Source of the DNA: Anthoceros angustus
Taxonomy: Eukaryota > Plantae > Anthocerotophyta
Assembly (NCBI GenBank): GCA_010909165.1
Contig: MU008158.1
Location: forward strand, 1,513,478-1,577,477
DNA length: 64,000 bases
Direction: 5' to 3'
The position numbers were made by a program, and so were the translations under genes. The notes beneath the pieces are model-generated. The model had not been told where the DNA came from and ran no database searches. It saw nothing but the letters and a program-made list of their open reading frames with translations. This document shows positions 1 to 64,000 of this stretch, one piece after another (position 1 is the first letter of the stretch; each line of letters begins with the position of its first letter).

Positions 1-560
1 TTCCACCTTTCACGGCTTCTTGTGGCAGGGCGCCGGTGTACTGGGCCGCCTTTGGCTTGTCCTCTGGAAAACCGGCTGCAGAGCCTTCGGACCATTGTTG
101 AGGACACATAGTAAACAAGGTGAGGACATAGCGTCACTTGCTTCACAAGATGGTTGTGATACAAGTCTCCCGTTTCGTCGCCATGCGAACAAGTGGCGCC
201 ATCTGGCTTGGGGTTCCCGCCGATGTAGGGAAGTTGTCCCGCCTACTCAAATTGGCGCCTAAGTACTCGAGGAGTCGGTGCGAATCCTCCTTCCGTGTTT
301 TGGAGAATAAGTCGACAAATTTTGGACACTCGGAAGGCTACGCCCACGGATCATCTTATGGAGGAGGAATGGGAGCACCATGGATGTGGTCTTGGCGAGT
401 GGGGATAATCGCTGTTTCTTGATTCAAGAATCTCGGTTCTGGGTTCATCCATCATATGCTATGATGGACAGCTATTGAACGACGACCCCTCGTTACATGG
501 ATCGTCTTAATTGGCAAGTGGGGATGACTTGATTTCAAAGAACCCTCGGTTTAGTCTTCA
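1..560 (-). pseudogene. Retrotransposon gag-like fragment (first tandem copy, runs off the window start)
   Basis: Minus-strand pieces CPKFVDLFSKTRKEDSHRLLEYL..FPTSAGTP resemble the N-terminal part of Retrotrans_gag; repeated at about 1540-2090. Heavily frameshifted. Confidence 0.4.
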
Positions 561-589
561 CTATGATGGACAACTAGTGGTGATTCCCT

Positions 590-840
590 AACCTTTCTTG
601 TAGTCTTGCTTGCTTTGTCGTGATATGGTGACATGGAATGCCCTTATGGGTACAGCAAGGGCTCGGCTGCTGGAGAATGTAGTGGTGGGCACCTACACCG
701 TGGACATGTATGCAAAATTTGGTGAACGAAAATGCCCGCCAAGTTTTTGGTTGAACGACCCATGAAAGAGGACGGCGCAAAATATGGTGAGCTGGAAGAT
801 GCAAAAGACGCGCGCACTCACAAATTGTGGAAGGAACGCG
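590..840 (+). pseudogene. PLS-class PPR gene fragment (internally deleted)
   Basis: Stitched translation RDMVTWNAL..., LLENVVVGTYTVDMYAKFGE..ARQVF, KYGELEDAK: typical plant PLS-PPR motifs. Confidence 0.75.
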
Positions 841-884
841 ATTGCACTCATAGATGGTGGTGCATGTCTCTTGCCTAAGGGTGT

Positions 885-1215
885 TGCCCGATTTTGCAAA
901 TGGAATCGAATGTCATGCGCGAAGAGATCCTTCAATGGCACTGAATCATCGAGCAAAATTCTGCATTAAGAAGGCGATTGCAACATGCTCCACACACCAT
1001 CATTCACCGCATGTCAACAACCTCCTCCTTTCCAAGCTTGGGCAATAATCTTTGCCGACAGCTCTAAACGCGTTGGTGCGTAATCACGAGCACCTGGAAG
1101 AGAACTCAAGCTTGAAGTCTTCCGCTGCGTCTTCCACATCTCTCCATCTGTTGAAAATGCCATTCCCCAACCGCTCTTCCAAGATGGGAAGGATTCCTTG
1201 CCATGAACTTAGTGC
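885..1215 (-). pseudogene. Cytochrome P450 fragment, CYP86 clan (CYP704-like), with retained intron
   Basis: Stitched minus-strand translation GKESF-PILEERLGNGIFN-DGEMWKTQRKT-SLEFSSRVLRDY-TNAFR...EVVDMQ | intron about 1007-930 (GT..AG) | DLF-RMTFDSICKIG matches the CYP704/CYP86 C-to-E helix region. Confidence 0.85.
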
Positions 1216-1219
1216 GTAG

Positions 1220-2090
1220 GCTCTTGCGGCCGCCGTCCTTCTTCAAATTGCATCACATCACCGTTGGACTTGTTGGGTTCCGTTGGGAGGCAACGGGTTC
1301 GTGGTTTAAGGGTTTACGACGCCAACGCACCGATTGTTGCGATGACGAGTTCTGCGCCAATTTCGATGATCGACCTCTTCTTCTTGGTAGCGGTGATGGC
1401 CGCACTAGAATTGGGCCACAAATCAATCTCTTTTTCTTTGAGTGTGGTATCGATCTTGGCCGTTTGCCTCGGCGATAGTCCCGGAAAGAGTAAAGAAGAC
1501 ACGTTGATGATTTCTCTGGACACCCGCCTTTGTTCCGATGGCGGGAGCCGTTTTTGTATCGGGTTCCACCTTTCACGGCTTCTTGGCGCACGGCCGGTGT
1601 ACTCGGGGCCGCCTTTGGCTTGTCCTGGAAAACCGGCGCAGCCTTCACCATTGTTGAGGACACATAGTAAACAAGGTGAGGACATAGCCCTTGCTTCACA
1701 AGATGGTTGTGATACAAGTCTCCCGTTTTTACGCCATGCGAACAAGTGGCGCCATCTGGCTTGGGGTTCCCCGATGTAGGGAAGTTGTCCTACTCAAATT
1801 GGCTAAGTACCTCGAGAGGAGTCGGTGCGAATCCTCCTTCCAGTTTTGGAGAATAAGGCAAATTTTGGACACTCTGGAGAGTCAGACGACGCCTCGTCAC
1901 CGGATCATCTTATGGAGGAGGAATGGGAGCACCATGGATGTGGTCTTGGCGAGTGGGGATAAGCTGCTTGATTAAAGAATCTCGGTTCTGTCTCTGGTTA
2001 CATCATCATATGCTATGATGGGGATATTGAACGACGACCCCTACGTTACATGGATCGTCTTAATTGGCAAGTGGGGATGACTGATTTCAA
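1220..2090 (-). pseudogene. Retrotransposon gag-like fragment (second tandem copy)
   Basis: ORFs 1314-1745 and 1253-1717 plus the upstream EDSHRLLEYL segment; weak similarity to Retrotrans_gag; no pol follows. Confidence 0.4.
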
Positions 2091-2149
2091 AGAACCTCTT
2101 GGTTTAGTCTTCACTATGATGGACAACTAGTGGTGATTCCCTAACCTTT

Positions 2150-2405
2150 CTTGTAGTCTTGCTTGCTTTGTCGAGGATATGGTGACATGGAATGCCCTTA
2201 TGGGTACAGCAAGGGCTCGGCCCTGGAGAATGTAGTGGTGGGCACCTACGGTGGACATGTATGCAAAATTTGGTGAGCGGAAAATGCCCCAAGTTTTTGA
2301 TTGAACGACCCATGAAAGAGGACGATGCAAAATATGGTGAGCTGGAAGATGCAAAAGGGCACGTGCGCACTCACAAATTGTGGAAGGAGCGATTGCACTC
2401 ATAGA
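2150..2405 (+). pseudogene. PLS-class PPR fragment (copy of 590-840)
   Basis: DMVTWNAL, ENVVVGTY-VDMYAKFGE, KYGELEDAK; direct repeat of 590-840. Confidence 0.75.
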
Positions 2406-2429
2406 TGGTGGTGTCTCTTGCCTAAGGTG

Positions 2430-2800
2430 TTGCCCGATTTTGCAAATGGAATCGAATGTCATGCAGAAGAGATCCTTCAATGGCTTGCTGAATCTGCAAA
2501 ATTCTGAGCATTAAGAAGGCGTGATTGCAACATGCTCCACACACCATCATTCACTGCATGTCAACAACCTCCTCCTTTCCAAGCTTGGGCAATAATCTTG
2601 CCGTAGACAAACCGCCTCTAAAGCAGCGTTGGTGTGTAATCACACTCTGGAAGAGAACTCAAGCTTGAAGTCTTCCGCGTCTTCCACATCTCTCCATCGT
2701 GTTGAAAATGCCATTCCCCAACCGCTCTTCCGATGGCGGAAGGATTCCTTGCCGAAACTTGATGCGTTCACATTTTGAAGCGAGACAAACACATGTGTGT
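2430..2800 (-). pseudogene. CYP86-clan (CYP704-like) P450 fragment (copy of 885-1215, extends further 5')
   Basis: QNVERI-K-F-GKE..LGNGIFNTDGEMWKT-RKTSSLEFSS..VVDMQ|intron|DLFCMTFDSICKIG. Confidence 0.85.
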
Positions 2801-2894
2801 CACAAGCATCCAAGATGCTCGTAATCGCATCCCATTAGTACACGTTAGGATTCTGATCCATTACCTTAGGCGATTCGTTGCCTCTTAGAATGTG

Positions 2895-3260
2895 CCAATT
2901 TTACCCCTAGTCTACCTAACATGCATATATAGCCCTACATGCAATATCTAGAAAAACGGAATTCCCATGGTTCAAGGAAGTTGCCTTCCTCGGCCCTCGA
3001 AATAGGTTTCTATCTACATGCTACTTTTCCCAAGGACCAAGGAACATCCTTCCGAAACCCCGAAGACCAAGGACTAGGTTTCTATCTACATACCATTTTC
3101 CCAAGGACCAAGGAACATCCTTCCGAACCCCGAAGACCAAGGACTCGAAATAGGCTTAGGACCAAGGAACATCATTCCGAAACCCCGAAGACCAAGGACT
3201 TGAGTCTGTTTCTTCCCAAACCCCAAAGACCAAGGACTTGAGTCCTACCTATTTGAATAG
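2895..3260. repeat. Degenerate minisatellite (CCAAGGACCAAGGAACATC / GAAGACCAAGGACT units)
   Basis: GACCAAGGA core recurs many times; the same block recurs at about 4435-4740 and 15254-15645, each time followed by the same unknown segment and PPR fragment. Confidence 0.85.
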
Positions 3261-3679
3261 ATAGGACTCGGACTCGGAGTAGCGGACTTGGCGGCCACGC
3301 TTCTCGGTGTGACCACACCAAGTAATCCTCCCATCACCACTTCCTAGGACTCCCCTCTTGTGCGTGGGAAACTAGGCGAGGTAAGAGGAGCTCTCGCTCA
3401 CGACATTCGGTGCAAGGAGTCGGTGAGGTCCTCGGGTTAAACAACATGTTCAAGCCGACTTGTTGGATGAGAAGCTTGTTTCTTTGAATATGCGGTGGGT
3501 CATTGTGCTTCTCCTTCCAAGTCGAGCTCTCCAAAGCTGAGCACAGGAGGTGTGCGGATTGGATATGGGAGTCGTGACACTGTAACCATCATCGGCGTTA
3601 TGTGAGTAGGGAAAGCTTCGAGGCCGTTGGAGCTACTGTAAAATCTGGCGTGATAGACTATTCTATTCCTCGATCCGAC

Positions 3680-4348
3680 TTATATGTCGTGCTAAAACTT
3701 TGTGCGAGATAAGAAGGACATGGTTGTGGGATGGCGCGTTCATGATCTCACATCAAACTTGGAGTGCAGTCAATCACATACTTGGGGAACCATATCTTTG
3801 CGGATGTATGTATACGGAGGTAGGCTACGGAGGGTGGGCAAACCAAATCCCTTCATGTGGTTTTCAATAATCTCCGCACATGCTACACATGGGGAGCCTA
3901 ATGAGGCGATACAACTTTACTATGCGATGTGTCGCTCGGTGAAGGCGGATGCCCACATCTTTGTAGACCCTTCAAGCTTGTGCATTTCTTTGTGGACACG
4001 GAATCTAGCGAGAAAAGTGCGGCATGATATGTTGCAGTGACATTCCACCGAACTTGTTTATTAGTATGGTGGACATGTCATAGCGTAATTGGCTGGAAGA
4101 GAGGCAAACACGGTTTCGATAGGTTAAGCGAGAAAGGATGTCGTGACATGGGGCCACGATAGTTGGGTATGCAAATCATGGAAGCTTGGCCAAGAGGCGC
4201 TTGTTATATGGACAAATGGAGAAGGAGGGCACGATTGTGGGCAACCATGTTACCTTTGCTTGCCAAGGCTGTAAACGCAAGTGCCTTGCAGTGCACCGCA
4301 CTCATGATTGTGGAGAGAGGATGCCTAGATAACACACTTGTGGGCACT
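3680..4348 (+). pseudogene. PLS-class PPR gene fragment (about 6 repeats)
   Basis: VLKLCA..KDMVVGWRVHD..LGNHILRMY..GKPNPFMWFSIISAHATHGEPNEAIQLYYAM..AHIFV..KDVVTW-TIVGYANHG..NHVTFACL..VERGCLDNTLVGTC. No E/DYW domain seen. Confidence 0.9.
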
Positions 4349-4434
4349 TGCTCTGTTGGGGGAGGAAAACCGGTGGCTTCCGGATTCACCCTCTAGTGGC
4401 CACACTTATCCCACTGTCATGGCACAATAGGTTT

Positions 4435-4740
4435 CATTCCCATGGTTCAAGGAAGTTGCCTTCCTCGGCCCTCGAAATAGGTTTCTATCTACATGCTACT
4501 TTTCCCAAGGACCAAGGAACATCCTTCCGAAACCCGAAGACCAAGGACTAGGTTCTATCTACATACCATTTTCCCAAGGACCAAGGAACATCCTTAGAAC
4601 CCAAGACCAAGGACTCGAAATAGGCTTAGGACCAAGGAACATCATTAAAACCCCAAGACCAAGGACTTGAGTCTGTTTCTTCCCAAACCCCAAAGACCAA
4701 GGACTTGAGTCCTACCTATTTGAATAGATAGGACTCAGGA
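4435..4740. repeat. Minisatellite block, copy 2
   Basis: Same GACCAAGGA units as 2895-3260. Confidence 0.8.
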
Positions 4741-5109
4741 CTCAGTAGCGGACTTGGCACCGCTTCTCGGTGTGACCACACCAAGGATCCCCTCACCACT
4801 TCCTAGGACTCCCCTCTTTGTGGGAAACTAGGCGAGGTAAGAGCTCTCTCACGACATTGTGCAAGGAGTCCGTGAGGTCCTCGGGTTAAACAACATGTTC
4901 AAGCCGACTTGTTGGATGAGAAGCTTGTTTCTTTGAATATGCGGTGGGTCATTGTGCTTCTCCTTCCAAGTCGAGCTCTCAAAGCGCTGAGCACAGGAGG
5001 TGTGCGGATTGGATATGGGAGTCGTGACACAGTAACCATCGCGTTATGTGAGTAGGGAAAGCTGAGGCCGTTGGAGCTCGTAAAATCTGGCGTAGACTAT
5101 TCTATTCCT

Positions 5110-5768
5110 CGATCCACATATGTCGTGCTAAAACTTTGTGCGAGATAAGAAGGACATGGTTGTGGGATGGCGTTCATGATCTCACGTCAAACTTGTGCGT
5201 CAATCACATACTTGGGGAACCATATCTTGCGGATGTATGTCGGAGGTAGGCTACGGAGGGTGGGCAAACCAAATCCCTTCATGTGGTTTTCAATAATCTC
5301 CGCATGCTACACATGGGGAGCCTAATGAGGCGATACAACTTTACTATCGATGTGTCGCTCGGTGTGGCGGATGCCCACATCTTTAGCGCCCTTCAAGCTT
5401 GTGCATTTCTTGTGGACACGGAATCTAGCGAGAAAAGTGCGGCATGATATGTTGCCTGATGACATTCCACGAACTTGTTTATTGCCAATGCGGTGGACAT
5501 GTCATGCAAAGCGTAATTGAGCTGGAAGAGGCAAACACGGTTTCGATAGGTTAAAGAAAGGATGTCGTGACATGGGCCGGCCACGATAGTTGGGTATGCA
5601 AATCATGGCTTGGCCAAGAGGCGCTTGATATGGACAAATGGAAGGAGGGCACGATTGTGGGCAACCATGTTACCTTTGCTTGCCTTTAGAGACAAGCAAG
5701 TGCCTTCGAAGGCGGGCTGCACTCCTGATTGTGGAGAGAGAGCTAGATAACACACTTGTGGGCACTTG
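5110..5768 (+). pseudogene. PLS-class PPR fragment (tandem copy of 3680-4348), interrupted at 5768 and resuming at 12380
   Basis: Same motifs; ends GGGCACTTG and resumes CACTTGCCGTGGACATGTAGGCAAAGTGTGG at 12380, as in the uninterrupted copy at about 16683. Confidence 0.9.
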
Positions 5769-5771
5769 ACG

Positions 5772-7840
5772 TGTGGGAGGAAAAGGTGATTCACCTCTAG
5801 TGGCCACATTCCCAATGCTAAGCGTAGGTTTGTCCCATGAGACTCTTGTTTGTCGGTCACCAACATCCAAGGCACAAACCACACGCCTCTTCACACCCCA
5901 AGCTCCCTCACACACCGGAGCAACTTCAACTCACTCCTGCATGCAGCCACGCCTCACCATGCCGCCCGTCAATCACCGCTTCTAGACCTACAACGACACC
6001 CTACGACTATAGGTCCACACCCCACGAGGGTCGGGCCACGCACGGGGACCCCCTACGTTGCAACGCGACTTCACCACCCGTGATCTTCCACTATTCCTTT
6101 CCCATCGCCTTCCCACAATTGGCACACCTCAACCACCAACTCGGCGCAGCCCGCGCCACTCCCGCCCGCCTCCGAATCACCACCTGGACCTACAACGACA
6201 TCCTCGTGAGGTCCCACCCACGGTAGGTCCACTGCCCACGCACATAGGGACCCCCTCACTAGCGCGACTTCTCCACCCGTGATTTTGAGACCTTAGCCCA
6301 TTTCCGCCCTCGGTTTGGTGCATTTGGGACCCTCCCTTAGGCTCGACTTGGGCCTTCTTCTTACTCCTAATCTCTACCTACTCCTCTACTCAACATTCAG
6401 CTCCACATTCTCCTCAACACTCACCTCAACTCAACTCCTCATCCTCCTAATCTAACCTTACTTCAAGCTCACGCTAGCTCGCCCTTACAGCTGGCTGGGT
6501 GCGCCTACAAGCCAACAAGTTCTTCCTTGGGCGGTTGCTGAGTTTGCACCAGACAGAGAACCTCCAGTCTTTCCACGTAGTCTACCCTCAAGCCGAGAGT
6601 TCCTTGGGCATCGCCACACACCCAAGCAAAGCAATTTCACAAACCATTCACAAGGAGCAACTGCGAGGCGCGCAAGGCGAGCCCTCCACAGCACTCCGAC
6701 CGCAAACTCCTCTCTACCCGGACGCGTTAGCTTGCACGGCCCCGAACTTCCTTCACAAGGAGCAAAGGACTCGCGAGGTAGGGGCGCAAGACACGATAAT
6801 TTTACTTCACAAGCTCCCTCCTTTTGTGGGAGGAAAAGGGCTTAGTTCACCCTCTAGTGGCCACACTTATCCCAATGCTAAGTACAATAGGTTTCGTCCC
6901 ATGAGACTCTTGTTTGTCGGTCACCACATCCAAGGCACAAACCACCGCCTCTTCACACCCCCTGCTCCCTCACACAGTGGAGCAACTTCAACTCACTCCA
7001 CAGTGCAGCCACGCCTCACCATGCTGCTCCGTCAATCACCGCTTCTAGACCTACGACACCCTCGACTATGGGTCCACACCCCGCAGTAGGTCGGCGGCTA
7101 CGCGTAGGGACCCCCTCGTTGCACGCGACTTCACCACCCGTGATCTTCCACTATTCCTTTCCCATCGCCTTCCCACAATTGGCACCTCAACCACCAACTC
7201 TGACCGCGCTCCACTGCTGTGAGTGATCACCACTCCACGGACCTACAACGACATCCTACGTTTCCCCCTAGTAGGTCCACCGTCTCGCACATAGGGACCC
7301 CCTACAGCAGTGACTTCTCCACCCGTGATTTTGAGACCTTAGCGCTTCAGTCTCGGTTTGGTGCGTTGGGACCCCCCTCCTTGCTCGACTTGGGCCTTCT
7401 TCTTACTCTAATCTCTACCTACTCCTCTACTCAACATTCTCCACATTCTCCTCAACACTCACCTCAACTCAACTCCTCATCCTCCTAATCTAACCTTACT
7501 TCAAGCTCACGCTAGCTCGCCTTCGCTGGAGTGCGCCTACAAGCCAACAAGTTCTTCCTTGGGCGGTTGCTGTGAGTTTGCACCAGACAGAGAACCTCCG
7601 AGTCTTTCCGTAGTCTACCCTCAAGCCGAGTTCCTTGGGCATCGCCACACACAGCAAAGCAATTTCCGACCATTCACTGGGGGCAACTGCGGGCGCATGA
7701 GGAGCTCGCCAAGCACTCGACCACCGCAAACTCCCTCTCTACCCTTCGTTGCTTTGCACGAAATTCCTTCACAAGGAGCAAAGGACTCGCGGTTTGGGAG
7801 CGCAAGACCCGATAATTTTACTTCACAAGCTCCCTCCTTT
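5772..7840. repeat. Tandem duplication (5772-6824 / 6825-7840)
   Basis: TGTGGGAGG / TAGGGAGG at 5772, 6825 and 7841. Confidence 0.85.
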
Positions 7841-10800
7841 TAGGGAGGTCCTCACATACAGCCTCCACTGGCGCCCTCACAGCGCCTCACTCCTTATTTT
7901 AGTGTATCCTCTCGACTTTAAGTTCGACATCCAAGCATCTTGGGTGAAATTCTATTCTAGCAACTTCACCTATGTGAGCCTTAATGGCTCTCAACATTCC
8001 TATCTAGCTAGTCAACACACCCTCGGGTTGACAAGCATTAATCTGTCCTCCTCTAAAGAAAGTCTCCCCAAGCAATGAGCCCACACTCCAAGCTACCACC
8101 ACCTCTTCAATTGCCTCCTCTAGCCGTCGCACCGGTGATCCTACGGATGGGGCCACCTCTACACCTCCTACGGACGTAGGGTCAACCTTTATGGCCCTCG
8201 CCTCCCACTCTCCACAAGAAGGTCTCCCGTGGCGGATCTTGCTCCATGCCTTCCTCTTCCTCCTCAGTCATCCTCTCGGCCTTCCATATACGCCGGATGT
8301 TGGGCTCTTCCAGCTCCCTAACCAACTTGCCCTTCTTAGGTGCGCTTTCACCATCTTGTACCTTCAAAATAAGCGCACAAACAAGACAAGCTTGGGCACG
8401 CCCCATGCTCGTTTCCACCTAGTTGTCACCTCGTGCTACACACAATTGTGATTTCTTCACTCGCCCACAAGATCCACCAAGAGAGCAACGGCCCTTTTCC
8501 ACTTACTTCCTCTTCACTCCACGGTCCCACCTAGCTCAAACTTGGTGTCCTCACAACATTCCCACACCTGCACACAATCCTCACTTGCAAGGTCCTCCTT
8601 CTCCTTGCACACACACGCGTTCCACCAAGTCCTTGCTCTAGCTTTCCGGCACAAGCTCTTCCTCATTCCTCACGGACTTCCTAGGTGCCACTCCCTACAC
8701 ACCAGCTTGCATGGCCCTTTGGTAGTGCAAAACTCTTGTAGGCCGTTGATTCCTGCCATGTGCACTATTTCCACCTCCTCGATTTAGTAGCCCTACTTGT
8801 TATAAACACCCTACACTACACCCACATATTTGGATTATTATTCCTAATATCCTATTTATCCACACCTTGCATATACTCTTCACACTTCCTAGGTTGACAC
8901 GCTGTCTGGCTTGCTTCAAGTATCCAAGTAGTGTCGCCCCCCCTGCCACGTGGGAGACCTCACCTCCTACGGTGAGGAGACACTCTCACCTACCTATCTA
9001 CCTACCTACCTAGTTAATGAGGAGCCCACCTACATCCTACCCATGTAGCCACCACAGTCACCCCATACTACCCGCATCTCCCCCTACTTGTTTCCTACCT
9101 TGTTCCCTACCTCGGTGGGGCGGTGCGTGGACACGCTACCCCATAGTCCTACCCATACCCCTACATGACCATGTACCCCATACATACATGTAGGGACCCT
9201 CCGCCTACACCTCGCACGGGTGCACCTCCCTCCCTAGGTAGGGTGCCATGCCTTCACTACCCCTACACCTTCTCCATTCTCGTAGGGCCACCTCTCACCT
9301 TCCTCGTAGCTCATGTGACTTCTGCAAATATAATGGTTGAAACACCTCACACAAAAGGTGCCCCATCCGTCGATCCACCCCTAGGACGCTTAACTCTGAG
9401 TTCTTACATTCCATTGTCCAACACACCCAATTGGCTTGTGCAACACTCATCAAGAATAAAATGAACTTATCCTCGTGAACTCCTCATCCTCCTAATCTAA
9501 CCTTACTTCAAGCTCAGCTAGCTCGCCCTTACAGCTGGCCAGGGGTGCCTACAAATAACAAGTTCTTCCTTGGGTTGCTATGAGTTTGCACAGAGAACCT
9601 CCGAGTCTTTCCTGTAGTCTACCCTCAAGCCGAGTTCCTTGGGCATCGCCACACACCCAAGCAAAGCAATTTCGCAACCATTCACAAGGAGCAAGGCGCC
9701 GAGCGAGCCCTCCGCCAAGCACTCCCCACGCAAACTCCCTCTCTACCCGGACCTGCGGCTTGCACGGACGAATTCCTTCACAAGGAGCAAAGGACTCGCG
9801 AGGTTTGGGAGCGCAAGGCGATAATTTTACTTCACAAGCTCCCTCCTTTTGTAGGGAGGTCCTCACACAACCTCCACTGGCGCGCCTCCTGCCTCACCTC
9901 CTTATTTTAGTGTATCCTCACGGACTTTAAGTTCGACATCCAAGCATCTTGGGTAAAATTCTATTCTAGCAAACTTCACCTGTGAGCCTTAATGGCTCAC
10001 ATCAACATTCCTATCTAGCTAGTCAACACCCTCGGGTTGACAAGCATTAATCTGTCCTCCTCTAAAGAAAGTCTCCCCAAGCAATGAGCCCAAGCTACCA
10101 CCCTCCTTTCCTCTTGCGTCACCGCGCACGGTGATCCTACGGATGTAGGGCCACCCTCTACACCTCCTACGGACGTAGGGTCAACTTCTTATTTCGCCTC
10201 CACACTCTCCAGCAAGAAGGTCTCCGTGGCGGATCTTGCTCCATGCCTTCCTCTTCCTCCTCCGAGTCATCCTCGGCCTTCCATATACACCCGGATGTGT
10301 TGGGCTCTTCACAGCTCCCTAGCAACCAACTTGCCCTTCTTAGGTGCAGGCGCTTTCACCATCTTGTACCTTCAAAATAAGCACAAACAAGACAAGCTTG
10401 GGCACGCCCACATGCTCGTTTCCACCTAGTTGTCACCTCGGTCTACACACAATTGAGATTTCTTCACTCGCCACACAGATCCACCAAGTGAGCAACCCTT
10501 CCCTTACTTCCTTCCTCTTCACTCTCCACGGTCCCACCTAGCTCAAACTTGATGTCCTCACAACACACCTCCTTACACTTCAAATCCCTCACTTGCAAGG
10601 TCCCACTCCTTCTCCTTGCACACCTCACACAGCGTTCCCACCAAGTCCTTGCTCTAGCTTTCCTGCATGCCCAAGCTCTTCCTTGATTCCTCACAGCTTC
10701 CTAGGTGCCACTCCCTACACACCCGCTTGCATGGCCCTTTGGTAGTGCAAAACTCTTGTAGGCCGTTGATTCCTGCCATGTGCACTATTTCCACCTCCTC

Positions 10801-11560
10801 GATTTAGTAGCCCTACTTGTTATAAACACCCTACACTACACCCACATATTTGGATTATTATTCCTAATATCCTATTTATCCACACCTTGCATATACTCTT
10901 CACACTTCCTAGGTTGACACGCTGTCTGGCTTGCTTCAAGTATCCAAGTAGTGTCGCCCCCCCTGCCACGTGGGAGACCTCACCTCCTACGGTGAGGAGA
11001 CACTCTCACCTACCTATCTACCTACCTACCTAGTTAATGAGGAGCCCACCTACATCCTACCCATGTAGCCACCACAGTCACCCCATACTACCCGCATCTC
11101 CCCCTACTTGTTTCCTACCTTGTTCCCTACCTCGGTGGGGCGGTGCGTGGACACGCTACCCCATAGTCCTACCCATACCCCTACATGACCATGTACCCCA
11201 TACATACATGTAGGGACCTGCCCCTAGGGTCACCCCTTGTTACCTCAGTGCTACCCACATACTACCTTAACTGTAGGGACCCTCCGCCTACACCTCGCAC
11301 GGGTGCACCTCCCTCCCTAGGTAGGGTGCCATGCCTTCACTACCCCTACACCTTCTCCATTCTCGTAGGGCCACCTCTCACCTTCCTCGTAGCTCATGTG
11401 ACTTCTGCAAATATAATGGTTGAAACACCTCACACAAAAGGTGCCCCATCCGTCGATCCACCCCTAGGACGCTTAACTCTGAGTTCTTACATTCCATTGT
11501 CCAACACACCCAATTGGCTTGTGCAACACTCATCAAGAATAAAATGAACTTATCCTCGTG
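7471..11560. repeat. Tandem duplication (7471-9477 / 9478-11560)
   Basis: AACTCCTCA at 7471, 9478 and 11561; 8705-9200 is essentially identical to 10725-11220. Confidence 0.9.
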
Positions 11561-11849
11561 AACTCCTCACGCCTCACAACATCTCGTACCAACCCTCCTT
11601 GCTATCCATTCTCCTCGCGGCCACACGGCCTCCCTTCACTTTGACTTGCAGCTGCAAATTCCGCCGTCATGATGCACACCCGTTGATCCCTTCACCATGT
11701 TGCGCCACCGCAACACGCCTTCTATGGTTTGGCCACACCTCCATCTTGCAGCCCATTACAAATTCAGCTGCTGAGTGCTCTACCATGGCCTTTCCTAGTT
11801 CAACACACGGCCCTATCATGCCATCCTCCCATCGTGACTCCATTAGAGC

Positions 11850-12200
11850 ACTTCCATGTGCCTCGGCGCCATGGCCTCCTCTTGCAACCCTTGTGGCTGC
11901 TCACCCCGAACATGAGCTCCTCGCTCCCATCCTTGCAAATTGCTCCTCTCTGTGAGCTCCCAACCTAGAGCCACGGCGGATCTGCACAATTCCACCATTA
12001 CGGGCACTTGGCCCATCTTCCTGCAACCCTTGCCACACATCTCTACCTAGCAGTCCTCCTTGCAAAATCTCAGCAATATGATCACACCATGTCTCACTTC
12101 TTCCACACATGTGGCAAATTACTTTGCCTTCCCTCAAACTTGGTGGTGGTCCCCAATAATCGGGCCTTTGCCTGCAAGCTATCAACAGTGCTTGTGCACC
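11850..12200 (-). pseudogene. gag-like CCHC zinc-knuckle remnants
   Basis: GKVICHMCGRSE..., MCGKGCRKMGQVP resemble degenerate CX2CX4HX4C knuckles. Confidence 0.5.
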
Positions 12201-12379
12201 TCAAGCTACTTCCTTGGCTTAATTGCCTTCACCCTCTACTCCTCATTCTCCAACAAATTGCCTCAAGATCTTGACAATTCTCTTCCACTTCACTTCAATT
12301 CTCTCCCTTCGCCTGCTCTAGTTTTGCTCTAGTTTGATCCTTTTGATCCAAAAGTAGGAGTGCCCAAACTTTCATATTC

Positions 12380-12472
12380 CACTTGCCGTGGACATGTAGG
12401 CAAAGTGTGGCAAGTAGAAGATGCGCATCAAGTTTTCAATGCTTGAGCATTCTCGTCTTACAACGTGCGAGT
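12380..12472 (+). pseudogene. Continuation of the PPR fragment
   Basis: TC-VDM*AKCG-VEDAHQVFN, near-identical to 16686-16755. Confidence 0.85.
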
Positions 12473-12989
12473 TGCAACTTTGTTGTCCACTCGCATTTTC
12501 TCATGGCTTCAACATCCATCTGCATAATTGCCACACTACATCTCTTTCACATTTCACATGGATGGCTCGCGGGGAAAGCCGAACATCAACACGGCGTCCC
12601 GGATAGCGCAACCAAAAGAGCGAGAGGGCTGGCCGATGGGCGAGATCGGTAGAATACCGAGTTTAATGGCTCCGGTACTCCTTAGTGTATTCATGGATGC
12701 TAGTTCATATGGCTTCTCGCATCAAGAAATCACGTTCGAGTTCTGTCCAATTTTTGGTGGAAGTTGTTTGACTAAATGACACATGAAGGCATGTCTCTTG
12801 CACGAAGGTGGTGCATGTCTCTTGCTTGAAGGTGGTGCATCTCTCTTGCGAGGGTGTTGTGGAGTCTTGGTTGCGGCCGCCTCGTGCCGTTCCTAACTCT
12901 TGCTATGATTTATGTGAGAGCACGAAAGCAAGTTACTTGGGGCCGTGGCTTGTGTCTCTCTCATTGCCCGCGGTGGCTCGTGAATTTGT

Positions 12990-13380
12990 CAATGGCACTA
13001 CGCTTACAATGTGAATTTGTCAATGGCGGGCGGGCGTATAGCGTGCAAGATCGCTTTGCAATGGACCTTGTATATGAGACTACGTTGTGAATTTGGTGTA
13101 AAGCGTGCGAGGCTGATCCGGCCTTGTCATACATTTTACAACATACAAGTGCGCTTTGCAGCGGTGTGTTGTAAATTAGACTATGTTGTAAAATTCGTGG
13201 GGCCTATCTTGGCCTCTCTTAAACGCTTTACAATGTATGTGAGGTTTGCAATGGATCGTGTTGTAAATTAGATTAGGTTATGCGTATGTTGTAAAACATG
13301 AGAGAGGCCGATCTGGCCGTCTCAAACATTTTACAACGTACAATTGCTTACAGCGGACCGTGTTGTAAAACACGGTGTTT
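12990..13380. repeat. Cluster of GTTGTAAAA / TTTTACAAC repeats in both orientations (CACTA-like subterminal repeats)
   Basis: Repeated TGTTGTAAA(A/T) and TTTTACAAC motifs of the same type as at 17060-18249; no terminal CACTA found adjacent. Confidence 0.5.
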
Positions 13381-14469
13381 CCCAATTGAATGCTTTGTCT
13401 TGGGAGGAGGTGGACCGTCGGAGAGAAGGCGGGAGGAGGTGATGATCGGACGGAGGTGTGTTTGGGTATACCTCTTCACTCCCACTTGTTGATCATTTTG
13501 GAAAGTGATGCTCCAACAACGGATCATCTCCGGTCCTTGTAGGATGGAGTCGGGTGAAAGCTGCAGATGCATTGCGTTGCGCACGCTCCTCGCCCGGTAT
13601 ATATTCGAGCGTGCGTGAAACCAGTCCTCACCAGTGCGTTATATTCCTCTTCTTCATCTTCACGCCTGCAATTGGAGAAGGGGTTGTGGAGCGTAACACG
13701 GTCGAGATGTCCTCCTCTAAGGATGCGAACCCCGCCCGCCAAGAGACTCCCTAGGCGCTGCGGCAAGCAAGGCGGCTAGGACCGCCTCCTCTGCTGCTCG
13801 CAAGGGACCCGACGCTGTGCGGGAAGCTCGAGCCGACCAAGCAGGGCGCTCCACGCTGTGGCAGTCGAGGACTAGGCGAGGCCATAATCAGGAGGACATG
13901 GGAGGTCCTCCATTGCGCGCTTAGCTTCCACAATTTCTCCCACGCGTGCCCCTCGCCCTGGCAAAGGGAGCTCGGGGCCTCTGACCATGGGCTGAGGCTA
14001 TGTCTGACGGAGGTGAGGCCCTCACGGCCTCGAATTTCCCTCGAGGTAACCACGATAAGGATGTGAAGATTGTGAGCCTAGGCAGCACATACAGCCTCCT
14101 CTCCTATGATCGATGCAAGCATCTTGGGCGGTCATGAAGCGGATCAGTGCGTGATTCTGACTGTTCCGGTCATGTTGTAAGTCGCCATGCGTGACACGGG
14201 TTTTGCTTCATCTCTGCTCCTACTCCCACTCGCTCTAAAGCTATCTAATTGCTTTGTGTCTTGGAGGATCTGTCTTGAGGATTGAGGAGGATCTTGTTCC
14301 TCCAAGATTACATGTGCGGTGAGGACTCCGATGCTACGAAGGCCTCCAGAGTCCTCCGACTCGAGAGAATCCAAAAGGAAGAGTCCTCCGGAGACTAATC
14401 GGTGGGATTAGGTAGCAGGGCATGTAGGCTAGTTGGGGTTAGATAGGAAAGTTCCGGACTCTCCTAACC

Positions 14470-15250
14470 CCGGACCTCATGCTTCTCGTGCGCTCTTTTG
14501 AAAGAGCTTTCGTTAATATATCTGCAGGTTTTCTTGTGTAGGCACATACTCCGGTTGCTTTAACCTTCTTGCGTTTGGGATCTTTGAGCTCGGAAGTGAG
14601 ATCAAGATTACGGAAGTGAGGTGAGGAGTCAAAGTGTGAGCTCCTCTTCACTCGAAGGTCACCAGAGGATCCTTCAACCTTAGCGACTAAGGATCTAAAT
14701 ACTCCTATGTGTTTTTCTGGAATCACCTCAATCGCCATTACACTAATGACATTTCGTCACACATACAGTCCTTCAACCTCTTCCAGATGCGGTGACATTT
14801 CAACATTTCAACATGCCTCTACATTTGTTACGACTAACCATGCTTCGTGAAATCCCTCTAGATTGGTTTTTCAGCAATTCGGCATACTATGTAGATTATC
14901 GCAAGTGAAGGCCTATCGAAACTCTATACCTATTGCGTCTATTAGAAATTAGCTCGGCGAGGCGCCCCTTCGGCTGGATTGGCCATTTCATTAGGCGACT
15001 TTGTCGCTAATATGCAAGAACTACATATCATTGTATTACAAATCTTTATATGTAGCACATAATAGCTTGTCCTAGTGTATCTCCATTGGAATTGCGGAAG
15101 GCGCAATCCAAAAGGAAGTACACTAGGATTCCTACCTAGATTCGCAGTTGCTATAAAATTTTCAACCGTATACTCCCCGGCCTGGTTGAACTCACTACTC
15201 CACCATGGAGTAGCGAGATTGTATACATGTCTGACCAGCCCTTGATGAGT
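14470..15250 (-). mobile_element. Ty1/Copia RT-RNase H remnant
   Basis: EYVPTQEN-PADILTKALSKER at about 14555-14495 (Copia RNase H C-terminus) and MANPAEG upstream (RT). Confidence 0.85.
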
Positions 15251-15253
15251 CGG

Positions 15254-15645
15254 CCAATTTTACCCCTAGTCTACCTAACATGCATATATAGCCCTACATG
15301 CAATATCTAGAAAAGCGAATTCCCATGGTTCAAGGAAGTTGCCTTCCTCGGCCCTCGAAATAGGTTTCTATCTACATGCTACTTTTCCCAAGGACCAAGG
15401 AACATCCTTCCAAACCCAAGACCAAGGACTAGGTTTCTATCTACATACCATTTTCCCAAGGACCAAGGAACATCCTTCCGAACCCCGAAGACCAAGGACT
15501 CGAAATAGGCTTCTATCTACTTGCTACTTTCCCAAGGACCAAGGAACATCATTCCGAAACCCCGAAGACCAAGGACTTGAGTCTGTTTCTTCCCAAACCC
15601 CAAAGACCAAGGACTTGAGTCCTACCTATTTGAATAGATAGGACT
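15254..15645. repeat. Minisatellite block, copy 3
   Basis: Starts with the same GCCAATTTTACCCCTAG boundary as 2895. Confidence 0.85.
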
Positions 15646-16039
15646 ACCGGACTCGGGACTTGAGCGGCCACCGCTTCGGTGTGACCACACACCAACCTCC
15701 TCCCATCACCACTTCCTAGGACTCCCTCTTGTGCGTGGGAAACTAGGCGAGGTAAGAGGAGCTCGCTCACCGACATTCGATTCAAGGAGTCCGGTGAGGT
15801 CCTCGGGTTAAACAACATGTTCAAGCCGCTTGTTGGATGAGAAGCTTGTTTCTTTGAATATGCAGTGGGTCATTGTGCTTCTCCTTCCAAGTCGAGCTCT
15901 CCCAAGAAGCTGAGCACAGGAGGTGTGCCGGATTGGATATGGGAGTCGTGACACCGTAACCATCGACGTTATGTGAGTAGGGAAAGCTTCGAGGCCGTTG
16001 GAGCTCTGAAAATCTGGCGTGATAGACTATTCTATTCCT

Positions 16040-17020
16040 CACCCTTATATATGTGCTAAAACTTTGTGCGAGATAAGAAGGACATGGTTGTGGGATGACG
16101 TTCATGATCTCACAAACTTGGGTGGTCGATCACATACTTGGGGAACCATATCTTGCGGATGTATGTATCCGGAGGTAGGCTACGGAGGGTGGGCAAACCA
16201 AATCCCTTCATGTGGTTTTCAATAATCTCCGCACATGCTACACATGGGGAGCCTAATGAGGCGATACAACTTTACTATGCGATGTGTCGCTCGGTGTGGC
16301 GGATGCCACATCTTTGTAGCAGCCCTTCAAGCTTGTGCATTTCTTTGTGGACTGGAATCTAGCGAAAGTGCATGATATGTTGCAGTGACATTCCACCGAA
16401 CTTGTTTATTGCCAATCGGTGGACATGTGCAAACGTGGTGGAAGAGGCAAACACGGTTTTCGATAGGTTAGGCGAAAGGATGTCGTGACATGGGCGGCCA
16501 CGATAGTTGGGTATGCAAATCATGGGCTTGGCCAAGAGGCGCTTGTGTATGGACAAATGGAGAAGGAGGGCACGATTGTGGGCAACCATGTTACCTTTGC
16601 TTGCCTTCCAAGGCTGTAACGCAAGTGCCTTCTGAAGGCGGTGCACTCCGCAGTTGTGGAGAGAGGCTAGATAACACACTTGTGGGCACTTGCCGTGGAC
16701 ATGTAGGCAAAGTGTGGCGAGTAGAAGATGCGCATCAAGTTTTCAATGCTTGAGCCCAAAGGATGTGGTGACTTGGAATGCCACGATTCTTTGGGTATGG
16801 ACGAAGGGCTTGGTCAAGAGGCGCTATTTTTGTATGGACGAATGCAACAGGAGGGCTGCTTGTGGGTGATGAGGTTACTTTTGCTTGGCTTTTGAAGGCA
16901 TGTGCAAGCATTGGTGCCTTGAGGTGTGCACTCACACTTGTGCAAAGAGGACATTTGGATAACGTACTTGTGGGCGCTTCGGTGGACTGTATGCCAAGAT
17001 GCATGCCTGTTTTTTGACAG
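16040..17020 (+). pseudogene. PLS-class PPR fragment, longest copy (about 9 repeats, no insertion)
   Basis: Same motifs as 3680-4348 continuing KCGRVEDAHQVFN..KDVVTWNATI-GYG..GLGQEALFLYGRMQQEG..DEVTFAWLLKACASIGAL..LDNVLVGA. Confidence 0.9.
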
Positions 17021-17059
17021 CTAGGAAAATTCTTACACCGACATTTACAATGCGGCACT

Positions 17060-18249
17060 ATTTATAAATCGATAAATTTGTATAACATTTTACAATGTAT
17101 TTGCAATGAACATGCCACATCGCAATTTCACTAATATATAGCCTCATAAATGACATAAATCAGAAAGGTCTCTTCCACATATTTACGGCATTTGCGACAA
17201 GCATGCCACATCGCAATCTTACTAATATATAACCTCATAAATTACATAAATAAGGAAAAGGCATGCCACATCGCAATCTTACTAATATATAACCTCATAA
17301 ATTACATAAATAAGGAAAAGGCATGCCACATCCAATCTTAATATATAACCTCATAAATTACATAAATAAGGAAAAGGTCTCTTCCAAAATTTACAACATT
17401 TGCAACAAACATGCACATCAGCAAATAATATATTTATTCATGGATATTGGCTGGCTTGTGCATTTTACAACCATAGTTCTGACGCATGTGCCACGCGTCG
17501 AAAATATACAATAAAATGAATAATCCAATAATATAACATAAATTGAGAAACCATTTTACAATGATATTTGCAATGAGCTTGCCATGTCAGCAAATAATAA
17601 ATTTATTTATAGATATTTATATAAAATGGTTTTCATGCTTTTACAACCATAGCTACAATGCATGTGACACGTCGATAAATACAAAAAAAAGATAATCCCA
17701 TAACTAACATAAATCCAGAGAAACATATTTACAACATCATTTGCAACGAACTTGCCACATCAGCAAATAATAAATCTATTCATAGATATTCCAATAAATG
17801 GTATTATTCCAAAAATCAAGTCTTGCACAATTTACAACCACATCTACAACAAACATGGTTTACAACGTCTTTTACAAGTACCGTTTACAACATCCTTTAT
17901 GCCACGTCATTATAAATTCAACAAAATGTAGTTTTATTAACAAATAACCCCCATAGTTTTCTAAATCAAAAGAGTTTATGCACAATTAACAACGTGTACA
18001 ACAAGCCATGTCAACAAACCCCGTTGTAAAATTTGTGTCAACATGCCATGTCAACAAATCCCGTTGTAAAATTTGTCAACATGCCATGTCAACAAACCCC
18101 TGTGTAAAATCCATGCCACATCATATTAGTTAGGAACCCTTGTTGTAAATGTTCAAAAACTTACAAGGGCTTTGAGTGTAGTAAGAGTGTTGTAGTTTCC
18201 TCTAACTAAACTTAGACCCATTTGTAAAAGGTAGCCCCTCCTTGTAGTG
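17060..18249. mobile_element. CACTA terminus (TIR plus AT-rich subterminal repeats)
   Basis: Ends CCTCCTTGTAGTG at 18249 (reverse complement CACTACAAGGAGG); three 60-bp tandem units at 17201-17376; CATGCCATGTCAACAAA-CCCGTTGTAAAA units at about 18003-18110; many TTTTACAAC motifs. Confidence 0.8.
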
Positions 18250-18720
18250 ATATCATCCATGCTATCATAGCCATCTGTACTGCCCTCCATGCCATGTGAA
18301 ATGCCTCCAATGACGGCGTCATCCTCCGCAGCCGCATCTTGGCGTTTGCTCACCACGACCATCAATTGACTTAGTTACAAGCGAGACAAGATGATGGCGG
18401 GAGGAAATTGCGAGAAAGGTCACGCCCGTCGGCCGAGTCGTCCTCCATCCTTCGCGCAAACAATGCATTCGGAAATGTGAATGGGGCGGATGGGCCGCCG
18501 GGATCTGCAAATCCGACAGGGACATCGCATGTACACCTCCGCGCGTGCCCTAGGTGGCATCCAGCAAGATTCGCGCTCCCTGTTCAAAGAGCAAGTGTTG
18601 AGCGGGGAAAATTGAACACCGCCTTCGCCTCTCAGAAGGTGCTGTTTGCGGGACAGAGACTCCGGGCACGAAGGAGGAGGAGTGCAGGAAGCAGAAGGGA
18701 TGGTCGCTGTGCGTGGAAAT
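18250..18720 (-). pseudogene. tnpD: CACTA transposase N-terminus (transposase-associated domain, PF13963-like)
   Basis: MRCPCRICRS motif followed by acidic AEDDAVIGGISHGMEGSTDGYDSMDDI, cut at 18250. Confidence 0.7.
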
Positions 18721-21280
18721 GGCCAAATCCTAATGCCAGTTATAGCAATGAGGACAACTGCTTCGAGGAGTGCAAGCACGTGGCAGGCATTCGTACATCA
18801 TTGCCTCGCAACTAGCTCATTTGTAAAATCCCCTTATCTAATGAAATTCAAGAGCAATGGTTCATCCATTGATGGAGGAATGACAAGACAAGTCCGGACT
18901 AAAGTCAGATTTTCTTTGAAGGCTTCACCACCGTTTTGTCACATCATTTGGCAAATGCGATACACCTTCACCTCCACCTTCACCTCCTTCCACAATGGCG
19001 AGGCAAAAGCCGAAGCCAATCGGAGCATGTTAGGGCGTGAAGGGCGGGACCCGCAGCGTGCGCTTTGACCTCTGAGAACAACAGCACCCCGAACAATGCG
19101 GCCGTGTTATGCGTCATTGGGCTTGTGGCATGGATGCGAGAGGCGCGGGGAGGCGAGACTTGGAAGGCACACGGATCAACATCCGAGGAGCAGGCGCTAG
19201 CGTCGAGGCAAGGCACGCGTCGTCCGTGCGGGCCACCATCCTTATGCCGTGATCGACACGGACGTCTTTGGACGTCATAGCGGCGGTGGCGGAGCTAGAA
19301 GCAAGCGGCGGGCGGTGGTACAACAAATGGTTGCGTTTGCGGAGGCATAGCGGTTGAGAGACAAGCGGCAAGGCGGTTCACGGGGCAATCGAACTTGGAT
19401 CCCAGGACATCTTCCACCAAGCAGCGAACATGCAGTGGGTAGGCTACCGGTGGGCGATGATGGCATGGTCCCCCGGAAGTCCCAATGGATGGCGTCGGTG
19501 CCACATCCGGTGTGGTCCGCAAACTTGGGCGTCATGTCAAATGGGGATCACATGCTTGCAGGTGTACGAGGTGAAGGATGTCAAGCGGCCGAGTGTGGCA
19601 AGAAGGGATGGGCGTTAGTGCGGTGATGGAGGAGGAGGCGGGCGATGCACGCACCACCTTCGCGAAGGTAAATTTTGCGAACTACGGTCCTAGGCGCTTG
19701 TATTGCCATCTGAGCCGCCGGGCGAGATGGAGTTGTGGGTTGCTGTTCACCTCGGCATGGACTTCCAGGTCCTCGGCGGTGCAGGAGTTGGGTGTCCACA
19801 TCATCAAGGTTGTGCGAGGTGCATAAGCTGCACTGCGGTGAGTACAGTGTGCACATGCAAACCTCGAGGAGAGGATGTGGTTTGTCCCAAATGTGGCGAC
19901 CACAAGTTTGATGTGGGCGTTGAATTCGAGCAGCCATTGCACTAAAGGGTGGGAACTAGCAGCGGAGGATTCTTGAAGCGAGTCTTGTGCGGGGCGGGAG
20001 ATTGGCGATGGGGCGGAGGAGCAGGATATGGGTTCGGCATTTTGGGCCCACCACAGGCTAATGTTGTGGGACAGGGGCCTCAGTTGGCATGGTGGCCATT
20101 TGCGTTAGGCGCCGCAGATGACGGTGAGTGTTGGATAGTCAAGAGAGACATGGATGTGGCCAATGCATTCCCTCACCCATTTCAGTGCTATTCAACTACA
20201 ACAAATGGGAGCAATTTGTGTTATTGCGATTTCAAGCAAGCAGCGAGGCCGCTTCCAATTGTTGGAGGTGCAGCACATAGTGGAAGCATGCCACACAATG
20301 GGGGAACACGAACCACACGGCGCTAGCGGGAGGACCCACACTTGCCTGCGGTTGTGCTCACTGCTGCGGCCCGTGCGGCGGTCGGGCATGGGGTTTTGTC
20401 GAACCCATGAGCTGGCGAGAATGGCCAGGAGTTCCACACATGCGACATGTGCCGACAAGGTGATCACGACACAAAAGCAGGTGCGGTATGCACATTGTTC
20501 TGTATCTACATTCGCGAGCCTCACATGGGGGACTACATTGCCAATCGCAAGAGGAATTTTGTGCCATAGGAGCCATTGCCATCAATTTGCGGTGGGCGGC
20601 GTTGCGAATGGTGAGGCGATAGCATGTGCCAATCTGCATTGCTCTTGGCCTTGCTCACGGGCGGCCGCATAGTGGAACATCACGATCCCCCCATCATCGC
20701 GCCCCCGTTCCATGGTTGATGGAAAACAATGCCGGGAAGAGCACATTTTCCACTAAGAAAAGGACGACCTCACACATTCGTATATGGTCATGGAACAAGT
20801 GACATGAGGCCACCTGCGATACGAGCTGCAAACACGCGTGTGGTCCATAACTATGTCGGGACCGAATGGCGTGATTGTACAATTGGAAACCGTCACCTTC
20901 CACGGGGTTTGACATGCTATTTTCTAGCATTTCCATACGGTTAGCCAAAAGAAGGGGGTCCGGGTCGCTGAACCTCGACGCCTATCACGAAACTGACCAA
21001 TGACCACCCAATGAGTACAGTGCGTTCGACATCCGCGGATATCCATGCCGAATGGCTGCGGCAATGCGCCTCCCTCCTACGATTTGAAGGGTGCATTGAC
21101 GGAAGCGCTCGCTAATGGAACCATGCGCGACTCGATCGTATGATTACATCCATGTTATACAACTACAACATGATCAACACCTTAAACCCGATCCTCACAA
21201 GCCATTTTACTCATCAACGCACCAATCGTGAATAAATTTGTAACTACATTGTAACAAAGATATGGCAAGTTCTAGTAGTG
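18250..21280 (-). mobile_element. CACTA element 5' part, truncated by the nested CACTA at 18249 and inserted into Copia RNase H
   Basis: TIR TTCTAGTAGTG at 21270-21280 (CACTACTAGAA); transposase-associated domain EVYMRCPCRICRSRRPI at 18530-18490; the Copia reading frame stops at DVLTK right at the TIR. Confidence 0.85.
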
Positions 21281-22140
21281 TTTTGTTAGCACGTCCACCG
21301 TCATCTCTTCTGTCGGGCAATAAAGAACTATAAACTTGCCTTCGTCAACTACTTATCTTATAAAGTGGAATTGCACTTCCACACGCTTTGTCCGAGCATG
21401 GAACTTCGGATTATATGTAAGCACGATAACACTTTGATTATCGCAAAAAGCGGCCTAGGAATCCTCTGGATCTCGCATAACTCCGAAAGTTGGAGAAGCT
21501 GCCAGAGTCCGCCTTTGCATGCATGGGTCAAAGAGCAGTATACTTAGCCTTGGTTGAGCTGAGTGCGACTACCTGCTACCACTTACTACTCCAGCTTGTT
21601 GTCGTGCCTCCGAGTAGATATACATAGCCGCTTGTGCTCTTTCTATCGTCGATGTTGCTGGCCCACTCGGCGTCGGTAAAGCCTTCAAGTTGTAAAGGCT
21701 CTCCTTGCTTGATATGTGACTGGTAAAGCAACCTAGGTCCGAGGTTACTCTTAGGTATCTAAATATCCTCTTAACTGCCTTCTAGTGAGCTTGAGTAGGA
21801 GCTGATAGGAACTGTGATAGGGCTCCCACTGAATAGGATAGGTCTGGTCTACTACAACTATGAGGTACATAAGACTACCTACGGCTGAAGAGTAAGGAGG
21901 AGGAGTAGTGTTTGAAGTGTCATCATGTTGATCTGCTTCCTTACTAAGCTTAAGGTTCATTTCCATGGGTGTAGAGATAGGTTTAGCCTCTAACATCTTA
22001 AACTTAGTTAGAATCTCTTGAATATACTTGGATTGATGAATAAGAATGCTTCGGGCCTTTCTATCTCTTAGAACCTGGATGCCTAAACAGAAAGAAAGCT
22101 CGCTACAAGTAGTCATAGAGAAACGCTAAGCTAGCATAGA
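21281..22140 (-). mobile_element. Ty1/Copia RT-RNase H fragment
   Basis: ELSFCLGIQVLRDRKARSILIHQSKYIQEILTKFKM..PYSSAVGSLMYL; KRIFRYL..LEGFTDAEWASNIDDRKSTSGY..VALSSTKAKY..NPKFHARTKRVEVQFHFIR..CPTEEMTVDVLTK. Confidence 0.95.
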
Positions 22141-25100
22141 TCCGTCTCTTCTAATGGCCTTAGTAGTATATAAAACAAATGTCTGCAGAAAGGGGTTCTC
22201 TACAGTAATAAGGGTTTGGCTAAAATCCCGCTCTTTTCTTAAACAAAACGGCGGGATGTTTTCTGGTTTTTAGCATGTGCACTCGGCTTGGAATAGGCGA
22301 TCAATTCCGTGGTGCCCGTTCCGCATGCTTTGACCGCTAGAATATCTCCATGCACACGTAAATGATCCATTTAAGAAGGTGTATATGCAATGAAATATCT
22401 GTTTTGATAGGTTTTCAGCATGTCTCCATGTCATCCAAAACGCGGGGTTTGCTCGGTGGCTTGCCTCCGGATATGAGTGCGCGCATAAAGTGCGCACTCA
22501 CGTTCTCGCGCGGAGAATTATATATTGGGTCCGCAGTCTGGAGAATGATTAACATATGAAATTCTTGGACAAATGAAGTTTGCAAATCAAGTGCAATGCA
22601 AAAACCGCTTATTTTCAAATATAGGAAGTCCTCACTTGCTGGTTTATCGCAGATCATCTCTACCATTGTGGAAGACCACATGTGCACTAACCCCGCTCCC
22701 AAGTGTCGGGATGAACGGTTTTTGTTTTGGATGTGTTAGAATAGCAAAGTGCTTTGAGAATCGCGAGTCGTCTTTTATACGGAATGGTCCTTGGCCCTTG
22801 GAGATAATAATAATTTTTCGACCCTTAGGTTTGACCCGTGGGATAGAAATAGAGTCCTTGGGTATTGGAATTTTTAGAATAAAAGGTGTCTATATATGCT
22901 GGGATGCTCACAATATGCCCGCTTGAGTAGTCAAGTGGGGTGGTGGCTAGTTCCACCACGGTGGCCAACCAAGAAAGGCAGAAGCGGATACCACCGCGAG
23001 CTTGAGCAACCACCGTGGGGAAGTAACCACCACGGTGGCTAAACCACCACCGTCGTGGAAGCGAGGTGGGTGGGGAAGTCACCCACTGAGTGTGCGAGAT
23101 GGAGGGATCTCACAGAGAATCAGCAGCCCGCCCGATTGTCCACGGGAGGAGAGGGTAAGGACCTCTCTCGGAAGAGGCGATTGTAACAAGGTCTCTTAAG
23201 AAGTAGAGACACACTCCTCTTTTAGAGACGGATGTCCATTTGGTCACATTCGACCTACAAATTGGCAACCAATCTAATTTGGTGCTTTTCCAAAACCAAG
23301 GGCAAAACCCACTATTTCCATTTCCGTAGTTGTCAAAAGCATCTTTTCTACCTTTTGATGTCTTTTAACCCGTTAAGAAAGGTCCATGGTTGGATCAAGT
23401 TGGAAAATACCCCGCTTTAAGGCTTTTTAAGGGCATTTTCGCAAAAACCGCTTTGTCGCTTTGAATCTGGACATTTATGACAATTTCGGGACCAATGTGC
23501 TAAGTTGAAAAGCGCAATGCCACCTCAATATGCTAACACGGTTTTTGTACACATTGGTCCAAGTATGCCCGACATCCCCGCCTTACCGATCGCAAGGTTG
23601 TGGCACCATAAAAACAAGAAGGACATGTGTCTTCATGTCAACTACCCGACACACAAACATGCATGCACACATCGATTTGGTACTATAGTGGGAGACTAGA
23701 GGTATAAGACACCAATATCCCACATGGGCCATATGCCCAACTATATGTCCGCGTTCCAAACTATACAAAAATGCTCACATATATTAAAAGAAAAGTGCCA
23801 TGGCACCATATAACCGATCTGGGACAACCGTCACTTTTCGAATTTAGTCAAGTGACCCATACTCATAAGCGAAGAGACAAGGGTGTCGGACCTAGGTTGG
23901 ATCTGCAGTCTAAGCGCGAAGACAAGCTTTTCTTTTAAGCTGCCAAAGGCACCGGACATCCGGTGACCTTTGCACCACGTTGTCCACACAAAGCCAACAA
24001 TTTACGCCCACTACTGTTATGATCAAGTTTGAAGTCTACGGCCGGTGCTCTAGCACTCCACCCACACCAAAACAAGCTGCCTATCCTAGCCAGGGCTTCG
24101 TGGCTCCCAAAAAGGAGGGACCTCATCAACCGCTTGCTTCCCTCCATGTCTGACAACCTCCCGCCTATATGTTGGCACCTACATACATGAAGAGCAGCGA
24201 TCGGTCATTGGCTCACAAAGAAGACCTTACTACCCATGCAAGAAGAATAGCACCGGTAACATCAAGCGGATGCAACATCAACGGTGCGGCAACATCAAGC
24301 GGCGGATGCGGAACATCAACAACACCAAAACCAGCAATCACCGAGCCCGGCCTCATGATGCATTGAAACACCTTACTACCAAGCCTTCACTCACCGGAGG
24401 CTCGGCTTCACATCGAACCCTCTGTGCCAATGCCTTGGCATTTTCCTTCACCGCCACTGCGCAAGCTCCCTCGACGCCTTCTTGCCCCGCCTCTTCCTCT
24501 AGCTCCTCCTTCGTCAACTCCCCGGGCTTTACGGCGGATATGGTCGAACCTCCAGCTCCATCTCACCGCCTTCACCTCCTTCCCAGCCATCGTGAGATCA
24601 TGGCGGATGTCACGGGCCTCACGCCTCCCTCCTCTCGGTTATAGTCCTCACCTCCTGGGCTCCCTCAAAGAAACCCTTATCCCCACCTCCCCACGTGGAA
24701 CCACGCAGAGGCTTTGGGAGTGGCAAGCGGATGCCACTCGAATAAGGGTTGGCCACCAATGGCGATGATGCCTCGGAGGGACGCCCCACGCTCCCTCAAA
24801 GTGGCTCTCCTCCGCCTCTTCTGCAATGTCTGGTGACCCGTGGTGGGGGTGGCCGCCACGCCGGTCCTCATATCCGCTTTGGTCTGCAACAACACTCTTA
24901 ACACCCGTCTGGTGGGCGTCGGTTTTCGCTCACCTCGGCATACCACCGGAAAATTGACGACACAGAATGGATTCTTCCTCCCATGCGTGCCGCTCAAACT
25001 GGAAGGCAAACAGGGAATTGGTTGCGGCTGTTGTTGGAGAGTAAAGCGAGTACTTGGCAAAGGGCCAAAATACCACATGGCGTGTGTTGGGTTTACGCTC

Positions 25101-25339
25101 CCGCTCAACACCAATAGCTCAAAAGCCCGCTGCACCTCAAGCGCCGAGCCCGCACCCTATCACAAAAACCCAAATATGGCGAAACAAGCGGAATGCTCAC
25201 CACAATTAGAAACGACCAAGAGCTTTAGCACCGGACATCCGGTGCAAAAGGCACAATGCATCAGCATCAAAACTCTATGTCAAAACATGAACACGGGATC
25301 ACACATCCACATATACCCTAAACATCTATGTCACGACTA

Positions 25340-28300
25340 TGTATTCACTGTCCTCGACCTCAGCACTCTCTCTGGGCCAACCTCGAAATTCTGAATCCTT
25401 GGTGGGTTAAGATCTGGCTCCTCACCGGAGTCCACACCTTCCAGCAAGTCTACCAAATAATCAACGGATGCATCAGAAGATTCAACGTTGTCCAAGTCTT
25501 GAATCAATTCGTTCGTCACCACTTGCTTCACCATCAGGAGGAAGCAAAGCGGTTCCTCACTTGGCTCGCTGTAACTCAAGACCTTCCTCCTCAAAAGCAT
25601 GTCCATTGTGTCTTTGCTCAAAGTCTTGTTCCTCGTCAACTCGAAATCATAACCCATGATTGTGGTCTCCAAAAGCTTGATTGGTTGCACATGTTTCTTC
25701 AAAGGGTGCTGCGTCGACCTTTTCTACTGCGGAGGTTGGTTGGCACCCACTCTTCCGAATACCTACCCTCCAATGCATTAGGGTTTTGATGCGCCACCGG
25801 TGGACTTGCGCTCGGTCCAGGCTTCATGGTCTACATCCAACCTTACCCACGGAAAGGGCCGTCCGGATCATCTCCACTGGACCGCAATCATCATGCCACC
25901 TGGATCTTTAACCGATCCTCGTATTTGCTCACGTTCCCTTCGCGGCATTCTGTGGCCTGTAAACCTCTCGCTCATGTCCAATATGCGTCTCGCAAGTGTA
26001 GCGTCCACTATCACTTCATCCGGAAGAGCCACTGCGGGTTCTTGAATGCTCCTCCGGTTATACCATTTCCATGTGTCCAATGGACGAAGAGCTCCAGACT
26101 ACTTCATATTAGCTCTTCCCAAAACCATCCCACCAGCGATGATGACCATTGAAGACTTGTGGAAGTTCTTAACGTCTGTTGTCTTCCACTCCGATAGCCC
26201 TATCAGCCGCACTTGCATGTTCTCTTTGGCCCTTGGATTTGCCGACTGCGGTGGTGAGTGGAGCCGCAATAATCTCCCTCTCGGGACTCCCGCATAAGTG
26301 AACACCACCATCGGCTCCAATGCAGCGTGATGAAGCTTGCACCTCGGGCCGTCACAAACACATGACTAGGCAACTCTTGAGTGATTTTAAAGCGATGTTG
26401 GAAACGTGATTATGGAGAGTAAATGTTGCGACGGACCCCAGTGCCACAAATATTGCTTAAAGTTGGGCACCTCTTTCATAAGATAGATCTTTGGTGTCGA
26501 GTATAAGCCCTCTCAAGGCAACCGATTAGCTCCGGCAAGGTGTAGGCCTCCTTGATTGCTAGCACAAAACGGAAAACATTTGATCAATCGATCATGGGTA
26601 TGGCCAACAATTAGAAATCCTAGTTTCACCTTCTTGAAAATACCTCGGTCCACTAACATGGCGCAATACGCCAACACTTCTTGGTTCTTATTCGAAAATT
26701 TGTATTGTCCATGCAGTAAAGAGTTTGAGGCAACTGGCCCTCCCATCCGTTAATAACATGCTGGACTACGGCAATTGTCCGTTAGGGTCATTTCGCAGAT
26801 TTGGATAGCTCGTAAACATAAGTTCTCATGTATTTGTTAAACACCAAAACTCCAACCACATGGACAGAGAGCAAGACTATCCACATCTTTGGGCACTCTG
26901 CGGAAATGAGGCAACTCGCTTTCTTTTGGTCCATACCATCTATCGCAATCCCCAGGTACTTGGTCGGTTGAGCCATACACTTGCCGTGATGCTTTGCCAT
27001 TTTCGCCCGCTCCATCTGTTGTTGATCCCGGTGGTAATAGAGGAGTTCCCTAAGTCTATCTGCACATACCAGACAAGTGCCATCGTCAATAGCAGCCCCC
27101 AGAACAACTCCAGAGTCCAGGCACGCTGGCCTACATCAACCTTTGTATTGAACCCTAAAGAACAGGGTCTAGGGTTTTCCGCCGACAACTACTATAAAAA
27201 AGGACACCTAGCAATCACCGGACATCCCGTGCTTAAAAAGGGAGCGGTTCAGATAGCTCATCGTTTCCGGCGTTTTAATTTTCGCTTTAAGCTTCTCACA
27301 TGTACAGAATCGGTTGCATCTTGGAATCTTCGGACCGAAATGCCGTATCCACGGCAAAATAGCTATAACAAACATGAGTGGTAATTGCTCTAGCCTGCCT
27401 AGCATACTCAATGTAAATCTCCTCTTTTGTGAATGTATCCTAGGTTGAACACTTCCTGGGTAGTCTTTCCACATTTCTTTTGAAAACATATCCATCCACA
27501 TGACTGCGGTCCGTATGAAGTTGAATTTTACCAGCCGCCCTCGGCAAACCTAGTCCCCTTCACCCGGGCCCGGGCATTCCGATGTCGTAGTGCACCAATA
27601 CGACTCGTAATGCCCTTACACAAATTGAAACCTTCCCATGTGGCGCTTGTTCACCCATCCGGTCACCATACACTTTCCTCGTCTTCGACAACATCAATAA
27701 GGTCTTGCAAATGCTTTCGCTCCCTTTGTCATGGAAAAAAAGAACAACGAAGTGACTTGATCGCCATTCCCGCCTTGCTAAACACTTTTTATAACATTGT
27801 CTCTTCATGTCACTGAAAGCTTCGCGATTACAATGCTTCGCCCATGACAACCCTTGCGGCACGGTTCTTTGTTGAGCAAACAACCCTATCGCGAGATTGC
27901 AACTCCAACCCCTGGACTTAGGATTAGCGAGGGCATTTCGGCAAATCTTCATTGTGATCTAGTGCCACATCTCCAAACAAGGCAATTGGATCACGTGCAG
28001 TTTGGTCGCTCGGCCTGCTCCCGCGTCCTCCATGACCCAATGCCGAAATCACAAGTCTACGATCGCATGCATCTTCTCATCGGAGACTCACCAACACTCT
28101 CGCCTTAATCTCTTTTGTTGTCATTATGCGGTGGTGTGACACAAGGTTGATGGTACTCTTAAACACCATGGACTTGTTGTAGGTGCCACCTTGTCACCTT
28201 CCGCCCAGAGCCACCCGCTTCGCGTGGATTTGGATCGAGCAGAACATCCTTGCCAATTTCTTGGCACCTGGGGATTTGAACTGGGTATATAGTGCCGGCT

Positions 28301-28770
28301 GCAGGCTGTCGAGGTGGGCCGAGGTTGCGCCTGTCGGGTGGTGGATATCGGGGCCGCCGCTCCAGTGCGCGATGTCGAGCTCGGACATGCCGGTCCACAT
28401 GTGCTGCAATTTGCTCCTGGTCTCGCTGCGCCCGTTCCGGAGTCCATCCCGGATCAAACAAGTACAGGTCTCCATCACTTGCAGCCGCGTCCAACGTATC
28501 ACCCAGCAAGTCGGTTTGATCCAAATCGCGTGTCCGGGTCTTGCTTGAGCGACCTTTCACCGGACGTCCGGGGTTTACAGGGTCAGCGTCTTGAATGTCG
28601 ACCACGTGGGAATTTGACACATTGCCTAGTGGACCCCATGCCTAGCATCTGCTGCGGCCTCGCCAAGTCCACGATATCCGACTCGGACACATGGCCGATG
28701 TCTTCATCGGTCACTAGTCATCGTTCACCAAATCAAAAACTCCTCCTCCGCATTGAGATCGCTTGCCATT
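25340..28770 (-). CDS. Sola-type (probably Sola2-like) DDD transposase, multi-exon, frameshifted in this sequence
   Basis: Catalytic motifs YLGIAIDGMDQKK (about 26950-26921), LPQTLY-MDN..NKNQEVLAYCAML..GIFKKV (about 26735-26630), GFLIVGHTH-(D)IDQMFS (about 26615-26572); N-terminal Cys motifs KIPRCNRF-CTCEKLK and YGDRM; acidic putative start MASDLNAEEEF at about 28767. Confidence 0.85.
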
Positions 28771-31277
28771 GCTCGTGACTAGTGAAAACGCAATTGTTGA
28801 GAACGCCGTGTGCTCGAGGAGGAGACCCGATTGCCCCGTTCAACATCATGTATAGATGCCTCGGTTCGGACCGCATTGATTATTGACAATTAGGACGGAT
28901 ATCTACTTTGCGGCTACAAATCATGGCGATTGAGGATCCTTAAATGCATTCACAGTTGCGAGAATCGAGGAGCGAGATTTTGCAATAGAAATTGAGTTTT
29001 GCGGGCAAAACTAGGCATATTCCATAAAATATGCTTTATTCTTTGTTTAGCGGTTGTGTCCTTACGGCGAAACATGGCGAAACGCGCTACGGTGCATCAA
29101 CCCAAATTTGCGATTCCACTCATTTGGCGGTATCGCAGTGGAGATCGTCTGTGTCCGGCCGTCACAGCCATCCACCCGTCGAGATCTGGAAAGGCGGGTT
29201 TGGCGCGAAAATATTGCGAGGAGATGCATATAGCGGGCACCAAAGGTTCACTCCAGTATTTTGGTAGCGTGGTGGTATTCGACCACTTCCATATCGGAGG
29301 TTCATATCGCCGTCGAGTCGGTGGATCTCCGGATCATCGGCTTCATCCTCACCGGTTGTCCGGTGATTCAAGAGGAGGGTATCAAGGTGGGGCGATGGGC
29401 GTGCTACTTGCATCCATAATCCATAGTGCGTGATGCCTCATTGCTACTTGGTTTGTGTTTTGCGATGGCACCTCGGACCAAGAAGCGGAGTAAAGGTCTT
29501 GAGCAGACGCGCTCGCGAGAAAAGCAGGCCCGGAAGGCCGGCGATTCGCAGATGCCCAACATTGTCTCTTCATGTCGCTTAAGCTTACAATGCTTGCCGA
29601 TTACATGATCCACAACCCTTGCGGCCGGTTCTTTGTTGAGCAAACAACCCTATCGCGAGATTGCAACTCCAACCCCTGGACTTAGGATTAGCGAGGCGGC
29701 ATTTCGGGCAAATCTTCATTGTGATCTAGTGCCATCTCCAAACAAGGCAATTGGATCACGTGCAGTTTGGTCGCTCGCACCTCTGGCAGTCCTCCATGAC
29801 CCAATGCCGAAATCGAACCAAGTCTACGATCGCATCTTCTCACCGTCGGAGACTCACCAACACTCTCTTAATCCGTCTTGTTGTCATTCGTGCGGTGGTG
29901 TGACACAAGGTTGATGGTACTCTTGCGAAACACCATGGACTTGTTGTAGGTGCCACCTTGTCACCTTCCGCTCGCCAGAGCCACCCGCTGCGTGGATTTG
30001 GATCGAGCAGAACATCCTTGCCAATTTCTTGGCACTGGCGATTTGAGCACTGGTATATAGTGCGGTGCCGAGGTGGGCCGAGGTTGCGCTGTCGGGTGGT
30101 GGATATCGGGCCGCCCGCTCGCGTTGTCGAGCTCGGACATGCCGGTCCACATGTCTTTTGCTCCACGGTCTCACGCCCGTTCGAGTCCATCCCGGATCAA
30201 ACAAGTAAAGGTCTCCATCACTTGCAGCGTCCAACGTATCACCCCCAAGTCGGTTTGATCCAAATGATGCGTGTCCGGGTCTTGAAGCCCTCACCGGACG
30301 TCCGGGGTTTACTGGGGTCGCGTCTTGAATGTCGACCACGTGGGAATTTGACACATTGCCTAGTGGACCCCATGCCTAATCTGCTGCGGCCTCGCCAAGT
30401 CCACGATATCCGACTCGACACATGGCCGATGTCTTCATCGGTCACTAGTCGTTCACCAAATCAAAAACTCCTCCTCGCATTGAGATCGCTTGCCATTGCT
30501 CGTGACTAGTGAAAACGCAATTGTTGAGAACGCCGTGTGCTCGAGGAGGAGACCCGATTGCCCCGTTCAACATCATGTATAGATGCCTGCCTCGGTTCGG
30601 ACCGCATTGATTATTGACAATTAGGACGGATATCTACTTTGCGGCTACAAATCATGGCGATTGAGGATCCTTAAATGCATTCACAGTTGAATCGAGGAGC
30701 CCGAGATTTTGCAATAGAAATTGAGTTTTGCGGCAAAACTAGGCATATTCCATAAAATATGCTTTATTCTTTGTTTAGCGGTTGTGTCCCTGCGCGAAAC
30801 ATGGCGGAGCGTTTGCGGCTACTGCATCAACCCAAATTTGCGATTCCACTCATTTGGCGGTATTCTGCTCGATAAATCATGTCCGTCACACCCATCCACC
30901 CGTCGTGACTGCGGAAAGCGGTTTGGCGAAAATATTGCGAGGAGATGCATATAGCGGGCACCAAAGGTTCACTCCAAGTATTTTGGTAACGTGGTGGTAT
31001 TCGACCACTTCCATATCGGAGGTTCATATCGCCGTCGAGTCGGTGGATCTCCGGATCATCGGCTTCATCCTCACCGTTGTCCGGTGATTGAAGAGGAGGG
31101 TATCAAGGTGGGGCGATGGGCGTGCTACCAATCCATAATCCATAGTGCGTGATGCCTCATTGCTACTTGGTTTGTGTTTTGCGGATGGCACCTCGGACCA
31201 AGAAGCGGAGTAAAGGTCTTGAGCAGGCCGGCTGCGGCGAGAAAAGCGGCGGCAGGCGGCGATTCGCAGATGCCCCG
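27793..31277. repeat. Tandem duplication (27793-29557 / 29558-31277) covering the transposase 5' region
   Basis: AACATTGTC at 27793, 29558 and 31278 marks the unit boundaries. Confidence 0.9.
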
Positions 31278-32099
31278 AACATTGTCACGAGTCCGGTCCG
31301 AAGGCCTCCAAGACCCATAGCATGACAACTTTGACCCGCGACACTACCTCGTCCGAACATCATTCCAAAGTCCATACAAGCGGGCGAAATCGACATGATC
31401 GGAAAGATGTTCTGGAACACTCTCCTTTGATATGTCGGACAGAATTGGTCAGACACGTCTGTTGGACATGTATATCTGACATCTTGGATGCACACTCAAG
31501 TATAAAGTCTTCTCTTGGTCTTTGTTTTGTTCACGCTTTTGTGGAGAAGGATGACCAAGTGCATAATTTTCCTCACTCAAGACCGACACTTCTCAAGCTG
31601 ACCCCACTCCGAGTATACTCAGGCGATCCGGACTTTTGACCCCGTGGCTTGGGAAAGTGTGAGAGAGGAACAGGGGTTGCGTAACAATGATGGACACAAA
31701 GTGTTCCACAAAGTGTTGCACCAAATTTGCTTAGAAGGAATCGAAAACTGGTTCGAGCAAGTCCGGGTCGATTGAACCCAAGAGTCGGTCTTAGAGTAGG
31801 AGTGGGTCAGGGGCCGGGTTCGTCAAGGCTGGCCCGTCCGTCAATCTCTGAAGCAAACCAACAATGCAAATTAGAAGCAACCCAGATCGCTTGGGAAGCA
31901 ACGATCTGCGTCTTAGAGGCATCCCAACAATGCTTCTTCAATACCACGATGGGGATCCAGCACGCCTCGGTTTCCGTCGGCAAGCCGGTGGTGTCCATGA
32001 TACTACCGCCACCGGGCGTCCAGCGGTTTCACTGTGGCCGGACTTGGTGAGCCACTTCCATTTTACTCAAGGTAGTCGATCGGGTGTGAGGAGGACGTC

Positions 32100-35000
32100 A
32101 CCCCGAGGACACCGAGGGCTTTATGGATGGCATTCTACCTTGTGGGGAGGGCGAAGATGCGCAGCTTGGAGGCGAAGGTGGGTCGGAAGAGGAGGAGGAG
32201 AACTTGAAGGTGATGGCGAGGATGACCTCGGATATTATCCCGCGCGGGATGGTTCACGCTTCGGGCCGATCGCAGGAGGGTGCAGGCAGGCCTTCATGGG
32301 AAATTTGAAGAAAGGGGAAAGAGGAGAGGCCTGCAGATGGCAAACATATCCGGAAAAGGGACGGCGCGGTAGCAGAAAGCCAAGAAACCTGTGGCAAGAC
32401 GGAGAAGCCTGGAATTGTGGAGGAGGAGGAGGAAGAGGTTCCACCGCCAAGGTTTGTGGAGAGAGCTAAGAGGTCGCCCAGCGATGATAGGCTCGCCATA
32501 AAAGCGATGCAAGTCGGGACGTCGAAAGGGACGGTATTGCTATCAAGAGAGTCCGGGAGTCTACCTTGAAGTTGCCAATCAAGTCGCAGACCCAAGATCT
32601 GTGAGGCGCTAAGGTGAGGAAGCCGGATCTCGCGTGGGTAGAGGCTTTGATGCGAAGATGAAACACGCCCATGGGTAGCGGTGTCGCCAATGGTTGTGGT
32701 TGTCGACCCTCGCGTGTCCTCACAAAGAGAACTTTGACGTTGAGAAGGTGGACTGAGGGCTTTACAATTTCTTCGTCTTGGGAGGGAACCATTCCTTCCA
32801 GGCAAGGTCCCGGCTTTCTTTGCGATCTGTACCCAATGAAGGAAGAGTTCAAGTGGATGGATGCATATGTGCTAGCTGGACTCACTGAGGACGAGATGAG
32901 GATCGTAGCCACAGACCACAACACCATCGCAGATGCCAGGAAGACATTCACCTTCATGGGGCGGTGCGTTACATCGTGAGTTGATGCGGGGAGCGAAGGG
33001 CTTGAAGTGCGATGTAGGGCGGAAGCTGGATGTATATGCCCGCCAGGCGGGATCCCCAAGTGGGATGCGCAGCATGGCCCCAAGGTTCGATATCACCGTG
33101 GACAACCGGACACTTGATTATCGTGGCGAAGGTTGATGAAGAAGTGTGGAGGTATGTGGACGAGATATTTGAGAAGTGGGAATGTGGCTTGCACGAACAA
33201 ATAGATGCGGCCCGAGCCCTAGCGCCAAACAAACAAAGGCCGAGGGAAGTCAAGGCCAAGCTACTGATGCGAGACCTTGTAGTCATAGAGGTTAAAGATG
33301 CGGATGTGCGGTGAGAGTGTGGAAGTGCTTTCAAGGGATTGAACATTCGGCGGCAACAACAATTTGAAGACAAGATGCATGAAGGTCTTGTCTGGGAAAT
33401 GAGTTTACGGCAAATGCAGGATTGGGTGGAGAAAGCCAAAAAGCGAACCTCATTCACGTCACACTTGCGAAGAACCCGAATTGCGAGCGTTTGAGCGGGT
33501 TAGGAGCGGTATCCTCAATACAAGACTGTGGACGGATCGGCAACCGGCTTTCAAAAATATGGTAAGTGTGAACCCGAGCAAGTATGGAATGTCCACACCG
33601 GACGGTGCTTGTCATATGTTTGATTTCTAAGAATCTTGGTGGGCATCCGATTTGTTTCTCGGGCGCCGACGCTTGCGGCCCATGTACACTCCCATATGCC
33701 CATGAACACTCATGGTTGATGGTTTTTGCCTTGTTGTGCGAGCCAATGCTTGCCTAACGTGGAGTGCACTCCGAGAGTTTCAAGGAACATGTGTTGAAGG
33801 CCAAAGCATGGAAGATTATGGCGAGATGAGGATCGTAGCCACAGACCACAACACCATCGCAGATGCCGGAAGACATTCACCTTCATGGACGGTACGTTAC
33901 ATCGTAAGTGAGTTGATGCGGGAGCGAAGGGCTTGAAGTGCGATGTAGGCGGAAGCTGGATGTATATGCCCGCGGGATCCCCAAGTGGGATGCGCAGCAT
34001 GGCCCCAAGGTTCGAGATCACCGATGGTGGACAACCGGACACTTGATTCTGCGTGGCGAAGGTTGATGAAGAAGTGTGGAGGTATGTGGACGAGATATTT
34101 GAGAAGTGGGAATGTGCGCTTGCACGAACAAATAGATGCGGCCCGAGCCCTAGCGCCAAACAAACAAAGGCCGAGGGAAGTCAAGGCCAACTGCACTGCG
34201 AGACCTTGTGGTCATAGAGGTTAAAGATGCGGATGTGCCAGTGAGAGTGTGGAAGTGCTTTCAAGGGATTGAACATTCGGCAGCTGGCAACAACAATTTG
34301 AAGACAGCATGCATGAAGGTCTTGTCTGGGAAATGAGTTTACGGCAAATGCAGGATTGGGTGGAGAAAGCCAAAAAACTGAACCTCATTCACGTCACACT
34401 TGCGAAGAACCTGAATTGCGAGACGTTTGAGCAGGTTAGGGAGCGGTATCCTCAATACAGCACTGTGGATCAGATCAGCAACTTCCAACCGGCTTTCAAA
34501 AATATGGTAAGTGTGAACCCGAGCAAGTATGGAATGTCCACACCGGACGGCCGGTGCTTGTCATATGTTTGATTTCTAAGAATGCTGGTGGGCATCCGAT
34601 TTGTTTTGGCTGAGCGCAACGGCCCATGTACACTCCCATATGCCCATGAACACTCATGGTTGATGGTTTTTGCCTTGTTGTGCGTGAGCCAATGCTTGCC
34701 TAACGTGGAGTGCACTCCCTGAGAGTTTCAAGGAACATGTGTTGAAGGCCAAAGCGTGGAAGATTATGGCAGATGAGCTGACGATTCTTTGGAGACCTCC
34801 GATCCGATAAGTTGAAGACGATCAGAGATGCTTCCGGGAGATCATGCAGGATAGGAATAATTTGTGGTAACATCGTGAGAATGGCTCAGTTTGTGGAACC
34901 CCGTCCGTTTGCCCTGTTCCTATTGGACTTGCCACGAGGGTTGCATCTGGATGCCAACTCCAAGGAGTATGACAGCGATTCAGGATGAGTTTGAAAATAT

Positions 35001-35600
35001 CATATTGCAATTCCGGGCATCACGACATTATTTCGCGTCGTGGTATTTCATTCCCGGATGACATGTCCATGGTACGGGAGGTTTTGCTTGCTTGTAAAAG
35101 TGTCACTTCCGCACAAAACTAATGTGAAAGCGTTGCAGACAAAAGTATGATGCAGATTATATCACCACGGGCTGGATCGTTGAAGCGGATTGTGTGCCAC
35201 AACATTTCTCACTCGCAACTTTGTTGAATGATGGCACGGGGTTGACAACCGCTTTGAGGAGAAGGTGGAACATAAGTGTTATAACACGAGATGATAGGGT
35301 AGTTTCCCATACCGAAGCCTATCGTTGTTGAGGAAGTTGATGGAGCCGTACGGTGGAAGGTGGGTCTGGATGGGTGTGCGTGCTCGGATCGGTATGGTAG
35401 CCGCTCTCAAGTGCGGACGCAACGTGATATCAGTAGACGTAGATCCCAGAGCAGCTCAATTCATGGACCTCCGTCTCAATACTTTAGAGAACTGGCCAAG
35501 CGAGGAGGAAGAGTTGGGAGAGGTTGAAGGCTACGCGGGGCCTAAGACGTTCACCAAAGAACCGATGATGAACAATGTGGCAAGGAGCCGGGGCAGTTTT
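32100..35600 (+). CDS. ParB-like domain fused to a beta-class N4-cytosine/N6-adenine DNA methyltransferase (multi-exon, frameshifted in this sequence)
   Basis: Acidic N-terminus; VRKPDLAWVEALM..VSPMVVVVDP..YNFFVLGGNHSFQAR (32763-32807)..YP..F..AYVLAGLTEDEMRIVATDHN; CGNIVRMAQFVEPRPFALFLLDLPRG (DLPRG 34926-34940); SHTE(K)P-SLLRKLMEPY (about 35305); LDGCACS(G) (35366-35389); GMVAALKCGRNVISVDVDPRAAQFMDLRL. Intron donor ATG|GTAAGT at 34507. Confidence 0.8.
32894..34770. repeat. Tandem duplication (32894-33823 / 33824-34770) inside the ParB-MTase gene
   Basis: AGATGAG at 32894, 33824 and 34771 marks the boundaries. Confidence 0.9.
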
Positions 35601-36960
35601 GTGGATCTCAAGCGCCACGCAATCGGAAAGCATTCTACACCCAGAGGTGTGACAGATCCTTCCATGTCTTGTGCTGTGGGCGGTGTGGCGACAGTTGCAG
35701 TTGACAAAGGTAATAGGGAGCCTGGGGGCTACGTGGCGAGTTTTGGGCACAGGAACATAGTGCTACAGCTCTCGGGCGGCGATGGACAAGGTCACCTTCC
35801 CCTGGACACGACCACTAAGGACTATGATCCATTGGTTCACCCCTACCATGGATAGGTGACCGGAAAGACTGGGGCATTAGTACCTAATGGTTGTGAATCT
35901 CGATCTGGGTGGGGCATTGGTAATGCCAATCTGCGGTCGACTCCGGCATCGTTGGTGAGGCACGCATGTAGAGGTGTCCGCTTACGGTGAGCACAAACAC
36001 CGGACAACCGGTGTTGAGGTGGATCGAGCTATCTTTGTCCGGTTGTGTCTGGTGATGACCAACCCGAGTGCATGTTCTCGTGTGCTTGTTTTCTGGATTG
36101 CAAGCATACGATTTTGCGCTTTGTTCTTTGTCGCCATTGAATGTTGAGGCGTGATGCTACCATAGCGGGCCCATGATCACCCTTGCAATAAGAACCCCGC
36201 CGCTTCCATAACCCGTAAAATAGCCAGCGGTCAAACTCCTCCCACATTCGCGTATTGTCATCATGGCGTTTACAAACTACCGGTGCATACGATATATCAA
36301 GCATTGAGCATGTCCGATGACATAACCATCGATCATTGCGGATATGTCATACGGCTACTTACGCATGCAGAACATTGTAGCCGATTAGGTTAGGCCAATG
36401 GGCATGGATTATGTCGGTTCGCAGGTGAGGTTCAGAAATGACGTTCAACACATCCAAACGTTGGTGCCTGAGGGGGACTTTCGAGAGCACGCTGGAGAAT
36501 GCAAGCCGCACGGCCTCCGTACTTTCATGTCATGTTTCGCAACATAGAAATGACTGCCACTATCCAGGGGAACCCAACACTTGACTTGCGCCGGAGTCGA
36601 AGTTCACTGATGAAGCCGCGTTCACCGGATATCCACGGTCATAGAATTACGATGATGCGGCATCCACCGTTGTTTACCGTTCATGCATGCAACCCTTCAA
36701 ACCCGTTATGTCGACATTTTGAAATTCATGATGTCCATATGACTACATGGCTTGTTACATATGGTTTCCATCTTGATCGTAACCATTTTGTGGTGGGTAA
36801 TTAGAGGATTGTGTTACCTTAAAAAAACCATAAGGTAAAACCCTCAAAACACATGGTTTCATTCTTCACTTGGACTTTCACACTTAAGGTTTTGGCCAAA
36901 GTTTTGAAAACGTGACAAAGCACGGTTTCCATCGTCAAACCCCAAATTTCACACCCTCAA

Positions 36961-36988
36961 AAGTAGAGGCGAGGAGTCGCCTCTACTT
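36961..36988. other. Perfect 12-bp-stem hairpin just inside the right Sola TIR
   Basis: AAGTAGAGGCGA-GGAG-TCGCCTCTACTT. Confidence 0.85.
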
Positions 36989-38345
36989 TAGAGACCTTGT
37001 TTTGTGCTACGTCCGGATGAGGATGCTCATGTCACAGCCACACTGCATGGTGAGTGCTCACTCTAAGCGTGTATGTGGTTGTTGGGACGGGAGGCGAGAA
37101 ACTCTTGGGTACATCTTGACCGCCACAGGCGTTTACGATGGTTCCTTGAATAGGAGGCGCCTATCCTCCATAGTGGTCTTTGGAGGAGATGAGTGAGGCG
37201 GAGGCGAGCATGGAGGAGGAGCACAGTATGGTTGTCGGCGAGGAGGCGGGACAATGGACATAGAGGTCACCAGGCGCGCGCGTCCGGGGAAGCGCGAGGA
37301 AACTCGAGGCGGTGAGTGAGGTGGAGGTTGTGGGGAAAATCGCTCGGATCGGGCGGGCGAGGCGAGGGTCCCCATGGGCCGTAGGCGGCAATCAACAGAG
37401 TCGCGATAGCCTAGGACCGGGGTTTCCTTTTCGAGGCGAGGATAGGGAGTTCCATCAAGTAAATTGTTGCTTAGATTGGTAAGGCGCTCGTGGTAGGAGC
37501 TACAATTTTAGACACTAAAGAAGAGTGTGTTGGACCACGGCGGATGTATAAGAGACCCTTTGGGTGTCTCTCAAAGGCAGACGATTTCGGTGTGAACTTC
37601 CGTGTATCGAACCGTGTGGGGTTGATTGGAGCGTCGTCGGCATCAAGCGTTGTTGCGTCTTCTACAAGAAGGCGGGAAGATCTCTGGATGGTCGAGGCGG
37701 AGTGGCCAAGCTCACGCTGGGGTGGCGGAGTGGCCGTGGCCGGAAAAAGAGGTAGGATTGGTGGTGGGGGCGAATCCTTGGCCGGGGTTTTCTTCACGAT
37801 CCTCTTTTCCAGCTTCTGCCACCGGTGTGTTCATTCCATGAGAGAGGGTAGTGTGGCCCAAGGAGGGGGGTCATGTGGCCCGAGGGGGGTCATGTGGCCC
37901 GTGAGGCGAGGAGAGTTCATTAGGAAGGGAGGTTCCCAGGGAGTAGATGAGTCTTGTTGGGAGGGATTGTGAGGTGTGTGAGGGAAAATCGGAAGCGTGG
38001 AGGAGTGGGCGTGTGGTGGAATGAAATTCCGAGTAAGTGAGGCGTATATAGGTGTCCGTATGCCCATAGCCCCTAGGTTAGTGTCGAGGCCGGGTGGACT
38101 CCATGACGGTGCGTGGTGGGACCCCGCCACGGTGGCGACCCGCTGCGGTGGAGTCTACTGCAGTGGTGGGTTTGGGCGGGGAGTAGGCTGGAGAAGGTGG
38201 GGTAGTGGCGGCGGATGGGTCTAGAATCCATAGATTTAGCACACCTTGACACAACACCATTCCTTGGGATCGAATCCTAGGACTATAACGACATAGAGGG
38301 TAAATGTGGCCTCTTTGCGTCTTCGGATGCAAAATCCATTCCACA

Positions 38346-38361
38346 TTTTGGCGCTGCCGGG
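38346..38361 (+). promoter_or_regulatory. Primer-binding site of the + LTR element
   Basis: TTTTGGCGCTGCCGGG directly after the LTR-terminal CA; resembles the Athila-type TGGCGCCGTTGCCGGG PBS. Confidence 0.75.
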
Positions 38362-38399
38362 AATGAAATCACAAGGTTATAGGGGACTAACCATAGCTT

Positions 38400-41300
38400 A
38401 GGTGTCTAGTTTTGGAGTGTATCTAGTTAGGTAGATGGATGCCACGGGTTGAGTCGGAGGGTTGAGTCAAGTCGGGACGGAAGGCCACAAGAGAAGCGAC
38501 AACGCCAAGCACCGAGAGAGGTTGAAAAGGGTTGCAAAACCAAGCGAGTTGAGGAGGATCCAAATGAAGACGCACCTGGGGAGAAGAAGAAGGAAGTAAG
38601 GAATCAACCAGGACGGGGTCCGATCTTGTTGGAGCAAGATCCCCAACCTTCGACTTGACGAGGTACCACCGCCAAGGAACCGGACCAATTCCATCCACCG
38701 ACTCTTCCAAAAGTGTGCGGATCGCTGGAGATCAATCGACTCTGCGGAACCGTTGTTGACCAACCACGCCGAATCAGAACGATAGTCATGACCACCACCA
38801 CGGTGGTGGTCACCACCAAGCAACCTTATCAGATGGAGAGGGAAGGGTATGAAGACCTGAAATTTGTTGAGCGTTTTGAGTGACATTTGCAAAACCAGAA
38901 GCGGAGATGCAGATTCAAATTGCTCTATGGAGTTCTTCGGGGGTCCAGTAAGGAAGGAATACCTCAAATCAGCCCACACCTCAGAACCTATGAAGAGTTA
39001 AAACCGCCTGTGGAGAGGTCTTTGACGTGGAGGGATACGTGTTGTCAAGCTTGAAAGCTGCAGAGGGAAGAAGGAAACCTTGCGCGTATGTGGAGAGGTT
39101 TCACCACGCGATCGTGGCCCTCACTCGGAGTTGCAGACACGTGGTTCGCTAAAGGCCCGGGTTCTAAGATGGGGAGACACGTAAGGTTACAAGCGGAGAA
39201 GAATTTGGGCAAGGCTATCAAGGCGGCGCTAAACTATGAGGAATCCAACCCGCAAGGGAGGAGGAAGGCTAAGAAGGAGAAGAAGAAGTCGGGACGGAAA
39301 AAGAAGGATCCTCATCCTCCTAAGAAAGTTCATCGTGAAGAGAGCTCCACAGAAGATTCCATGTAAAGTTCCTCGGAGGAGGAAACGAGTGATTCGAGGA
39401 AGCGCCATCGACGAGGAGCGCCAAATGGAAAAAGAAAATGAAGGGTCGTGCACGGACAACAAGGAGTCGGCAAGGGCAAAGCAAGAGCGTATGCTGTCGA
39501 AAAGGACGCGAACAAGCGAGGAGGGAGAACAGGTGAGCCAAGAAAGTAGAACAATGTGGAAACAAGATGGAGGAGATGATGGCAAAATTGAGAAATTCCA
39601 TCTTAATGCGGTCAAGGAACATGAGAGGCGAGAGCATCACGAATCCACGAGCCAACCTCTCTTCTCGCTCAACGTGGGCAAGAGGACACTCCAAAGCTAA
39701 TTGTCCGACGACAAGGGTACACTGGGATATGAGGAAGAGGAGGAAGAGGGTCCTGGAAGAAGATACATATCGATCCAGGAGGTTCAACAACCCAAGTGTA
39801 CCCAAAAAGCATGTACCCACCAACCCACGTAACTACTTCGGTAGGCGTCAGAATCCACCGGCGGGTAACAATCCAATGGGCACCATCTTACAACCGCCAT
39901 TAACCTTGACACTATGCATGACCGTTCCCTTATCCAACTCTGGCAATGGAGATTTTGATAAGTGTCAAGATTGGAAGCAGGCATGAAGTGTGCCCCGCCA
40001 AAGCCCGAAAGACAGGAGATCGCGCGACCACCCGAACGGAGTTCACCAAGACCAAACCTAAGTGGTCCGGGTGGAGGATGCACTTATGGCGGTGAGTGGA
40101 GGATGCTGATTGGAACCCGAGAGCTTGAGGGGTTAGACATCAGAGGAAGCGATTATTATGGGAAGCCGGTCCATGAACAAGGAACACAAAAGCAAAAGAG
40201 GAGGCGAAAGAAAGAAGAAAGGAGGCGGATTTAACCCAATGGATCGGATGAGGAGAGAGGTCCACCATGGCAAATACCAACACCGTGAACGCTTGGCCAA
40301 GGACAAAAAACAAGTCCCGCAGTGACTTGGCGGATGGACCATATGTAGCAAGTGATGCAAAGGAGACATTGAGTGTCTCAACGGAAAGGCGAATGAAGGG
40401 GCTGGAGCCGCGAGGGGTGGAACCCCACCGATTTCAGAGAAAGTTAATGAACGAGTTAGGGTTTCCAGACGCACGGGAGAAGTCATGATATGATACAAGA
40501 AGAAGGAAGGAGGCTACGGGGAAAGGCGGGTGTCGATTTCCACCACCTGTGGAGTCCACCACCCCACCCGAAGGCCACCGTACCCCAAGTCGTGACGAAC
40601 CGGGAACCCCACAACCAACCAACCTGGATGGCAGAAGGTCATGGGCCACCGCTTTTCAATCTCGCCGAGGCCATCATGCAACCAATATTTCATGATGTAT
40701 CACATAACCTCCGGTGACAATCCGATAGCAATGATCGAGTGTTAAAAGAGGCGTCCCAAAAGAGGCTAATGTTCCTATAAATTTCGCCACAGTGAACTTG
40801 GTATCCATGGTGGATCAAGGCCCACCACTGTGGAAATTTCGGATGTGTCATTAAAGGAGTGCCTCTCTCGGCTTCTGTAAATATTACGACAAGACACGGC
40901 TAGAAATTGTTGGATATTGAACATACTAAGGTTTTGTGGCTAATGACATGTCCGTAATGGTGCCGGGGGAACCTACTAGGGGTGTTAACGCATCATTGGA
41001 ACCATCCCTACTTGATGGATTATGTAGTCATCCAAAAAATCGCTGTGGTACGACGTCTAATTGGCGAACATGGATGTACGTGATCGCAATGCACGCCTCA
41101 AGTCGAAGGAAGTCGGTTTTAAACCGCTGGAATGGGATCCCAAGACCAAGGAAGGAAGGATGTGCCTATCGTGGAGTAAGACATGTATGCAGAAACTCCA
41201 ACTGAAAGGGGTACACTCGCAGAGGACACGTCCCGGGAGATGGGAGAGGAAGATAGGTTCCGCGCACACATCTCATGGGTCTGGATGAGCGGGACTACCT

Positions 41301-42342
41301 GGGAGAGATATCCCATATACAACCCAAGAGGTCACATGGTAACCGCCGAGTGCTCAAGCGGAAGAGGTCAAGGTGGATTCTAAGCGTGGAGAAAGCTGGA
41401 GGAGGCGCTACGCAGCCTACGCCAAGATTTGTTTAGGAATGGGGCATGAGAGAAGAGGAACATGAGCCAGAAGGATTCGGGGTTAGCACCGCATGCGAGC
41501 GAGTGGCAGAAATGATGAAGTCAAGGACGTTGAGGTTCTTCCGTGGAAGGTGCTCAAATTTCCGTAACAATGGATGCGGCGTTGGAGGAAGGCATGAAGT
41601 AGTCGCCATGCATCCATCGATGTTTTCGCCTTCGAGGTGACATGAAGGATTCCCCAAAGAGTGGGCAGCATAGGATTGACTCGAACCGTGAGCAATCCCA
41701 AGGATTCCACAGCAAGTTAACCAAGTACTCCCTCAAGGTAAAGGATCGCTTGGAGATGTACCTCAAGGCGGATGTGATCTATCCTATAGTCAATACCGAA
41801 TGGGTGGCTCCCATAGTGGTAGTACCTAAGAGGCGCCTGTGCAAAATCCGAGTTTGTCAGACCGAGAAGGTTGAATAAAGTCACCAAGAAGGATCACCTG
41901 CTAATTACCCATAATATCCGGATCCGTCGCAGTGCACGGCGTATTCATTCCCAGACTCGTACTCCGGGTATAATCAGCCTTAGGGAGAGCGATTGGCCTC
42001 GACCGCTTTTACAATGCACTAGGGGACATATGCTTACAAGCGAAATGACGGCTTTGAGGAGCACGGGTCCTTCGCGAGCCATCACAAATTTTCAAGGACT
42101 TCCTCCGATTTTATGGAAGTCAGGATTTACTTCAGATGGGCAGCTAAGGACCATCCGGCCGCACTTAAGTGCCTGACTGTACAGCCACGCACTATGCACG
42201 CAAGTGCTACTAAGATGTCAAGGAATTGCTTGGGGCATCCAATTTCAAGTAGGTATAGAAGTAGATCCGGACAAGGTAAAGGTCACACCCTTAGAGCACC
42301 AACGCTAAAGGAACTCCGGGTTCCCCTGGAATGGTCGGGTAT
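38400..42342 (+). pseudogene. gag-pol: gag-pol (gag, zinc knuckle, protease, RT) of the + element
   Basis: KLEKLQREEGNLA-YVERF (gag), GHSKANCP (knuckle), ADVIYPIVNTEWVAPIVVVPK..KIRVC..NKVTKKDH (RT); ends LRGFLGMVGY at the insertion point. Confidence 0.9.
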
Positions 42343-45300
42343 TGGAATGGTTTTGCATCCGAAGGCATGTGAGGCCACATTTTACCCTCTATGTCGTTAT
42401 AGTCCTAGGATTCGATCCCAAGGGAATGGTGTTGTGTCAAGGTGTGCTAAATCTATGGATTCTAGACCGCCCCGCCGCTCGCTACCCCACCTTCTCCGCT
42501 ACCCAAACCCACCACCGTGTAGACTCGGCCACCGGGTGGCTTCGCCACCGGGCCCGCCTCATGGAGTCTATTCACCGACTTCTAACACGGACCTAGGGGC
42601 TATCGGACACCTATACGCCTCACCTTACGGAATTGCGATCCTACCACACGCTTCCACCCCCCACGCGTTCCGATTTTCCCTCACACGCCTCTCACAATCC
42701 CTCCCAACACACAACTCTCCGGAACCTTTCCCTTCCCAATGAACTCTCCTCGTCTCACGGGCCACACGACCCCTTTTCCCTTGGGCCACACAGACCTCCT
42801 TGGGCCACAGACCCCTCTCATGGAATGAACACACACAGTGGCAGTAGCGGTTGGAAAGAGGATCGGAAGAAACCCCGGTGCTTGGGCGATTCGCCTCGCC
42901 CTTCGACTCCTACCTCTTTCGGCGCCACCTTCCGCTACCCCCGGCGTGGAGCTTGGCCACTCCGCTCTCGACCATCCGAGATCTTCCGGCCTTCTTGTGA
43001 CCAAGACGTGCCCGAACCCGTTTGATGCCGACGACGCTCCAATCAACCCCACTCGGCGGTTCGATCACGTTCACACAAATCGCGCCTTGAGAGACACCCA
43101 GGGTCTCTTATACATCCGCGTGGTCCAACATACTCACTTCTCTTAGTGTCTAAAATTGTAGCTCCTACCACGGCGCCTTACCAATCTAAGCAACATACTC
43201 TGATGGAACTCCCTATCCTCTCTAAAAAGGAAACCCGGTCCTAGGCTATCGCGACTCCTAAAATCAGCGCTGCCTCGCGATTCTGCCTCGCCCACGGCCC
43301 ATGGGGACCCCTCTCGCTCTTGGCCTCGCCTCGATCCGAGCGATTTTCCCCACAACCTCCACCTCGCCTCACCGCTGAATTTCCCTCGCGCCTTCCCGGA
43401 CGCGCCACTGTGACCTCTATGTCCATTGTCCCGCCTCCTCCTTTGGACAACCATACTGCAGTGCCTCCCTCCATGCTCGGCCTCCCGCTCATCTCTTCCA
43501 CCACTTGCGGAGGATAGGCGCCGCTCCTACTCGAAGGAACCAGTAAGCCTGTGGCGGTCAAGATGCCCGAGTTTACGCCTCCCGTCCCAACAACCACATA
43601 CACGTTTAGAGTGAGCACCGCTCACCATGCAGGGGACATGAGCATCCTCATCCGGACGCCGTAGCACAATACGCCCTTCCGATCGAGGTCCTTACCCTCT
43701 CCTCCGTGGACAATCCCGGCTGCTGATTCTCGGGGATCTGCCCTCCATCTGCGACACTCGCCGGTGACTTCCCCACCTCGGTTCCCGTTCCACGACGGTG
43801 GCTGGTTTAGCCACCGTGGTGGTGCTTCCACGGTGGTTGTTTGCCCTGCGGTGGTCATGCTCGGCCTTTCTTCTTGACTACCTCGACCGTCTCTTTCTTG
43901 TACCTCTCCGCCAGCTTCTTGAATTTCTCCAAGGCGCCATCGCTTCCGCTCTGGACTCGCGAGACCTCATCAAGCTCTTCAATTGTAGCATGCGCCTTGA
44001 CTGATTTACTAAAGCTTCTGAGTGGACATGTGCCTTAACTCCTGCCTTGCATAAGGCCGCCGCACTCCGTCTGCGCTCCTCGGCCGCCTTGCTCTCGCCT
44101 GGGCTCCAACTTCTCCTTGAGCAACTTCTCCTGGCCTTGCACACTCGGTGAGAGCCATGGCTTGATCGAGGAGATCCGCTGCGTGCCATGGCCAAGTCAA
44201 ACCACCGAAATCCCCAAATTGGGCTGTCCCTTGCCCATCCGCCTCCACAACAATTCGTGTCTGGTGTCTCCTATCCCCACCTCAGGACGGTTCGGTGAAA
44301 TGTCGCCAAAATGTCCGGAGCTCGGTCTCGGCCGTGAAGTTAACCCCTCCTCCTAGGGGTTGGTGCACTTGCCTCTTCCCCGCTTCATTCTCCCTAGCGG
44401 CGATTCATCCTGCACTGGAGGGAGCAACTTGCCATTTCCCTTTATTTTCCTCCTTTACCGCGTTCACAGTCGACTGGTGACCACAGGTGTGGCTGGGTTC
44501 CTCCTCGCTGCTGCCCTCCCTTCTTCGCCGATCCCTGACCGTGTCGCCCTTCGCTTCTTACCCTTGGAAACTTCCCACCCTCTTCCGAACCTTCGAGCGC
44601 ACTCCCAAGCTGGAATCCTTGCCCGAATCCTCCTTCAATTCCTCCTCTTCTACCTTGAGTTCCCCGACCGGCTTCCAACCATGCAGGCGGACGACTTCCA
44701 ACTCGTTAAACACCGGAATGCGCAAATACATGAATCGAAAAGGCGAAATCAAGGAGGGCCGAAGAAGAGAGTACGCCTTCTCCTCAGGCTCTTTCGAAAA
44801 TCATCCTCCCCAATCAATTTGTGTACCCTTGACCACCTCGTGAAGAAAAACCAAGAAGTGATCCGCCATATGATCCGCCCGGCTCAGAGGAAGCACAAAA
44901 TCCATTTGGCCAATCCCACCACGCAGACACGAGTTGGCGAGTCACCCGACCATTGTTCACCTCACTTCCCAGGCTTCATGAGCTGCGGCTTTCAAGGTCT
45001 TCTTCACTGGGGTCAATCACCAAGCTCCCATCCTCCGATGCTTCGCCCATACACTCGAAAGAGGGCCAAATCCGATTCTGCGGCCTTTTCCTCGCGTCAC
45101 CCTCTTGCGACTTGGTCCTTAATTGCGCACTTGCACCAATGCGGTCGTCGTAGCACCATTTCTTCTCCATGAACTTGACCCGGCTCTGACCAGCCGCTCT
45201 CACTTTCCAGTGGTCCATGTTGGGCCCGTGCGTGGGATTTCGGCACTGGGCGCCATCTCCTTCTCTCGTTGTCTCCCAAAACAAAACCTCGACTACCTGC

Positions 45301-45842
45301 ATCTCGGTCAAGAGAGAAAAAAATCGAGCCGCCTCGCGCTCCTTCCACGCCTCGCGAACTTGCGGCCCGATTTCTCTCCGCCCCGCTCCGCTGCCGCCGC
45401 CTTTTCCTCCTGCATGAGGTGATTTGGCTGGCGTGGTACGTGCCGCCTCTTGCCGCTCTCCCCCTCACGGAAAGTCGCGACCTGTGGGGTGTGCCCTTCT
45501 CCCGAGCTCCCGGTAGTCCCGCTCCGCCACTAGGGTTGTAAATTCAGTGCAGACGTCCGTTTCTGCCACCGGTGGTGGAACTACCACCCCACTTGACTAC
45601 ACAACTGCGTGGCATATTGTGAGCATCCCTAGCATATATAGACACCTTTTATTCTAAAATTCCCAATACCCAAGGACTCTATTTCTACCCCACCTCAAAC
45701 CTAAAAAATTATTATTATCTCCAAGGGGCCAAGGACCATTCCGTATAAAAGACCGACGATTCTCAAAGCACTGCTATTCTAACACACCCAAAACAAAAAA
45801 TCACACCGACACTTGAGAGCGGTTCACATGTGGTCTTCCACA
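42343..45842 (-). repeat. 3' LTR (about 3.5 kb) of the minus-strand element
   Basis: Begins (minus strand) TGTGGAAGACCACA right after the PPT and ends CCATTCC(ACA). Confidence 0.9.
43880..45480 (-). pseudogene. Extra ORF of unknown function inside the long LTR
   Basis: Stitched RVKFMEKKWCYDDRIG..GLAKWILC..QIDWG-MIFEEPVEEKANLLF-PSLISPFRFMYLRIPVFN..ELKVEEEELKED plus a charged, coiled-coil-like tail; same content at about 53100-54740. Confidence 0.55.
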
Positions 45843-45859
45843 TACTCCCTTCTCATTTG

Positions 45860-48800
45860 TTGGCGTCCTCGCCAACTTATTGGTAATATTTCTTGACCCG
45901 CCAACCGCGTTGGCGCAAGGTGAGCCACTAAATCTTGGAGTTGAATTGATCGTCGAAAACTTCGAAACTACGAAGGGCCCCATCCATCGAGATGTAATTT
46001 ACGGAAAGTGCATGTATCGGTTATCGTATAGTAAAGCGGATCCCGGGAACAACGTATTCTTGACGCTTCAATCTCTTGTCGCTCCTTCCTCCTCTGTCTT
46101 GGACATCCCGCATAACTTGGAGGGCTTGTTCTCCGTCCTCGTGTCGATTTGAAACCCACCAACCTTTCCAATCGACTTTCCTCCACCGGCATTCGACTTG
46201 GTTCTGTATTCTCGAGTGGGAACTTGAATTCTATATATGACGTAATGCCCGTAAGTAAGTTCTGCGTTGTCATTTTTCCATGGTCCGTGCACGTCTTGAA
46301 TGTTTCATATCCTACCATACGGTGATGTGAGTTTGGTTAGGATCTTGCACAACAAGCCATTTGCCTTTTACATTGGCTTTTGGGTTATAAGGCGTGGACT
46401 TCGTGACGTTGAAGTTGGTCATGTTGGAGATTACGATTGACGAAATGTGTTCCTCTCACATCGACAGCCCACCATATCGGTGATGATTTGCTCGAGCAGA
46501 ATCACGACGTGCGAATCTACCGGTCGTGCTTCTACCATCCGCGTGATGTCTGGCCACGGGATGTATTGGTTTTGGCGAGCCTTGGTTTTAATGGATAGGA
46601 CCGACAAAATCGATTCCCATTTCTCGAATGGTGCGCAAGTATGGGGACAAGGGGCCATTGGGTTGTTGCTGGCTTGCCGACCCTTTGGCAAGCGTCACAG
46701 CGCTTCACGAACTCCTTGGCATCCTTGTACATTGTAGGCCACCAATAGCCAGCCTCCAAAATTTTCCTGCATGTGACATGCGCGGCATAATGACCTCCCG
46801 CCTCTTCTTCGTGTAAAGAGCTCAGGACTCTGCTCACCTGCTTGATGCGTACCCATAACCGCTCCCTGCCGTCCGGACTGACTCGGTATAAATTCATATT
46901 GTGCCGTGTGAATGGTCTGGAGTAGTGGACGAACGCCTGAATCTGTGTCTTGGAAAGCTGTGGAGGAATTTGGCCTGTGCCAAGATAATCGTATATCTCC
47001 TGATATGTTGGTCTTGAAGCCACCCTCCCTTCTCAATCGCCGGCTCCTCCTTCCGAACCGGGCTTCACCGTTGGTTTGCAACTCCTGCAGTGTCTCATCG
47101 GGAAAGTCGTCTTCGGTCCTTTTCCACCTTCCTGTTTCAATCGAGATATGAAGTCGGCATTGATATGCTTCCTACCCTCTCGTTTCCAGAAGGTAAACTC
47201 AGGCAAGATCCAGGCGCGTCCCGAAAGGTCGAGTTTATTCACAAGGTGTTTCAAGGCAAAGTGGTCAACATGGAACACAAATTCATACGAGAGGTAGTGT
47301 AATTTCGACCGAGTAAACCATTCCCGCTCGCTCCGTGGTGGTATACTCGTCCGTTAGTTGTCTCCGATAGTAGATCGGAAAATCCTTCTTCTTCTCATCC
47401 AGCTAAGGACCCAATTGCAAATCTGAAACATCAGAAAACGTGGAACTTCTTACTCGATCCGGTCCTTTAGCGTGGAGCGTAGCTGTGGTGCGTAAGTCAA
47501 AATGCTTCCTCCTGCGGCCACTCCACTCCACTCGATCCTTCCTTAACAAGCTCGTTAGTGGGGCGCTTGGCGAAATTTGGAAGCGCCTATAATATCCGAC
47601 CATCCCGGGAACCCGCGGAGTTCCTTTAGCGTTGGTGCTCTAAGGGTGGCGATGACCTTTACCTTGTCCGGATCTACTTCTATACCTCGGCTTGAAAATT
47701 CGATGCCCCAAATCCCCTCGACATGCAAGTAGCACTTTTACGGATGCGGCATAATTGCGTTGCTCGGCTCCGGCACTTCCGGAGGTGCAGATGGTCCTTG
47801 ACCCGAATACGCAGGTCGTCGGGAAAACTTCCATAAAGTCGCGGAAGTCCTTGAAAATTTTGACGATGGCTCGCATGAAGGACCCAGTGCTCCGTCAAAC
47901 CCAAATGCGCGCTTGTAAGCATATGTCCCCCCAAAAGCGGTCGAGGCCAATCGCTCTCCCTAAGGTGCAATACCCAGTACCGTCTAGGAATGAATACGCC
48001 ATGCCGGATATCCGAGGATATTATCGATGAAGGGTAGAAAGTGATCCTTCTTGGTGACCTTATTCAACCTTCTTCCCGACAAACTCGGATGCACGCCTCT
48101 TAGGTACTACCACTATTGGAGCCACCCATTCGGTATTGACTATAGGATAGATCACGCCTTGAGGTACATCTCCAAGCGATCCTTTACCTTGAGGGAGTAC
48201 TTGGATTTAACTTGTGTGGAATCCTTATCGGAATTGCTCACGGTTCCAGTCAATCCTATGCCCCATTCTTTGGGGATCCCTTCATGTCATTAAGGCGAAA
48301 ACATCGATAAATTACGCAGCGGTTGCTTCATTCCTTCCTCCAACGCCGCATCCATTGTTACGGAGAATTTGAGCACCTTCCACGGAAGAACCTCAACGCC
48401 CCTTCACTGTACCACTCGGCTTCGGTGCGGTGCTAACCCGAATCCTTCTTACGGCTCCTTCCTCTTCTCTCATGCCCCATTCCCTAAACAAATCCTCCGA
48501 CGTGAACTGCGTGACGCCTCCTCCAGCTTTCTCCACTGCGAATCCGCCGGACCCCTTCCGTGGAGCATTCGGCGACCCGTAATGACCCAATTGTATATGG
48601 ATATCTGCGGTAGTCCGCCTCATCGGACCATGAGATGTGTGCGAACGGGAACCTATCTTCCTCTTGCATCTCCCCTGACGTGTCCTCTGCCGAGGTGTAC
48701 CCTTCTGTTTCAGTTGGAGTTTCACCTGCATACATGTCCTTACTCCACGATAGGCACATCCTTCCCTCCTTGGTCTTGGGATCCCATTCCAACGGTTTAA

Positions 48801-51500
48801 AACCGACTTCCTTTCTGCCCCACTTGAGCGTGCATTGCGATGCGTACATCCATGTTCGGCCAATTAGGACGTCGTGACCACAGCGATTTTCTTTGGATGA
48901 CTACATAATCCATCAAGTAGGGGATGGTTCCAATGGTCGTTAGCACCCCGCCGTTCCCCACCGGCACCATTACGGACATGTCGGCCAGCCTCAAAACCTT
49001 GGTAGTATGTTCAATATCCAAGCCCAATTTCCTAGCCGTGTCTTATAACATTTACCCGTGTCGAGGCACCTTTGATGACACATCCCAATTTCCACAGTTG
49101 GTGGGCCTTGATCCACCATGGATACCAAGTTCACATGGGCCTGGGCTGGTATAGGAACATTGCGCCTCTTTTGGGTTGCGCCTCTTTAACGCCTCCCGAT
49201 CTTGCCTATACGGATTGTCTCGGAGGAGTTGTCCGAATGTGTGATCATGAAATGTTGGTCCATGATGGCCTCGGCGAGATTGAAGAAGCGGTGAGCCTCC
49301 GCCATCCGATTTGGTTGTGGGTTCCGGTTCTCGTCATGACTGTGGCCCTTCCGGTGGGGTGGTGGACTCCCACAGGGTGGTGGAAATCGACACCCCGCCT
49401 TTTCCCCGTAGCCTCCTTGCCAATTCTTCTTGTATCATATCCATGACTTCACGCGTCCGGGAAACCCTAACTCGGTTCGGTAACTCTCGAAATCGGTAGG
49501 GTTCCACCCCTTCGACTTCCGAGCCCTTCATTCACCTTTCCGCCTACTGGAACACTCAGTCTCATTGCATCACTCTTTTGCACATATGGTCCATCCGCCA
49601 AGTCACAGGACTTGTTTTTCTCTCTTGGCCAACGTTCGCGGTGTTGGTATTTCAGTGGTGGCGACACTCTCCCTCATCCGATCCCGTGGTCGTATCCGCC
49701 TCCTTTCTTCTTTTTTCCCCACGCCGCCTCTTTTGCTTTTGTGCTCCTTCTAACGACCATGGAGGCTTCCCATAATAATCGCTCCCTAATCCCTCCAAGC
49801 TCCTCGGGGTTCCAATCTCGGCATCCTCCCATACCGCCATAAGTGCGTCCTCAACATGCGGACACCGGACTGGGTTGGATCGAACTCACGGGTGGTGCGC
49901 GATCCTCACCGTCTCTGGGGCTTTGGCGAGCACACTTCCGCCAAATGCCCTGCTTGCAATCTTGACATAGTTTATCAAAATCTCCATTGCCTTGACGAGT
50001 TGGATAAGGGCACATAGTGTCCAAGGTTGCATAATTATAGCACAAGAGCCCATTGGATTGTTACCCGCCCTTGTTACTGAACGCCACCCCGTGGAATTAC
50101 GTAGGGTTGGGTACATGGTCTTTGGGTACACTTGGGTTGGTGAACCTCCGGATCGGTATGTATCTTCCACCGGACCCTCTTCCTCCTCTTCCTCATATCC
50201 CAGGTGTACCCTTGTCGTCGGACAATTAGCTTTGGAGTGTCCTGCTGCCCACACGTTGAAGGAAGAGGTTGGCTCGTGGGTTCGTGACTCTCCCTCTCAT
50301 GTTCCTTGACCGCATTAAGATGGAATTTCGAATTTTGCCATCATCTCCTCCATCTTGTTCCCTGTTGTTCTACTTTCTTGGCCGCTACCTCGGCCTCCCT
50401 TCTCGCCTTGTTCGCGTCCTTCTTGCGTACATCGCCTCTGTTTTGCCCTTGCGACTCCTTGTTGTCCTGCACGACCCTTCATTTTCTTTTTCCATTTGGC
50501 GCCTCATCCGATGACGCTTCCTCCGAATCCACTCGTTTCCTCCTCCGAGGAACTTTACGTGGAATCTTCGTGGAGCTTTCTTCATGAACTTCTTCCGAGG
50601 AGGATGAGGAATCCCTTCTTTTTTCCACTGGCTTCTTCTTCTCCTTCTTAGCCTTCCTCCTCCCTTGCGGGTTGGATTCCTCATAGTTTAGCGCCTTGAT
50701 AGCCTTGCCCAAATTCTTCTCCGCTTGTAACCTTACGTGTCTCCCCATCTTAGAACCCGGGCCTTTAGCGAACCACCGTGTTGCAACTCCGAGTGAGGGC
50801 CACGATCGCGAAGTGAACCTCTCCACATACGCTGCAAGGTTTCCTTCTTTCCTCTGCAGCTTTTCAAGCTTGGACAACACGTATCCCTCACGCCAAGCCG
50901 AACCTTTCATGAAGGTTTTAATTCTTCATAGGTTCTTTGGAGGTGTGGTGACTTGAGGTATTCGCGCCTATACCACTGGACCCCGAAGAACTCAGAGAAC
51001 AATGAATCTGTGCATCTCCGCTTCTGGTTTGCAAATGTCACCGCTCAAACGCTCAACAAATTCATCGGTCTTCATACCCTTCCCTCTCCATACGGGATAA
51101 GGTTGCTTGTGGTGACCACCACCGGTGGTGGTGGTGGTCATGACTATCGTTATTGACGTGGTTGGTCCAACAACGGTTCTGGAGTCGATTGATCTCCACC
51201 GCACACTTTTGGAAGAGAGGTCGTGGATGGAATTGGTCCGAGGTTCCTTGGCGGTGGTACCTCGTCCAAGTCGAGGTTGGGGATCTTGCTCCAACAAGAT
51301 CGGACCCCGCCCCCAGTTGCTTCCTTACCCTTTCTCCTTCCAACGGGTGCGTCCCGTGGACCTCCTCAACTCGCGGTTTGCAACCCTTTTAACCTTTCCA
51401 GTGCTTGGCGTTGTCGCTTCTGTGGCCTTCCGTCCCGACCTCGAACCCTCCGACTCAACCCGTGGCATCCATCTACCTAACTAGATACACTCCAAAACTA
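45860..51500 (-). pseudogene. gag-pol: gag-pol of the minus-strand element
   Basis: Integrase zinc finger LHEEEAGGHYAAHVTCRKILEAGYWWPTMYKDAKEFVKRCDACQRVG (46532-47023); RH HFALKHLVNK..HINADFISRL; RT FRDFMEVF-DD; protease region LGLDIEHTTKVLRLADMS..IPYLMDYVVI; gag SKLEKLQRKEGNLAAYVERF. Confidence 0.95.
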
Positions 51501-51557
51501 GACACCTAAGCTATGGTTAGTCCCCTATAACCTTGATGTTCATTCCCGCAGCCAAAA

Positions 51558-54500
51558 TGTGGAATGGGTTTTGCATCCGAAGACGCAAAGAGGCCACATT
51601 TACCCTCTATGTCGTTATAGTCCTAGGATTCGATCCCAAGGGAATGGTGTTGTGTCAAGGTGTGCTAAATCTATGGATTCTAGACCGCCCCGCCGCTACC
51701 CCACCTTCTCCAGCTACCTGCCCAAACCCACCACCGTGGTAGACTCGGCCACCGCGTGGCGGTTCGGCCACCGTGGCGGCCCCACCACCCCTGGAGTCTA
51801 TTCACACCGACTTCTAACACGGACCTAGGGGCTGGACACCTATATCGCCTCACCTTACGGGAATTTGCGATCCTACCACACGCCCACTCCCCACGCGTTC
51901 CGATTTTCCCTCACACGCCTCAATCCTCCCACACACAACTACCTCCCGGAACCTTTCCCTTCCCAATGAACTCCCCTCCCTCACGGGCCACAGACCCCTT
52001 TTCCCTTGGGCCACACCCTTGGGCCACCCGACTCTCTCATGGAATGAACACACCAGTGGCAGGCTTGGAAAAGAGGATCGGAAGAAAACCCCGGCTTGGC
52101 GATTCGCCTTCCAGCCGCCTCGGCCGTCCGCTCCTACTTTTTCCCGCCACCTTCCGTTACCCAGGCGTGGAGCTTGGCCACTCTCTCGACCATCCAGAGA
52201 TCTTCCGGCCTTCTTGTGAAAGACGGCGCCGAACCCGTTTGATGCCGACGACGTCCAATCAACCCCACTCTGGTTCGATCACGGAAGTTCACACCGAAAT
52301 CGCCTTGAGAGACACCCAAAGGGTCTCTTATACATCCGTGGTCCAACAGCTCACTTCTCTTAGTGTCTAAAATTGTAGCTCCTACCACGGCGCCTTACCA
52401 ATCTAAGCAACAACTCTACGGTGATGGAACTCCCTATCCTCTACTGAAAAGGAAACCCGGTCCTAGGCTATCGCGACTCTAAAATCAGCCGCCTCCGCTT
52501 TCGCCCACGGCCCATGGGGACCCCTCTCGCTCGGCCTCGATCCGAGCGATTTTCCCCACAACCTCCACCTCGCCTCACCGCCTGAATTTCCCTCGCGCCT
52601 TCCCGACGCTTGCGGACCTCTGTCCATTGTCCCGCTCCTCCTCATGGACAACCATACCGTGCTCCTCCCTCCATGCTCTGGGCTGCGCCTCGCTCATCTC
52701 TTCCAGCACCACTTGCGGAGGATAGGCGCCCGCTCCTACTCGAAGGAACCACTGGTAAACGCCTGTGGCGGTCAAGATGTACAGCCAGTAGTTTCTGCCC
52801 CCTCCTGTCCCAACAACCACATACACGTTTAGAGTGAGCACCCGCTCACCATGCAGGCAGAAGCCAGGGACATGAGCATCCTCATCCGGACGCCGTAGCA
52901 CAATACGCCCTTCTGATACAGAGGTCCTTACCCTCTCCTCCCGTGGACAATCCCGGCCGTTGATTCTCGGGATCCCCTCCATCTGCGACACTCCGGTGAC
53001 TTCCCCACCTCGCCCGTTCCACGACGGGCTGGTTTAGCCACCGTGGTGGTTGCTTCCACGGTGGTTGTTTGCGCTCATGGTGTTGCTCGGCCTTCTTGGT
53101 TTGGCCACCTCTCTCTTGACTCGGCCCTAGTCTCTTTCCCGCTTGCCTCTCCGCTTCTTGAATTTCTCAAGGCGCCACCACCGCTCTCCTGGACTCGAGA
53201 CCTCATCCCGAAGCTCTTCAATTGTAGCATGCCCCTTGACTGATTTACTAAAGCTTCTCGAGTGGACATGTGCCTTAACTGCCTCATTTTGGCCGCCGCA
53301 CTTCTGCCTCACGGCCTCCTTGCTCGCCTTCCGCTTTCCAACTTCTCCTTGAGCAACTTCTCCTCTTTTTGCACACTCACCAAGTGAGAGCCATGGTCGC
53401 TTGATCGAGGAGATCCGCTCGTGCCATGGCCGAAGTCAAACCCCGCAAATCCCCAAATTGGGCTGTCCCTTGCCCATCCGCCTCCACAACAATTCTCGTG
53501 TAGCGGTGTCTCCTATCCCCACCTCACCGACGGTTGAAAATGTCGCCAAAATGTCCGAGTCTGCGGTCTCGAAGTTAACCCTCCTCTCTAGGGGTTGGTC
53601 TCACCGCCTTCTCCCGCTTCATTCTCCCCTAGCGGCGATTCATCCTGCAGAGGAGCAACTTGCCATTTCCCTTTACTTTTCCTCCTTTACCGTTCTGCTG
53701 CCGTCTTCGACTGGTGACCACAGGTGTGTGGGTTCCTCCTCTGCCGCTGCCTCCCTTCTTCGCCGATCCCGTTCGACCGTTGCTTCTTCGCCCTTGGAAA
53801 CTTCCCCACCCTCTTCCGAACCTTGGAGCGACTCCCAACTGGAATCCTTGCGAATCCTCCTTCAATTCCTCCTCTTCTACCTTGAGTTCTGACCGGCTTC
53901 CAACCATGCGGGGACATGACTTCAACTCCGTTAAACACCGGAATGCGCAAATACATGAATCGAAAAGGCGAAATCAAGGAGGGCCGAGGGAAGAAGAGTA
54001 AATTCGCCTTCTCCTCCACAGGCTCTTCGAAAATCATCCTCCCCAATCAATTTGTGTACCCTTGACCACCTCGTGAAGAAAAACCAAGAAGTGATCCGCC
54101 ATATGATCCGGGTTGAACACAAAATCCATTTGGCCAATCCCACTGTGCAGACACGAGTTGGCGAGTCACCCACCCATTGTTCACTCTCACTTCCCGGCTT
54201 CATGAGCGCAGCCTTTCAAGGTCTTCTTCGGGGTCAATCACCAAGCTCCCATCCTCGATGCTTCTCGCCCATACACCGCCTCGAAAGAGGGCCAAATCCG
54301 CCTGCGGCCTCGCGTCACCCTCTTGCGACTTGGTCCTTAATTGCCGGGCGCACTCTTGCACCAATGCTCGTAGCACCATTTCTTCTCCATGAACTTGACC
54401 CAGCCCCGCACCAGGTGCCGGCTCTCACTTTCCGGGTCCATGTTGGGCTGCGTGGTGGGATTTCGGCACTGGGCGCCATCTCCTTCTCTCGTTGTCTCCA

Positions 54501-55092
54501 AAACAAAACCTCGACTACCTGCATCTGGTCAAGAGAGAAAAATCGAAGCCGCCCTCGCTCCTTCCACGCCTCGAACTTGCGGCCGATTTCTCCTCCGCCG
54601 CCCCCGCTCGACTGCGCGCCTTTCCTCCCCGCAGTGAGATGATTTGGCTGGCGTGGTGCGCCCCTCTTGCTGCAGCTCCCGACCGCCCCTCACGGAAAGT
54701 CGCGACCTGGCGGGTGTGCCTTCTCCCGTTCTCCGACTGTAGTCCCGCCCGCCACTAGGGTTGTAAATTCCCACAGTCAGACGTCCGTTTCTCGGCCACC
54801 GGTGGAACTAGCCACCACCCCACTTGACTACAACTGCATATTGTGAGCATCCCTAGCATATATAGACACCTTTTATTCTAAAAATTCCCAATACCCAAGG
54901 ACTCTATTTCTACCCCACCCCTCCGGGTCAAACCTAAGGGTCGAAAAATTATTATTATCTCCAAGGGCCAAGGACCATTCCGTATAAAAGACGACTCGAT
55001 TCTCAAAGCACTCGCTATTCTAACACACCCAAAACAAAAATCGCTCACCCCGACACTTGAGAGCGGGTTAGTTCACACATGTGGTCTCCACG
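51558..55092 (-). repeat. 5' LTR (about 3.5 kb) of the minus-strand element
   Basis: Direct repeat of 42343-45842; adjacent to the PBS complement CATTCCCGCAGCCAAAA. Confidence 0.9.
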
Positions 55093-56800
55093 GATTATAG
55101 AGTAGCCCAAATTTAAGGATGGCTGCCCCACCAACGAAAGCCGCAGTTAAGGAAGGATCAGAGTGGGAATGGATCGACGAACGGGAGGAAGCATTCCGTG
55201 ACTTACGCACCACATTGGCTGGCGCCCCACGCTAAGAGGAGGACTAGAGCAAGTTCCACGTGCTGATGTTTCAGCATTTGCAATTGGCCCTTAGCCACGG
55301 GGAAGAAGAAGGATTTTCCGATCTACTTGGCCGAGATAACTAACTGACTGTTAATGTATACCACCACGGAGCACAAGCCTCGTGGAATGGTTTACTCGGT
55401 CGAAATTCAGACACTACCTCCTCTCGGGATGAATTTGTGTTCCATGTCACTCACTTTGGTTTTGAAACACTGTTAAACCCCACCTTTCGGGACGGTCACG
55501 CCGGATCTTGCCAGCCGGGAGTTTACCTTCACAAAGGGAAACCGAGAGAGTGGAAGCATATCAATGCCGACTTCATATCTCGATTGAAAAATGGGGAGGT
55601 GGAAAGGACAGAAGACGCATTTCCGATGAGACATCGCTCGCGAGTCGAAACCACCGAAAGACCTTCAGTCAAAGGAGCAGAGCAAGACGGTTGAGAAGGG
55701 AGTGCTTCTAAGACCAATATATCCGAGAGATATATGATTATTCTGTGACGGCCAAATTCTCCTCCCACATCTTCCAAGACATGCCAAAGCGGGCCTCACT
55801 GCACTATCTACACGGACAATACGAACTTATTCCGAAGTTAGATCAGCAGGGAGCTGAGGGTACGCATCGCAAAGCGAGCAGAGTCCCGGCCTCTTACACG
55901 TAGGAGGCGGTGAGGTCAAGGCGTGTGCCACTTGCGGGTGAATTTTGAGTCAAATGGTGGCCTACCTGTACAGGATGCCAAGGAGTTGCAAGCACGAGAA
56001 GGGCTCAAGCCAACAAGAACAACCCAATGGCCCTTGTCCATACTTGCACCGGCACCCGGAATGGGAATCGATTTTGCCTGACCCCAAATTTCAAAACCAA
56101 GACTCCGTTAAAACCAATACATCCGGTGGCCAGACATCGAGAACAGTAGAAGCATATTGCAACGCCGGTGATTCGGCGCACGCCGCGCTGACCCTGCTCG
56201 TAGCAACACTGACATGGCATTACTGAGCTGGCCGATGAGAACACAATTTCAAGTAATTCCAACATGACCTTTACCTAACGTCAAGCACAGGAAGTCTAAT
56301 GCCTATAACCAAAGTCAATGTTTAATTAAAGGCAAATGGTTTTGCTTGCAAGATCCTAACTAAACTCAGCCTATGCGCGTGACTGGAGAAACTACATAAG
56401 GACTCGGGCGATCGACTGCTGGAAAAGGACAACCCAGCAGGATTCGTATTATTCATTTCTACGGCATTCGCTCATGCTGGCGAATTCAAGTTCCACCTTT
56501 AGAATACAGGAACCAAGTCAATGTGGAAGAGGAAGTCATTAAAGGTTAGGGTTTTGACGATACACGGAGAACAGAGCAAAAGTTGCGCGATGTCCAAAGA
56601 AAGGAGGAAGGATAAAGAGATTGAAGGCCAAGAATACGTTGTTCCCGGGATCCGGCTTACTATATGATAACCGATACATGCATTTTCCAAATTACATCTC
56701 GTGCGAGGGGACTTCGAGTTGGAGTTTTCACAAGGATCAATTTCAACCCAAGATTTAGTGAGCCATCCTCAACGCTGCCACACCACATGGCTGCAACATT
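55093..56800 (+). pseudogene. pol: Remainder of pol (RT connection, RNase H, integrase) of the + element
   Basis: KEGSEWEWIDEREEAFRDL, FHVTHFGFETLLN..WKHINADFISRL, WWPTC..CQ, YSWPSISLS/PGTTYSWP integrase-region remnants. Confidence 0.85.
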
Positions 56801-56842
56801 AACTGAAGTTGGCGAGGACGCCAACAAAATGAGAAGGGAGTA

Positions 56843-58697
56843 AGGACCACATGTGTACCAACCCCGACTCCCAAGTGTCGTGGATGAACGTTTTTTTGTT
56901 TTGATGTGTTAGAATGCAGTGCTTGAGAAGGCCTGAGTGTGTCTTTATAATCAATGAATGGCCCTGAGATCAATTTTTCGAATTTATGGACCTCGTGAGG
57001 CGGTGATATAGAAACTTAGAAAGTCCGGGTCAAGGGCACATTTTAGAATAAAAGAGCGTACCATATATGCTAGGATGCTCAAGCACATGCCAGCTTGAGT
57101 AGTCAAGGGGTAGAGTGAAGCTAAGCCACCAAGAGAGGCCAAACCAAGAAGGCGAGGAGCACCGCAGAGCCGGGCAACCACCGCGGGGAGAACACCACGG
57201 TGGCTAAACCAGCCACCGCCGTGGAACGGGAACGAGGTGGGAAGTCACCGGCTGTGGAGGCCATGGAGGGGACTCTCCCCGAGAATCCAGCAGCCCGCCC
57301 GGATTGTCCACGGAGGAGAGGGTAAGGACCTCAGACGTGGACAGTTACGCAAGGCCCGGATGAGGATGCTCATGTCCCCTGCTTCATGGTGAGCGGGTGC
57401 TCACCTAAACGTGTATGTGGTTGTTGGGATGTGAGGGGCGTAAAACCACTCAGGAGACATCTTGGGCCACAAAGCGCTACTGCTGGTTCCTTCAGAGCTG
57501 GCTGGGGCCTACCCCCAAGTGGTGCCGGAGGAGATGAGTGAGGCGAGGCCAGGAGCATGGAGGAGGAGACATTGACGGTGATGGTTGTCCAATGAGGAGG
57601 AGCGGACAACGGACATAGAGGTCACAGCGTTAACGCCCCATGGAAGGCGCGAGGGAAACTCAGCAAAGGAGAGTGAGGTGGAGGTTGTGGGGAAAATCGG
57701 ACTGATGCAGGCGCAAGAGCCGAGAGGGGTCCCCAGCGGCCGAGGGCGAGGCAAGAATCGCATGAGGCGGCAGCTGATTTTAGGGGAGCGATAGCCTAGA
57801 CCGGAGTTCCTTTTGGGCTTAGGGATAGGAGTTCCACTGCCCAGAGTCATGTTGCTTAGATTGGCAAGGAGCGCCCGTGGTAGAGCTACAATTTTAGACC
57901 CTAAGAGAAGTGAGGAGCCGTGTTGACCACAGCCGATGTATAAGAGACCCTTTGGTGTCTCTCAAAGAGATTTACGTGTGTGAACTTCCGTGTATCGAAT
58001 CCAGGGTTGATTGGAGACGCCCGTCAAGATCAAACTCTGTTCGATGCCTTTCTCACACAAGAAGGCCGGAAGATCCCTGATGGTCGAGAGGCTGAGTAGG
58101 GCCAAGCCCACGCCTGGGTGATTAAGGTACAAGGCTGGAAAAGAGGCAGGTATTGCCGCGAAGGCCGAGGTGGAATCATGAAGGCCAATCGGGCACCGAC
58201 CGGGTTTTCTTTTCCGATCCTCTTTTCCAACCGCCGCCACTGTGTGTGTTTATTCCATGAGAGGGGTATGTGTGGCCCAAGGAGGGGTCTGTGGCCCAAG
58301 GAGGGGGGGTCTGGTGGGCTGGGAGGCAGGGGAGAGTTCATTGGGAAGGGGAGGTTCCCAAAGGGTAGATGAGTGCGCTACTGGAGGGATTGTGAGAGGT
58401 GAGGAAAATCCAAATGCGAAGAGGAGGGAAGCGCAAGTGTGTAATCGCAGAAATTCCTGCAAGTAAAGTGAGGCGATATAGGTGTCCGTATGCCCATAGC
58501 CCCCAGGGTCCGTGTCGAGAAGCCATGGATTTAATGACCGCTTTCGGATGCGTGCTGCCAGGGACGCCATTGGGAACTGCCACCGCGGTGGCCGAGTCTA
58601 CCACGGTGGGGTTTTGGCGTGGTAGCTGAGAAGGTGGGGTAGTGAGCTTTTGGTATCTAGAATCCATGATTCGTAACACCTGACACAACACCATTCC
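56843..58697 (+). repeat. 3' LTR of the + element (short variant), truncated by a CACTA insertion
   Basis: Follows PPT AAATGAGAAGGGAGTA (56827-56842); matches 22667-23184 plus 37002-38270; stops at ACACCATTCC. Confidence 0.88.
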
Positions 58698-61600
58698 CCT
58701 ACTGTAAAAGGGCACCCTATGTTACACTTTATGTTAAGATTTGGACTGGATGTAACACTCATGTTGCAATCATGTAACACTTTTTTTGTTACACTTTGGC
58801 TTGGAAACCATACCACTACGTTGTTGCAATCATGTTGCAATGGTAATTATGTTAAGATGAAGTGAGAGGTGGTTTTGCCATCTCTCAAAATTGCAACATG
58901 ATTGCAACATCTAAAGTGTTACAAGAGAGGTCTTGTAACACTTTTGGAGGCTTGGTACCCAACCTCCTCCCCATCCACTATTTTCCTTTTACTTTTGCCC
59001 TTGGCAATAACACGTTTTACTTGGTAGTTACCGCCAATACGCCCTTCAATACGACCATATATAAATACCTGTACGAATACATCCTTATACTATACACATG
59101 TAGTCTACGGCGATAAATGTAATATATTATTCTAAGTGCTATAAGGGCGTATTCAATTTCATATAAAATAAGTTTGTATACTATGCGTATTCCATACGTA
59201 CACTGGGCTGTACATATTCATGGTACGGTACTATGTATTTACTATACGTGTAAATAGCGCCGGCTCTTTCTACCCCTACTTTATAGCATGGCGCGGTTTG
59301 TCCTTCCACCACCAATAGCCAACGGCTTCACCATGGCCCCCATCGTCCCCACCTATCACCTTATTGTGACGCATCACGTGAGGTTATGCCCCTACAAGAT
59401 TGTCTGTGGAGGAGTTTTGGTATGCTCGGCTTATGCTTTTACGCCTCCATGTAAGGCACTTCCTACTCCATCGTATGCACCTCGAAACTTCCGCCTCCGC
59501 TCGATTCCCCAATTTTCTTCTTCCTCCTCATGCTGGAGGCAAGCTTTGCCACTTCTACCGCTTCCTCTCGCCTGGGCACACGTTGCACATACAACCAACA
59601 TGGCCATCATGAGTTACCCAACGTTAATGGGTGTACCAATCACCATAGACCATTTGCCTTACCGTCCGGTCCCTCCTCGTATCTTCTCGCCTTGGTGGAG
59701 CTCGTCTCCCTTCCGGCCGCTGTGCCTGCGCCCTCACACGCCCACCGCCGCCGCCTACTCCTCCTCCTCTTTCCTCTTCGCCCGCCACCCTTTATCGCGG
59801 TGGCGTTGCCTCAACCGGGGCTCCACTATGTAGGTCCATGCTCTCGATCGGAGGCTGCAAGATATGTCTGCACGAAATTAGGCACATCCCCTCAAGACCG
59901 CCTCTTGGATCGCCCCTCATATCCGCAGCGTCCCCACGCCCCTGTCCCCTTGCCTCGCATTGCAATCGCCTTTGCCCATATCAAAGGCGCCGCATGATGC
60001 CCTCTTGACCTCCTTCATCTCTCTCTCTCGGACATCGCCTCATGCTAGTGACGCGCTTTTGGCCCGCCCAGCATGGATGCTGGGTGATCCACGCGTCCGT
60101 CCCCGCCACCCGCTCCTCCTACTCCCCTGCGTTTTGGCTGTCCACCGTGCACACAAGTGTGTTTCCTCCTGACGGATCGGTTGCCCCTCCGTGGTCCACC
60201 ACCCGACTCCGCCCCACACTCATTGTTCCGCCATTCAGCGTCGTCAATCCATCTCGATCCCAACGGCCTCCACCTCCGCAAACATGGCCACCTTCCGGTC
60301 TCGGGCACTCCTCCACCTCTTCTCCAGTTGCTGCTGCCCACGTGACGCCCTCGCCGCCCGCCTCATCACACCATTCCTGTGCATGGGCTTCCACCAAACA
60401 CAGGCGATCGTGGTGTCGCGGGCACCACGCCCATACCGTGCTTCCCCTCTGCTGCCTCCCTTGCGCCTCTCATGCGTGGCCCGTCTCCACTTCACCGCCA
60501 CTTGTTTCGCCGCCCCCCTTCCAATACCAGCTCCCGCCTCTCCTCCTCCCCCAAGCCCCTTCCGTGCCATCTGCATTCCTTCCTAGCCTCTCACGTCCAC
60601 ATCGCCACCACGTGCACCTGCCTCCACCCCTTCCTTCCGTCGCCTCGGAAAGGCCACCATATCGGGATCCATCTCCAATTCAATGTCATTAAGCAAAATG
60701 GTCATTTCCTTGTTCTCCTTGCAATGGCTGAATCTACGGTGTCTTGTCATACACTCCCGCCTTACTGTAGGAACTCGCACGAACCCCACTATCGGACCGC
60801 CCACAGCTGCATGGAAATCGTCCTCTTCAACCTCCCATACTCTTCTTCCGTTGGAAACCGCCCATGCTTGATTCTCAAACCTCACCACCCACCAAGACGC
60901 CCTCCCTTTCCCCATGGGTTTGGACCCATCCCGTTTTGGCTAGCCTCTCTTTGCTGCGATTTCGATTGATGGCTCAAACTTCCGTTCCTCTTCAACTCCA
61001 TCCGAGCCCATGCAAGTGCATCTTCCCACTCTTCGTCATCATCCACCATGCTCGGTTTCTTCCATGTCCTCCCCTCTACCATTTCCTCTAGCGCGCCTTG
61101 CAGCTTCCACACATCGAGAATGCGTGTCCGCGTCATCCGCGAAGTGTCGGCTTATCTGGACTTGACCACTGTGCGGAATGCTTGACACGGATTTCACTAA
61201 CTGCTTTCTCTCTTCTAACGCCCCGCCATCTTGCTGCAGTTCATTCACAACCTTCGTCCTCACCACGGTACATTTTGCTTCGCCAGCCCGAACAACATCG
61301 GAGTCCCTCCCCGCTTCATGTGGTTCTGCATGGCCTCCTTCACCATTTCACCCCATGCTTGTTTATCAAGGCTTTAACGCATCGTTGTCCACCGCACTCA
61401 GCGCGAAGATCTGCACTGCATCATCACCGGGGTTAGAACACCACCCCTTGCGAAATTGATTGCGCCATTCGAGATCAAGTGCTCAGGCTCGGTCCGTCTG
61501 CCGGCTTGTCCGCCTTCCACGATTCCACTTTCCCTTCTTGCAATCCGCCACCGCCCGCCCTCGAAAGGTTGCCTCCTTGTCCCCATGCTTAAACACCGCC

Positions 61601-64000
61601 AAGATGCGGTGCTCTGTTACCCGTTTGTCCACCATGCCCACTCACCTACCGCAAACTTGAGCGTGCACACTTTGCGTCACTTGCCGGCAAAGTGTGCACT
61701 TGGTGTGCACACTTTGCCGCATCACTTGCGACTCGACAACCAACCTCATCCGACGTAAATAGCTCCTCCTCTATGTCGTTCAATTCTTGCACGCAATGCT
61801 CCAACTCCGCATCCGTGGGAGGTTCGATCTCGGCGTCGTCAAAATCAACTCTCACAGCCATCTCGCCTCGCCTCTTACCTTCACCGACCGTCTTGAGGGA
61901 GGCCGCTTCTTGGTCGCCGACCGAATGAAGACCGCACTGGCGTGGGATGAGCGACTGCCCCGAGGCCCCCCCATCCTCCCCACCCGTGACATGGTCCATC
62001 GCCGTCGACGCGCCGGGCGACGCCCGACGTGGTGTTCGCGCCAGACGCGACTCGCCGGCAAGCCTCACCGCCATACTCTCCACCGAACCGTCCACCGCCT
62101 TCGCTCCATGTCAAGGCAATGGCTTCCTCTCGTGAAAGGCGCCAGGCCATGAGTCCCTGTCGCATTCAAGACACCATTTTGAAAAGCTTGTTTGCAAAGG
62201 CCGGGTGGTCATTCGCTATCGGCCGACCTAGCCTGTGCACTGCTACTTGCCCATAATCACAACATTTTCGACCACAACCTCGACGGAGCAATTTTCATGT
62301 CCCATTGGTTACGTATGCGTTACTCGTGATGTATGATATTGCCCAAATGGCGCAGCGCTCTCAATGCCCCCATTACTCCATTTTAACGAATCATCGACTT
62401 CCGACCATTCCCACACGTCACTTGGGTATTGGCACATTCCGCCATTGGATCGTGCTTGTTTGTTTGGAAATACTTTAATGCCCACTTGGCATCCGGTTTT
62501 GCCCCATCCGTCAGCTACTCAAACGACATGCCACAATCTATGTGCCACGCATGGGTTCCTCCTCTCTCCATCCCTCGCCGGAGTAGGCACGGCCACCCCT
62601 GTTCCATCCATCGTCCGGATGCATCATCATCGAGTTACTGCGATGGCCACACAATGGACCATCGATGGAGTGCACTGCATAGGAAACCTTCTCGATTCAC
62701 AAGGTCAAACCCGATTTCCGCAGCGATGGCCTTGTCCCTCTGGCCGACACTCGTACCATCCAACCTTCAGAATCGGATTATACTCGAGAAGCATCCGCAG
62801 AGATTTGCTCTATGTGGCCGTAGAAGACGCGCTCTCTTGAGCTCCCGGCACTGCCCCACCCATGATAAACTTTGCGACACTGCACTATCTTTTGTGCCCG
62901 CCGCTTGTCCGCCTCCGCTGTCGAGGTGGCCTTTGTTCCACATGTGACTATGTGCCGTTGCTTGCAACGGGCCATCCATTATAGCCCTCACTGGGTCATA
63001 GCAGGATGCCCCTCCCAAGCGCTCACCGCCTGTGCACCCACCTCTTGAAACTTCGTTCCTCATGTGCACCGTACATCCTCACCTCTTCGTCGTACATGTC
63101 CAAAACTGCATCACCTTCGTGATACAAAGACATAAGTATGGGCGCACCTCAGCGGCATCCATTGTGCAGACGGCCGACACCCAGACTTTTCTCCCACACG
63201 GTCCTCGGGACTCCATGATCCACCGACGTGACCATAGTAACGGAGGAATGACATGCCGAAATGCATACTCTCCTCTCATATACCCCACGGCTATCGGACT
63301 GCTCACCGACCGTCCGCTCTGGATCCTAAGTATCTCTCCACCGGGTACATCCACTGTGCACTGGCCACCACGTCCACTAAATGTATTATGAGGTGGGTTG
63401 ATATATCAAAGACCTTTGGAGGGAATTGCTTTTCCAGAGAGCATCACCACATGACCTCTTCTCGTTGTGCTTGAATTTCATGGCCGATTGTCCGGCAAAT
63501 CCATCCGCATCCGACCCAATTTCACAACCGCCTTGTACACCTGGGTCTATGCACCCCGAAGGACGATGGGAAGATGATTTCCAGCATGATGTGCCGATCA
63601 TGGCACTTCAAGCCCCACTTTGCCCCCTCTAATTTCGCTCCTATGTTAGACCCATAGCCTGGGCAGCTTTATGCGTTTAATTCTCTTTGACTTGGAGGTC
63701 GTCTTTCGCCAAAACGTAAGACGCCTCGGGCAATGGCGCCCTCCCACCGCCACAACCACCTTTTCCTCCATTGGCTTCCATGTCCATCCTTGATGCTAGG
63801 TCGCCTCGCCCGTCAAAGTGTGCCATATGGCCTGCATTGTTCTTTTCCACGTGCATGACATCCTTTGGCGCCATCACAAGAAGGTGACGCCAATATGGGA
63901 GCACCCTAAAGAGAGAAGACATCCGCCGTTCCAAAATTTCCTCACGGATCTGGGTGGCGCACCTTCTCTGCGTACCATATCTCACCACATCATCAAGCGT
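58697..64000 (-). mobile_element. CACTA element (3' end at about 58697, continues past the window end)
   Basis: Terminus CC(C)TACTGTAAAAGGGC, GTTACAC / TGTTGCAATCATG subterminal repeats at 58720-58940, TnpD domains on the minus strand. Confidence 0.85.
62400..64000 (-). pseudogene. tnpD: CACTA transposase TnpD C-terminal half (DUF4218 / DUF4216)
   Basis: SSLFRVLPYWRHLLV..DVMHVEKN..LPEASYVLAKDD; LK-HDWHIMLEIIFP; WPVHSG..W..EILRIQS..SSPIAVGYMRGE; FYGHIEQI..DDGW. Confidence 0.92.

Follow-up and report, generated by a model that had tools for sequence, protein, structure and literature searches.

In Anthoceros angustus, a Sola-type cut-and-paste transposon with a DUF7869 transposase and a 4-bp target-site duplication (TSD) has inserted in a retrotransposon LTR, and it carries a second gene whose predicted product combines a ParB/Srx-like domain and a helical region with a beta-class (N6_N4) amino-methyltransferase fold. 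We consider it likely that this gene is a regular passenger of the element, that the ParB-like part of its product recognises palindromes and that the form with DLPRG at motif IV is an altered or inactive, DNA-binding version of the enzyme. The pairing itself has already been published (Ectocarpus, 2025), and what is new here is the host, the odd motif IV and the element-specific palindromes. All positions refer to the window, which is the whole stretch of 64,000 nt that was analysed (Table 1).

Table 1. Features of the transposon and its two genes in the window.
Feature	Position	Strand	Evidence or remark
Left TSD, TTGT	23181-23184		Empty paralogous sites with single TTGT
Left terminal inverted repeat (TIR), begins AACAAGGTCTC	23185-23210	+	
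Palindrome CACCGG-N4-CCGGTG	23950-23965		
Palindrome CACCGG-N4-CCGGTG	25229-25244		
Transposase catalytic core, DUF7869 type (DGMDQ, MDNT, GHTH-DIDQ); frames broken as assembled	26500-27104	-	PF25273, tblastn, frameshift-tolerant alignment
Palindrome, one mismatch	27216-27231		
Probable N-terminal part of transposase, weak similarity	27362-27958	-	Low-scoring alignment blocks; 132-aa open stretch
Two adjacent copies of 1.77-kb unit (27793-29566, 29558-31286) between the two genes, probably assembly artefact	27793-31286		1638 matches, 34 mismatches, 77 indel events
Palindrome, one mismatch; twin at 30292 in duplicated unit	28558-28573		
Palindrome; twin near 31071 in duplicated unit	29350-29365		
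ParB/Srx-like and beta-class amino-methyltransferase-like gene, extent by similarity to relatives	32374-35813	+	tblastn of L005/L006 ORFs, E=8e-20 to 6e-9; frameshift-tolerant alignment; family profile
ParB/Srx-like domain (GGNH at 32781-32792)	32518-32934	+	Profile match; fold examined on relative P0015
False tandem duplication, second copy of 0.94-kb unit (32892-33830 vs 33822-34777)	33829-34781		Short-read contig joints 33828->34782 and 32912->33844
Intron, GTAAGT donor, positioned as intron 3 of relative L005; contains one palindrome	34507-34710	+	
Palindrome inside intron	34541-34556		
Methyltransferase-like domain	34711-35603	+	tblastn, frameshift-tolerant alignment, family profile
Motif IV variant DLPRG	34926-34940	+	Short-read contigs identical here; aligned to DlPYG of family profile
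PY-x-KP motif region (HPTQKP counterpart), split between frames	35301-35327	+	Compare SPYEKP in L006, CPYQKP in Chara
Motif I region, LDGCACS (35366) then GRNVISVDVD (35415), split between frames	35366-35444	+	
Palindrome downstream of methyltransferase gene	35998-36013		
Hairpin with 17-bp stem, right TIR and adjoining inner sequence	36956-36993	+	-15.9 kcal/mol, z -7.8
Right TIR	36976-37001	-	
Right TSD, TTGT	37002-37005		Empty paralogous sites

Borders and Transposase of the Element

The element spans 23185-37001 and is bounded by 26-nt TIRs, the arms of which are 81% complementary, with TTGT on both sides. The terminal 16-mer occurs at the two ends only (chance expectation 0.02). The uninterrupted target, with a single TTGT, is seen in two paralogous LTR copies of the window (52860-52950 and 43630-43710, each read as reverse complement), which fixes both the borders and the 4-bp TSD and bears out the preliminary description of a Sola-like element delimited by TIRs and TSDs. 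The hairpin at the right end has no counterpart at the left end. In Sola elements the transposase is of the DDD type and the TSD is 4 bp long (PMC10741241), and the element studied here has a 4-bp TSD as well as terminal inverted repeats, the first 11 nt of which are common to the relative L005. A placement in Sola1 would follow by analogy from Sola1-1_Ec32 of Ectocarpus, which bears the same accessory gene according to the main text of its description (PMC12477816).

The transposase that had been proposed on the minus strand was found there as a DUF7869-type core, with a Pfam match to DUF7869 (PF25273) at 26516-26749 (E=1.7e-13) and similarity of 27063-26573 to the 580-aa DUF7869 transposase of the metagenome element L003 (tblastn, E=1e-9). 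In the frameshift-tolerant alignment of this gene, made with low penalties, the C-terminal blocks do not count as evidence. A literature search found no paper mentioning DUF7869.

Assembly Errors and the Broken Reading Frames

Compared with the window, short-read contigs from the same organism show hardly any differences other than 1-nt indels. The contig over 35307-35535 (229 nt) departs from it by 2 substitutions and 17 gaps, and a second contig, over 245 nt, by 1 substitution and 6 gaps. The short-read contigs also pass over the second copy of the 0.94-kb unit, and the 1.77-kb duplication is probably also an artefact, since its signature is the same as that of the 0.94-kb duplication disproved by the reads; adjacent, indel-rich duplications are present throughout the whole window. 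The window is, in short, a noisy long-read assembly, in which indel errors amount to about 2-3% and tandem duplications can be false. Because of the 1-nt indels and the skipped copy, the broken frames and the length of 13.8 kb are unreliable: the element first described at this length keeps its borders but is too long as assembled, since at least one tandem duplication in it is false. Neither frame breaks nor the lengths of elements in the Anthoceros assembly should be read as biology.

The frame breaks might also be read as real decay. The copy would then be a dead relic whose accessory gene is now idle, and the same might hold for the entire family in the genome. The frameshift-tolerant alignment passes dozens of frame changes, and L005/L006, the only transcribed relative copy seen, is broken as well (frameshifts, one stop and no GGNH core), even though it comes from accurate short-read contigs. 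The read evidence consisted of one small public DNA run and one small RNA run (X2, 29 million letters) of the same sample, and run X2 gave no RNA match on the gene, but at this size the run is tiny. Against this reading, the short-read contigs differ from the window mainly in 1-nt indels and skip a duplicated copy, and the window is full of indel-rich duplications, so that the breaks are largely assembly error. We regard a dead relic as possible but doubtful.

The Accessory Gene and Its Relatives

On the plus strand, all of the motifs originally noted (GGNH, DLPRG, the KP motif, LDGCACS and GRNVISVDVD) are present, in changing frames. The order DLPRG, PY-x-KP and LDGCACS places motif IV before motif I, as in N6_N4_Mtase, and the motifs run collinear with those of ParB-methyltransferase proteins from Chara braunii, from metagenomes and from a closer relative. 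The frameshift-tolerant alignment of this gene was run with low penalties and over-fits outside 32776-35603, where its outer blocks are no evidence. ORFs between the two genes and on the antisense strands matched no Pfam family.

Ten plus-strand pieces of the window gave no Pfam match, DUF7869 being the sole Pfam family reached in the window, and a word-indexed protein search with a 185-aa C-terminal piece returned nothing. Since no window piece reaches N6_N4_Mtase, the methyltransferase assignment of the Anthoceros copy is made through a chain of relatives. A search of representative proteins with the ParB piece retrieved only five proteins, which opened up the family. A profile of Chara and metagenome proteins gave collinear matches on the window pieces and, against a read-through with X at each break, scored 26.7 bits (E=7e-11, single-target search), with DLPRG aligned to DlPYG. 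By tblastn, ORFs of L005/L006 matched the window gene at E=8e-20, 4e-15 and 6e-9, and the methyltransferase region of L005 matched P0015, a relative from a metagenome contig, at E=7e-17. The relatives in turn reach PF01555 (N6_N4_Mtase), with 39.9 bits for P0015, 27.3 for P0003 and 25.1 for a piece of L006, the curated cut-off being 26.7 bits. The family profile matched M1.HpyAVI/DpnA (E=4e-8), and the structure model of P0015 matched CcrM, M.BceJIV, MboIIA and M1.HpyAVI (Z 18-20.5); the solved structures nearest to this model are N6-adenine enzymes.

Upstream of the methyltransferase fold, residues 100-240 of the P0015 model matched PadC (Z 8.2), Pnob8 ParB-N (7.8), KorB (7.6), a serine kinase (7.0) and sulfiredoxin (6.6). 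These ParB/Srx-fold matches are the best non-methyltransferase ones (ranks 21-25), with middling Z, and a glycine-rich GG-x-H loop reads GGNH in the window and GGGHS in relatives. P0015 had no match to Pfam ParBc at E<=0.1, a sequence profile of the ParB region found nothing in the PDB at E<=10, and a model of this region alone (pLDDT 63) gave no significant Foldseek match. The ParB assignment is thus a model-based one, drawn from middling-Z fold matches in a single relative. In summary, the relatives' profile, tblastn and fold matches support by homology the ParB/Srx-like and N6_N4 identity proposed at the outset, and of the Pfam matches then expected, N6_N4_Mtase was reached by the relatives but not by the window pieces, while ParBc was missed.

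Comparison of loci shows that this intron-containing gene, head-to-head with the transposase, is carried regularly by the transposon family. In L003, which lies on a metagenome contig, the DUF7869 gene on the minus strand adjoins the gene for the 789-aa P0015 on the plus strand, between inverted repeats of its own, and L005 has the same two-gene layout and the terminus GGAGACCTTGTT. L006 equals L005 without three GT-AG introns and is therefore probably a spliced transcript in this relative. Between two subfamilies, over 225 codons, pN is 0.285 against a saturated pS of 0.755, indicating purifying selection and thus a past function of the family. The preliminary description had named a one-off capture or a nested insertion as the case that would speak against it, but the divergent pair recurs in L003, in L005 (with the same terminus) and, by the main text of its description, in Ectocarpus (PMC12477816), and no TIR or TSD pair brackets the methyltransferase gene alone. 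A single capture or a separate insertion is hence very improbable.

A prokaryote-type gene could also have come from bacterial or phage contamination or by a recent transfer. The methyltransferase domain does resemble phage and bacterial enzymes (24-29% identity), and in a language-model search 76 of the 100 nearest clusters fell in N6_N4_Mtase, the matches listed being from phages and bacteria. However, the GT-AG intron of the gene is kept in a relative, the gene is part of a eukaryotic transposon that itself sits in an LTR, and no phage record covers even 80% of P0015, so that we find such an origin scarcely credible.

An Altered Motif IV

Motif IV reads DLPRG in three of three land-plant-type sequences (the window, L002 and L005/L006) and DFPYG or DLPYG in the Chara and metagenome relatives; DLPYG is also found in the bacterial enzyme P0033. 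In amino-methyltransferases with the motif (D/N/S)PP(Y/F/W), the aromatic residue stacks on the flipped base. The window sequence departs from this catalytic motif, Arg replacing the aromatic residue, and we know of no active enzyme with Arg at this position. Hence, the protein of the land-plant-type lineage is more likely to be an enzyme in altered or inactive form, with DNA binding as its main role, whereas in the Chara and metagenome lineages, where motif IV is intact, the module could methylate.

It had been suggested instead that the accessory protein actively writes 6mA or 4mC, whether on the element or on host chromatin. In favour of this, the protein retains the beta-class fold and has motif IV, PY-x-KP and motif I in this order, land-plant-type sequences conserve both motif I and the KP motif, the family has evolved under purifying selection, and self-modification is proposed for the Ectocarpus protein in the main text of its description (PMC12477816). 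The presence of Arg in place of the base-stacking residue in all three land-plant-type sequences nevertheless goes against this proposal, and we consider an active writer unlikely.

Palindromes and a Candidate Self-Recognition

Palindromes of the form CACCGG-N4-CCGGTG occur eight times in the element and nowhere else in the 64 kb (0.11 expected). In the homologous intron of L002, which belongs to a sister subfamily, the site reads CACAGG-N4-CCTGTG, both arms having changed with the palindrome kept. L001, L003 and L005 do not contain the CACCGG palindrome. Other palindromes adjoin the gene in L007 and Chara, with CGATGCA-S-TGCATCG on a metagenome contig and TTATAG-NN-CTATAA in Chara; in all, lineage-specific palindromes of 14-16 bp accompany the gene in four lineages.

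We infer that the ParB-like part may recognise the 16-bp palindromes (CACCGGACATCCGGTG) scattered through the element, as ParB recognises parS, and that the methyltransferase module would thereby be brought to the DNA of the element itself. Alternatively, the palindromes may serve as sites for the transposase or as targets of the methylase. A more specific reading, in which protein and palindromes form a self-recognition pair that co-evolves in each lineage and the land-plant DLPRG pseudo-enzyme binds the element's DNA and does not methylate it, is put forward as a speculation with the odds well against it.

Comparison with Known Systems

The linkage of Sola1 with a ParB-methyltransferase was reported for Ectocarpus (Genome Biol 2025, PMC12477816). 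By the main text of this report, Sola1-1_Ec32 is likewise a giant Sola-type transposon with the gene on the strand opposite the transposase, but it comes from a brown alga, measures 21.5 kb and encodes a protein of 1104 aa; our comparison is by description, and this main text mentions neither palindromes nor the motif IV variant. The 'DNA methylase N-4/N-6 domain-containing' paralogs of Chara braunii, together with P0015 and P0022, share the architecture of the window gene and are collinear with it. Their genes are intronless with DFPYG or DLPYG at motif IV, in contrast to the intron and DLPRG of the window gene. At one Chara locus the two gene copies have no DUF7869 gene in their vicinity, and no inverted repeat was found within 6 kb that would bracket the gene copy in Chara.

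Phage and prophage ParB-methyltransferase genes at ParB-terminase loci also join a ParB-type module to an amino-methyltransferase (PMC4738411). However, phage records match only the methyltransferase domain of P0015 (residues 534-788), leaving the ParB part uncovered, and since none of the 301 matching records covers 80% of the protein, the likeness to phage ParB-methylases drawn earlier does not extend to full length. The chlorophyte-type Dam with an N-terminal ParB-type HTH (Iyer et al. 2016, PMC4738411) is another eukaryotic fusion of a ParB-type part with an adenine methyltransferase, but it belongs to the Dam/DpnM group, whereas the window gene is nearest to DpnA/M1.HpyAVI, CcrM and MboIIA, that is, to N6_N4_Mtase.

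Bdelloid N4CMT and Marchantia DN4MT1 are also bacterial-type amino-methyltransferases in eukaryotes, and the P0015 model shares the fold of N4CMT (Z 17.5), which scores below the N6-adenine enzymes. For neither is there a report of a ParB domain or of a location on a Sola element, and DN4MT1 has the motif TSPPY (bioRxiv 10.1101/2021.02.12.428880), so that the tie to these enzymes suggested at first is loosened by motif IV as well as by the nearest solved structures. Retrotransposons of charophytes and dinoflagellates, in the account given in PMC5890265, are a further case of transposable elements carrying their own DNA methyltransferase, but they are class I elements with C5 cytosine enzymes.

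Meaning for Transposon Biology

The occurrence of the Sola and ParB-methyltransferase design in a brown alga, a stonewort, metagenome contigs and a land plant suggests that the partnership is old and has been successful. The lineage-specific palindromes and the catalytic aromatic residue, whose loss is conserved, provide a concrete hypothesis on binding and activity that can be tested at the bench. If the self-recognition reading is true, the pseudo-enzyme might, for example, serve to build or license the transposition complex or to protect the element against silencing. Transposons with a DNA-modifying or DNA-marking protein of their own bear on how such elements escape, or exploit, silencing by the host.

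Borders, target site and true length of the element

The element (window 23185-37001) starts with AACAAGGTCTC and carries terminal inverted repeats (TIRs; see table), with TTGT immediately outside each end; its terminal 16-mer has no further occurrence within the 64-kb window (0.02 expected). Self-comparison of the window showed that sequence of an LTR retrotransposon family flanks the element on both sides. Two more, paralogous LTR copies in the window (reverse complement of 52860-52950 and 43630-43710) cross the insertion point uninterrupted, with a single TTGT there. These copies serve as an empty-site control and therefore prove the borders and the 4-bp target-site duplication (TSD), as the preliminary description of a TIR/TSD-delimited element had claimed; the insertion target was an LTR. 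The flanks of the interrupted retrotransposon copy (22667-23184 and 36999-42343, compared with 42343-55091) share 79-90% identity with the LTRs and internal region of a neighbouring retrotransposon with 3.5-kb LTRs. At the right end (36956-36993), the TIR and adjoining sequence fold into a hairpin with a 17-bp stem (-15.9 kcal/mol, z -7.8), and folding of both ends gave no such hairpin at the left one. A TAGAGAC motif is repeated close to both ends.

Two units within the element each have an adjoining second copy, from which they differ chiefly in small indels. In contigs from a short-read run of the same organism (X1), position 33828 continues directly at 34782 and 32912 at 33844, which leaves a single copy of the 0.94-kb unit in the short reads. 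Differences between these contigs and the window are almost all indels (1 substitution and 6 gaps in 245 nt for one contig; 2 substitutions and 17 gaps over 35307-35535). The window is an unpolished long-read assembly with an indel error of roughly 2-3%, and hence its frame breaks are not readable as decay. The element is actually about 12.9 kb long, a figure that falls to about 11.1 kb should the 1.77-kb pair (27793-31286) be false as well. Adjacent tandem pairs of 1-2 kb (85-90% identity, gap openings at least as frequent as mismatches) occur throughout the window; these look like an assembly artefact of the genome, one in-element pair being contradicted by the short-read contigs.

Coordinates of features in the window and in the Chara braunii contig BFEA01000570
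Feature	Position	Strand	Remark
Left TIR arm	23185-23210		26 nt, imperfect, 81% complementary to right arm
Right TIR arm	36976-37001		partner of left arm
Tandem unit pair in element	27793-29566 vs 29558-31286		34 mismatches, 77 indel events
Tandem unit pair in element	32892-33830 vs 33822-34777		20 mismatches, 27 indel events
Example tandem pairs, window 1-16700	7471-9486 vs 9478-11569; 2961-4404 vs 4436-5808
Further tandem pairs, window 1-16700	5772-6833 vs 6825-7848; 1-1217 vs 1564-2767
GGNH	32781	plus	ParB/Srx-like core
DLPRG	34926	plus	motif IV
PY-x-KP region	35301-35327	plus
LDGCACS	35366	plus	motif I
GRNVISVDVD	35415	plus
Chara TTATAG-NN-CTATAA sites	9519-13026, 21853-22040, 35050-35570, 44769
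Chara ParB-methyltransferase copies	10115-12168, 36058-38094		intronless

A Sola-type transposase and a ParB-methyltransferase gene

The minus-strand transposase reported earlier was recovered as a Pfam DUF7869 match (26516-26749, E=1.7e-13), and the same family was returned by a language-model search with the window transposase. The 580-aa DUF7869 protein of L003, an 8.9-kb metagenome contig, aligns with window 27063-26573, and a frameshift-tolerant alignment showed DGMDQ, LPHFRRVPKD, MDNT and GHTH-DIDQ to be common to both transposases. Published hallmarks of Sola elements are a DDD transposase and a 4-bp TSD; the moss Physcomitrella is a known host of such elements (PMC10741241).

Every motif named in the preliminary description of the second gene lies in place, spread over changing reading frames, and none of the gene's pieces from the window matches a Pfam family alone. 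When 1.8 billion representatives were searched with the ParB piece, three Logan-contig fragments and one Chara braunii protein were returned, the latter matching N6_N4_Mtase. Onward searches found about 25 Chara paralogs, many named 'DNA methylase N-4/N-6 domain-containing' in UniRef, and the family also includes P0015 (789 aa) and P0022, both full-length proteins from metagenomes, as well as ENA fragments. A profile built from these proteins gave collinear matches on the window's second-gene pieces; on a read-through with X placed at every frame break, it scored 19.5 bits over the ParB part and 26.7 bits over the linker and first half of the methyltransferase, its DlPYG aligning opposite DLPRG. 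A closer relative, the 16-kb Logan contig L005 (with L006, a 4-kb near-twin from a second run), gives window matches with E values of 8e-20, 4e-15 and 6e-9; for its methyltransferase part against P0015, the E value is 7e-17.

P0015 exceeds the PF01555 cut-off (39.9 vs 26.7 bits), so the N6_N4_Mtase hit expected earlier holds for this relative, not for the window pieces; the family profile matches M1.HpyAVI/DpnA in the PDB at E=4e-8. The AlphaFold model of P0015 (mean pLDDT 70.8, domains 75-95) matches CcrM, M.BceJIV, MboIIA, M1.HpyAVI and RsrI (Z 18-20.5) and N4CMT (Z 17.5). Its residues 100-240 match PadC, a ParB-N domain, KorB, a ParB/Srx-type serine kinase and sulfiredoxin at a middling Z of 6.6-8.2, such ParB/Srx proteins (ranks 21-25) being the top-scoring matches outside the methyltransferase domain. 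The expected ParB hit did not appear in sequence profiles (P0015 against Pfam; ParB-region profile against the PDB), and a model of the ParB region only was poor (pLDDT 63), with no significant Foldseek match. Hence, the predicted methyltransferase fold of the family is firm, while the ParB/Srx fold is only probable.

The two-gene layout recurs in related elements

On L003, P0015 is encoded by the plus strand, and the minus strand holds the DUF7869 gene together with a further ORF upstream; the contig has its own inverted repeats close to both ends and probably represents a complete element of about 8.9 kb. On L005, the ParB-methyltransferase gene lies on the plus strand, with ORFs for the N-terminal part of the transposase on the minus strand; the gene is directly followed by GGAGACCTTGTT, the same terminus as in the window. 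The 21.5-kb Ectocarpus element Sola1-1_Ec32 has a gene for a 1104-aa ParB-like and N4C/N6A methyltransferase protein opposite the transposase (PMC12477816). Since the layout recurs in all three, a one-off capture or a nested insertion of the second gene was rejected, and the linkage to Sola is already known from the Ectocarpus work. The L003 inverted repeats, AACAC(C/T)GAATTCGATGAAACCGG (1-120 and 8800-8915), begin with AACA, as do those of the window's element. Outside the element, L005 holds a minus-strand Peptidase_C48 (Ulp1-like) ORF (11918-12892), unrelated to this finding.

L006 is 100% identical to L005 (2406-6737) except for three absent segments of 95, 97 and 112 bp. Segments 2 and 3 start with GTAAGT and end with CAG, and segment 1 fits GT-AG after a 7-nt border slide, so L006 is probably a spliced transcript of an L005-type copy. 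The third L005 intron position matches the window's GTAAGT donor at 34507. Between L006 and L002, a contig of a sister subfamily, pN is 0.285 and pS, which is saturated, 0.755 over 225 codons, and this indicates purifying selection on the gene between the two subfamilies, as judged from sequence comparison. The L005/L006 copy itself is broken, with frame changes, one stop and a deleted GGNH core.

Motif IV and the prospects for catalysis

DLPRG forms motif IV in the window, L002 and L005/L006; no letter of its window codons differs in the X1 contigs. The Chara and metagenome proteins have DFPYG or DLPYG; DLPYG is also seen in an ordinary bacterial enzyme, so Leu or Phe replacing the first Pro appears tolerable. 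The Tyr-to-Arg change in DLPRG, however, takes away the aromatic residue with which amino-methyltransferases stack against the flipped base. Motif I and PY-x-KP are retained beside DLPRG. On these motifs, the product is unlikely to be an active methyl writer. DN4MT1 differs in having TSPPY and no ParB (bioRxiv 10.1101/2021.02.12.428880), and the chlorophyte ParB-HTH and Dam fusion belongs to another methyltransferase group (PMC4738411). The suggested likeness to phage ParB-methylases is confined to the methyltransferase domain of P0015 (24-29% identity), the ParB part being unmatched in phage records.

Palindromes associated with the family

CACCGG-N4-CCGGTG (at most 1 mismatch) occurs eight times in the element (23950-36013) and nowhere else in the window, against 0.11 expected, and the flanks of the eight sites are unrelated to one another. 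Site 34541 lies within the methyltransferase-gene intron, and the homologous intron of L002 has two CACAGG-AYRT-CCTGTG sites (CACAGGACATCCTGTG and CACAGGATGTCCTGTG, L002:2034-2097); both arms are altered in step, so that the palindrome is kept. Four 15-bp CGATGCA-S-TGCATCG sites, 40-53 bp apart, lie directly upstream of a metagenomic ParB-domain gene of the family on the contig L007 (317-465). Of the 14 TTATAG-NN-CTATAA sites on the Chara contig (49.5 kb), 10 cluster next to the two gene copies; the contig has no DUF7869 match anywhere, and no inverted repeat bracketing a ParB-methyltransferase copy was found within 6 kb. The annotated 1825-aa Chara protein P0003 seems to be a fusion of two gene copies. 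The palindromes support, but do not prove, a parS-like cognate site of the ParB-like part.

In summary, the borders, transposase and second-gene motifs first observed are all present; of their interpretation, a family passenger gene with a methyltransferase fold stands, and the linkage proved to be already published for Ectocarpus. What is new here is the occurrence in this host, together with the palindromes of the element and a conserved DLPRG variant of motif IV.
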